Source of the DNA: Mobula hypostoma
Taxonomy: Eukaryota
Direction of reading: 5' to 3'
Length of the DNA: 64,000 nt
Assembly: GCF_963921235.1 (NCBI RefSeq)
Contig: NC_086107.1
Span: forward strand, 46,748,001-46,812,000
Shown: piece by piece, positions 1-64,000 of the stretch
Numbering within the stretch: position 1 is the first letter of the stretch
How the letters are laid out: each line of letters begins with the position of its first letter
Made by a program: the position numbers and the translations under genes
Notes under the pieces: generated by a model
Databases searched by the model: none
Seen by the model: only the letters and a program-made list of their open reading frames with translations
What the model was told of the DNA's origin: nothing

Positions 1-1068
1 GGCCTTACCAATGCCTTGTACAATTTTAACATTACATCCCAATACCTATACTCAATGCTCTGATTTATAAAGGCCAGCATACCAAAAGCTTTCTTCACTA
101 CCCTATCCACATGAGATTCCATCTTCAGGAAACTATGCACCATTATTCCTAGATCCCTCTGTTCTACTGCATTCTTCAATGCCCTACCATTTACCATGTC
201 TGTCCTATTTTGATTAGTCCTACCAAATTGTAGCACCTCACACTTATCAGTATTAAACTCCATTTGCCATCTTTCAGCCCAGTCTTCTAACTGGCCTAAA
301 TCTCTCTGCAAGCTTTGAAAGCCTACTTCATTATCCACACCACCACCTATCTTAGTATCATCTGCATATTTACTAATCCAATTTACCACCCCATCAGTCA
401 CCGGCCTTCAACCTGACAAACAGTTATCCACCACTACTCTCTGGCGTCTCCCATCCAGCTACTGTTGAATCCATTTTACTACTTCAATATTAATACCTAA
501 TGATTGAACCTTCTTAACTAACTTTCCCTGTGGAACCTTGTCAAAGGCCTTACTGGTCCATATAGACAACATCCACCGCTTTACCTTCATCAACTTTCCT
601 AGTAACCTCTTCAAAAAATTCAATAAGATTTGTCAAACTTGACCTTCCACGCACAAATCCATGTTGACTATTCCTCATCAGACCCTGACTATCCAGATAA
701 TTATACATACCATCCCCAAGAATACTTTTCATTAATTTACCCACCACTGACGTCAAACTTACAGGCAGATAATTGCTAGGTTTACTCTTAGAACCCTTTT
801 TAAACAATGGAACAACATGAGCAAGATGCCAATCCTCCGGCACCATTTCCGTTTCTAATGACATTTGAAATATTTCTGTCAGAGCCCCTGCTATTTCTAC
901 ACCAACTTCCCTCAAGGTCCTAGGGAATATCCTTTCAGGACCCGGAGACTTATCCACTTTTATACTCCTTAAAAGCGCCAATACTTCCTCTTCTTTAATC
1001 ATCATAGTTTCCATAACTTCCCTACCTGTTTCCCTTACCTTACACAATTCAATATCCTTCTCCTAGTG
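1..1068 (-). mobile_element. CR1-like LINE, RT region (left part; interrupted by hAT at 1069)
   Basis: ORF 550-1047 has CR1 ORF2 motifs KSPGP, NYxPVSLTSVVGK, SQHGF and VDVVYMD; continues after the hAT at 3032. Confidence 0.93.
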
Positions 1069-3031
1069 CAGGGGACCCAACCCTTTTTGCACCGCGGACC
1101 GGTTTAATATTGACAATATTCTTGCGGACCCGCTGACGTGGGGGGAGGCCGTGTTAATCACGACCAGAATATAGGTGATAAGTCAACTATAAGTCACTTA
1201 TCAATGGTTAATACACTCAATTTCATTTCTAAAAGGGTTTACCTAGCGAATTTAATATTAAACACACAGCATATTTTCCATGCATGAATATAGTGATAAG
1301 TCAATTATAAGGGGGTTCCTTATGTCCAGTCTATTCTGCAATTTAGTTTTCATTGCATTCATTGCAGAAAACTCCGCTTCGCAGAGATATGATGTTGGAA
1401 ATGGAAGCAATGTTTTCAGTGCTTTCGTGGCTATCTCAGTATATTCAGCCTTGACTTTGATCCAGAATGCCGGCAGAGATGTTATGTCAAACATACTTTT
1501 CAGCCGACTATCATTTGCAAGCTCGAAGAGTTGATCTTCTTCCGGCGCTGACATGGATGATTCACCGGGGACATTCACAAATGGGTCATAGACCCATTCC
1601 TTTTCACGTCTTGAGTCATTTGCAGTTGGGAAGTAACACTCGAATTCTGTTGACAGCAAAGATAGATGATCGCGCACCAGCTGTGAGAAGGACGGTGCAG
1701 CCTCAGCCTCTCCTAAAATCCCAGCTAATGTTGGGAACATGTCAAATATGCCCCTATCCACTCGCCAACCCCACAGTTCCAGTTTGGCTGTGAAAGCAGG
1801 CACTTTATCTGCCAACTTGAAGACAGTTTGTCATTCTCCCCTGAAGTGACAAATTGAGTTCATTGAGCAGGTTGAAGATGTCACACAGATAAGCGAGTTT
1901 TGCCATCCACTCCTCGTCACTGAAGTGTGCTGCCAGTGGTGACTTTTTTCCTGAAAGAAATCTCTGTAGCTGCTCTCTTAACTCAAAAATCCTGGGCCAG
2001 GGCTCTCCCGCTTGATAGCCACCTGACTTCAGTGTGTAAGAGAAGGCGTTTGTGCTCTGCATCCATTTCCTCGCAAAGCTGCTCAAACAGACGTAGATTC
2101 AGGGCTTTTACTTTGATGTGATTGATAACTTCAACAATGTCACTCAATACGCTGTTAAGATCAGGTGACATTTTTCGGCTAGCCGGCATTTCCCTGTGGG
2201 TGTGACACAGTGTGTAGACTGGCAGTCAGGAGCAACCTCTTTCACTTGGGTAGTGAAACCAGACTCGTTAAGCCATTCCAGCAGCTGTGTTTCGATGTCC
2301 TCCACTATGTCATCGATTCTCCTTGAAACTGTGGTAACTGAAAGAGAAACCTGTGCCATCTTGTTAGCTGCAGCTTCTCCCAACAGTTCACGGCACATGT
2401 CCTTGGCAGCAGGCAGAATCAATTCTTCACCAACAGTGAAAGGCTTCCTAGCCTTAGCAATACGGCTAGCCACTAAGTACGATGCTCTCAGAGCAGCAGC
2501 ATTTGTGGAGGCGGTGGCTCTCAGCACTTGGTTCTGTCCCGCTTGCTCACGTTTTTTCCGCTCAAAAAACTCAACGGGTTTGTTTTTAAGTGCAGAGTGC
2601 TTGGAGTCAAGGTGCTGAAACAGTTTTGAGGGCTTCATTGCCTCATTTGACAGCTTGTCTCTACAGATCACACACAGGGGGCTTGGAGCGTGCAAGTCAC
2701 CGGTCGCAATAAAGCCATATTTTATGTATGACTCGTCATATTTTCTATTGAAGGAAGCTTTCATTTTTTTTGCATTCTCTGCGTTATCACCATCGTTAGG
2801 CCTTTTATGTCCCCTACCATCTCTTCCAAAGAAACTCTCAATCGATGTTTGTTTTTAACTCATCAAGTTAACGACCGACTGATGACCTCGCATGCATTCA
2901 AGTTCAACAGTGGGCGTGACAGGGAATGAGGAAAGGTGCAGCTGACTCATATCGTTGCATATCGCCAAATCATATCGTTTCCTCGGGGCCCAGTAGCACA
3001 TGCTTTGCGGCCCGGTGGTCGGGGACCACTG
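1069..3031 (-). mobile_element. hAT DNA transposon (Buster/Charlie, ZBED5-like), degraded
   Basis: TIRs CAGGGGACCCAACC (1069) and GGTCGGGGACCACTG (3031); near 8-bp TSD tcctagtg/ccttagtg; transposase fragments 2144-2764 (BED finger CVIC..H..H), 1983-2189, 1805-2086 (HTEVRWLS region) and 1258-1815 (hAT dimerisation motif FPTSYLCE). Confidence 0.92.
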
Positions 3032-4225
3032 CCTTAGTGAATGCCGAACAAAAGAAATTGTTCACAATCTCCCCCATCTCTTTTGGTTCCACATATAGCT
3101 GTCCACTCTGATTCTCTAAGGGACCAATTTTATCCCTCACTATCCTTTTGCTATTAATATAACTGTAGAAACCCTTTGGATTTATTTTCACCTTACTTGC
3201 CAAAGCAACCTCATATCTTCTTTTAGCTTTTCTAATTTCTTTCTTAAGATTCTTCTTACATTCTTTATATTCCTCGAGTACCTCATTTACTCCATGCTGC
3301 CTATATTTATTGTAGGTATCTCTCTTTTTCCGAACCAAGTTTCCAATATCCCTTGAAAACCATGGCTCTCTCAAACTTTTAACCTTTCCTTTCAACCTAA
3401 TAGGAACATAAAGCTTCTGTACCCTCAAAATTTCACCTTTAAATGACCTCCATTTCTCTATTACATCTTTACCATAAAACAAATTGTCCTAATCCACTCC
3501 TTCTAAATCCTTTCGCATCTCCTTATAGTTAGCCTTTCTCTGCTCAAAAATCTCAACCTGGGTCCAGACTTATCCTTCTCCATAACTATATTGAAACTAA
3601 TGGCATTGTGGTCACTGGACCCGAAGTGCTCCCCAACATATAATTCCGTCACCTGACCTATCTCATTCCCTAATAGGAGATCCAACACTGCCCATTCTCT
3701 AGTTGGTACCTCTATGTATTGCTGCCAAAAACTATCCTGCACACATTTTACAAACTCCAAACCATCCAGTACTTTTACAGTATGGGCTTCCCAGTCTATG
3801 TGTGGAAAATTAAAATCTCCCACGATGACAACCTTGTGCTTGCTACAGATATCTGCCCTCTCCTTACAAATTTGCTCCTCCAATTCTCGCTCCCCATTAG
3901 GTGGTCTATAATACACCCCTATAAGTGTGACTACCCCTTTCCCATTCCTCAATTCCACCCAAATACCCTCATTAGACGAGCCCTCTAATCTATTCTGCCA
4001 GAGCACCGCTGTAATATTCTCTCTGACAAGCAATGCAACACCTCCCCCTCTTGTTCCTCCGATTCTATCACACCTGAAGCAATGAAATCCAGGAATATTT
4101 AGTTGCCAATCACGTCCCTCCTGCAACCATGTTTCACTAACAGCTACAACATCATACTTCCAGGTATCAATCCATGCTCTAAGCTCATCCACCTTTCTTA
4201 CAATGCTCCTAGCATTAAAATAAAC
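3032..4225 (-). mobile_element. CR1-like LINE, endonuclease/linker region (right part)
   Basis: ORFs 3503-4192 (AVSETW, GVYYRPP, GDFN, SDH) and 2970-3482; sequence joins the 1-1068 piece across the hAT TSD. Confidence 0.93.
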
Positions 4226-4769
4226 AGTTTCTAAATCCTACATACAAAATTGGGAATCAGAAGTTTGAACATGGTGGGACTAATGTTCTGATCTGTGTAT
4301 ATTTCAATGCAAGGAGTATTGTAGAAAAGCGGATGAATTTAAGGCATGGATCAGCACATGGAATTATGACATTGTAGCTATTAGTGAGACTTTGTTGCAG
4401 GAGGGGCAGGACTGGTAGGTCAATGGTCTGGAGTTAAGTTGCTTCAGATGTGATAGAGCAGGAGGGATTAGAGGAGGGAGGGGTGTCGTGGTAGTGCTCA
4501 GACAGGAGATCTTGTTCAGTGAGGCTTTATGAGTAGAACTGAAGATTAAGAAAGGCATGAGCACTTTAATGGGAATGTATTATGAACCACCCAACACTCC
4601 ACAGGATTTAAGAGGAGCAAATTTGGAGAGAGATTGCTGACTTTTACAGGAAACATGAAGTTGTAATACGTAAACACGAGGAATTCTGCAGATGCTAGAA
4701 ATTCAAGCAACACACATCAAAGTTGCTGGTGAACGCAGCAGGCCAGACAGCATCTCTAGGAAGAGGTAC

Positions 4770-4805
4770 AGTCGACGTTTCGGGCCGAGACCCTTCGTCA
4801 GGACT
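4770..4805 (-). ncRNA. Minimal type I hammerhead ribozyme motif (PLE-borne)
   Basis: Minus strand reads agtc-CTGACGA-a-gggtctcggccc-GAAA-C-GTC-gact; intact core, stem I agtc/gact. Confidence 0.75.
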
Positions 4806-5344
4806 AACTGAAAGAAGAGCTAGTAAGAGATTTGAAAGTGGGAGGGGGAGGGGGATATACAAAATGATAGGAGAAGACAGGAGGGGGAGGGATGGAGCCA
4901 AGAGCTGGACAGGTGATTGGCAAAAGGGATATGAGAGGATCATGGGACAGGAGGCCCAGGGAGAAGGAAAAGGTGGAGGGGGGGAGAAACCCAGAGAATG
5001 GGCAAGGGGTATAGTCAGAAGGACAGAGGGAGAAAAAGGAGAGAGAGAGAAAGAATGTGTGTATATAAATAAATAACGGATGGGTTACGAGGGGGAGGTG
5101 GGGCATTAGCGGAAGTTAGAGAAGTCAATGTTCATGCCATCAGGTTGGAGGCTACCGAGACGGAATATAAGGTGTTGTTCCTCCAACTTGAGTGTGGCTT
5201 CATCTTGCAAAGATTGGAGGTTGGAGGAACAACACCTTGTATTCCTTCTGGGTAGCCTCCAACCTGATGGCATGAACATTGACTTCTCTAACTTCCGCTA
5301 ATGCCCCACCTCCCCCTCGTACCCCATCCATTATTTATTTATAC

Positions 5345-6238
5345 TGTGACAAGAATACACATAGATTAAGATGTTAGCTGTCCTGTGCTGGCACCAGTGG
5401 GATCAGCAGTTGATCTGCCACCTTTCTTCAGGAGAGAGAGAGATAAGGAAAACAATGGAGCAGCATTTGGAGATGTTAACGAAGGGATGGGAGAGAGTAA
5501 CGGAAGGAGAGCTGTCAAGATCGGTCCCCCCTTTGAACCCTGAACTGTCTGAAGTGATGGACAGGCGATACCCCAGCAGGGGGATAAAAAGGGACAGGTT
5601 CGCTAAGGCAAGACACACACGACACCCGAGGTAACGAGACCCTGGAAGCGGTGCGTCTCTCACAAGTCGATGGGAAGTTTTGGAAGGCCGGTTGCGGGAC
5701 CAGGCCATAGATGCACAGGGTGGAAAAGCACGATCGGCGGGAACCTGGTGTGTGTCCACCCTTGCCTGGGTACCGGGTTCACCGCAGAGAAACGATCATA
5801 TCTGGAAACGGAGGGGGTCATGGTCGGTGACCTCAGATGACATCACAAAGGACTCGCCCGAAAGCTGACTGCGAAGGTCTGTGTGGAAGCCGTTTTTGAA
5901 TATTCATTCGTTTTGCTCTCTCTCTCTTTCCCCCACACTGTCCATCTCCCACGTCAGAGATTACTGCGAACTGAACTGAACTAAATTGAACTGAACTTTG
6001 CGTCACTTTGAAACTGGTCATTTACCCCTAGACAACGATAGAGCTTGATTGATCCTGTTATCTTAATTCTGTGTACATGTGTGTTTATCATTGCTGAACT
6101 GTTGCATTTATTATCCTTTTGATTAGAGTACTGTGTTGCTTGTTCCTTTAATAAAACTTTCTTAGTTTTAGTAATCCAGACTCCAACTGAGTGATCCATT
6201 TCTGCTGGTTTGGCAACCCAGTTACGGGGTACGTAACA
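5345..6238 (+). mobile_element. Gypsy solo LTR (same family as the LTRs at 52844 and 56879)
   Basis: TG...CA ends (tgtgacaag...tacgtaaca), flanks atac/atat, AATAAA near the 3' end, long sequence match to the LTRs of the 52844-57712 element. Confidence 0.9.
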
Positions 6239-6495
6239 ATATACACACATTCTTTCTCTTTCTCCTTTTTCTCCCTCTGTCCCTCTGACTATACCCCTTG
6301 CCCATCCTCTGGGTTTCCCCCCCTCCCCCTTTTCCTTTTCCCGGGGCCTCCTGTCCCATGATTCTCTCATATCCCTTTTGCCAATCACCCGTCCAGCTCT
6401 TGGCTCCATCCCTCCCCCTCCTGTCTTCTCCTATCATGTTGAATCTCCCTCTCCCCCTTCCACTTTCAAATCTCTTACTAGCTCTTCTTTCAGTT

Positions 6496-6531
6496 AGTCC
6501 TGACGAAGGGTCTCGGCCCGAAACGTCGACT
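6496..6531 (+). ncRNA. Minimal type I hammerhead ribozyme motif (PLE-borne)
   Basis: agtc-CTGACGA-a-gggtctcggccc-GAAA-C-GTC-gact; predicted cleavage after GTC at 6527. Confidence 0.75.
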
Positions 6532-8670
6532 GTACCTCTTCCTAGAAATGCTGCATGAAGTTGTAATAGGTGATTTTACCCTTCCACATATTGACTGGGA
6601 CTCCCATACTGTAAAGGGGCTTGATGGGATAGAATTTGTCAAATGTGTTCAGGAAAATTTCCTTAATTAGTACATAGAAGTCCCAATGAGAGTGTGTGCA
6701 ATATTTGATTTGCTATTAGGAAATGAGACAGGGCAGGTGACAGAAGTTTGTGTACGAGAACACTTTGCATCCAGCGACCACAATGCCATTGCTTTCAAAA
6801 TAAATATGCAAAAAGATAGATCTGGTCCATAGGTTGAGATTCTAATTTGGAGAAAGGTCTATTCTGATGGTATCAGAAAGGATCTGGCAAGTGTGAATTA
6901 GGACAGACTGTTGTCTGACTGCGGTGTACTTGGTAAGTGGGAGGCTTTCAAAAGTGAAACTTTGGAAGTACAGAGTTTTTACGTTCCTGTCAGAATAAAA
7001 GGCAAGGATAACAGGTTTAGTAACCTTCAGTTTTCGAAAGATAATCAGGTGCTGGTTAAGACAAAAATGGAAGAGCATAGCAGGTATGTTATAGACAGGC
7101 AGGAACAAATGAGGTTCTTGAGGAGTAGAAGAAATGCAAGAGAACACTTAAGAAGAAAATCAGGAGGGCTAAAAGAAGGCATGAGGTTTCTCTAGCAGAC
7201 AAGGTGAAGCCTAAGGTCTTCTCAGATATATTAAAACCAAAAGGATAGCAAAGGACCAACATTGCTCCTCTGGAAGATGAAAGTGGTAATCTATAAGTGA
7301 AACCAAAAGAGATGGGGGAGATCTTGAATGGGTATTTTTTTACATTTGTATTTAATTGGAAGATGGACACATAGTCTATAGATGTGAGGCAAAGCAGCAG
7401 CGAGGTCTTGGACCCTATACAGATTACAGAGGAAGACGTATTTGCTATCTTGAGGCAAGTTAGGATGGATAAATCCCCGGGGCCTAACAAGGTATTTCCC
7501 TGGACCCTGTGGGAGGCTAGAGCAGAAATTGTAGGGACCCTAGGAGAGATATTTAAAACATCCTTAGGTACGGATGAGGTTCCAGAGAATTGGAGGACAG
7601 TTAATGTTGTTCCATTGTTTACGAAAGGCTCTCAGGATAAGCCACAAAATCAGTAGTGGGAATGTTATTGGAAGGTGGTCTAAAGGTCCAGATATATAAG
7701 TATTTGGATAGATAGGGATTGATTAGGGATAGTCAACATGGCTTTGTGCATGGTAGGTTGTGTCTAACCAATTTTATAGAGTTTTTCGAGGAACAAGCCA
7801 GTAAAGTTGATTAAGGCAAGGTAGTGGAGGTTGTCCACATGGACTTTAGTGAGGCCTTTGATGAAGTGCTGCATGGGAGGTTGGTCAAGAAGGCTCAGTC
7901 GCTTGGCATTCATGATGAGGTAGTAAATGGTTGCTTCTCTGACTGGAAGCCTATGACTAGTAGTGTGCCACAGGGATTAGTGCTGGGTCTATTGTTGTTT
8001 GTCATCTACATCAATGATCTGTATAATAATGCAGTAAACTGGATCAGCCACTTTGCCGATGACACCATGATTAGGGGGTGTAGTGGACAGCAAGGAAGAC
8101 TATCAAAGCATGTAGCGGGATCTGGACCAGCTGACAAATGGAATTTAATGCAGACAAGTGTGAGGTGTTGCCCTTTGGGATCACCAACCTGGGTAAGTCT
8201 TACCTGATAAGTGGTAGGGTACTAAAGAGTGTGGTAGAACAGAGGAATCTGGGAATACAGATCCATATATCCCAGCAAATGGCATCACATTTAGATAGAG
8301 TTGTAAAGAAAGCTTTTGGAGCATTGGCCTTCATTAATCAATGTATTGAGTATAGGAATTGGGATATTATGTTGAAATTGTATAAGATGTTGGTGAGGTC
8401 TAATTTGGAGTATTGTGTGCAGTTTTGGTCACCTACCTATAGGAAAGATGTAAATAAGATTGAAAGAGTGCAAAGAAAATTTACAAGGATGCTGCCTGCA
8501 CTTGAGGACATGAGTTATAGGAGAAGGTTAAATAGGTTAAGACTTTATTCCCTAGAACGTAGAAAATTGAGGGGAGATTTGATAGAGATACAGAAAATTA
8601 TGAATAGTATTGATAGTGTAAATACAAGCAGGCTTTTTCCAGTGAGGTTAGGTGGGACTAGAACTAGTGG

Positions 8671-10710
8671 GAAAAAAACCATAGAAACTATAGAAAAAAC
8701 TACAGCACAGAAACAGGTCTTTTGGCCCTTCTTGGCTGTGCCGAACCATTATCTGCCTAGTCCCACTGACCTGCACACAGACCATATCCCTCCATACACC
8801 TCCCATCCATGTATCTGTCCAATTTATTCTTAAATGTTAAAAAAGAACCCGCATTTACCACCTCGTCTGGCAGCTCATTCCATACTCCCACCACTCTGTG
8901 TGAAGAAGCCCCCACTAATGTTCCCTTTAAACTTTTCCCCCATCACCCTTAACCCATGTCCTCTGGTTTTTTTCTCCCCTTGTCTCAGTGGAAAAAGCGT
9001 GCTTGCATTCATTCTATCTATACCCATCATAATTTATATACCTCTATCAAATCTCTCTTCATTCTTCTATGCTCCAAGGAATAAAGTCCTAACCTATTCA
9101 ACCTTTCTCTGTAACTGAGTTTCTCAAGTCCCGGCAACATCCTTGTAAACCTTCTCTGCACTCTTTCAACCTTATTTATATCCTTCCTGTAATTTGGTGA
9201 CCAAAACTGAACACAATACTCCAGATTCGGCCTCATCAATGACTTATACAACCTCATCATAACATTCCAGCTCTTATACTCAACACTTTGATTAATAAAG
9301 GCCAATGTACCAAAAGCTCTCTTTACGACCCTATCTATCTGTGACGCCACTTTCAGGGAATTTTGTATCTATATTCCCAGATCCCTCTGTTCTACTGCAC
9401 TCCTCGGTGCCTTACCATTAACGCTGTATGTTCTACCTTGGTTTGTCCTTCCAACGTGTAATACCTCACACTTGTCTGTATTAAATTCCATCTGCCATTT
9501 TACAGCCCATTTTTCCAGCTGGTCCAAGTCCTTCTGCAGGCTCTGAAAATCTTCCTCACTGTCTACTACACCTCCAATCTTTGTATCATCAGCAAATTTG
9601 CTGATCCAATTTACCACATTATCATCCAGATCATTGATATACATGACAAATAACAATGGACCCAGCACTGATCCCTGTGGCACACCACTAGTCACAGGCC
9701 TCCACTCGGAGAAGCAATTCTCTACTACCACTCTTTGGCTTCTTCCATTGAGCCAATGTCTAATCCAATTTACCACCTCTCCATGTACACCTAGCGACTG
9801 AATTTTCCTAACTAACCTCCCATGTGGGACCTTGTCAAAGGCCTTACTGAAGTCCATGTAGACAATATCCACTGCCTTCCCTTCATCCACTTTCCTGTTA
9901 ACCTCCTTGAAAAACTCCAATAGATTGGTCAAACATGACCTACCACGCTCAAAGCCATGTTGACTCTCCCTAATTAGTCCCTGTCTATCCAAATGCTTGT
10001 AGATTCTGTTTCTTAGTACTCCCTCCAATAACTTACCTACTACCGACGTTAAACTTACCGGCCTATAATTTCCCGGATTACTTTTCGATCCTTTTTTAAA
10101 CAACGGAACAAGATGAGACACTCTCCAATCCTCCGGCACCTCACCTGTAGACAGCAACATTTTAAATATTTCTGCCAGGGCCCCCGCAATTTCAACACTA
10201 GTCTCCTTCAAGGTCCGAGGGAACACCCTGTCAGGTCCCGGGGATTTATCCACTTTAATTTTCCTCAAGACAGCAAGCACCTCCTCCTTTTCAATCTGTA
10301 CAGTTTCCATGATCTCACTACTTGTTTCCCTTAATTCCATAGACTTCATGCCAGTTTCCTTGGTAAATACAGACGCAAAAAACCTATTTAAGATCTCCCC
10401 CATTTCCTTTGGTTCCGCACATAGCCGACCACTCTGATCTTCAAGAGGACCAATTTTATCCCTTAGAATCCTTTTGCTCTTAATATACCTGTAAAAGTTC
10501 TTTGGATTATCCTTCACTTTGACTGCCAAGGCAACCTCATGTCTTCTTTTAGCCCTCCTGATTTCTTTCTTAAGTATTTTCTTGCACTTCTTATACTCCT
10601 CAATCACCTTATTTACTCCCTGTTTCCTATACATGTCATACAACTCCCTCTTCTTCTTTATCAGAGTTGCAATATCCCTTGAGAACCAAGGTTCCTTATT
10701 CCTCATTCCT
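8671..10710 (-). mobile_element. 5'-truncated CR1-like LINE (RT and 3' tail)
   Basis: ORF 9369-10706 (445 aa RT with QGSVLGP and KFADDTK), ORF 9027-9350; CR1 microsatellite tail at 8671-8700. Confidence 0.94.
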
Positions 10711-11833
10711 ATTCACAGTTGTAATTGGTTAAGGGTGAAAGGTGAAATTGTTAAGGGGAACACAAGGTGAAACTTCTTCACTGAGAGGGTGGTGAGAATG
10801 TGGAATGAGCTGTCAGCACAAGTGGTGGATGCAGGTTCGATTTCAACATTTAAGAGAAATTTGGATAGGTATCTGGATGGGAGAGGAATGGAGAGTTATG
10901 GTCCAGGTGCAGGTCGATGGGACTAAGCAGATCAATGGATCAGCATGGTCTAGATGAGCTGAAGGGCCTGGTTCTATGCTGTAGTGTTCTGTGGCTCTGT
11001 GATTCTAAGTGGCTGCTCCGATTACCCGATAACTCAATAAACCAAGTCCACTTTTACATCCATGTTAAAAGCTGAGCATGTGACTGAATCAGCGTCATAT
11101 TTCACTTAATTTTTCAACATTTCAAATTTTGAAACCTCCAACTTACAAATTAGATGGGACATTATTGTAGCTTTGAGAACAGAGTACGCCTTAGCAATTT
11201 TAGGACTTTTAAAAAAAAAATTATGGGACCATTTTTAAACCTATCTGATTTACTAATGGGCTTGGAGGTGGAAGAGTGCTATTTTGGCAAACCTGGCTTA
11301 TACACACTCCAGAACCAAAGCAATATGTTAACTCTTAGCTGCCTTTTGTAAATCCTCATCTATAGGATTACTGGGTATAATAGGATCAAATATTCCGTTT
11401 GAGGATTGGAGTTTGTTCAATTACCCACATTTACTCCTCTCAGTAAATGTATGATGTCATTGGAAACAAGGGTCCAGATGTCATATTTAGAATCACTAAC
11501 AAGAGTTGCTCAAGGCATCTCAATACTACATTGTAAAAGTTATGTTTCTTAACACTTGTTATTGGCTATTCATCAGAAACACAACCAACCTAGTTTCCCA
11601 TGTGAACTGTTAACATCTTTTCCGACTGCTCAGTAATTCATGCTTTTATTTGCCCATCCTGAAAGTGTATAATTTTTTATTAAACTCTAGAAAATATCTT
11701 TACCTAATAAATTCTGTTGTTTCCACTTTCTACTCCTATATTCCTTCCTAATTAAGGATTTCTGTAGGCCTGCTGACATTTATTTAGCCTTTAAATGGTG
11801 CCGTTTTGAATGTTTACTTGAATATACGTGATA

Positions 11834-13410
11834 AGGTGTGCCCCACTTTTCGAACGTTCGCTTTACGAAACCTCACTGTTACGAAAGACCTACATTAGTA
11901 CCCTATCTTTGCTTTCAGAAGGTGTTTTCACTGTTACGAAAAAAAAATTCAGCACGCGATAAAAAATCAGCGTGCAATAAAAGGCAGCGCGCCCCAAGCA
12001 GCCGCTTTCCCCCGGATTCTTGCCGGCATTGCTTAAACACGAGCCTGTGAGCAGCCGTATGCAAGATGAGTTCTATGGTATCGGAAAAGCCTGAAAGAGC
12101 TCGTAAGGGTGTTTTACTTACGGTAAAACTGGACATAAATAAGCGTCTTGATCGTGGTGAACGAAGTAAGGACAACGTGAGCTTGGCTTGTGGAAGTTGA
12201 CGAAGATGATGTTGAAGAGGTTTTGGCATCCCATCACCAAGAACTGACAGATGAAGAGCTGATGCAATTGCAAGAAAAAAGGATAACAATCAAAACCGAA
12301 TGAGTAATGATAAAGTACTACTTTAATTTTGAAAGGGTACATCCGTTTAGGGGATATTTGCAGGATGGTCTGAGTCCTTATTAAAAAACTGTGTGATAGA
12401 AAAATGCGCGAGGCTCAGCAGTCAAGCAAGCCTTCCACATCAGCCACAGCAGATGACGAACCTCGACCTTCGACATCGAGGCGGGCAGAGATAGGAGAAG
12501 ATGAGCTGCCTGCTCTAATGGAAACAGACGACGAGATGACACCCCAGTGTCCCACCACCCCAGCCCCCAGGCCATGGACAGATACCGATTCGTGGAGAAT
12601 GCAAAGGTAGCCGGGAGGCACACAGCACATCTTTAAGAAAAAAGCCGAACTAAACATGCTAATTAATTAGGTGCCGCCGACACGTAATTGTCGGCCCAGA
12701 TCAGAGACGACGCAATCGGAAATCGGCATTGATCTGGGCCGACAATTAAGGGCGGCACCTAATTAATTAGCATGTTTGTTTCGGCTTTTTTCTTAAAGAT
12801 GTGCTGTGTACCTCCCGGCTACCGCTGGACCCCTGCGTTCTTCGCGGCAATGTATCGGTCGGCAGCCCGGAGAGTGGGGGCCACTGCACCACCCAAACTG
12901 CGACGACTCAGTCTAACACACCATCATCAGTGTGCTCGGACCTGTCCCGATTCCCGTAAGTGATACGACACTGTACATACGTTATTTCTACTTCATATCG
13001 GCTGTGTATTATTACATGTTATCTGGTATGATTTGGCAGCTTCATAGTTTAAAGATTACTGGAGAGCGCTTGCACGTGTTTTTGCCAACAGCGCTTGCGT
13101 GAGATTTTCTGCCGACGGCGCTTGAGTGAGATTTTCACTCCGGAGAACAATTCAGTAGTAATTGTGGAAAAGTATTTCTACTTTATATAGGCTATGTATT
13201 TATCATATCATTCCTGCTTTTACTATATGTTACTGTTATTTTAGGTTTTATGTGTTATTTGGCATGCTTTGGTAGGTTATTTTTGGGTCAACGAACGCTC
13301 ACAAAATTTTCCCATATAAATAAATGGTAATTGCTTCTTCGCATTACGACATTTTGGCTTAGGAATCATTTCATAGGAACACTCTACCTTCGGATGGCGG
13401 GGGAAACCTG
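11834..13410 (+). mobile_element. Tigger/pogo (TIGD1-like) non-autonomous DNA transposon
   Basis: Termini (c)aggtgtgccccacttttcg ... ggcggggaaacctg|ta with TA flanks; short transposase remnants (MSSMVSEKPERARKG; EVDEDDVEEVLASHHQELTDEE); homologous to 52388-58729. Confidence 0.82.
12581..12856. repeat. Long imperfect inverted repeat (arms ~12581-12703 and ~12730-12856)
   Basis: ggtagccgggaggcacacagcacatctttaagaaaaaagccgaa..aattaattaggtgccgcc is mirrored as its reverse complement ending ...ctcccggctacc; inner arm taattgtcggcccagatca / tgatctgggccgacaatta. Confidence 0.9.
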
Positions 13411-13600
13411 TACATCGTTTTCTCAGATGCTTTAATCTATAGTGGTCTTGTCTACTGTATAAGCTTTAGTATTTGAAATTTCTACATTAAACTTATATTT
13501 TATCTTTGGAAAATTTATTTGACAGAATTTTGAGATGAACAATCAGCTCTAGTCAATGGGACTGAGTATATTTGCATGTTGTGTTCCACTTGAATGTCAT

Positions 13601-13910
13601 TTCCCCACTGTGTCTGAAATCAAGTGCAACCCAACACATCTGGAGGAAAACAGAATGGCTACTTTCACAGTTTCACTGACCAATTATGTACCACTGGAAA
13701 TTGGAGTGAAGTGGTTCAAAGGAGAACAACCCTTCACAGGACCTGTGAATAATAGTCAACCTCAGATTACTGCAAGTGGTCTTTTTTCTTCAACAACCAG
13801 CATAGAATTTGCTCCAGAACGATCTGATCGGGACTTGGAAGTCAGATGTACGATATTTCACTCAGAGACAAGCAAAAGAATAGAACAAAAGTTTCATTTA
13901 ACATTTTGAG
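13601..13910 (+). CDS. Ig C1-set domain exon of an upstream B7/tapasin-like (NCR3LG1-like) gene; acceptor uncertain, ends TGA-G|GTAAAT
   Basis: FPTVSEI...ATFTVSLTNYVPLEIGVKWFK...GLFSSTTSIEFAP...EVRCTIFHSET: C1-set P..I.V.W, S.L.F.P and C.V.H signatures; GT donor at 13911. Start coordinate approximate. Confidence 0.8.
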
Positions 13911-14334
13911 GTAAATGTGATTTTGTTCCACTTGTTGCCTCCAAGGATCAAGTCCGACTTCTAAAATAGCTCCCCAAACAACAGTACATCAGTGGCATAT
14001 ACAGGCCATTTGGGACAAAGATGTCTCAAGGCCCTTCATAAGTGTGTTAGCAAATTAAATTTTAACCAAAGCCCATTATGAGATGCAAGGACAGATGACC
14101 ATAAATTGAGTTAAAGCTATAGGTTTTAAGAGACATTTTGAAAAATGGAGAAGAGTAACAGAAATGTAAAAACTGAATTCCAGACTGAGAAGCGGTTGAT
14201 AGCCAATGTAGATTTTGAATATTAATAGTATTATTATTGAAAGATGACCAGGAGTTCGGAGTGGAGGAACAGAACTGAAGGTGGTAGTGCTGTATAATAG
14301 GAAGTAATTTGGAGGATTTGATTATCAAACATGA

Positions 14335-15000
14335 GAATGGCTGTTTGGAAGATTGTTTGATCGCTAAGCTTGATAAGATGTTTACAGACGTTTCGACTCC
14401 AATCAAGAAGCCATCATCAATGCGCAGTTTAGGGTGTTGTCTTCTCAGAATGCCGGCTTATGTACTCCTCAGGGGTCCGAATGGATATTGATTAGACGTC
14501 ATGATCTGGTTGGCTGGTTCAACCCTGTGAACAGTTTAGAAGATTCTGCTTGGTTAGCTTCAAGGGAGGTCCATTAGAGGTGTTTGCTTCGCTGTCCAGA
14601 TACCGAGATTACTAGCAATTCATTTCTCCGTAAGGGTTCATATACCGGATCTATATCAATGTCTTTGTCGACTGCAACTTTGAGGATGAAACTATCAACA
14701 CTCAAAGAGCAACAAAATGTGACGAACAGAACAAATGTTATCTAGAAAATGTAGTGTAGTGACTCCAACAAGTACTATGCTGGCTAAACGGGAAGAAAAC
14801 TGTTGACAAGGATATACAAGCAGCAGCTAGCGAGCAGAAGTCATGACCCACTCCAGCTAGTATCATCTCATGAAAATGAAAATGGATACCATTCCAAGCC
14901 AGACTCTTGACTCAAGCAAGAACAAGACAAGAACGAGAATTTCTTGAAGCGTGGTTCTCTACAGAAGCATCGATCAACAACTCCACTCTTTAAGAAAGGA
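14335..15000. mobile_element. Second Penelope-like family, degraded inverted pair
   Basis: Plus arm 14700-15000 gives YYAG.TGRKL...HDPLQLVS...REFLEAWFSTEASINN (GIY-YIG); minus arm gives DIDIDPVYEPLRRNE plus 3'UTR with a degenerate hammerhead (TTGATGA...GAAACGTC) at 14387-14423. Confidence 0.7.
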
Positions 15001-15429
15001 GAGAGGCAGTGTTCTAAAGGAGAGCGGTAAATGTTCTAGATCAGTACAGCTAATCATCTTACAACTAATGTGTTGGCTGCATACACTGGTCCTTCAGAAG
15101 CACTGCAAAAGGATGGAAATGGCACTCAAAAGAATAAAGACTGAGGCAAAAAAAAACCATCAAACTGCTGGATGAGTCTAGTCAGTTGAGCAGCATCTGA
15201 TGAGGGAAAGGTATTGTTGATATTTATTATTGAACGCTCCATCAGGACTGAGAGAGGAAATATCCAGTGTAAAAAATAAGAAGAGGGCAAGTGATTCGTT
15301 GACTGGGGAGAAGGGAGTTGAAAGATGACAGGCAGTTTATTACACCCTCTCAGAAATCCCATTATGATAGTAACCACCCTGCCTGCTGGAGAAATTGTGG
15401 AAATCAAAAAAAACCATTATCATATTTTC

Positions 15430-16025
15430 TGGGAATGCCCCGTTATCAGAGACTATTCGAGTGGGATACATAATGCCCTACAAAACATCTTTTAATGTGA
15501 AATACCCTTAGAGAGTAAGACCATATACTTTGGGGATATACCTCAAGAATGGTTGAAAAGAGATAAATATTTAATGAATATACTGCTGGTGGCTGGTAAA
15601 AAGACCCTTACCAGGAAATGGTTGTCACAGGAGAGCCCAACTTTAAATGTATGGGTGGAAATTACAATGGAAATTTACAAAATGGAGAAGATAACAGCAT
15701 CTGTTAATCACAAGTTGGAGCAATATTATTCATACTGAAATATATGGTTTAACTACATAACACCTCATAGGCCTGATTTTATTCTCACAAGTCAATGAAT
15801 ATGTTGTTAAAAAAAATCACTCCCTACTCTGTACATAGTTTTCTTCTTTTGATTGTTCTTTCTTTCCTCTCCTTTCTTATAAGTGTGTACCTCAGATAAA
15901 CATTATGTGAAGATTTGTGACAAATATGATTATATGATATATATGTACAGTATCTGAAATAAATCTTATGGAAATGTTTGTTTGATGATGAAATTTAATG
16001 AAAAAATAAATTACAAAAAAAAAAA
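15430..16025 (+). mobile_element. L1/Tx1-type LINE 3' fragment
   Basis: FWECPVI...LLVAGKKTLTRKWLSQESPTLNVW...MEKIT (L1 ORF2 C-terminus) followed by an A-rich tail. Confidence 0.75.
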
Positions 16026-16029
16026 TCAA

Positions 16030-16810
16030 GATGACAGGCAGATTGAGCCAGGTAGAGGAAGGGGAAGGTGGAGTGGACCAACATGATTGATGGAGGCAGA
16101 CAGCTAAGAGGGAGGTGTGGAGAGCGAAGATGGATACAGTTGCTGGAGAACGATAAGTAGGAATACAAAGGCTACCAGTGCTGGAATCTGATAAGGAAGG
16201 AGGATGATCATGGGAACCATGAGGGGAGAGGTGAAAGGCAGAGGGAATCAGGATTGGAGGTGAGGCAGTGAAGGAATCATGCATTTGGGCCTGATCCAAT
16301 ATTCAAGAAGGGAAAGGAAGTGAATTTGGTGGATATTGTGTACAGCTACTATAACAATGACATGGTTCCTGAGAAGATATAAGAGAAAAGACCTTGCATC
16401 CTTCACTCTTTTGAAATCCTGGGCCTGACCAAAAACAGCATAGTTACATTGTTGGGGTTCCTGATACGAACCCAAAGGAGAAGGCTGGCGAAAAACCACG
16501 AACCTGAAATCTCTGAAAACTGTAATGTTCAAAGACTTAAAACCACTACTAAAATTCACTTATGAAATCTAGATTTTCATTTGGTTGCAACCAGGAATCA
16601 AGTTTGACTCTTAGGAGCAGTGCTCATCATTCACAATAATAGCAATACAAGCCAGGCTATATCCTGCCAGACATAAGAATGCATGCACTATGATTAAGAC
16701 CTAAAGCAACTGACACAAAATGTTGGAAGAACGCAGAAGGTCAGACAGCATCCATGTAAATGAACAAACAGTCAAAGTTTTGGACCAAGACCTTTCTTCA
16801 AGACTGATGC
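16030..16810 (-). mobile_element. Penelope-like 3'UTR/tail fragments
   Basis: Purine-rich tract and aaatgttggaagaacgcagaaggtcagacagcatc motif homologous to the 4669-5200 arm; degenerate hammerhead remnant near 16770-16805. Confidence 0.55.
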
Positions 16811-17450
16811 ATTTGGTGCTGAAGGATGAAGAATATTTTGAAAAAGATTTCTGTTTGGTGAGTTATATGAAGAACTGAGGATGGATGGAGTTGGATGTTG
16901 TATCCTCAGGGCAGCAACATGTAAAGCTATATACTTTTGATTATTTAACTTAAAATTAAGTATTGCATCATGTTTGTATTATTTGAAATCTTTGCTACAT
17001 ATTTGGATGATTTTGAAGTTTTAACTTAGTTCACATCAAGCAATCATATGGGACGATGTCCAGCCCACAACCTATTGGTTGCAATATTTCTCTGATGCAG
17101 TGCATTAGCTCTCTTGGCAGTATCTAGAAGAGAGTGCAGAACAAAATCAAATATCTGTCTTGTCTTCTACAGTGTCTGTAAAACCAGAGTCTTCCCTTTG
17201 TGTGCAACACAACCCATGTAAGTACTGAGAAGAAGAATGGTGCTAATTGAAAGTACTCCAGAATCTCAGTGGCTGAATCTGAGCTTTACAGATCTATGAC
17301 TAATTGTTAAATCTGTCATTGAGAGAACTTACTGTAAATACTAATATTTCTTTTTTGATGAACTGTGAATGTTTACCCCTTTTGGATTCTACATGAGTGA
17401 CTGCATCAGTCTTTAATCAGATGGTAGGACGAAATATAACAGGACTAGAA

Positions 17451-19978
17451 CAGGGGTGGCCAACTGTTTACATTCCATGCATCAATTTTTTCACACACGA
17501 GTACAGATGCACCATACAACTCTTGTACCCCTATTCAATTCTTGTAAAAGTGTTAATATAGACATATTTAGCATTTTACATGATATATTGATTTAATATA
17601 AAGTAACGATAAACATTACTTACCTTAATGAGATTTTTGAGTCTGTTTTGATTTTGCCAAGCTTTTAATGTTTGGAGTTAAATTAGTTACTGAGAGCAGC
17701 AGAGAATTCTTCAAGTTTGAATCAGTCAATCGCAACCTCGTTTTGTTTTTAAACAATTTCATGGCTGAAAATGCTTGTTCACATCTGTACATCGTTCTGA
17801 AACAACAGATATAACTCTGGGCAAATTTTCTTAGTTTTGGAAGATGTTAACAGGGTAATGATCGCCAGAAATTAATCATGTCAGAAGTATTTGGGACTGA
17901 GGGAAGCTCATCAAATTTCATGTTCAATAATGAATTTGTTTTCAAGAAAATAAGTTCCATTTGTATGTTACTAGGCATCTTCATGATTTTTTGTTCACTC
18001 AGTGAAAATGGGTTTATAAATGCAAGTATGCAGTCTTCTTCTTTAGCAAAATCATGGAAATGACTTGCAATAAACTGATTTTTTCAATATATTTTGTAAA
18101 ATTGCCATTATCTTCAGCACATTCACTCTGCTCTTTTAAGTGCGGAAACTGGCTCTAATCCTCATTTTCTAACTGAGAGGTGAACAGTTTTATCTTCATC
18201 TTGAATGCATTGATATCATTTACTAAGCTAGGAAACAATTTGTTCTTGCCCTGGAGTTTCAAATTTAGATCACTGAGATGGCTGGCAACATCAACTAAAA
18301 ATGCTAAATCAAATAGCCAATTATTATCATTTAAGAGGGCTCTTTCCTCAGGCAGCTCATTTTTCTCTTCTAGAAAATTATGAACAGTATTTTTCAGTTT
18401 CCAAAATCTACTCAGAACCTGTCCTCTAGAAAGCCAGAGCACCTCACAACAAAGGACGAGATCGCTATATTCCAAATCTAACATTCTACAATATTCTCTG
18501 AATTCTCGTCTGTTTAATCCTTTTGCTCTAATTTTATTCATGCATTTCACAACCAGTAACATAACATGCTGCAAGTTTAAAGTTTTCCGCACAATGATTC
18601 TTGGTGTGTAATGCAGTGATATTTTAGTAGGGGATGACCTAAAAAGTTTTCAAGCAAAGTTGTCCCAGCGGCTTTACCTATCATTGACGGCACTCAATCA
18701 GAACAAACACCGATGAGTTTACTAGAATCTAGTTCTAGATTTTCTAGGCATGATTTTACTTTGTCAAAAATGTATGATTCTTTTGTTTTTCCATGAAACG
18801 ACTCAAGACCGATAAGTTCTTCGAAGACACTAAAATTATCATCAATTCCTCTCATAAAAATGCTTAATTATGCTACATCACATATGTCAGCAGATTCGTC
18901 CAAAGCTAAAGGAAAGGAAGTACAAGCATGGACAAGGTCTTTCAGTTGCTCAGATACATCATGACAGAGTTCTTCGGTGCGTCTCGTAACTGTTTGCTTT
19001 GACAGAGCAATTTCGTCTACCTTCCTTTCGATATTTTTGTCACCAAGTCATCTTGCAAATATTTGGAGACGAGGCTTAACAATTTCTTCTCCATGAGAGA
19101 AAGACTTTCGTTTTTTGGTCAACGCTAAAGCAATTTCGTAGGACGCTTCTGTCATCGCCAAACTTTAACAACAACTTTTGACAAATATATTTTGTCTTCT
19201 TTTGATTTCTTCCTTTTTCTTAATCACATATTCTTTCCGTAACTCAGACCCAAGCACTAGCTTCAGTTTTCCTTCTATTTCAGTCTGATGTTGTGTTTTA
19301 TAGTGTCTATTAAGATCATGTCTTCTATTATGTGAGAAAGTGTTTTCACAAACAATACCCAACAGTTTTCCGGACGGATCCACTATAAATAAGAACTTAT
19401 TTTCCCACTGTTCACTGAATTCACGCTTACAATCACTTTCTGCTTTTCTTTTGCTTTGTGATCGGTCACGGAATGTATAAACAAGGCTTAATTTTCGAAA
19501 AAGTACAAAACTGCAAATGTTCACAAAGGATGAACAAAGCACAACTCCGTAGCGAAAGAATGTCAATTGTAAACTGACTGGCAAAAACCTGTGATGCACC
19601 GCTGGTGCAGACGACTAGTGCTTCAGAATCAAACAAGTATCAAACGTGTATGGAACAGTTATAGAACGACTGCAGAACAAAAGTCCTTCTTTCCTAGTTT
19701 GACTCATTGAACATTTTTAAATTGAAAATAAATTTATGTGAAAGAAGATAACATTCCCCAAAAGATGTGCACGAAATAATAAAATCGCTAAAAATAATTG
19801 CTAAGTTTTAGATTTATTTTCAGTAAAACCCATTTCTAGCTCTAAGCTACTTGAATTCCTGTTATAGATTTTTTTCTACAAATCGGTTTTTGGTTAGTAC
19901 TTATTGCATGAGTAGGCTTATTTTTTTTATTATTATCACTGGGGTGCAATGCGCCATAGGTTGGCCATACAGTATCTG
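17451..19978 (-). mobile_element. hAT transposon (GTF2IRD2/SPIN-like), degraded
   Basis: Left TIR CAGGGGTGGCCAACT after gactagaa; diverged right end gttggcca...ctg|gtctaggg; ORFs 19165-19599 (W..KFLF...C.N.FS...NL.RHY) and 18155-18592 (EVLWLSRGQVLSRF, WLFDLAFL.D). Right boundary approximate. Confidence 0.8.
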
Positions 19979-20189
19979 GTCTAGGGCGTATCCGTGGCTC
20001 CCTAGGCAATGGGCTGCTACTGCTATTGGGAAAATTGTCTACCTCTGTTACAACTATAGTCCCGCCACTCAATGTTTCTCACGCAGACCACGTACACTCA
20101 CGAACTAGTCTTGGTCTTCGGATTTCTGCGGGGAATAAGATTTTAGCAGAATTTCTCCCCTCGTAGGGTAGAGTAAATAATGCCCATAT

Positions 20190-20510
20190 AATATAATGCC
20201 CAAGACGGTCCGGGTATTCCGGGTGATAAGACTGCTGAATGGATCCTGACCCAGATCTGGGCCGTACCCTCCAAATATCCGGACCTGCCTCGCGGTTTTT
20301 TTGCACTACCTTACTTCCCATTTTTCTATTTTCTATTTATGATTTATAATTTAAATTTTTAATATTTACTAATTTTAACTATTTTTAATATCTTTAATAT
20401 TTAATATTTGTAATCTAGGGAGTGTGAAGCGCAGAATCAAATATCGCTGTGATGATTGTACGTTCTAGTACCAATTGTTTGGCGACAATAAAATATAAAG
20501 TATAATAGAC
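20190..20510 (+). mobile_element. LINE/SINE 3' tail fragment
   Basis: AT-rich tail ending gcgacaataaaatataaagtataa; interrupts the env remnant; family not assigned. Confidence 0.45.
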
Positions 20511-20519
20511 AATATAAGT

Positions 20520-21300
20520 TCAGAACTAGAACAGCTGGCCAATGAGAAGACCCACAAAACCAGCTTACTCCGGGCACCCCATATATTCCCTTTGCCATTC
20601 ATATACTATAGAGGCGGTGAACATTAATGTTGGTCCAATTTTTACCTGTCCAGTACTCTGCTGGTCACATTGTCGGGTCGATCGGGCCACTGCATTAGGG
20701 GTGCGAAGGAGGTATCACACAAGGACAATTCTAACCCTGGTCCTGAACACAAATGGACCGGAGCCGGGGCTACGCGTGTTTTTACATATACCTCTCTTGA
20801 CAAAGTGCTAGCGTTGGAACTATTATCTGAGGCTAGAGCTTGGAGACAATAGGGGGAGCACAGTGCTGTAAATTTAGTGGTGGTACTACCCCATAACAAG
20901 ACTATTCAAGACCAGATACTTTACAGAGTTGTGAGAGTTTCGAGCAGACTCGCTGCCTGAAAAGGTATAGGCCCATAATCCTACCAATATACACAGCGAG
21001 GATTCTCTTCCAACCGGCAGGGGTTTTAGATATGCAGGACTCTGTGCAGAATGGGGAACTGCCATACAAACATAACAGTTTGTTAAATTTGCGCGGTTGG
21101 CCGTATAATTAGCAAACTGCCACTATGTATTGTATAAGTGTGGGTGACCCTGTCCTTCCTTCACATGCTCAAAACTTCTTCTCCACTTCCCTAATTTTTT
21201 GTATTTGCCCTCAGGCACTGTTGGGCACTTAATCAATCCTACCCCCAATATGATTATTACCACTGTTTCCTTCATGTTAGTCCTCTATTGAGTATATATT
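20520..21300 (-). pseudogene. Endogenous retrovirus env (SU) remnant, class-I-like
   Basis: Minus-strand frames give MKETVVIIILGVGLI (signal-like), WQFANYTANRANLTNCYVCMAVPHS (CxxC) and GVSWFCGSS (W.CG motif); frameshifted; no TM found. Confidence 0.65.
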
Positions 21301-21499
21301 TCGTTAATAATCAGTCACTATGTATATAACATGAGCTACAGGTTAGACTAGATTTCTTTTCCAGTCTCTCAATAACACTTGGTTCTTAGTTCTCAGCGCC
21401 ATTCCTTTCTGTCGGGGAAGATGTCACTTGTTCAGCGTTTATTTCGTCCTCGTTGTGGTGCAACTTGCACCTGCTGGCACGTATTCAGTCAGGTTTCCC

Positions 21500-23527
21500 C
21501 TTCACCTTAACGGCTGTACGGGTCGTCAGGAGCACTAAGTAGGGGCCTGGGAGAGAAAGAATCTTTATTCATTGATCTCACATATATTTTATCTCCCGGC
21601 TTAAATGGATGCACGTTACCTTCAGTTAAAGGTGCCTGGACTTGCCGCACCCTCTCATATAATTTCCCCGCCTCCTGACACAATGCTTGTGCGTATTTCA
21701 GTGTCTTCTCATCATTCCATATTAACGCTGCCTTTTCTGGGGTCATAGGAGGCTTAGTTCCTGTTGTCACTGGCCGCCCCATCAAAATTTCATGAGGGTT
21801 AAGTCCTGTATTTCTATTCTTCTGATTTTACAGAGTGTACATTACTGAGGGCAGTGCCTCTGGACATCCAAGACCATTTTGCTGACAAACTTCTGTCAAA
21901 GTTGCTTTTATTCCCCCATTTGCTCTTTCCACCATACCCGAGGACTGAGGCTGGTAACGGATACACAATTTCATATGGAACCCCAAGGCTTCTTTCAGTC
22001 CCTGTACTAATTTATTTGTAAAATGGGTTCCCCTGTCAATATTCATCCCTAGTGGAATTCCAAACCTAGGTATAATTTCTTTCATCAATATCTTCACCAC
22101 AGTTCTTGCATCATCTCTCCTAGTTGGATAGGACTCCGCCCATCTGGAAAACATGTCTACTTTTACTAATATATACTGTCACGTACCCCGTGACGGGTTA
22201 AAGAACCAGCAGAAATGGAAAACACTTTGAAGTCCAGTATTGCTATTATCTAATGGTATTTATTAGTAACTACGCAATACAGTAATATAACTGCAGATAA
22301 ATCAAACAGGTTAGCAATGATTATAAATAAGTAAGTGTGGAAATATATGAAAACTAAGCTTCTTCAAGTCTAGGGGTAAACAGATAGTCTTGCGATGATG
22401 AGTAAAGTTCAGTTCAGTTCGTGGTATTGTGTTATGTAGTGATGGAGAGAGAGAGAGTGAGAGAGGTTTGAGTTTTCAGATGAGCTGACTCCGTCGATCT
22501 TCCCGTTGTCCTCCGAAATCCTCTAGAAGTCACCGACTGTGACCACAACAAAGGGAACCTTTCTTCTGTGGTGAAATTGTCAACCCAGGCAAAGATTGGA
22601 CACACGAATAACTCCCCACCGGTCACACCCCTTTCACACTGCAAGAGCCACTGATCAATCCGCCTGATCGGTCCTCCAAAACCTATCTTTTCTGTGGGCA
22701 CAAGAAAGCGCATTCAGTGTCCAAAACCATGTGTCCATAGGTCTAACAGCCGACCTTCTATTTATCTCTCCATGTTGAACACCAACTGTCCATCAAGCAG
22801 CTCCTTCCTTCTCTCTCTCTGTAAGAACTTGGAAGCAGCTCATGTCCTTGCAAAAGTGTAAGCAAACTGTGAGCAGTCTTTGCCTCTCTCTCTCTTTCTT
22901 TCTCTCTCTTTTAAACAATGTGTCTGTGTTCTACAAATCTCTCTCTCTCTTTAAAAAGCACAGTTCATAGGGGTAATTCAGGACCCCGTCACAATACTTA
23001 AACCCTCTTTATGTACAATGTCAATTTGCAGGTTTTCAAAAGGCATTTCCAGTTGTGGCAGGTGATCAAATCTAGCAGGCGTCTTTCCTCTATTGTTTTG
23101 CTGGCAAACTAAACAAGTTCATGCTACGTTCTCGATAGTTACTGTTATTCCTGGGGCGTACCATTGTTAAGTGATGATGTGCTGCATCTCTCCTTTGCCC
23201 ATGTGAGCCTGACCATGTGCCAGGCAAGCCTGGGGCAAAAATAAACTATGCAGGCACACTTCTCGGCCGTCTGGGTGACACCATAGCCCGGTATTCTGGT
23301 AACTTGCAGATTTGCTCCACGCACATTTCTCTTGCTGTGAGGCAAGATTTTGGGCTTCCTGCAGCTGCTGAACATCAATACACACTGGGAGCTCCTTCCC
23401 TCCTGATTCAATCCGAGGGGTCTGTAGCATAGGTTGTCGCTGAAGGCCCACCTGTTTTGCTACCATGTCTACAAACCAATTTCCGTTGGAGACCTCATTC
23501 TCGGCTGAGGTGTGTGCCTCGCACTTT
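21500..23527 (-). pseudogene. Endogenous retrovirus pol: RNase H C-terminus and integrase (split by a solo LTR)
   Basis: IKCEAHT...GN..VD.VAKQ, GLWCHPDGR..AHGQAHMGK, FKYILVKVDMFSRWAESYP, RFGIP...DRGTHF, QSSGMVERAN, HPFKPGD.IYV. Confidence 0.88.
22177..22993 (-). mobile_element. Gypsy solo LTR (Gmr1-type related subfamily)
   Basis: tgtcacgtaccccgtgac...gaccccgtcaca with exact 4-bp TSD ATAC (22173-22176, 22994-22997); its end matches the LTR end ttacggggtacgtaaca on the other strand. Confidence 0.9.
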
Positions 23528-23619
23528 ATTTATCTATTTATATACTACTAAAACTCTCATGCTCTGTCTGTCTGTTTGTGACCTCCATTTAGCGCAAACG
23601 CTGCATTACAGTGCCTCTC

Positions 23620-26600
23620 ATGTGAGATGTGGCAGTCTTGGGGGAGCACCCCAATCCCGCAGAGTCACATCTGCCAGAAGTGCATGCGGCTGGGCGATCT
23701 GGAAGACTGTGTAAGGAATCTGAAGCAGCAGCTGGATGACCTTCGACTCATAAAGGAGAATGAGGCAGTCATAGATGAGAGCTACAGGGAGGTAGTCACA
23801 CCTAGGCTGTCGGAAGCAGGTCATTGGGTGACAGTCAGAGGGGGGAAGCGAAGGTGAGTAGACAGGTAGTGCAGAGCACCCCTGTAGCCATAAGCTTACT
23901 GTCCTGGATACTGTTGGTGGGGACGACCAACCAGGTGTGAGCCACGGTGGCAGGGCCTCTGGCACTGAGTCTGACCCTGTGGTGCAGAAGGGTGGGACGG
24001 AGAAGAGGAGAGCTGTCGGCATTGGAGACTCTATAGTCAGGGCAGCAGGCAGGAGATTTTGTGGACGTGAGAAGGACACCCACATGGTTTGTTGCCTCCC
24101 GGGTGCCAGGGTCTGGGATGTCTCTGACTGGGTGCATGACATCCTGGTAAGAGAGGGAAAGCAACCAGAAGTCATGATACATGTTGACACCAATGACATA
24201 GGCAGGAAGAGGGATGAGGTCCTGAAGTGTGAGTTTTGGGAACTCGGCAGAAGGCTGAAGAACAGGACCTCAAGGGTGGCGTTCTCAGTATTGCTGCCAG
24301 TGCTATGTGACAGTGATGGTAAGAATTGGAGTAGATGGCAGTTGAATACGTGGCTGAGGAGTTGGTGCAGGGAGCAGGGTTTTAGATTTTTGGATCATTA
24401 GGATCTATTCTGGGGAAGGTAGGACCTGTACAGATTGGATGGGTTGCACCTGAACTCGAGGGGGAGCAATATCCTTGCAGGTAGGTTTGCTAGCATGGTT
24501 CGAGAGGGTTTAAACTAATTTGCGAGAGGGATGGGACCCAGCGCGATAGAGCAGTGAAAGAAGTGCATGGAGTAAAGCCAGATCTAACACACAGAGAGGC
24601 TTTGAGGAAAGAGAAGCAGAATAAAGGGTGTAAAGGTAAGAAGGTAGATGGGCTAAAGTGTGTGTACTTCAAAGCAAGAAGCATCAGGAACAAAGGTGAT
24701 GAACTGAGAGCTTGGGTACATACATGGAATTATGATGTAGTGGGCATTACAGGGACTTGGGTGGCACCAGGGCAGGAATGGATTCTCAATATTCCTGGAT
24801 TTCAGTGCTTTAAAAGGGATAGCGAGGGGGGAAAAGGGGAGGAGGGGTGGCATTACTGGTCAGGGATACTATTACAGCTACAGAAAGGGTGGGTAATGTA
24901 GCAGGATTCTCTTTTGAGTTAGTATGGGTGGAAGTCAGGAACGGGAAGAGAGCAGTTACGCTATTGGGAGAATACTATAGGCCCCTTGGTAGCAGCAGAG
25001 ATACCAAGGAGCAGATTGGGAGGCAGACTTTGGAAAGGTGCAAACATAACCGGATTGTTATCATGGGTGACTTTAACTTCTCTGATATTGATTAGCACCC
25101 GATTAGTTCCAAAAGTTTGGATGGGGCAGAGTTTGTTAAGTGTGTCCAGGACAGATTCCTGTCACAGTACGTTGACAGGCCGACTAGGGGGAATGCCATA
25201 CTAGATGGAGTATTAGGTAACGAACCGGGTCAGGTCACAGATCTCTCAATGGGTGAGCATCTGCGAGACAGTGACCTCCACTCCCTTCAGCATTATCATG
25301 GAAAAGGATGGAGTCAGAGTGGACAGGAAAATTTTTAATTGGGGAAGGGGAAATTATGAGGCTATAAAGCTAGAACTTACGGGTGTGAATTGGGATGATG
25401 TTTTTGCGGGGAAATGTACTATGGACATGTGGTTGATGTTTAGAGATCTCTTGCAGGATGTTAGGGATAAATTTGTCCCGGTGAGGAAGATAAAGAATGG
25501 TAGGGTGAAGGAACCATGGGTGACAAGTGAGATGGAAAATCTAGTCAGGTGGAAGAAGGCAGCATACATGAGGTTTAGGAAGCAAGGATCAGATGGGTCT
25601 ATTGAGGAATATAGGGAAGCAAGAAAGGAGCTGAAGAAGGGGCTGAGAAGAGCAAGAAGGGGGCATGAGAAGGCCTTGGCGAGTGGGGTAAAGGAAAACC
25701 CCAAGGCGTTCTTCAATTATGTTAAGAAGAAAAGGATGACAGGAGTGAAGGTAGGACCAATTAGAGATAAAGGTGGGAAGATGTGCCTGGAGGCAGTGGA
25801 AGTGAGCAAGGTCCTCAATGAATACGGTATTCACCAATGAGAGTGAACTTGATGACAGTGAGGACAATATGAGTGATGTTGATGTTCTGGAGCATGTTGA
25901 TATTAAGGGAGAGGAGGTGGTGGAGATGTTAAAATACATTAGGACGGATAAGTCCCCGGGGCCTGATGGAATATTCCCCAGGCTGCTCCACGAGGTGAGA
26001 GAAGAGATTGCTGAGCCTCTGGCTAGGAACTTTATGTCCTCGTTGTCCAAGGGAATGGTACTGGAGAATTGGAGGGAGGCGAATGTTGTCCCCTTGTTCA
26101 AAAAAGGTAGTAGGGATAGTCCGGGTAATTATAGACCAGTGAGCCTTACGTCTGTGGTGGGAAAGCTGTTGGAAAAGATTCTTAGAGATAGGATCTATGG
26201 GCATTTAGAGAATCATGGCCTGATCAGGGACAGTCAGCATGGCTTTGTGAAGGGCAGATTGTGTCTAACAAGCCTGATAGAGTTCTTTGAGGAGGTGACC
26301 AGGCATATAGATGAGGGTAGTGCAGTGGATGTGATATATATCGATTTTAGTAAGGCATTTGACAAGGTTCCACATGGTAGGCTTATTCAGAAAGTCAGAA
26401 GGCATGGGATCCAGGGATGTTTGGCCAGGTGGATTCAGAATTGACTTGCCTGCAGAAGGCAGAAGGTCGTAGTGAAGGGAGTACATTCGAATTGGAGAGT
26501 TGTGACTAGTGGTGTCCCACAAGGATCTGTTCTGGGACCTCTACTTTTCATGACTTTTATTAACGACCTGGATGAGGGGGTAGAAGGGTGGGTTGGCAAG

Positions 26601-27215
26601 TTTGCAGATGACACAAATGTTGGTGGTGGTGTAGACAGTGTAGAGCATTGTTGAAGATTCGTGAGGTAATGATGCAGCTCTATAAAACTCTGGTTAGGCC
26701 ACACTTGGAGCACTGTGTCCAGTTCTGGTCGCCTCACTATAGGAAGGATGTGGAAGCATTGTAAAGGGTACAGAGGAGATTTACCAGGATGCTGCCTGCT
26801 TTAGAGAGCATGGACTATGATCAGAGATTAAGGGAGCTAGGGCTTTACTCTTTCAAGAGAAGGAGGACGAGAGGAGACATGATAGAGGTATACAAGATAT
26901 TAAGAGGAATAGATAGAGTGGATAGCCAGTGCCTCTTCCCCAGGGCAGCACTGCTCAATACAAGAGGACATGGCTTTAAGGTTAGGGGTGGGAAGTTGAA
27001 GGGGGTATTAGAGGAACGTTTTTTCACTCAGAGAGTGGTTGATGCATGGAATGCACTGCCTGAGTCAGTGGTGGAGGCAGATATACTAGTGAAATTTAAG
27101 AGACTACTAGACAGGTATATGGAGGAATTTAAGGTGGAGGGTTGTATGGGAGGCAGTGTTTGAGGGTCGGCACAACATTGTGGGCCGAAGGGCTTGTACT
27201 GTGCTGTACTATACT
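23620..27215 (+). mobile_element. CR1-like LINE with ORF1 (zinc finger plus SGNH esterase) and degraded ORF2
   Basis: ORF 23627 (HICQKC), 23937-24401 (VGIGDSIVR, GDS esterase), EN at 24554-25338, RT at 25818-26654 (QGSVLGP, FADD), 3' tail at ~27200. Confidence 0.93.
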
Positions 27216-27231
27216 ATACTAATACTACTAT

Positions 27232-27907
27232 TATTATGCTTGCACAGTCATAGTCATTATAGCCCTCTTTACCCAATGTAACAGTGTAGCTGGATCCACT
27301 GGACTTTCTCACTTGATGATGATATTAAGTGAGTCAAGAGCAGTTGATCATTTAGACCACTGAGCAGCTGTTACTTGAAAGGCCTGACTCATTGTCAGTA
27401 ATGTATGTACTAAGTGAAGACATTGAACATTTAAATGTTGATTGAGCACAAAGCGAGAAACAGCCATGACTTCCAGATAGTTTGCCTACGCTACTCATAA
27501 ACCTGAACTCCATCCTAATACTACATTATCCAATTTGGCAGAGCAATAACCAGAATGATGCTGCAGGTCTCCATGTTCTTGAGCTATGACTGCCATCATG
27601 CAGCCATGTTTCCCCTTGACGTACAGGATAAACAGTTTACACATATCAGGGACTCCTAATGCAGGACCTGTAAATCATGTCACCATTAAAATTTGAAAAG
27701 CTTCCAGTTGTTCTTCATTCAGAGTCACACGATCATCTAAGCAGTTTCTCCCCTTCAACAGATGTTGAGAGGTAGTCCAATCTCAGGAGATGAATCAACC
27801 CATGCTCTGCTGTAGTTACACAAACCCAGAAATTATCACAGTTGCTGGATTGTTGTAGGCATTTGCAGATTTGCTGGCCTTTGCAGGAGGGAGATTGAAA
27901 ATTTGGC
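27232..27907 (-). pseudogene. Retroviral RT thumb/connection (tether) remnant
   Basis: Minus strand reads QIFNLPP...EEQLEAFQIL...GPALGVPDMCKLFILYV...AQEHGD...GYCSAKLDNVVLGW...FVLNQHLNV...NIIIK.ESPVDPATLL...EGYNDYDC; many stops, so absent from the ORF track. Confidence 0.8.
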
Positions 27908-28735
27908 GGTGTGGTGTCATAACTACAACCTCTTACTCAATGTCAGCAAAACTAAGGAACTGATAGTGGACTTCAGGAGAAGGAAACCAGAGGTTCCATT
28001 AGCCAGAATTCATTGGAGGAGCAGAGGTGGAGAGTGTCAGAAACATTAAATTCATGGCTGTCACTATCTCAGAGGACCAATCCTGGAGCCATCATATAAT
28101 TGTAATTACAAAGAAAGCGTGACAGTGCCTCTACTTCCTTCGGAGTCTGCGGAGATTTGGCATGTGCTCAAAAACCTTGACAATAGATGTGTGGTGTGAT
28201 GTACTGACTGGCTGCGTTATGACCTGGTAGAGGAACACCAATGTTTCTGAGAGGGAAATCTTACGAAAAGTCATGAATTCAGCCCAGAGCATCATGGGTA
28301 AAACCCTCCCAACCATTGAGCACATCTACATGTAACATTGTAAGAAAAGCAGCATCCATCATCAAAGATCCTCACCACCCCAGGCCATGTACTTTTCCAG
28401 CTGCTGCCATCAGTGCCCCTGGGTTCAAGAACAGTTACTACCCCTCAAGCTTCAGGCTCTTGACAAAAGAGGGTAACTATACTCATTCTACATCTGATGT
28501 TCCCACAACCAATGATCTCACTTTAAGGACTCTTTATCTTGTTATTTCATGCTCTTGTTATTTATTGCTATTTATTTATATTTGCATTTGCACTGTTTGT
28601 TTTTCATTCATCCTGTTTACAGTTACTGTTCTATAGATTTTCTGAGTATGCCCACAAAAAAAAGAATCTCGGGGTAGTACATGGTGAAATGTATGTACTC
28701 TCATAATAAATTTTACTTTGAACTTTTGAAACTTT
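27908..28735 (+). mobile_element. Rex1/Babar- or L2-like LINE 3' fragment
   Basis: LNVSKTKELIVDFRR motif, IVRKAASIIKDPHHP, tail aataaattttactttgaactttga. Confidence 0.75.
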
Positions 28736-29110
28736 CTGCCCCAAATAAATTGCTTCATATCGTTGCAATTGTGCCTTGTCCAAATTTGCTTTGTGAACCT
28801 TTGGAGGATAAATCAAGCAAATAAAACACTTCATGTTCATCTTGGTCTGCATTGTCAAATGCAATTAGTTCATCATGTACATACTGTATGATAGTCAAAT
28901 TTATGGCAGGTAAGTCCCTAAGATGTTGTCTCAGAGCCATGTGGTAGTGAGTGGGATAGTGTTGTCCATGAAGTGTAAAAGCCAACTATGGCTGACATTC
29001 CTATGCCAGTGGTAGAAACCAGAATCCACTGGCCACATTGATAATTGTAAATCACTTGTACGATGGCTTGAAGGCATTGAAAATTGTTGGTGGATCATCC
29101 ATTAGGGGAT
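28736..29110 (-). pseudogene. Retroviral reverse transcriptase core remnant
   Basis: PPTIFNAFKPSYK.FTIINVASGFWFLPLA.ECQP.LAFTLHGQHY...TIIQYVHDELIA (decayed YVDD)...HKANLDKAQ...IYLGQK. Confidence 0.82.
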
Positions 29111-29139
29111 GGTTAACTTCTTATTAACTCCTGAGTAAC

Positions 29140-30105
29140 TCAACCACACTGTTCTGTAGTGTTACTCATATTCAGAAATGCTTTCAAAAGTCTTCTGCTT
29201 GCACTCAACCACCTTTCTCCAATCATATGGGTGTTGTATAGGTTCTTAATACATTGAAATTCAGCCCAAGACTTTAAACCTCCTTTTTTAGGATGTGAAA
29301 ACTCTTTGGACCATCTATCAATCTTTTCTGATTCAGCTGGTTGATGATTTATCACTTCCTTGGTCTTTATTGGGTCAAGTCATTATATGGTTGGCTAACC
29401 TATTGTTCCATTATTGCCATCTTCACTTGTGTCACCTTAGGTCTCTGTAGAATCAATGCAATTTCCATCTCCTAGTTCCCCTAAGTTGGGCATGTGGCAT
29501 TGCCTGATAAGACTGTCCAATATCGAGAGTGTTTTCCAAGGAGGAGCATCACTCCACTTGAGGTCTCTGCTGGATTTTCTGACACTGCTTCATTTTATCT
29601 TGAAGCTCCATGCAATGCACTTTCATGCAATTACACTTAGTCCGTAGTTCTTTCACTCGTTCAGTTAATTCTAAGATTTGCTCCTTAGAATTTTTACTGT
29701 CTCTGTCAGGCAGTTTCTGTAGTTCATCAGTTTTCCTTTTCCTTTTCCACTTATTCTGTTAACTTACATGTTCAGTCTTCTGACTCAACGTGTTCACTTT
29801 TAAAACCACATATTTGATCTTCCAACTCAGCATGTTCATTTCTCATTTAACTGTGATAACACCCATGTAGTTTTTTTTTCTTTCCCTCAAGCATTCCCAA
29901 GGTTTTACTCATGATTTTTAAAATATTTACCAAGCAGCCAAATTTCATGAGACTCAACACTGACAGCATATTTCACTCTGATTTCTTCATTAATCTTGTC
30001 AATTTGAAATATTTTGTACAGGTAAGAACCCTAACTCTCAGTCATCTGTTCACACCTAACGACTGGGGGATCAGTTCCTTTTTCTGTCGTGGGTTGCACT
30101 ACTTT
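29140..30105 (-). pseudogene. Gag-like remnant (coiled-coil N-terminus plus capsid-like segment)
   Basis: Stop-riddled frame MSKVVQP...EHAELEDQIC...KEQILELTERVKELR (coiled coil), then IDRWSKEFSHPKKGGLKSWAEF; lies between the PBS and RT on the same strand. Confidence 0.55.
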
Positions 30106-30462
30106 GGACATTGCTTTGCTGCACATAACGCTTAATTTGTCAACTTAATGATCTGATGATAATTTTATTAGCAATCAACAAGCTTGTAATAATTTTAATT
30201 TTATTGATACTCTTCCAGCTTGTAACAATTTTTGTTATGCAGAACACTTTAATTGTTACTTCCATTTTTTAATCACTAGATTTGCAACCAAATTTAATTT
30301 TGTACCTGTTTAACTTTATCCTAAATTTCCTTTGTTTAGATGCTGTATTGAAGCAAGAATGAGATTTCTCTGACGGTTAGGAAAGTAAGAGGAAGATCAC
30401 ATGTGTGGAGCAAAATATTTCCCTTCATCTGGGATTATTCTACCCCTTAAATTTCCGAAAAC

Positions 30463-30480
30463 ATCCTGCTGGCTCCACCA
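30463..30480 (-). promoter_or_regulatory. Putative primer binding site (tRNA-Ser-like)
   Basis: Minus strand TGGTGGAGCCAGCAGGAT, 14/18 to the recalled tRNA-Ser PBS TGGCGTAGTCGGCAGGAT (two differences are CpG-type), 3 nt after an ...ggatccaaCA end. Confidence 0.55.
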
Positions 30481-30483
30481 AGC

Positions 30484-30950
30484 TGTTGGATCCCGATGTT
30501 TAAGCAATTTAAAGGTTCTTCGGAAAACAAGAATGAAGCATAGAACTTGATGCTTACTATTGTTTTATTAAATGTTATAATAGCAAAGAAGAACAAGAAG
30601 AAGCGTTGAAAGTTCAAAGAAAAGACTAGACTAAAAAGTAATAATGGTCTTCTTATACCAGACAAGGTAACAGAAATTGTGCTGATAACTGTTAACTAAT
30701 AAAATATCCAAATTCAAGTTGTATGACATTTCCAAATGAACCTCAAAAGTTTCTAGAAAAATTCATTGCCAACTGTACTGTAATTGTTGGAAAATTCATT
30801 GAAAAATTACATTATATAGCTAATTATATAAAAATATAAGCAAATATAAACCATTGGGCGTGAATAGGAGGGGCCGCATCTTTCCATTTGAGCAAGAGCG
30901 TCCTTCTGGCCATAAGAGACATAAAAGCCAAAATGTGCAAGTCAGATGAC
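30484..30950 (-). mobile_element. Probable 5' LTR remnant of the retroviral relic
   Basis: Ends in CA next to the PBS; AATAAA at 30564-30569 (minus); TATA-like tract ~30810-30850. Far boundary not defined. Confidence 0.45.
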
Positions 30951-31029
30951 TCCAAAGTAATATCCTTTCCTCAGAACATTTTCAAACAGTCTAACAATTG
31001 TTATTGAGGTAGTAATCTCGGGATTACTG

Positions 31030-34000
31030 CCTTTGCCACGCGACAGTGAGAGTAGGAATGCGATGAGGTGGAGGATAAATGCGTGGCTGAGGGATTGGAG
31101 CAGGGGGCAGGGATTCAAGTTTTTGGATCATTGGGACCTCTTTTGGCGCAGGCGTGACCTGTACAAAAAGGACGGGTTACACTTGAATCCTAGGGGGACC
31201 AATATCCTGGCAGGGAGATTAGCGGGGGCTACTGAGGTGACTTTAAACTAGAATGGTTGGGGGGTGGGAATCAAATTAAAGAGGCTAGGCGTGAGGAGGT
31301 TAGTTCACAACAGAGGGATGGGAACCAGTGCAGAGAGACAGAGGGGTGTAAAGTGAGCGTAGAAGCAAAAAGTACAAAGGAGAAAAGTAAAAGTGGCAGG
31401 CCGACAAATCCAGGGCAAGCATTAAAAAGGGCCACTTTTCAACATAATTGTACAAGGGCTAAGAGAGTTGTAAAAGAGCGCCTGAAGGCTTTATGTGTCA
31501 ATGCAAGGAGCATTCGTAATAAGGTGGATGAATTGAAAGTGCAGATTGTTATTAATGATTATGATATAGTTGGGATCACAGAGACATGGCTCCAGGGTGA
31601 CCAGGGATGGGAGCTCAACGTTCAGGGATATTCAATATTCAGGAGGGATAGACATGAAGGAAGGGGAGGTGGGGTGGCGTTGCTGGTTAAAGAAGAGATT
31701 AACGCAATAGAAAGGAAGGACATATGCCGGGAAGATGTGGAATCGATATGGGTAGAGCTGCGTAACACTAAGGGGCAGAAGATGCTGGCCACCTAACAGT
31801 AGTAGTGAGGTCGGAGATGGTATTAAACAGGAAATTAGAAATGTGTGCAATAAAGGAACAGCAGTTATAATGGGTGACTTCAATCTACATGTAGACTGGG
31901 TGAGCCAAATTGGTAAAGGTGCTGAGGAAGAGGATTTCTTGAAATGTATGCGGGATGGTTTTTTGAACCAACATGTCGAGGAACCAACTAGAGAGCAGGC
32001 TATTCTGGACTGGGTTTTGAGCAATGAGGAAGGGTTAATTAGCGATCTTGTCGTGAGAGGCCCCTTGGGTAAGAGTGACCATAATATGGTGGAATTCTTC
32101 ATTAATATGGAGAGTGACATAGTTAATTCAGAAACAAAGGTTCTGAACTTAAAGAGGGGTAACTTTGAAGGTATGAGACGTGAATTAGCTAAGATAGACT
32201 GGCAAATGACACTTAAAGAATTGACTGTGGATATGCAATGGCAAGCATTTAAAGGTTGCATGGATGAACTACAACAATTGTTCATCCCAGTTTGGCAAAA
32301 GAATAAATCAAGGAAGGTAGTGCACCCGTGGCTGACAAGAGAAATTAGGGATAGTATCAATTCCAAAGAAGTAGCATACAAATTAGCCAGAGAAAGTGGC
32401 TCACCTGAGGACTGGGAGAAATTCAGAGTTCAGCAGAGGAGGACAAAGGGCTTAATTAGGAAGGGGAAAAAAGATTATGAGAGAAAACTGGCAGAGAACA
32501 TAAAAACGGACTGTAAAAGCTTTTATAGATATGTAAAAAGGAAAAGACTGGTAAAGACAAATGTAGGTCCCCTGCAGACAGAAACAGGTGAATTGATTAT
32601 GGGGCGCAAGGACATGGCAGACCAATTGAATAATTACTTTGGTTCTGTCTTCACTAAGGAGAACATAAATAATCTTCACAGAGGGTCCAGTGAGATGGAG
32701 GAACTGAGTGAAATACATGTTAGTAGGGAAATGGTGTTAGGTAAATTGAAGGGATTGAAGGCAGATAAATAACCAGGGCCAGATGGTCTGCATCCTAGAG
32801 TGCTTAAGGAAGTAGCCCAAGAAATAGTGGATGCATTAGTGATAATTTTTCAAAACTCATTAGATTCTGGACTAGTTCCTGAGGATTGGAGGGTGGCTAA
32901 TGTAACCCCAATTTTTAAAAAAGGAGGGAGAGAGAAACCGGGGAATTATAGACTGGTTAGCCTAACGTCGGTGGTGGGGAAACTGCTGGAGTCAGTTATC
33001 AAGGATGTGATAACAGCACATTTGGAAAGCGGAGAAATGATCGGACAAAGTCAGCATGGATTTGTGAAAGGAAAATCATGTCTGACGAATCTCATAGAAT
33101 TTTTTGAGGATGTAACTAGTAGAGTGGATAGGGGAGAACCAGTGGATGTGGTATATTTGGATTTTCAAAAGGCTTTTGACAAGGTCCCACACAGGAGATT
33201 AGTGTGCAAACTTAAAGCACACGGTATTGGGGGTAAGGTATTGGTGTGGGTGGAGAATTGGTTAGCAGACAGGAAGCAAAGAGTGGGAATAAACGGGACC
33301 TTTTCAGAATGGCAGGCGGTGACTAGTGGGGTACCGCAAGGCTCAGTGCTGGGACCCCAGTTGTTTACAATATATATTAATGACTTGGATGAGGGAATTA
33401 AATGCAGCATCTCCAAGTTTGCGGATGACACGAAGCTGGGTGGCAGTGTTAGCAGTGAGGAGGATGCTAAGAGGATGCAGGGTGACTTGGATAGGTTGGG
33501 TGAGTGGGCAAACTCATGGCAGATGCAATTTAATGTGGATAAATGTGAAGTTATCCACTTTGGTGGCAAAAATAGGAAAACAGATTATTATCTGAATGGT
33601 GGCCGATTAGGAAAAGGGGAGGTGCAACGAGACCTGGGTGTCATTATACACCAGTCATTGAAAGTGGGCATGCAGGTACAGCAGGCGGTGAAAAAGGTGA
33701 ATGGTATGCTGGCATTTATAGCGAGAGGATTCGAATACAGGAGCAGGGAGGTACTACTGCAGTTGTACAAGGCCTTGGTGAGACCACACCTGGAGTATTG
33801 TGTGCAGTTTTTGTCCCCTAATCTGAGGAAAGACATCTTTGCCATAGAGGGAGTACAAAGAAGGTTCACCAGATTGATTCCTGGGATGGCAGGACTTTCA
33901 TATGAAGAAAGACTGGATGAACTGGGCTTGTACTCGTTGGAATTTAGAAGATTGAGGGGGGATCTGATTGAAACGTATAAGATCCTAAAGGGATTGGACA

Positions 34001-34345
34001 GGCTAGATGCAGGAAGATTGTTCCTGATGTTGGGGAAGTCCAGAATGAGGGGTCACAGTTTGAGGATAGAGGGGAAGCCTTTTAGGACCGAGATTAGGAA
34101 AAACTTCTTCACACAGAGAGTGGTGAATCTGTGGAATTCTCTGCCACAGCAAACTGTTGAGGCCAGTTCATTGGCTATGTTTAAGAGGGAGTTGGATATG
34201 GCCCTTGTGGCTACAGGGGTCAGGGGGTATGGAGGGAAGGCTGGGGCGGGTTCTGAGTTGGATGATCAGCCATGATCATAATAAATGGCGGTGCAGGCTC
34301 GAAGGGCCGAATGGCCTACTCCTGCACCTATTTTCTATGTTTCTA
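31030..34345 (+). mobile_element. Relatively young CR1-like LINE (ORF1 end, ORF2 EN-RT, 3' tail)
   Basis: ORFs 31257-31796, 31843-32772 and 32800-34275 (491 aa RT, KFADDTK); ORF2 broken by a small deletion near 31795 and a single TAA at 32770; tail (ttctatgt)n. Confidence 0.95.
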
Positions 34346-34689
34346 TGCTTCTATTTCATTTCAGTACTATAATTTTTTTAAAAAACAAGGCTATTGATGC
34401 ACTCAGTATGCCAGTGTAGAATTAATCATTTCGTTCTCATTCAGATTATTTTCCTTCTGAGAGGTTAAGGCTGAAATTGTACATTTATTCAAATATATTT
34501 TACAATTAATCCCGAAACAAATTTAGCCAAGATTCAGAGCATCATGTTGTTCTTTACTAATTAAGCTTGTCCAATAATTAAATTCGTGATCTGAACGGTA
34601 AAGCACAGAGTGAAAAAAATCAACTATTTCCTTCCATAACATTGTAGTGACTAAAGATCTCAAGTATTGTATTAGCTGCGATACTATTT

Positions 34690-35010
34690 TGTATGATCAG
34701 AAAAGGTACTGTGAAAGTGCTAAGTTCCTCCAGCATTTTGTGTGTTGCTCTGGATTTCCAGCATCTGCAGAATCTCTTCTGTTTATTACTATAAAAATGC
34801 AATTTCTCAATTTGTGGTAAGAAATCAGCAAGTCAGGCAGCATCTGTAGAGGAGAATATAATGTACAATCAATGTTTTATGATGAGACCCTTCATTCAAA
34901 GCCAAAACATGTAATGCTTATTGCCTTCTATAGATGCTGTCTGACTTGCTGATGTCCTCCAGCATTTTGTGTGTGTTGCTTAAGATTACCAGTATCTACA
35001 GAATCTCTTG
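34690..35010. mobile_element. Penelope-like tail fragments
   Basis: cctccagcattttgtgtgttgct...ccagcatctgcagaatctc motifs matching the terminus of the 4669 arm, in two short copies. Confidence 0.55.
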
Positions 35011-35334
35011 TATTCATGATTTCCCAATACTCTTGCTCAAAGAAAATAAACTATTGTTACTTCTATTCTCTCATGTTGTGTATCAATACGAGAGTGTACA
35101 AATGACATTGACATGGCATGACAATACTAGGTGTTCAGGGGGTTCATGATTGGTCAGGCCTGATTAGGCTGAATCTCATTCAGATGGAATTGTTATTACA
35201 CACCGGCACTGAAACCCCTCTTGGGAGTTAATCCCATACAATATGAGCCATCTCTCACATATGCTCTCCGTGCCATTCTATGCTGCATGGAGATGTTTGG
35301 GGCACAGGCTGCTCCTGCACATATTCTACTTCCT

Positions 35335-36050
35335 CAGCCCAATCTGGAATTCAGATGGCTGAGTGGAAGAAGCTGTTCCTGAAACTGAGTTTGTGGCTTC
35401 AGGCTTCTCCACCTGCCCCCTGGTGGTAGTAATGATAAGAGGGACTGTCCTGGGTGGTGGGAGTCCTTAACGATGGAGGTCACCTCTTTGAGGCACCACC
35501 TTTTGAAGATGTCCCAGGGTCTTATAGTTTGGGACTGAGAGGGAAATGGATCAGCCATGATAAAATGGCAGAGCAGACTTCATGGGCCAAATGGCCTAAT
35601 CATGCTGCTACATCTTATGGTCTTATGTCGTCGATGGTGAGGAGGCTAGTGCCCATGATGGAGCAGGCTGAGTTTACAACCCTCTGCAGCTTTTCCTGAT
35701 CCTGTGTTTTGGCACCTCCATACCAGACTGTGAAGTAACCAGTCAGAATGCTCTCCAGCACATATCAGTAGACATTTTCTCAAGTCTTTGTGACATTAAA
35801 AATTTTCCTTAAACTCCTAATGAAATATAGCCACTGGCATGCTTTCTTCTTATTTACATCAATACGTTGGGCCAAAGATAGATCTTCAGAGTTGTTGACA
35901 TCTAGAAACTTGAAACCACCTACCATTTCCACTGCTGACCCCTCCACGAGGACTGGAGTGTGTTCTTCATCCTTCCCCTTCCTGAGGTCCACAGTCAATT
36001 CCTTGGTCTTACTGATATTGAGAGCAAGGTTGTTGTGCAAAACTACATCA
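35335..36050 (-). mobile_element. Rex1/L2-like LINE 3' fragment with a short CR1 tail inserted
   Basis: ORF 35780-36040 NNLALNISKTKELTVDLRKG; IVKDSHHPGQSLLSLLP; CR1-type tail at ~35520-35625. Confidence 0.7.
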
Positions 36051-36991
36051 ACACCAGATGATGTTTATACATTCCTCATCCTTCAACTTTGGCAAGGAAT
36101 CTCATTCCTGACCCAAAATATTAAGTGATTTCTCTTTCTGCAAATGTTGTTTGTTTTGTGTTCCAGTATCTCCACTTTTATTTGTTTTCTCTCAGAACAA
36201 AAAAAACCCAAAGGAAGACAGATTTGCTTGTCATCTAACAGACACATGAAGTATGAAAGGTTTCACCACTTGATTTCCTTTACGTATTTCATGCCTGCAC
36301 TTGGGAGCTCCCAAGACTTGACTAGAGAGCCAGAATATGGTACCAGCAGGGCTACAGTGTTGCTGAACATCAGACACCCTTGAGTTTTATCAACAGCATG
36401 ATTGCTACCACTGGTATTGGTATGTGACAATAACACCAACACCAAGATGTAGTGAAAAGATTTTGTTTGGAAGCCATCCAGACATATCATTCCATAAATA
36501 AGTATATTCAGGTTGCAAAAATAACAGAATGCATTTTATAGTCATGTATTTAGATAGGTCAAGTGCAGGCAAACAAATGAAGAACAAGAGCCAGACTGGG
36601 TAGATTGGTTACGGATTGCCAGTAGAAAGGTCTCAGCGCCAGCTAATGTTAAAAATTCCCATCACGGAACGGAGGGGTCCCTGGCGGGCTCTGGTCACAG
36701 GTTTTATTTTGGTAAAGGGTCGAGCATGAGAGGCGCTGGATCGGCAGCAGTCGCCGCCTCCCGAAGCGCTGAATGATTCTCTCTCTCTCCGAGGATGAGC
36801 AGGGTCACCGTCACCCCGCAGCCTCGTTTCCTGGACACCGCTTTCCGCCCACCTCTGTAAGACTGCAGCCTCAGTTTTCGATACGTTCTTACAACATTAA
36901 GGGCAATGCAATGTATACGGCCAGTCTTGCGGAGACGGTGCTTGACAAGACAGTATGGTTAAATTAAAACATATTCTATGATGATGGGTAT

Positions 36992-37029
36992 TTACCCGAA
37001 CAAACCACGTGAAGAATACGAAAGTGAAA
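36992..37029 (+). promoter_or_regulatory. GAS (TTACCCGAA 36992-37000), E-box (CACGTG 37006-37011) and ISRE/IRF-E (GAAAGTGAAA 37020-37029) cluster
   Basis: Consensus matches within 60 bp upstream of the ATG at 37051; function not shown. Confidence 0.55.
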
Positions 37030-37050
37030 ACAGTTGTTTTTCCATCTGAA

Positions 37051-37174
37051 ATGGCGGCGAAGCTGGGTTTTTCTTCCAGCCGCGCTTGGGCGAGGTCGCG
37101 GCGATACCGGTGGTCAGGGGCTTCGGGACCCCTGGTGTTGTTTCTGATTGTTGTGTGGTTCACCCCTGCGGCAG
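37051..37174 (+). CDS. NCR3LG1: Exon 1 (signal peptide) of a B7-H6/NCR3LG1-like gene
   Basis: Strong Kozak gaaATGG; MAAKLG...GPLVLFLIVVWFTPAA; phase-1 donor CAG|GTAAGG at 37175; splices in frame to 63778. Confidence 0.78.
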
Positions 37175-37779
37175 GTAAGGTGTCAGAGTGCGGTTACTCC
37201 TCTCCTCTGGGTAAAGCAGATTTAAACGGCGGGGCATAAAATGGAGTCTGGCTAAGGTTTCCTTTAAAAGAACATTCTCGAGAATCGTACAAAAAAGCTT
37301 AAAACTTTTGTAGTCTGTTCATAGGCGGCCTTAAGCATCTGCGGGCCCGTTTCAAGAGTTAATGTGGGGCCCTACCCCCGCTTCTCAAAAAAAAAGAAAG
37401 GAAAAAATCGAATATTCAAGTTGGTTTGCATCAATAATAGTATAATTTCGGACTTAAACGTTGATGCATTATATGCACTTTCAGCATAATGGACACACAG
37501 CTCAACATAATCCAAACAATTCTCTTAATTAAAAACTGAAACAATGACATTTTTTGCTTTGGAGAAGCCTCGCCCTTTTCAGCAACTATGTGTTAGGTAT
37601 CAGCTGACATAAGAACAGCTTAAACAATTTCCCTCAAATTAAATTAATAAGAAAAGCAATGTCATATTTAATGAAAATTCACACTTTATTTATTCAATGA
37701 ACATTGTCTGAAAGTTAACTACTGGATGTTTATAACAAAACTGCGTCTCGCGCTCTTTCAGCACCACGGACAGCTCCGT

Positions 37780-37909
37780 NNNNNNNNNNNNNNNNNNNNN
37801 NNNNNNNNNNNNNNNNNNNNNNNNNNNNNNNNNNNNNNNNNNNNNNNNNNNNNNNNNNNNNNNNNNNNNNNNNNNNNNNNNNNNNNNNNNNNNNNNNNNN
37901 NNNNNNNNN
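37780..37909. other. Assembly gap (130 N)
   Basis: Run of N. Confidence 0.99.
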
Positions 37910-40900
37910 ACGATTTGTGGAAACACCGCCTAATCGCCTATACAGATTTTGAGTGAAATTCATGGTTTATTTTATTACTTTAATTATAAACTTTATTTCT
38001 GCTAAAAATGTGTTAAAAGACTTACCACTAGAACTTCACCACCCTCCTGTGCTTGACTGCTGAGAATGAGCTCATCCTTGTCCAGCGATCTTGTTATTTC
38101 ATGCTCAGTTGATATCTGAGCAAGAGCTGACAGACGCTCCTGGAGCATAGTTGTCCTCAGATGCGTTTTGATGAGCTTTACCTCGAAAATCTTCTCTCTC
38201 CGCTCGCTGCAGTCACAGGCTCTGTCAGCATGAGTCTTAGAGCAATGGTGAGGTTAGGATACATTTCAACCAGATTGTTGCTGTAAATGTAGCTCAGAAT
38301 CTGCAAGCCAGTGGTTTCTTTTGCAAGCACGGCACTGACAGCAGCCGAAACCTCGCGCAAAAGGTCCTCAGCATCCACATTACCAAGTGTCCTCTCTCCA
38401 TGTTTACGCAGCTGTCTTTCAGTGTGCGACTTTGGATGGCTTTTTTAATTTCCTCTCTTCCATAAATGAAGCCAAACAGACTGTAAAATGACTCCATCAG
38501 CTTGAAGTGCTCACTAATGCCTGTGATGGCAGAGTCCACCAGTGGAAGGAAAAGTTCTCTCTGGTACCGTTCCTCGGGTGCCACTGTCAGGGAAAGATCT
38601 GCACTTTGGGGGCTCGTACTGGAACTGGCATTCTAGTTTTCTGATTCGTGCGATTGGAAAGACCATTGACATCCCTACCTCTTCAGCTATGTCTCTGGCA
38701 TCTGTTAGGGTGGATGAAAGGCCGTTCTCTCTGTATTCCTTTAGAAATTTCAGAACATATTCCACCTCGCGCTGTAGCAGATCAATTCCCACTTGTGAGC
38801 TGTGGAGCAGCTTGCTGACTTGACTCACCTCATGTAAAACGTTGTACCAGATGATAACAGTCAGCGTGAATTTCCATGACACGATCTCCTGTTCTAGGCC
38901 TCTGGCTGCAGATGTGGTTTCACTGTCACCTTTCTGTGTGGCATGTTCAATCAGTGACAGGAGCACATTGCCAACATCGGGAAGCTGGTCGCGCAGGACT
39001 TTCACACTTTCCACGCGGCACTCCCATCGTGTGTTGGATATGGCCTTGATGGTCATCTGTGGCACGTTCTTGAAAAGCTCCCATCTCTGTGTCGATGAGC
39101 TGAATAGATTAGATTATGAGGACACGCAGTCATCTTTTTTAATTTTCGAAATGATTACATAGAATGATAATATCTACCCTCCTCCCTCCCCTTAACCCTA
39201 CCCCCGATATATATCCCTACCTGAAAAAAAAGAAAAAGAAAGAAGAAAGAAGACCTGCCTAGATATTGGAAAGTTTCCACATGCTCCATGGGATTCAAAA
39301 TAAATTTAGTATATTTATTTATTACTTTCCCCAAGGGACCAACATCTTTATCATCGGAGCAACTAAATATGCCATCCTATCTTTTGTAAATATGGGTGCC
39401 AAATATTCAAAAATGTGTCATATTTATCTCTTAAATTATAAGTAATTTTTTCGAGTGGAATACAACTAGAAATTTCATTATTCCAACGATCCATACCTAA
39501 ATACGAATCTGATTTCCAAGTAACTGCTATAGCCTCCTTGACTACCGCCAATGCAATTTTTATAAATTCTTTCTGATATTTATTCAGTTTAAGTTTTGGT
39601 TTTATCCCTTCAATATCACCTAATAGAAATAATATAGGGTTATGTGGAAGTTGAGTTCCAGTAATTTGTTCCAATAAAACTCTTAAATTTATCCAAAAAG
39701 GTTGAATTTTGGAACAAGACCAAATAGAACGTAAGAAAGTACCAATTTCTTGATTACACCAAAAGCATTGATCAGATAAGTTTGAATTTAATCTATTTAT
39801 TTTTTGCAGTGTAATATATAATTGGTGTAAAAAATTATATTGTACTAATCTAAGTAGAATGTTTATTGTATTTGTCATGCTGTCAAGACACAGTCTTGAC
39901 CATTTGTTTCATCGATATTAATATTCAGATCTGTTTCCCATTTTTGTTTTGACTTGTGGATTCCTTGTTTAATTGTCTGTTTTTGTATCAAATTATACAT
40001 AAAAGAAATAATTTTAAAAATTTTTCCTTTTTGAATTAAAATTTCAATTTCATTGGGTTTTGGCAAAAACATTGTTTGACCCAGTTTGTCTTTTAAATAA
40101 GCCCTTAATTGAAGGTAACAAAAGAAAGTGTTATTTGATATTTTATATTTATTCATTAATTGTTCAAATAACATCAATATACCTCGTTCATAACAGTCTC
40201 CTATAGATCTAATCCCTTTTTGGTACCAACTATATAAAAGTTGATTATCCATCGTAAAAGGAATAAGTCTGTTTTGCATCAAAGGCCTCCTTGCTAATAA
40301 AGATTTCTTTATTTTATTATCAATGTTTATCTTATTCCATAGATCAATCAAATCTTTTAATATAGGAGATTCTTTCTTTTCCCGTATCCATTTAGATTCC
40401 CATTTATATATAAAATCTTCAGGTGTATTTTCTCCTATTTTATCTAATTCTATTCTAATCCATGCCGGTTTATGTTCATCAAAGAAAGATGCAATAAATC
40501 TAAGTTGATTTGCTTTATAATAATTCTTAAAGTTTGGAAGTTGTAACCCTCCTAACTCAAATTTCCATATCAATTTTTCCAATGATATTCTTGACATGTT
40601 ACCTTTCCAAAGAAATTTTCTCACACATTTATTTAACTCTTGAAAAAATTTCTGTGGCAATTGTATTGGTAATGTTTGAAACAAATACTGTAATCTAGGA
40701 AATATATTCAATTTTACAACGTTGACTCTACCCACTAATGTTATTGGTAGTATCATCCATTTGTCAAGATCTTCTTGAATTTTTTTCAATAGTGGTAAAT
40801 AATTAAATTTATATAAATTCTTTACATCATTATCAAGTCTTATACCTGAATACTTTATACCATTTACCGGCCACCTAAATTGGGTTACTAATCGACATTG

Positions 40901-42570
40901 GCTATAGTCTCCTTTAGTAAGAGATAAAATTTCACTTTTATTCCAATTTATTTTATACCCTGATAGTTTCCCATATTCATCCAATCTAGAAGATAATTTA
41001 CATAACGAATGCTGTGGGTTTGTTAAGTAAATCAAAACATCATCAGCAAATAGATTAATTTTATATTCCTCCTGATTAACTCTAAAACCCTCAATATCAG
41101 AATCAATTCTAATTAGTTCTGCTAATGGTTCTATTGCCAATACAAATAAAGCAGGTGATAATGGACAACCTTGTCTGGTTGACCTTTTTAACGGGAATGG
41201 TGTTGAAATTTGACTATTTGTCACTACTTTAGCATTAGGGTTAGTATTTAAAGTTTTAATCCAGTTTATAAAAGGTGTTTCTAACCCATATTTTTCTAAT
41301 ACTTTAAATAAAATATCCCATTCCAATCTATCAAATGCTTTTTCTGCATCCAAGGCTACTACTATACTCATCTCCTCCCTTTTTTGTGCCAAATGGATTA
41401 TACTGAGTAGCCGAGTTACATTATCTGCCAATTGTCTATTTTTGATAAATCCTGTTTAGTCCATATGTATTAATTTTGGTAAATATTTTGATAATCTATT
41501 CGATAAAATTTTTGCTATTATTTTATAATCCGTGTTCAATAAAGAAATAGGCCTATATGATGCTGGTTTTAAAGGATCTCTATCTTTTTTTTGGCAATAC
41601 TATTACAATCACTGCTGAGAAAGATTCTGGGAGTTCATGTATTTTTTCCGCTTGACGTATTAACTCCATAAAATTCAGGTGGAAAACCATCCTCTCCTGG
41701 AGATTTATTACTTCAAAGTGATCCTAACGCTTCTTCAACCTCTTTTAATGTAAAAGGCATATCTAATCCCTTCTGTTCTTCCAAATTCAATTTTTGAAGA
41801 GTTACTTGTGATAAAAAACCTTTCTATCTCATTAACATCATTTTGTGATTCCGATTCATATAATTCAGAATAGAAACTTTTGGAGGTTTCATTAATTTCT
41901 AAAGGTTTATAAGTAATTTTATTTGCACTTGTTCTAATTGCATTTTATCGTTTTGGAAGCCTGTTCTGTTTTCAACTGCCAAGCAAAAATTTTGTGTGCT
42001 CTCTCACCTAACTCATAATACCTTTGCTTAGTTCTCGTGATTGCTTTTTCCATTCTATATGTCTGAAGCGTATTATATTGTAACTTCTTATTGACAAGTT
42101 GCCTTCGTTTTTCTTCAGTCATATGTCTTTGAGATTCTTTTTCTAATTTTGCAATTGTCATGGTCCGGATCGGGTCCCTTTAAATTTACCTTGTTTATGT
42201 TACGATCTGGACCATTGATTCCCTGTTTTCCCGTGCCCTCGACTTTGGTGATTAGAAGGAATTAACCCTCGGCTGAACCGGTAGTTTATAGTCTCCGGCT
42301 TTCAGCCGTTCGGTGTGGGAGCGTCTTCAAAGTCTGCAAAGTCACGGTGTGCCAATGTCATCTGGCCGGAGCAAGCCTTGTCTCCGCCCGCAGCGAGTGT
42401 CGGTAATCTGCCTTTCCTCACTGGAGCAACCCTGTCCAGCTACCTCGCCAAAGTGAGCCTGCAAAGTTTCCTCATCAAGGTGGGTCCATCAGTTAACCCG
42501 TCAGAGAGAATCAAGAACCGCTGTCTACTGTTCTCAGGCCGAGTCAAGAGCTCGGCGCTACCCGGAGGTT

Positions 42571-43590
42571 CCAAGCACCACGTCCTGGCTCCGGGCGGCA
42601 TCCAAGTACCACGTCCATGTCCTGGCTCCGGGCGGCATCCAAGTACCACGTCCACGTCCTGGCTCCGGCGGCATCCTAGTACCACGTCCACGTCCTGGCC
42701 CTGGCGGCGTTCAAGTACCACGTCAAGTCCTGGCCCTGGCAGCATCCAAGTACCACGCCAGGTCCTGGCTTTGGCGGCGTCCAAGTACCACGCCACGTCC
42801 TGGCTCCGGCGGCGTCCAAGTACCACGTCCACATCCTGGCTCCGGCGGCGTTCAAGTACCACGTCCACATCCTGGCTCCGGCGGCGTCCAAGTACCACGT
42901 CCACATCCTGGCCCTGGCGGCGTTCAAGTACCACGTCAAGTCCTGGCCCTGGCGGCGTCCAAGTACCACGTCCACGTCCTGGCCCTGGCGGCATTCAAGT
43001 ACCACGCCAGGTCCTGGCCCTGGCGGGATTCAAGTATCATGTCAAGTCCTGGCCCTGGCGGCATTCAAGTACCACGTCCACGTCCTGGCTCCGGCGGCGT
43101 CCTAGTACCACGTCAAGTCCTGGCCCTGGCGGCGTCCAAGTACCATGCCAGGTCCTGGCTTTGGCGGCGTCCAAGTACCACGTCCACGTCCTGGCTCCGG
43201 TGGCGTCCTAGTACCACGTCCAAGTCCTGGCCCTGGCGGCATTCAAGTACGACGTCAAGTCCTGGCCCTGGCGGGATTCAAGTATCATGTCAAATCCTGG
43301 CCCTGGCGGCGTTCAAGTATCATGTCAAGTCCTGGCCCTGGCGGCGTCCAAGTACCACGTCCACGTCCTGGCTCCGGCGGCGTCCTAGTACCATGTCAAG
43401 TCCTGGCCCTGGCGGCATTCAAGTACGACGTCAAGTCCTGGCCCTGGCGGGATTCAAGTATCATGTCAAATCCTGGCCCTGGCGGCGTTCAAGTATCATG
43501 TCAAGTCCTGGCCCTGGCGGCGTTCAAGTATCATGTCAAGTCCTGGCCCTGGCGGCTTCCCAGTTCTGAGTCTAGTCCTGGCCCTGGTGG
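42571..43590 (+). repeat. GC-rich minisatellite, 35/36-bp units, roughly 28 copies
   Basis: Variants caagtaccacgtccacgtcctggctccggcggcgtc (36) and caagtaccacgtcaagtcctggccctggcggcgtc (35), interleaved. Confidence 0.95.
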
Positions 43591-43739
43591 TCTGTGATTC
43601 CTGTCCTACCCCCTTGTCTGAATCCCTTCTCTGCCCCTCTGGCCTCTAGCCCTCGTCTGCAGCCCCCGCCTGCACTTTAGTCTAGTTCCATCACCAGAGC
43701 TAGATAGGTACTGTCTGGTGTTCATTCGTGTTGATCTTG

Positions 43740-44010
43740 TCTTGTCTTGTCCTCACCTCCATGGGGTAAGTCTGGCCGTCTTGCCGTTGCCCCGCGGGGA
43801 GTCATGTCTTCTCCTGTCCTGTCCTCGCCTCCATGGGGTAAGTCAGGCCGTCTTGCCATTGCCCCACGGGGAGTCGTGTCTTGTCTTGTCCTTGTCCCCT
43901 GGGGTAAGTCAGGCTGTCTTGCCGTTGCCCTGCGGGGGGGTCATGTCTTGTGTCTTGTCCTCGCCTCCGTGGGGTAAGTCAGGCTGTCTTGCCGTTGCCC
44001 CACGGAGGGT
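43740..44010 (+). repeat. Tandem repeat, ~66-72-bp unit x4
   Basis: ggggtaagtc(a/t)ggc(c/t)gtcttgcc recurs at 43763, 43835, 43901 and 43971. Confidence 0.9.
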
Positions 44011-44013
44011 CAT

Positions 44014-44245
44014 GAGTCCCAGCCCTATGTCCTGTACCCAAGGAGGGGTCCCGGCTCTCTGTTCTGTGTGCGAGTCCCAGCCCTATGTCCTGTACCCAAG
44101 GAGGGGTCCCGGCTCTCTGTTCTGTGTGCGAGTCCCAGCCCTATGTCCTGTACCCAAGGAGGGGTCCCGGCTCTCTGTTCTGTGTGCGAGTCCCAGCCCT
44201 ATGTCCTGTACTCAAGGAGGGGTCCCGGCTCTCTGTTCTGTGTAT
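44014..44245 (+). repeat. Tandem repeat, 58-bp unit x4
   Basis: gagtcccagccctatgtcctgtacccaaggaggggtcccggctctctgttctgtgtgc at 44014, 44072, 44130 and 44188. Confidence 0.95.
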
Positions 44246-47200
44246 GTGTCCATGGTTCCATGTACCTGCTCTCCTGTGACCGAGGCTCTGTTTTCCATGT
44301 TCCTCCTCTCCCTAGCCCAAGTCATACCCATTCCTGGTTCTTGGGTCCGAGCCCGAGGCAAGACCCAGGTACTCTAACCTCTTCATGTCTCCTCTAGTTC
44401 TGGGAGCCGTTTCCGAGTCCAAGCCCAGACCCTTGGTCCCAGCCTAGTCGTAGTCCTCAGTCCTTATCCTGTTCGCTATTCCTGCTTCTGTCTTGCTCTC
44501 CTGGTATCGTACAATAAACTAAACCCAAGTAACCTCACAAGAAGTGTCTTGCATTTGGGTCCACCCTTGTTTCCAATGCCCCACCACTGTGAGAGTAATC
44601 TCTTTTTCCAATTGATCTAGTTCTGCCATATATTCTTTCTTAATTTTAGATGTATGACTTATTATCTGACCCCTCAAGTATGCTTTCATCGCATCCCATA
44701 GTATAAATTTATCATCCACTGAATGAGAGTTTGTATCCAAAAAAAATTGGATCTGTTTTTTCATAAAATCACAACAATGTTGACGTTTAAATAATGTTGA
44801 ATTAAATCTCCATCTATAAGTCACTTCTTCCATATCAGTCATTATTATTATCATTAATAAAGGAGAGTGATCTGACAATATTCTTGCTTTATATTCCATA
44901 TTTTTCACTCTGTGTTGAATATTGATTGATAATAGGAAAAAATCTATCCTTGAGTAAGTTTTGTGTCTATTAGAATAGAACGAATAGTCTCTTTCTTTGG
45001 GATTGATGCTTCTCCATTTATCAATCAAATTTAAATCTTTCATCAATGATAAAGTTAGTTTTACTACCTTCGATTTTGTAACAGCCTTAGTTGATCTACC
45101 TAAGACTGGGTCTAGGCAAAAATTAAAATTTCCTCCTATTAATATTTTTTCATGTGCATCAGCCAAGTTCAAAAAAGGTTCTTGTATAAATTTTGTATCA
45201 TTTTCATTTGGTGCATAAGTATTCATGACAGTCTATAATTCGGAAAAAAGTTGTCAGTGTATAATCATATATCTCCTCGCAGAATCGATTATTACATTTT
45301 GTATTCTAATTGGTAACTGTATTCTAATTGTATTCTAATTGCTACTCCCCTCGCTTTTGAATTAAATGAAGCTGCAACAACACTACCCACCCAATCTCTC
45401 TTTAATTTCTGATGGTCTGCTTCTGTTAGATGTGTTTCCTGCAAGAAGGCTAAATCTTCCTTCATTTTCTTAAATATGTGTTAAGATTCTTTTCTTTTCA
45501 CCGGTCCATTAAGCCTATTAACATTAAAAGTCAAAAAATTCAATAAATTAGTCATTATTCTTAACAAAGTTACTCCAATCTAAAGCATTACTTAACATCT
45601 TAACTCTCATAGTTCCTTGGGGAATCTCTTTAAACTTCACCATGTTGCTATGTGTTTCCCTCCCAATCATCCAGGCAAAAAGAAAGAAATTAAAGATAGA
45701 TATAACACAAAAAGAAAAATAACAAAATACCCCCGTACTAATGTTGTGAATGAAAAAAAAGCACAACACTACCCCCCTCCATTTTGCAGGTCATGGCTAT
45801 AGCCACGCTTGCACACATGAATTCCGTAGCGGTTGGTCAGTATTTCTTCCAGCTCCCCCATAACAAAAAAATTGTATATATATAGAAAAATTAATGTCAC
45901 TATTCCCAACTAATATTCTTCAAACTTTAACCTTTCTTCCCCTCTATCATATAATTAATAATATACTTATATATTCTTTCGCCTTTAAGAATCCACCAAG
46001 TCTATTCCTTGACCAAATCTTCATCTTTAATCCATCTCACTCCCTTGGGTTTGTTCTTGTATCTTCGAAGAATCTCGCACAAACTCCTCCGCTTTCTGGT
46101 AATCGTCAAAAAATCTTTTTTCTCCGCCAGCCAAAAAATCTTCAAGGTTGCAGGATAACGCAGTACAAATTGATAACCATGATCCCATAGGACTTTTTTC
46201 ACTGGATTAAATTTCTTTCTTCTCTTCAAAAGTTCATAACTTATGTCAGGGTAGAAAAAAATTTTGTTCCCTTCTATCATCAATGGCCCTTTTCTGTTCT
46301 TGGCAGCTTGGGCAGCCACCTGTAGAATCCTTTCTTTGTCTTGAAATCTTAAACATTTTACTAAAATTGATCGTGGATATTGGTCATCTTCTGGTTTTGG
46401 TCTTAGAGCTCTACGTGCCCATTCAATTTCAATTGATCGGTCTCCCTCTTTCATTTGCAAAGTTTCCGGGATCCATCTTTGAAAAAATTCTGTTGGATTG
46501 TCTCCCTCTGTACCTTCTTTAAGATCAACAATCTTAATATTATTTCGTCTACTAAAATTTTCCAGCACGTCCACTTTTTCCAACAGTCAATTTCTTTCCG
46601 TTTTCCAGACAAGCGTATCATTTTCTGTTTTTTCCACTCTGTCGTTAATATGTTCTATTGTTCTTTCCAACTTTTGAAGTTTCTTATCCATTTTCTCCTG
46701 TCTTTTCATAGCTTTATCATAGCTCAGCTTCATGTTTCTAATCTCTATTTTTCATCCTTTTAATTCAATCATTACTTGCAATAAAGCCTCTTTTATGTCT
46801 CCATCATATCCTTTACTTTAGTCGCTTCCAGTTCTTCCTCCTCTTCTTCATCTGTGTTCTCTGCGGAATCCAATTCTGACTCTGAGTCACTTTCGCTTGC
46901 AGTGGCCGTCAGTTCTTGTAGTTTGAGTTGTATCGATTTGCGCATGCCTACTTGTCTGCGCATGCGCAAGTCCAGCATCTTCTTCCCAGGGACCGCTACC
47001 GCCGCCATTGCTCCCTGTTCTTCTTCGCCAGAGATAAAATGTGTCTCCTCAAAAGGAGGTCCAACCCGAGTCCGAGGTTCCATCGCTGCAGTAGGCCTTT
47101 ATTTCTTCCCGTCTCATGGTGACTTCACAACAGGAGACTTCTTCTGTTGCAATTTACGAGGCATATCGTAAAATAGTCTTGAGAAGTTTATAAGTAGTTT

Positions 47201-49541
47201 TCGGAAAGTATTTATTAACTTCTCTTTGTTTAAACGGTACTTTGCTGATTTTTTACAGGAGAGATGGATTCATACATCTCAATCCCACGTCATCACGTGA
47301 CGTCCCCCTACAGTCATCTTTTATTGTCATTTAGTAATACATGCATTAAGAAATGATACAATTTGTTCCTCCAGAATGATACCACAGAAACACAAGACAA
47401 ATCAAGACTAAAAAAAACTGACAAAAACCACATAATTATAACATATAGTTACAACAGTGCAAAGCAATACCGTAATTTGATGAAGAACAGACCATGGGCA
47501 CGGTAAAAAAAAACTCAAAGTCTCTCGAAAGTCACATCATCTCACACAGACAGTTGAAGGGAGAAACTCTCCCTGCCATGAGCTGCCAGCACCACAAGCT
47601 TGCCGATACAGCATCCTGGAAGCACCTGACCACAGTCTGACTCTGAGTCCCTCTGAAGATTTCGAGCCTCCAACCAGCACTCCGACACCGAGCACGGAGC
47701 ACCATCTCTGCCGAGCTCTTTGACCCCGGCAACAGGCAATAAGCAAAGCCAAGGATTTGGGGCCTTCCCCTCCGGGATTCTCGATCGCACAGTAGCAGCA
47801 GCAGTGAAACAAGTATTTCAGAAGTTTCTCCAGGTGTTCCTCTGTGCTTCTCACGTCCGTCTCATCAAATCAGGATTGTGCGCAGCCCCTATTTAAGAAA
47901 TACGATATCAATTCGGAGCAGCCGCATGCGCCGCGTCGCGCCACTATCTTCTCCTCCCCTCTGTGTGTATAGATGTTGCAGCACCCCCAAGAAGCTCACA
48001 GACTCCACTGTTGATTTTGCAGCATCGACAATGACTAGTTTTAGGCTATGGCTGACGCATAGCATGAACAGAGCTTTTTGTCAATATCTAGCACCCTCTT
48101 CTGCACCCCGCTATTTTCCTCCACATATTGATCCCGTTATCATATGCATGCCCCCTGCATTTTGAAATATCTAATCCTAACTTCTCCATATGCGTTAAGA
48201 AAATGTTCGTTAGGCCTGCACCTGTTGTGTCAAACACTGGTAGGAAACCGACAAAATGCTCACTAACAGTAGCTCCGACATTTACTTGGCATGTGACAAT
48301 GCGCAGTGTCACAGAGAGCTGCTCTATGTGTGCAGCGTCAGTGGTGCTGTCCATTATCACTGAGTAGTAACATGATTGTTTTACTCTCTCTGTTATCGCT
48401 TCCAGTGTCTTGTCTCCAGTAAGTGTGATTAACTCATTTTGTATGGTTTTCCCCATGTAGTGGTCAGCAATCTCTTTTTTCTCTGCTCATCTGACATGTT
48501 CGTTCATCACTGAGTCGAACTCAGCAAGCAGCTCCACCAGACCTAGAAAGTTCCCATTATTTGGTTCATGTAGGGTGGAATTGTGGCCACGGAAATCAAG
48601 GTTTCATTCTGCAAGGTGACAGACTATGGCAATGAACTTCTTCATTACATCATTCCAGTGTTTTTTTTCCAGCCTTTGCATTTCTTGATACGTGCTGTCA
48701 ATGGCACTGTGCGTTCTTAAGCGCGTTTCCAGCTCACGCCGGCTATCCATGTTGGCACAGTGCGCATTTGACTTCTCATGATCCTGGAGTGTGAGAGTGA
48801 GTCGCTCCCACACTCTGAAACCTCCACAAGTGAGACTGTGATTTCGCTTGTCAAATAGGGTACAGCAAAAACAGAAAATTGAATCAGATGATTCTGAGTA
48901 CACTAACCATGACCTACTAATGGTTTCTCCATTTTTCATCTTCATAAGATATCTGTCCTTGGTAAAATGACAGCTCTGTGGATAATCAATGTCCTCCAAC
49001 TGAACGGGACTTCTGCTAACAATGTCAATCCATTGGTCACTAGTAATATGCTTTGGCCAATGTGCTGGATCGGTCTCTGTGAATGTTAGTGGGGCTTTCT
49101 CTCTGTTTGGTGTGCTGGTGGCGGCATCTCCCTCACCTGTCTCAGTTGTAGGACTGTCATCATGCTGTGGTGCTTGTTCATCAAACAAAGTTTGGTCATC
49201 ACTATCACCATCTGTTTGAGGAGAATTGTTCTTCTCATTTCCATTGCTCTGATTATCAACATCTCCTGTACCGCTTACACTGTCACTTGGCACTGCAGCC
49301 CCATGCTGTGGCGATGGTGCAGCAGCAACTGCAGTCGGCGGGCCTTTCACAGATGCTGGACCAAAGAAAGATGTAACTTTTGAGAGACTATTTAGACGTT
49401 TTGTTTTGTCTAATTTTTTCCATTTTTCAACACCACTAGGATAGGAGCGTTTCATTTTCGTCTCATTGAAAAGTAGCCTTCTTTGCTAGGAGCAATGTTT
49501 ACAAGTGAAGTAAATATTTTAATGTATTTCTCAGATGTCAG

Positions 49542-49776
49542 ATGTGTTGGGCACGTGGCCAAGTGGTTAAGGTGTTCGTCTACTGATCTGAAGGTTGCTA
49601 GTTGGAGCCTCAGCTGTGGCAGCGTGTTTGTGTCCTTTGAGCAAGGCTCTTGAGCAAGCCACACATTGCCCTGTGTGAGGAGTGGCGCCCACACAGACTT
49701 CCAACTTGCGCATTGTAAGGCATGAAGATGCCCGGCGCAGGCCTCTCATGGTCTGAGTCGATGTTCCTTCCTCTCC
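49542..49776 (+). mobile_element. tRNA-derived SINE
   Basis: Box A TGGCCAAGTGG, degenerate box B GTTGGAGCC; 12-bp TSD ctcagatgtcag (49530-49541, 49777-49788). Confidence 0.8.
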
Positions 49777-49999
49777 CTCAGATGTCAGTCAGCGAGCGCC
49801 CACTGGTGGTTCAGCTGGCAATAGCAGGAGAATATTGTGGCGTCTGGGAACTGTGCATTAAATTTTTGCATGTCAGTCGGAGGCCCCTGGGAGCATGGGG
49901 CCCATTTCAGTTGAAACGGGTGAAACATAGCTAAGGCCGCCTATGAGTGTGTTTATTGTCAATTCTTTCAAGTAAAATGCAGATGGGTTATTTATTTTG

Positions 50000-50200
50000 T
50001 GGCAATACACACAAAATGCTGGAGGAACTCAGCAGGCCAACCCGGTTAGGGATTAAAGTGCAGTCGATGTTTTGGGCCGAGACCATTCAGCAAGAGCGTT
50101 GACTGTATTCATTTGCATGGTTGCTGCCTGGCCTGCTGAGTACCTCCAGCAATTAGTGTGTTACTTGGATTTCCAGCATCTGCAGATTTTCTCTTGTTTG
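50000..50200. mobile_element. Penelope-like tail fragments
   Basis: cacacaaaatgctggaggaactcagcaggcc, a degraded hammerhead remnant (gtcgatgttttgggccgagaccattcag) and an inverted tail. Confidence 0.55.
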
Positions 50201-51092
50201 TGATATTTCTTTTGTGGTATGATTATACATTTTAAACTACGCTCTAACTAGAGTGCCCCACCCATAAAAATGTTTTCCTCCTCTAAAATAGGATGTTCAG
50301 GTTATTATTTCAGTTATGTTTGTTAAATTTATATAATTGAGCCTCTTATGGATTTGGTTGACACCAGTCAAAATTTGTCATAATTCCAGATTGGATTGTG
50401 AAGTGGTTTTTGTTTGTTGTAGCTTGTCTTGATGAATTCCTCTCCCCTCTCTGCCCGTTCTTACCCCTTCTTTGGCAATTCCTTGGGGTTGAAGCTAACT
50501 TGCAACCCCTGTACTTCTGAGGTATTGTTGAGGCCAATGTGGTACCTGCAAACTCTACCCAGGTGGAGTAGGAGGTGCTTGCTTTGACAGCTTGGTTAGT
50601 TGGACTGGAGGTATTATACTCCTTCCAGATTTGACCCTGGCTTTAGCCTACTCCCAAAGTCACTGGACTCTAACTGATTTCCCTGTTTTAACTGGTAAAG
50701 GGTGAGGAATTCTCATTAAAACTTTAATTTTGCACCATTTTCTTTTTCTCAAGATGCTCTGTCTCTTATTCTACTCTTTCGCAACCCCATACCCTCTGAA
50801 ATATCTCCAGCTCTTCAATTTTGGCTCTAAATCATTTGCAAGTTTACTCACTGCATGGATAGTGGTTGCATTTTCAGCTGCTGAAGTGCTCACATTAGAA
50901 TTATCTCAAAAAATTAGGGAGACATGGGAAGTGTTTAAGTGTTAATATTTCAGAGGGTTGGTGGGTTTATAGAAAAGTACAGAAGGGGTGGACTGAGACC
51001 ATGGCAAATCTGAAAATCAGAAAATAATCTAAAAATAAAGTAGTACTTAAAATTTTTTTTGGGAGGTTTTACTTTATTTGAGTAAAAGAAGA

Positions 51093-51491
51093 TCTTCTTT
51101 TGCATGTCACACCACTGGCGTTTTGGGCAGCAATGAAAGTCCTCCATCTCTGGTAGTGTTCAGGGCTTCCTTCATCGTGTCAGTAGCTTCATCTCTGTTT
51201 ACTGTCAGTCATGCAAGTCCCAGCTGGAGTCTCAGGAATACTGTCGCAATCCAAGGATTCTTCATTGCTGTTTCAAACAGTTTTGTTTGATCAGTCAAGG
51301 TTGTTAGCCCTGAGCTGAACCCCTGAACCTGGAGGATCAGTGGACCACTCTTAGTCTGGCTTCTACCCTTTGACCTGTATAACATGGCTGATCCAACAAA
51401 TAGCCAATGCTTAAAACCCTGACTTCAGCTGCTGTAGTTCTCCAGGTCATTAAGGCACATGAATCTCCAAACCACATCAACGTTGGGGTCC
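51093..51491 (-). mobile_element. Internally deleted RTE (Expander/Rex3-like) derivative
   Basis: Minus-strand 5' end ggaccccaacgttgatgtggtttggag...aatgacctggagaac resembles RTE 5' ends; 3' end encodes WRTFIAA (RTE ORF C-terminus). Confidence 0.6.
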
Positions 51492-53707
51492 TTTTGGATG
51501 ATTTGAGAAAGTAGCCAATGACTTAATTTAAGATTCTAAGTCATTTGTATGTTTTCTGTGATTTCATGTATTGAATTTGGAACAAAATCACTCCTTCAGA
51601 ATACCTTGGGAATATCTTTCCATTATTTCACTATATAAATGCAAGGATTACCAATTACTATTACATTTAGAATTGAAAAGGCTGCACGCAGTTGTTCAGA
51701 AATCCTAATGCTTGTGCACCATCTACACTCTAAAGAGTGTGAGTTAGTTTGTGTTATGTGGCCAAAGCTGGGGATCCAATGTGAGAAAGTGTTGGGATAC
51801 CCATCGTCAATCTGAAATTGCTTGGGTTCTATTCCCCGTACTCTTTCTTTGGAAAAATATTTTAATACTGTGTAACATGTGAAACAAAGAAATGGAATTG
51901 CTTTCATGTTAATAGACGGGCATCCAATAATTTAGAACATCTGTGAGGCTTGCACCACCAAAGTCCCGAGGATGCCAGGTTATCTGAGATTTATATGTTA
52001 ACAAAAATGACGTTTTCTTTCGGATTGGCATTAAAAATACCTTTTTGTTTCAAATAGAAAATCTTATCCACAGTACAGCACTGAGGTAAGCAACTGTTAA
52101 ATTGACTCTGGCTTAGCAAAGCTCCCATATTATACAGTTTGGGTAACAGAAATAATTACAACAGCAACCTTCACTTCTGTCTACAATACAATCTACATTC
52201 TCTTGTCTACAGATCGGGCAACCAGCGGGGCAGAGAGTAAAAACTTCCCAGACATTATGGAAAATAGCATTTTGAATAGCTCTCTAGGAATGCATCCCTC
52301 CTGTATTGCAGGGGTGTAGTTCAGTAAGATGACTATCAAATAAAGCAAAGATGGGACCTGTGCTGTAGCCCAAGGCTGATTTAAATATAGGTGTTCCCCG
52401 CTTTTCGAACATTTGCTTTACGAAACCTCACTGTTACGAAAGACCTACATTAGTACCCTGTTTTCACTAACAGAAGGTTTTACCGCTGTTATGAAAAAAG
52501 CAGTGCATGAAAAATGGCAGCATACGAGAAAAAAAGCAGCGCACGCCCCGAGCAGCCAAGCTCCTCCCCCAGAACTGCATTCTAGCTGCCATTGCTTAAA
52601 CACGTGCTTTATCTTGATTTATTTTGTGCATCCGTTAGCAAGATGAGTTCGAAGGTATCAGAAAAGCCTAAAAGAGCTCGTAAGGGTGTTACACTTAAGT
52701 AAGTGCTATTGACAGAGAGGACAACTCCGAAGAATCTTTGCGAGAGATCTGGAAAGACTACAATATAAAACTGGCAATCGCCAACATTGGAGATGCTCTT
52801 GATAGGCTAACAGTCTCGATGGTGTTTGGAGGAAACTATGTCCTGTGATGAAAAACCAAGTTATCAGAAGATTGATCAGGAGAGAGATTAACGAAAAGAG
52901 ATACAGTTCCGAGTTTTGACAGACCGGTTGCTTTGAACCTGAACTGTTTGAAATTTGATGGACAGGCGATACCCCAGCAGGGGGATAAAAGGAACAGGTT
53001 CGCTAAGGCAAGACAGACGCCACGAGATAACGAGACCCTGGAAAAGCGGTGTGCCCCCACATGTTGGTGGATTTTGGAGGTCTGGTCGCGGGACCCACCA
53101 TTGACGCACAGGGTGAAAAGGTACGATCGGCGGGAACCTGGTGTGTGTGTCCGCCCTTGCCTGGGTGCCGGGTTCACCACGGAAGAACGGTCGTATCCGG
53201 AACAGAGGGGTCACAGTCGGTGACCGCAGAGGACAGTAAAAGGGTTCGCCCGAAAGCTAACTGCGAAGAGCAAAGGTCTGTTTGAATCAGAATTTGCATA
53301 TTCTCTCTCTCTCTCTCCAACAGCACAACAGCGATTACTGCGAACTGTACTAAGCTGAACTGAACTCTGCGTCACTTGAGACTGATCATTTTACCCCTAG
53401 ACTGCGATAGAGCTTGATTGATTCCTATTTTCCTAGTTCTGTGTACATGTGTGTTTTATCATTGCTAACCTGTTGCATTTATATCCTTAGGATTAGAGTA
53501 CTGTGTTGCTTATTTCTTTAATAAAACTTGCTTAGTTCCAGTAATTCAGACTCCAACTAAGTGGTCCATTTCTGCTGGTTTGGCAACCCAGTTACGGGGT
53601 ACGTAATGTAAGTGGGGATCTCGTCCGCGATTTTGAACGCCAAATTTGGGACTGGGTAAATTGATTGGGTTAAAATTCCCGAAAGAAAGAAAGGGCAAAC
53701 AGCAGAA

Positions 53708-55010
53708 ATGGAGATTGAGGAATTTCTAAAGGCGCCAACCTTGGAGGCATTAGAGGATGCCAGGAAAGCGGAAGTGGCAACTGTGGCCAAACGGTTGAAT
53801 CTTTTTAAGGGGAAGTCGACAATGAGTAGAGCGGAGATGCACAGAGCTATCATAGAGCACTATGTATCTAAAGGTGTGTTTCCCCAAGGGGAGCTGGAGG
53901 TGGTATCTATGGGCAATCCTGGTGGAGAAGCAGTACAGCTGCAAATGGGAAAATTGAGACTTGAGCACGAGTTCCAGGTAAAACAGCTGGAGCGAGAAGA
54001 AAGGGACAGGCAGTTAGAACACGAAGAGAGAATAAAACAGCTGGAGCGAGAGGAGAGGGACAGGCAATTGGAGCGAGAAGAGAGGGACAGGCAGTTAGAG
54101 CGAGAAGAGAGGGAGAAACAGAGGGAAAGGGAATTTGAGCTGGAGAAGTTAAGGATGACGCTAGCGCAGTGGCCCTTGCCGAACCAAGGTGGAGGGTTCA
54201 GGGCGACCCAGGAGGTTAGGCTGGTTCCCCCATTTGAGGAGGCCGATGTTGATCGGTACTTTCTCCATTTCGAAAAAATTGCTGCAAGTCAGGGCTGGCC
54301 GAGGGATAAGTGGGCTGTTTTGCTTCAGAGCGTACTTAAAGGGAAGGCTCAACAAGCTTACTCGGCCTTGTCCGCAGAAGATGCCCAGAGGTATGATGTG
54401 GTGAAAGAGGCGATACTCAGGATTTAGGAGTTGGTCCCGGAGGCATACCGGCAGAGGTTCCGGAATGCGAGGAAGCAGTGGGGCTGCATGTATTTAGTTT
54501 GCCCGTGAGATGCAGATGTATTGTGAGCGTTGGTGCGCCTTGAAAGGGGTCAGTGGGGATTATGACAGACTGCTACAGCTAATACTGATTGAGCAGTTTA
54601 AAGGTTGTGTCCCTGAAGGTATGAGACCCTACCTAGATGAGAAAGAGGCAGACACCTTAGTCGCAACTGCTAAGTTAGCGGATGAATACGTGTTAACGCA
54701 CAAAGCGAAGTTTACCCCGAGTAAAGGCTACCAGAAGGGTAGTCAAGAGGGTGGGGAGAGTCCGCCAGAAAAGTCAGAAAGTAAGCCGGGGACTAGTGAG
54801 AGGGATAAGGTTGACCGGGAGCAGTTTGGTAGGAAGTCTCCTGGGGTCGTATGCTATAATTGTGGGAAAGCCGGACACTTTGCATCCAGGTGCTTTGCCC
54901 CAAAGAAGGAGACGGGGAAAGGAAAAACGATGGTTCCGACTGGCTGTATTGAGCTGGTAAACAAACCGCTAGGGGAGAAGAGGTCTGATAAAGTTCAGGA
55001 AGGGTGCTAG
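53708..55010 (+). pseudogene. Gypsy gag (coiled-coil repeats, SCAN-like region, CCHC knuckle), disrupted
   Basis: LVPPFEEADVDRYFLHFEK, VKEAILR*, EQFKGCVP, CYNCGKAGHFASRC; stop at 54425 and a frameshift. Confidence 0.85.
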
Positions 55011-55028
55011 GGGTTTATCTCGGCCAGA

Positions 55029-56708
55029 TTGGTGTTGGTGAAGGAGGGATTAAACCCAGTTCCAGTACGGATCTGGAGAGACTCTGGAGCTTGTCAGTCA
55101 TTGATATTAAAGAGTGTGTTAGACTTTAGTTCAGAGACCCAGACTGGGGAGATCAGGGTGAAAAAAGGCATTGGGAAAGGGACTGAAGCAGTACCTTTGC
55201 ACCAGATACACCTAAAAAGCGACTTGGTGTCCAGACCGGTCACGATCAGGGTGAGGCCCGAACTACCGATGGAAGACGTGGAGGTCTTACTCGGTAATGA
55301 CCTCGCCGGCAGAGAGGTGTACCCAGCAGTAAGATTGACAAGCCAGCCTGCCAGCATTGAGGCCCCGCCCACGGACTCACAGGCTTATCCCGTTTGCGCA
55401 GTGACTCGACGCATGTCCAGAAAGGCTGCCAAAGTGAATATAGATTTAGCTGAGACGTTTTTACCAGCCTTGTGCCAGGAGGGGTTAGAAAGTGAGAAGC
55501 AGCGTAGTGAAACGGAAGTTAAGGTAGACTTATCGTTAGCAAGGAAGGAATTTATACAGGCACAGGAGCGAGACGAGGAGCTGATCGTTTTGACGGAGAC
55601 GGCTGTCTCCAAAGCAGAATTAAAAAGGGAGCCAGTGGGCTATTATGTGAAGGAGGGAGTACAAAGGAGGAAATGGAGACCAAGTACCGTGCCCGCAGAT
55701 GAGGAATGGGGGGTGGTGCCAAAAATTTATGGGGATGAGATTTTTAACCTGGCCCACAAGATATCCCTCGGTGGACATTTTGGTGTGAGGAAGACAGTCG
55801 ATAGAATCGTGAAAGAGTCTTACTGGCCGCACAGGAGGAAGGATGCTATTGACTATTGTAGACGTGAGCTAACACAGTTACAGGCTTTTAACATGTTAAA
55901 AGCTTACCACAATCAGAAAACAGATCTAGTTGTTGGTGTCATCATGAAAATTAATGAGGCTAGGGTGCCACCTGATAAGGGGAAAACCCATTTTGAAAAG
56001 ATAAGTATGGTGCCGACCAGATGGGAGAAGTCTATTGTTTTGGCCAACTTTGCTGATGAGTTCTCTCCCTTAACCCCCAAACAGAGCAAGCCATTGATAA
56101 AGCTAATTAACCGGCACGCACATGTATGTCCGGATGTCCCAAGGCGATGCAAAGAGCCAGGACATGGTGTTGTTGTCACATCAGGTCAGCCTAGTGAGCA
56201 ACACCCCTATAGGATGATTAATTCAGTGACAAAATGGCTAAAGAACGCAGAAGCGTATATTGGCGATTTAGTGGTCTGGAGTGACACGTGGGAGGAGCTG
56301 TTTAAAAACCTGTTTGAAGCCAACTTGACAGTGAACCTCGCAAATAGTGAATTCGGCCACGGAAAGATCACTTATCTGGGATTTGTGGTAAGACAGGGGC
56401 AGCTGGCACCAATGCAGGCTAAGGTGCGGGCTATCTCTGAAGTCCCCACCCTGACAGACAAGAGAGCCCTGAGATGGTTCTTGGGGATGGTGGAGTACTA
56501 TCGGAAGTTTTGCAAAAACTTTGCAGATATTACCCTCCCTCTTACTAAGCTCTTGCCAAAGAATGCTAAGTTTGTGTGGGACGACCTTTGTTATCTTTGT
56601 CCGCGACAGAAACCATTGAGAATTTACACTGATCACAACCCATTAGTGTTTTTGGCCACTATGAAGTTTGCTAAGTTGGAGCCTGGTCTTAGAGGATTAT
56701 TAAAATAA
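55029..56708 (+). pseudogene. Deleted pol: protease - partial integrase - partial RT/RNase H
   Basis: RDSGACQSL and VLLGNDLAG (protease); AHKISLGGHFGVRKT..YWP..DYC (IN zinc finger); YIGDLVVWS..NLANSEFG..YLGFVV (RT); IYTDHNPL (RNase H). Confidence 0.85.
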
Positions 56709-59192
56709 CACATATAAAAGGAACGGAAGGGTGATGGCTGACTGTCTGTCAAGGTGTTGACAACTTAAGGTTCTCTGTATTAGCTGAATAACTGATGACC
56801 CTGTATATTAGTGTGTATCTAATAATGTATTCATGCCTATAATTTTTACCCTGGTAAAAATCCTTTGAAGGGTAGGGGTGTAACGAAAAACCAAGTTATC
56901 AGAAGATTGATGCTGATGAGAGAAATAAGAGAGACAAATGCAGAAACGTTCAAAATGTTAATGAGAGAGGAGAGAGATTAACGAAAAGAGACACAGTTCC
57001 GAGTATTGACAGACTGGTTGCTTTGAACCTGAACTGTTTGAAGTTTGATGGACAGGCGATACCCCAGCAGGGGGTTAAAAAGAACAGGTTCGCTAAGGCA
57101 AGACAGATAACCACGAGATCACGAGATAACGAGACCCTGGAAAAGCGGTGTGCCCCCACAAGTTGGTGGAGTTTGGAGGTCTGGTCGTGGGACCCACCAT
57201 TGACGCACAGGGTGAAAAGGTACGATCGGCGGGAACCTGGTGTGTGTGTCCGCCCTTGCCTGGGTGCCAGGTTCACCGTGGAAGAGCAGTCGTATCCGGA
57301 ACGGAGGGGTCACAGTTGGTGACCACAGAAGACATAAAAGGGTTCGCCCAAAAGCTAACTGCGAAGAGCAAAGGTCTGTTTGAATCAGAATTTGCATATT
57401 CTCTCTCTCTCTCTCTCTCTCCAACAGCACAACAGCGATTACTGCGAACTGTACTAAGCTGAATTGAACTCTGCGTCACTTGAGACTGATCATTTTACCC
57501 CTAGACTGCGATAGAGCTTGATTGATTCCTATTTTCCTAGTTCTGTGTACATGCGTGTTTTATCATTGCTAACCTGTTGCATTTATATCCTTAGGATTAG
57601 AGTACTGTGTTACTTATTTCTTTAATAACACTTTCTTAGTTCCGGTAATCCAGACTCCAACTAAGTGGTCCATTTCTGCTGGTTTGGCAAACCAGTTACG
57701 GGGTACGTAGCAGTCCCGAAGCAGTGAACAATTTTAAAGGCTTTGAACCATCAACAATAAATACGACATTAGTGAGCTTGGCTAAGGAGGCTGGGTTTGT
57801 GGAAGTTGACGAAGATGATGTTGAAGAGGTTTTGGCATCCCATGACCAAGAATTGACAGATGAAGAGCGGATGCAATTGCAAGAGGAAAGGATAACAATC
57901 GAAATGGAACGCAGTAGCGAAAATGAAGTCGTCCAAGGACTGAACGTGAAGCAGTTGCATGAGATTTTCGCTGCAATTGACAGCACTGCAATGATTGCAG
58001 AAAAATCTGACTTTAATTTTGAAAGGGCACATAGGTTTAGGGCAGGTTTGCAGGATGTTTTGAGTGCTTACAAAGAACTGTATGATCTAAAAATGCGCGA
58101 GGCTCAGCAGTCAAGTACACTCGTTTTTCAAGCCTTGCACATCAGCCACAGCAGACGACGAACCTCGACCTTCAACATCGAGGCGGGCAGACATAGAAGA
58201 TGACCTGGCTGCCCTATTGGAAATAGACTACGATGATATGACACCCCAGATTCCTCTACCTCCCACCACCCCAACTTCCGACGACTCAGCCTAAAACACC
58301 ATCCCGATTCCTGTACGTGAAACTACACTGTACATACATTATTTCTACTTTATATAGGTTGTGTATTTTGTGTCATTTAGTATGATTTGGCAGCCTAATA
58401 GCTTAAAGGTTACTGGAGAGAGTGCTTCCACCAAGAGCACATGCGTGAGATTTTCACTGTGCTAGACTGTGCTTCAATTATTGCAAAAAGTATTTCTATT
58501 TTATATAGGCTGTGTATTTATCATATCATTCCTGCTTTTACTATATGTTACTGTTACTTTAGGTTTTATGTGTTATTTGGCATGATTTGGTAGGTTATTT
58601 TTTGGGTCTGGAAACGCTCAAAAATGTTTCCCATATTAATAAATGGTACTTGCTTCTTCACTTTACGACATTTCGGCTTACGAACCATTTCATTGGAATG
58701 ATCTACCTTCCGATGGCAGTGGAAACCTGTGTGGCTTCTGGCACGTTGCTATACGGCAGCCATATAGTATAGAAACATGTCCTTCAGTCCATCTTGTGCC
58801 AAGATGCCCATCATAGCTCATCCCATTTGCCTGTGTTTGGTTTGTATCCCTTATACATTTTCTATCCATGAACCCGTTCAAAATGTATTTAAATTGTTAT
58901 TGTACCTGCCTTAACAACTTCTGTCCGCTTGTTCCATATACACCTGACTCTGTGAAGAAGTTGCCCCTCAGGTCCCTTTTAAATCTCTCCCTTCCCATCT
59001 TAAACCTATGTCTTTCTCTCTGATTCCCTTTCCTTGGGAGAAAGACCAAGACCAAGGTATGGCATTCACCATATCCATAGCCCTCATGATTTTGTCCACC
59101 TCCATAAGGCTCCTCTCAGTCTCTTTGGTTCCAAGAAATAAAGTCTTAACTTGGTCAACCTCCCCCTATAGCCTCAGACCCACATCTACTGG

Positions 59193-62100
59193 GGTAACAC
59201 CCTGTTAAGTTTTTAATTGCTGTGCTGTAGATATTTCATCTTAGCAGTTCTGTAAGCAGTCTGTTCTGCTGTCAGCCTTTTTTGGGTATGGGCTGAAATA
59301 AGGGGCTTTGCTCTTCAACTTAGGAATGTGGTGTCAGCCAATCAGGATGGTGGAATTGGGAGAAGGTTCTAGAGAACGCTGGGCAAAGAGGATTTTTTTT
59401 GAGGGGCACAGGTGTGGGTCGACCTCTTTTTGGCGGGAGCTGGGAGCAGACAGGAGGGAAGATGGCTGAGGATGCTGTCCCTGTTGCACAAGGTGCTTTG
59501 TGCAGATCAATGGTTTCAAAGAGGAAGGCCCAATCCTCCCGTGGGAGAACCCATTTGTTTGAGATGGATTTCGAGCGACATTTGGAAGGTGGTGTGTCCT
59601 TTCACGCAGACTAAGGGTCCAGCACGTGAGTTAGACAACTGCAAGATGAGCTCCTACTTATGTGCACATTTGACTGTTTAGTTATGATGGACCCTTTTGT
59701 TTTTTTTCTTTAATGATGGTTAGCTTAAGTTAACATTCTTAATTATGTATTCCTTGTAATTGTATGCAGTGTACGGTCTGTTATTTCTTGGCAACGACGA
59801 GGGGGTGGGGGGCAGTAAATCACACAGTATTCACACAAACTGGGGTTTGGGTGAGTGAGATATCCCAATCTCATGGGTTTAGCAGGACCAAAGTTGCATA
59901 CACCCTAGACGTACGGAGCCTGAGAAAGATGGTTTCCTTGCGCGAAGTCCAGTGACTGTTAGCAAGGGGCCAAGAAGCTGAGTTTCCAGAGGAGCCCAGC
60001 AAAAAGGGGTTTCGTTGCCGGGGCTATCATCCTAGATTGAATTCATTGAACATAGTGTGATTGCCCTGAGAATTGATTAAGTGGGTTTGTGTTTAAGCCT
60101 GTCTTTAACTACTGTCCGGGAAAGTGATTAAGATACATGATTGTGGACAGCGCAGGGATTAAGCGCTGGTGCAATTCAGAGATACTGCCCGTATCTGATG
60201 CTTGTGTTCTGAGCAGGGTGGACACCCGCAGCCCAGATGAATAGAGATTGGTAGAGAGTTCAAAGGGGCCAGCGGCTGATATGGTGAGGTTCTTCAAGGC
60301 AGAAAATCCATTGGCCACATCAGCTAATTATCTGCAAGCTCTGAAAGATGCTTTTGGCACTGCTGGAAGTACAGCCGATCTTAGGAAGAAGTTTAAAGAC
60401 ACGCTCCAGGAGGAAGGAGACAAGTTGTCTGCCTACATTTTCAGGTTGGGGAAGCTGCTGCACTGTTTGTGCCACAAAGGGGGCATTCACCTGTCTGAGA
60501 GAAATTGATTGCTGGAGCAAGTTGTGAAGGGCACATTGTCACATGACATAATTGCTCTACATATTCAAATGACCCACAAGATGTGGCATTCTCCATCTTT
60601 TACTGAATTACTCATAGAAGAGAGGAGGAAAATGCAGTGGAGGAGTGGGAGGCCTCTGTCAGTGGGGCACAGTCTTTGGTAGTAGCCTCTGGCGCTAAAG
60701 TGACCCCTGATGCCACACAAACAGGGTTTTGTAGGATGTCGGGAAAGATCTGAGGGCCGAGGTATTTCGGATGATATCAGTTGGTGCTGCCACCAAGCCT
60801 GACTAGGCCGATAAGAAGTCAGACCCACTGGTGGGACGTACCAAGGTGAAGGCTGCTGCTGAGCGGTGTCCCGTGACCAGGGAAGTGACCAGTGTTTTCT
60901 GTTACAACTGTGGAGAAGATGGACAGTTCAAACGGGAGTGTGAAGGACAAGAAAATCTTAGGAAAGTAAATCAGCGGTTAAGCAAACAGAGAAGAAAAAA
61001 ATTAAAATGGAGGGACCCAGTAAAGGAATGGGCTGACATTTCAGAGAGGAAACATTCCTGTCAGTTTATTAAGAGAAATGCTAAAGTATCAAACACTATT
61101 CCTGAAGGTTCAGTGGTATCAAGCTCTGTTGTATCCATAACGGATTGAAGGTGTTTATGCTGGAGCCATACTTGACACAGGTTCTCAAGTTACTTTGCTT
61201 TATAAATCGTTTTACAAGCAGTATTTGACACATTTACCTTTGACACCACTCAGTGCCCTTGACATTCGGAGGTTTGTGTTGATGAGTACCCATACGATGG
61301 TCACTTCTCGTTGAAGCTGGAGTTTTCGGAAGCAGATGTTGGAGTAACTAAGACTATTGACACACCAGCGTTGGTCTGCCCGGATCCAGTTGAAAGGGCT
61401 GGAGCTTCCATTCTAGTGGGAACAAATGCTGCCATTGTGAGAAGGCTCCTGGGAGCATGCTAGGAGAGAACTGGAGAGAACTTATTGAAAACCTTGTCCA
61501 TTCACCCTGTGCTCAGAGCTGCTTTTGAGAGGCTGAAAGTTTCTCCTAAGCAGGATGATGGACAGAAACAAGGAACTGTGTGTTGCATCCAGTTTAAATC
61601 TGTCATGCTATGTCCTGGAGGAGGAGCTAGAGTAACAGGATCCCCCAAATTTGCTGGTGCGGCCAAGGAATGGAAAAGAAAGTTAACTGTGAAGATGTTG
61701 GGATGCCAAGATGTATTTTCTACAGATGAGTCTGATATTGGTTACACCAGGAATACTTGCCACACTATTGGAGCGACTGAGGACACCCCTTTCCGAGAGG
61801 TCTTGCCGGTTAGCACCAGTGGAGGGATGTTCAGCTTCACCAGCCTAAACTGATGGAAGTTAAATTGGTCATGGAGCAGGGGGATCTGAGCTGCTGAAAG
61901 ACATGAGGACAGATGGGGAGGCATCCTGTAGTAGACAGGAAGGGTCACAAGAAGTGGTTGAAGCTGGAGGAGCTGAAGATGGGATACAGAGGTTTCAGAG
62001 TTCGGACGCCTTTAGATAGGCTGGCTTATGATGCACTGGGGAAACAGAGTGTTGCATCCTTCCCCCAGTGAGATATATCACTACCATTCACAAATGGATT

Positions 62101-63296
62101 GGAGGTCCTGACACCACGAAATTCCTTTGAAAACTGTGTTGTTAATGACAGGTTGATAAGTTTCAAAGTCATGAGGACATGACTATTTTCGGTGGGGGGA
62201 GAGTGTAATGCCCTGGTTAACATTTTTACTACTATGCTGTTTTCTTTTGTGTGTGCAATACATTGCCAGAGCCTCGGTGACCAGTTTTTTTCCAAGTGGT
62301 TGTCTTGGAGGAAAGATTCTGTGAGTGGTCCCCCACGGCCTTCTCACAGCACAGTTTTTTTTACGAGGCCAAGTTACAAGCTCGACACTCAACACAGCAC
62401 GGATGGAAAGCGTGCCCGACTGGATTCAAACTGAGGAACCTTCGCTCCGGAGTCCGGCGCTGATGTCACTGTGCGACCAGCTATGCTGTAGATATTCCAT
62501 TTCAGCAGTTCTATAGAGCAGTCTGTTCTGCTTTCAGCCTGTTTGGGTTTGAGCTGAGATAAGGGAGTTTGTTGTTGACCTTAGCAATGTGGTGTCAGCC
62601 AATCAGGATGGTGGAATTGGGAGGTTCTCGAGAACGATGTGTGGAGAGGTTTTTTTTGAAGGGCAATGGTGTTGGTTGAGGTCTTTTTGGCAAGAACTGA
62701 GAGAAGACAGGAGGAAAGATGGCTGAGGATGCTGTCCCTGTTGCACAAGGTGCTTTGTGCAGATGAATGGGTTGAAGGAGGAAGGACCAATACTTCTGTT
62801 GGAGATCCCGTTTGTTCGAGGTGAATTTCGAGCGACATTTGGAAGGCGGCGTGTGTTTTCACTCAGCCGAGGGTCCAGTGCTTGAAGTAGACAACTGCAA
62901 GATGAGCTCCAACTTCTGTGCACAATTGACTGTTTAGTTATGATGGGCCATTTTTTGTTTTGTTTACTTTAATAACTGTTAGGTTAAGTTAACATTGTTA
63001 ATTATACTTCATTGTAATTGTATGCAGTGTATGGTCTATTATTTCTTGCCAACAGCGATTGCCTGGGGGATGGCGAGGGGGGCGATGTGGTGTCAGTAAA
63101 TCTCACAGCATTCACACAAACCAGAGTTTAGGTGGGCAAGACATCCCAACCTCATGGGTTTGGCGGGACCAAAGTCGTATACACCCTATACGTACGGAGC
63201 CTGAGAAAGGTGGTTTCTTTGCTGTGGAGTCCAGTGGCTGTTATTGAGGGGCTATCGAGCTGCATTTACAGAGACTCCCAGTGAAAAGAGGTTTCT
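59193..63296 (+). mobile_element. Two-LTR Gypsy with PNMA-like gag, internally deleted
   Basis: LTRs ~59193-60014 and 62204-63296, TSD ctgg/ctag, PPT ggtggggggagag; gag VESSKGPAADMV..QEEGDKLSAYIFRL, knuckle CYNCGEDGQFKREC, protease ILDTGSQVTLL (~61170). Confidence 0.82.
62241..62480 (-). mobile_element. tRNA-derived SINE inside the 3' LTR
   Basis: Box A/B-like tggtcgcacagtg ... gtttgaatcc on the minus strand; 9-bp TSD ctatgctgt (62232-62240, 62481-62489). Confidence 0.75.
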
Positions 63297-63777
63297 CTAG
63301 CAACATACTTATACATTTTTTCTGCATTCTTCCCAGCTTAATGGTGTCATTCCTATAACAATGTACCCAAAATAAACTTTACAATTAAGGAAGTACCTTT
63401 TAAAGAGTATGCACTGTTACTAACGTCTGAGACACAACGCATTATTTAACCTTTACTAACCTGAGATGTTAGTAATGTTGACTAAAGTTTATGTTCAAGT
63501 TAGTGCTGAGGGACTTATTTAATATTGATGAGGAATTTTGTATCTTCATATTACGTTGCTGAAGGTTTAGTGACTCATCTGAAATCTGTGATTTCAAACA
63601 ATACAGCATCCACTTCAATCCACAAATCAATCTGTGATCCTGGAGTTGAACAACTTACTGACTTGTGATTTTGCTAGAAAGAATGCCATAACTTGCACTG
63701 TAACTTGGATCTGTTTAATTTCTATTTGTAATATGTGATTGAAGATAAACTTACCTCATTTTTCTGTTTGCATTTAG

Positions 63778-64000
63778 AATCGTTGGATATGACCATTTTT
63801 AGAAGTCCAAATAATGTATTATTGAATACGGACATTACCTTGGAATGTAAAGTTACCGATTTTGGAACGCCACTTCTTGACCTATCAAACGTAGGTGTTA
63901 AGTGGTTGTATGGATCCCAAAGGAAAGAAATCTATATCTTTAATGCAGGAGATGCTATGGCTAAACGACACGGAGCCAAAATATTTGAAACTGAATTACG
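63778..64000 (+). CDS. NCR3LG1: Exon 2 (IgV domain, 5' part) of the B7-H6/NCR3LG1-like gene; runs off the window
   Basis: Acceptor ttttctgtttgcatttag|; phase-1 frame ESLDMTIFRSPNNVLLNTDITLECKVTDFGTPLLDLSNVGVKWLYGSQRKEIYIFNAGDAMAKRHGAKIFETEL, alignable by eye to the B7-H6 V domain (LN..VTI.C, L.....G..W, R.GA); orthology not tested. Confidence 0.82.

Follow-up and report, generated by a model that had tools for sequence, protein, structure and literature searches.

The window, the whole 64,000-nucleotide stretch of ray (Mobula hypostoma) DNA analysed here, contains a dead, badly degraded provirus that belongs to an old endogenous retrovirus (ERV) family of many copies. This family groups with catalogued ERVs of spotted gar and common carp, in a lineage that is likely to be sister to the gamma- and epsilonretroviruses (class I), a reading to which we give a probability of roughly 0.75. 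The earlier note on this DNA, made from its sequence alone, had proposed a deep-branching retroviral lineage. Its depth is upheld, in that the family lies outside both epsilon and gamma, but its novelty is not, as gar and carp members are already present in the catalogue of Xu et al. 2018 (PMC6001957). The ray family is a new member of a catalogued deep lineage, not a new lineage.

The provirus in the window

All of the pieces originally named were found on the minus strand between positions 27232 and 30950, in the order described: LTR end, primer-binding site, gag, deletion, reverse transcriptase (RT) region, interrupted here by a LINE, and tether. The features are as follows.

30484..30843, minus strand: 5' LTR remnant, ~360 of ~475 nt; AATAAA lies at 30569 and the terminal CA at 30484
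30463..30480, minus strand: decayed primer-binding site for tRNA-Ser(AGA); TGG begins at 30480
29126..30462, minus strand: leader and 5' part of putative gag, with numerous stops and frameshifts; matches the same region in dispersed copies
29119..29126, minus strand: deletion junction; gag end, protease and RT N-terminus removed, gag abutting RT
28728..29119, minus strand: RT palm to start of thumb, with VASGFW, QYVHD and KANLDKAQ; stops and one frameshift
27889..28727, plus strand: 3' fragment of a presumed LINE within RT; insertion predates the segmental duplication
27232..27888, minus strand: RT thumb and MLV-like tether; ends DPATLL then KEG..D.DC
23600..27231, plus strand: CR1-type LINE truncating the element, with LINE ORFs; left end approximate

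The full LTR length of ~475 nt derives from a copy with paired LTRs, and the window remnant is ~70-75% alike to the LTRs of other copies by alignment. The relic is real, but had been drawn too long: its LTR has an upper limit of ~30843-30886, continuity with the duplicated copies ends at 30843/30849, and 30849-30950 is DNA foreign to the retroviral element. The leader and gag region, blank in Pfam, is probably gag by its position; it includes a helical, charged stretch at 29549-29758 and a capsid-like stretch near 29126-29350. The former is what had been termed a coiled-coil gag, a description that was judged from the look of the sequence and has no Pfam gag family to match. In other copies, this region runs on into a CCHC knuckle (Pfam zf-CCHC only E 0.08).

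The proposed loss of the gag end (NC), protease and RT N-terminus is borne out by comparison among copies, since gag and RT are joined directly at ~29126/29119 in the window copy and in 4/4 duplicated copies, whereas the same flanks lie 0.6-2.0 kb apart in the single copies L035, L039, L051 and L088. The RT frames read as claimed, and FLGLCNYSRAW can be read as well, but the domain is additionally split by the LINE at ~27889-28727 and lacks 12 codons at 28957. Likewise, the GFW of the reported 'SGFW' is genuine, but its S reflects decay, the preceding residue being N in most copies. The LINE fragment is ~70% alike to unrelated loci and 93-95% alike to all four duplicated copies; Pfam is blank on it, and its identity is based on the frame at 27816-28049, which we take to be LINE.

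Against the RT and tether of the gar ERV, the window stretch scored 540, compared with 31-50 for eight shuffles of the same DNA. The window tether matches MLV/XMRV RT in the PDB (E 2e-11), and the thumb and tether match Pfam RT_RNaseH_2 (E 4e-4). A protein search with the window tether, a query too decayed for the purpose, found none among 163 candidates. The window has no RNase H, integrase, env or 3' LTR, and no family match extends past 27231. The window copy likely makes no protein and is probably without function.

The family in the ray genome

The family occupies >100 places in the genome, the window copy being one broken member, and 122 of 150 scored tether matches reach an identity of at least 40%. 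The window insertion was also duplicated along with its neighbourhood, giving five copies on one contig that are 92-97% alike. Other copies supply what the window copy lacks, namely RNase H and integrase, an env of gamma type and paired LTRs. Read across the copies, the family element runs from an LTR and the tRNA-Ser(AGA) primer site through a gag that bears a CCHC knuckle, a pol comprising RT, tether, RNase H and integrase, and a gamma-type env to the second LTR. RNase H follows the tether in 13/13 dispersed copies read and in 4/4 duplicates of the window insertion. In family copies env sits between integrase and the 3' LTR, and its TM region matches Pfam TLV_coat in copy L044 (E 2e-6; one of two TM pieces tried) and syncytin-1 (E 4e-7); Pfam searches of 12 gag and env frames returned no gag or env family.

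The primer site had been described as tRNA-Ser-like, and this is confirmed: the 3' end of the host tRNA-Ser(AGA) matches at 18/18 positions in copy L045 and 14/18 in the window, scored against tRNA-Ser(AGA) only, since the 30 loci examined from a tRNA-family search were all tRNA-Lys. SnRV uses an arginine primer; such a primer, suspected on this model, was dropped after the 18/18 serine match.

One env junction is common to 9/17 loci having both flanks, a count that is not a frequency, as 11 of the 17 loci were chosen with a junction-spanning query; the junction occurs in 2/6 loci chosen otherwise. LTR divergence (K2P) spans 0.14-0.29 over 13 LTR pairs, and the median of 0.23 translates to ~50-115 My at 2.2e-9 to 1e-9 per year, which provides no usable date. 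The shark rate assumed by Han 2015 would give ~520 My, which is implausible.

A history consistent with these features would begin with an infectious retrovirus whose reverse transcription was primed by tRNA-Ser(AGA) and which may have entered the germ line tens to >100 million years ago. Part of the family would then have spread from a template without the middle of env, by intracellular copying or with the aid of helper proteins. In the window copy itself, the end of gag, the protease and the start of RT disappeared and a LINE inserted into RT; duplication followed, and CR1 LINEs truncated the element at a later time.

Placement of the lineage

A family profile built from 17 segments was searched against 1.84 billion proteins, its best matches being spotted gar W5NLS4 (463 bits), another protein (411) and a horn shark protein (293), ahead of WEHV-1 (252). 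A protein atlas yielded generic RT clusters only, a viral-contig search with the RT of a second ERV family found no relative, and a strict first look at 48 matches to carp-type Pol, all 33-40% identical, found no family members.

In the RT+tether maximum likelihood trees, the family, the horn shark protein, the spotted gar ERV and the carp-type ERV form one clade (100/99), which joins class I (gamma+epsilon) at 100/99, with gamma+epsilon itself at 100/99 excluding the family. The RT-alone tree recovers the lineage at 99 and its union with class I at 97 (99 and 96 in a quick mixture-model tree), whilst the tether alone recovers the lineage at 98, with its sister position to class I at only 80. 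The family was sister to gamma/epsilon, and never inside, in 5/5 RT-containing trees whose topology was drawn or read. The rows were cut for speed, not by result, from 85 in the first tree to 58 and then fewer (52 in the mixture-model RT tree, 35 in the RT-alone approximately unbiased (AU) test, 34 in the RT+tether tree and AU test, 32 in a later RT+tether tree). True foamy, HERV-L, HERV-S and class II rows are absent from these trees, whose anchors were for the most part labelled by motif; for RT+tether, the family sequences were read against the gar protein, a procedure that may bias them towards gar.

The family is a member of the Retroviridae and not of Ty3/Gypsy, as had been proposed, because its tether is followed by a second RNase H, its copies carry env and its RT groups with retroviruses. 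In AU tests on RT+tether, a union of the lineage with Gypsy is rejected (p 2e-4), as are unions with loki (1e-4), SnRV (0.008) and WEHV-1 (0.011). Nesting within Gypsy or epsilon, which the earlier note had named as counting against its reading, was observed neither in the trees nor in the AU tests.

The motifs of the RT had led to the suggestion that it is not of crown class I type (gamma and epsilon; clades Jin and Mu), and this holds across the family, in which AFF occurs in 0/21 copies and KVS in 0/20. The family motifs are RLPQG, YYSAKLD and PATLL. The use of GFW as a pointer to spuma-, SnRV- or loki-like viruses does not survive: GFW also occurs in SnRV, in loki and across several groups of fish ERVs, and says little on placement because it is an old motif shared among them. 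Similarly, the PATLL..DC tether is retroviral as stated, but its end is the class I form.

That form is one reason to consider the family a divergent but otherwise ordinary epsilon-like ERV (clade Mu) whose RT motifs have drifted. Its MLV-like tether, its gamma-type env, its RNase H, which falls among epsilon rows at 88 in a short and poorly resolved tree with the carp-type rows apart, and its integrase, which joins the carp-type rows at 100 within an internally unresolved class I group at 98, all point that way. However, the well-supported gamma+epsilon clade excludes the family, the WEHV-1 union is rejected, AFF and KVS are missing from the copies read, and placement with all epsilon rows is rejected at p 0.0017, under a constraint that also forces epsilon monophyly. 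This explanation is already largely refuted and appears very improbable.

The idea that a cartilaginous fish harbours a lokiretrovirus or a foamy-like virus fares worse still, and we consider it scarcely credible. It draws on GFW and on an RT-alone AU test that does not reject loki (p 0.11). A loki grouping, however, was seen in no unconstrained tree and fails on RT+tether, none of the loki features RCPFGY, YASRPL and paramyxovirus-like env matches the family, and the family profile gives MLV 193 bits and foamy only 108. The loki lead is refuted.

A more serious competitor, though still an unlikely one, holds that the same lineage belongs to clade Huo (SnRV/ERV-L related, class III), in which case the tether, RNase H and integrase, class I-like as they are, would be ancestral states that it kept or would have been acquired by domain exchange. 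The gar and carp elements Le_oc_ERV2 and Cy_ca_ERV4 stand, by tip order, in the Huo part of the RT tree of Xu et al. 2018 (S2 Fig; PMC6001957), SnRV and the family share GFW and K.N..K motifs, and domain swaps have been reported in retroviruses (PMC7947760). On RT alone, moreover, AU tests reject neither Huo (p 0.37) nor SnRV (0.46). Against this, the family is nearer to class I than to SnRV in all RT, tether and RT+tether trees, and Huo as a single clade is rejected on RT+tether at p 2e-6, in a test that also binds other rows.

Sister placement of the lineage to class I remains the preferred reading, and the gar/carp lineage is perhaps misfiled in clade Huo. It is an even call whether the elements from gar, carp, sharks and rays together constitute an unnamed major lineage, the true sister of all class I and misfiled in Huo, in which old SnRV-like RT motifs are combined with tether, RNase H, integrase and env of class I type. 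The gar row groups with the shark and ray rows and not with those of carp type (96/94), a pattern suggestive of host switching.

Significance and known relatives

The window copy is genome debris, and any interest may rest in its lineage. If the sister position is true, Huo becomes a grade on the way to class I, and the lineage marks a step at which the MLV-type tether was present while the RT palm still bore the old motifs; it would also reveal in what sequence the features of class I were acquired. Its presence in a holocephalan, sharks and a ray would, if true, also place it among the oldest traceable retroviral lineages. The literature searched yielded no member from a shark or ray in which RT was accompanied by a defined primer tRNA and an env type, although a fragment was deposited in 2018. 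Overall, this is a modest addition to paleovirology and no new kind of system.

Among the closest catalogued relatives is Le_oc_ERV2 of spotted gar, which W5NLS4 (P0180) closely matches by eye in the supplement of PMC6001957. It shares DMANGFW, TPLVADPS, FLGLCN and an MLV-like tether ending NPATLL, and its identity over RT+tether is 43% with the window copy and 49-50% with the other copies. It differs in its bony-fish host, far better preservation and thumb motif (KASYSKAQ, against KANLDKAQ in the family). Cy_ca_ERV4 of common carp, with which P0375 was equated by eye in the same supplement, clusters with P0375, P0371 and P0181 in the clade of the ray family, whether RT, tether or integrase is used (support 98-100). 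These carp-type proteins are 37-44% identical to the family over RT+tether and have DMSNGFF instead of GFW; they were likely active recently, because intact Pol occurs in a cluster of 3,937 sequences, whereas the ray family is dead.

Among cartilaginous fish, ca_mi_ERV3 of the elephant shark (PMC6001957 S2 Data) has an integrase core that agrees with copy L035 at ~69/97 residues by a visual count, and a tether end the same as that of the family, where the record as shown begins. On this sequence likeness the fragment looks like a member of the same lineage. It is missing from the S2 Fig tips of Xu et al. 2018 (PMC6001957), and four short words from it, checked for a link to lineages II/III, are absent from the three CmiERV sequences of Han 2015. 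The horn shark record XP_067892312 (P0182), with one further row, is sister to the family (99/98). In the portions of the literature examined, neither record was found described as a lineage.

SnRV, clade Huo and CmiERV lineage I (Han 2015) resemble the family in their GFW and K.N..K RT motifs and their fish hosts, including sharks. SnRV-like rows are, however, only 24-29% identical to it and lack the PATLL tether end. The Gag of SnRV has a coiled coil. Foamy viruses (clade Tu) have a foamy env and a Gag without a knuckle, and the CCHC knuckle and gamma-type env of the family argue against membership among them. Lokiretroviruses (Wang and Han 2021, PMC7947760) form the sister group of all other retroviruses on RT. 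They share GFW and a tether between RT and RNase H, but their tether is Ty3-like, with YASRPL as against the YYSAKLD and PATLL of the family, they have RCPFGY and the family RLPQG, and their env resembles Mononegavirales fusion proteins rather than the gamma type; the loki row is 24-26% identical to the family, compared with 43-50% for the gar ERV. Epsilonretroviruses and class I ERVs (WEHV-1, clade Mu) are alike in type of tether, RNase H and integrase and in a gamma-type env with CX6CC, whilst WEHV-1 is 30-32% identical to the family, whose RT is without the AFF and KVS of class I.

The provirus in the window and its primer

The broken provirus on the minus strand of the window is a tRNA-Ser-primed retrovirus that lies outside crown class I, the group formed by gamma and epsilon retroviruses. 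Reading the strand in three frames recovers each component claimed in the earlier note: an AATAAA at 30569, the LTR end at 30484 and a TGG at 30480, below which lie a broken gag, the reverse transcriptase (RT) pieces VASGFW, QYVHD and KANLDKAQ and, at ~27250, the thumb and a tether ending DPATLL..KEG..D.DC. The tether matches MLV/XMRV RT in the PDB (E 2e-11; all four PDB matches are MLV/XMRV-type chains). The stretch scores 540 against the RT and tether of a spotted gar protein (W5NLS4), and eight shuffles of it score 31-50. The RT lacks 12 codons at 28957. The element had been extended to 30950; its LTR end at 30484 stands, but the LTR remnant stops near 30843-30886. The segment 30849-31005, blank in Pfam, is not LTR, and its short frame is presumably, from its resemblance, the end of an L1-type ORF2. 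Four duplicates of the insertion carry an extra 1.4-1.7 kb between this segment and the LTR remnant.

Host tRNA genes for Ser(AGA) and Lys were retrieved, and all nine pattern matches in the genome were tRNA-Ser(AGA) genes. The proposed tRNA-Ser-like primer site corresponds to host tRNA-Ser(AGA), matching its 3' end at 14/18 positions in the window and at 18/18 in family copy L045. A match of 11-18/18 to this 3' end follows 22 of the 45 LTR-end motif sites; the remaining 23, for the most part 3' LTR ends or chance occurrences of the motif, give 5-10. Of the 21 family copies in which the column is filled, 10 read GF and then W or a stop codon and none reads AFF; KANLDKAQ is exact in 5/20, with KVS in 0/20. 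As GFW is also present in SnRV, in lokiretroviruses and in a second ERV family of the same genome, the motif is old and shared. Gamma rows, epsilon rows and the gar protein have the PATLL tether end, which SnRV-like and loki rows lack.

Features of the window and of the duplicated segment
~27889-28727: LINE fragment splitting the RT, delimited by match to other loci and the duplicates
46.41, 46.51, 46.62, 46.67 and 46.78 Mb: duplication copies (L130-L133 and window 27231-35074)
19165-19614, minus: DNA-transposon-like remnant with a Spin-doc zinc finger (Pfam E 6e-6)
42591-44303: tandem arrays, rich in GC, built of ~35-36 nt (26 copies) and 58-72 nt units; both strands have long frames
48604-49485, minus: presumed DNA-transposon-like remnant, a frame taken as hAT-like by resemblance and blank in Pfam
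53660-56708, plus: Gypsy-like LTR element; gag with charged repeats and a CCHC knuckle; pol shortened, an integrase zinc-binding domain preceding RT-like pieces

Copies, order of events and spread

The ERV relic and its flanks belong to a segmental duplication whose five copies lie within ~370 kb and are 92-97% alike; a Pfam scan of 28 window frames revealed no host gene. The RNase H continuation is present in all four duplicates (31-58 of 158 columns), so the cut at window position 27231 postdates the duplication. The CR1 at 31006-34350 is likewise younger than the duplication, which in turn followed both the gag-RT deletion and the insertion of the LINE into RT.

On its own contig the tether DNA recurs as four near-copies (94-96%), and scoring 40 of 320 candidates gave at least 35 dispersed matches at 71-75%; at the protein level, 122 of the 150 places scored from 845 candidates show at least 40% identity. 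In 80 retrieved stretches of 9.9 kb, dispersed copies continue beyond the tether with RNase H, integrase, env and a second LTR. A CCHC knuckle, a protease-like motif and the start of RT, all absent from the window copy, survive in some of them.

CWVC and CX6CC motifs recur in env. One transmembrane piece, from locus L044, matches Pfam TLV_coat (E 2e-6) and syncytin-1 (E 4e-7), and the other of the two pieces tried found no match in Pfam. Among the 17 loci in which both env flanks are present, nine share one junction, lacking ~730 nt, a proportion inflated because 11 of the 17 were picked with a junction-spanning query (the junction occurs in 2/6 of the rest); an env middle of that length or more is kept in three loci, and five show other partial losses. 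This junction is common to loci on different chromosomes, which means that an env-deleted template gave rise to these copies. Part of the family may have spread from such a template, lacking the middle of env; env loss may favour spread of this kind. Thirteen LTR pairs (K2P 0.14-0.29, median 0.23) would place the insertions at about 50 My to more than 100 My, depending on the rate assumed for this host. When carp-type Pol was used in a strict search, the 48 places recovered were 33-40% identical throughout and belonged to other lineages; no young family member was seen among them.

The genome holds further ERVs. A better-preserved, non-class-I second family (L059-L063, e.g. L059:5070-6047, minus) carries DITNGFW and KISPHKAQL, scores higher against foamy RT (198 bits) than MLV RT (169) in the PDB, groups with Mustelus and Heterodontus proteins and by eye resembles rh_ty_ERV4 in the available part of Xu et al. 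2018 (PMC6001957). Loci L066-L070 are epsilon-like, with open pol frames of 665-989 aa and env, their Pol by eye close to little skate le_er_ERV5, in keeping with the chondrichthyan host given in the earlier note.

Phylogenetic placement

The WEHV-1 anchor was named by its source, and protein P0239 was treated as SnRV on the strength of four motifs identical to those of the SnRV row in the available part of the Wang and Han 2021 supplement (PMC7947760), from whose RCPFGY and YASRPL motifs the loki rows were recognised; remaining anchor labels were set by motif in this analysis. On RT plus tether, carp-type proteins branch first, gar next, and horn shark together with one further row after that, followed by the family (lineage 100/99 in two trees), and this lineage is sister to gamma plus epsilon (100/99), in trees whose main limit is the lack of foamy, HERV-L, HERV-S and class II rows. 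RT alone gives 99 for the lineage and 97 for the sister position (99 and 96 in a quick mixture-model tree), and the tether alone 98 and 80. In the integrase tree the family and the carp-type rows unite at 100, within a class I group supported at 98, and a low-resolution RNase H tree places it among epsilon rows (88).

Approximately unbiased (AU) tests on RT plus tether reject grouping the lineage with SnRV (p 0.008), WEHV-1 (0.011) or Gypsy (2e-4), in agreement with the earlier claim of a retrovirus, not a Gypsy element, outside crown class I; nesting within either was not recovered on this alignment. The suggested lokiretrovirus affinity fails there (1e-4). Also rejected are clade Huo of Xu et al. 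2018 as one clade (2e-6) and the lineage with all epsilon (0.0017), both of which bind other rows too. On RT alone none of three is rejected (loki 0.11, Huo 0.37, SnRV 0.46). Proteins P0366, which has a PATLL tether end, and P0190 branch just outside the lineage plus class I and may be a further step of the same grade. One predicted Microcaecilia protein, P0009, contains two RTs, ERV-S/L-like and gamma-like, and likely arose when gene prediction fused one insertion with another nested in it.

Known relatives

A profile of 17 family segments against 1.84 billion proteins ranked gar W5NLS4 first (463 bits), followed by a second protein (411) and a horn shark protein (293), with WEHV-1 Pol at 252. 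The carp-type protein P0375 is an intact 1,166-aa Pol whose cluster has 3,937 member sequences, suggesting that the lineage has been active recently in some bony fish. No paper naming this group or placing it sister to class I was found in the literature searched, including accessible parts of PMC10435555, PMC8922424 and PMC4977317; subscription papers, Repbase and full supplements may contain one. SnRV-like and epsilon-like ERVs are reported from elephant shark in the part of Han 2015 available (PMC4422223).

In the available parts of Xu et al. 2018 (PMC6001957), W5NLS4 by eye matches Le_oc_ERV2, and carp-type P0375 and P0181 match Cy_ca_ERV4; these two elements are neighbouring tips, in tip order only, under the clade Huo label of S2 Fig. 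The integrase core of ca_mi_ERV3 from elephant shark, absent from the tips of that tree, is by eye identical to that of family locus L035 at ~69/97 residues. The family is not a lokiretrovirus, and the candidate deep lineage of the earlier note is not new: the family gives the Le_oc_ERV2 / Cy_ca_ERV4 group a ray member, alongside a shark relative and, in ca_mi_ERV3, probably a chimaera relative.
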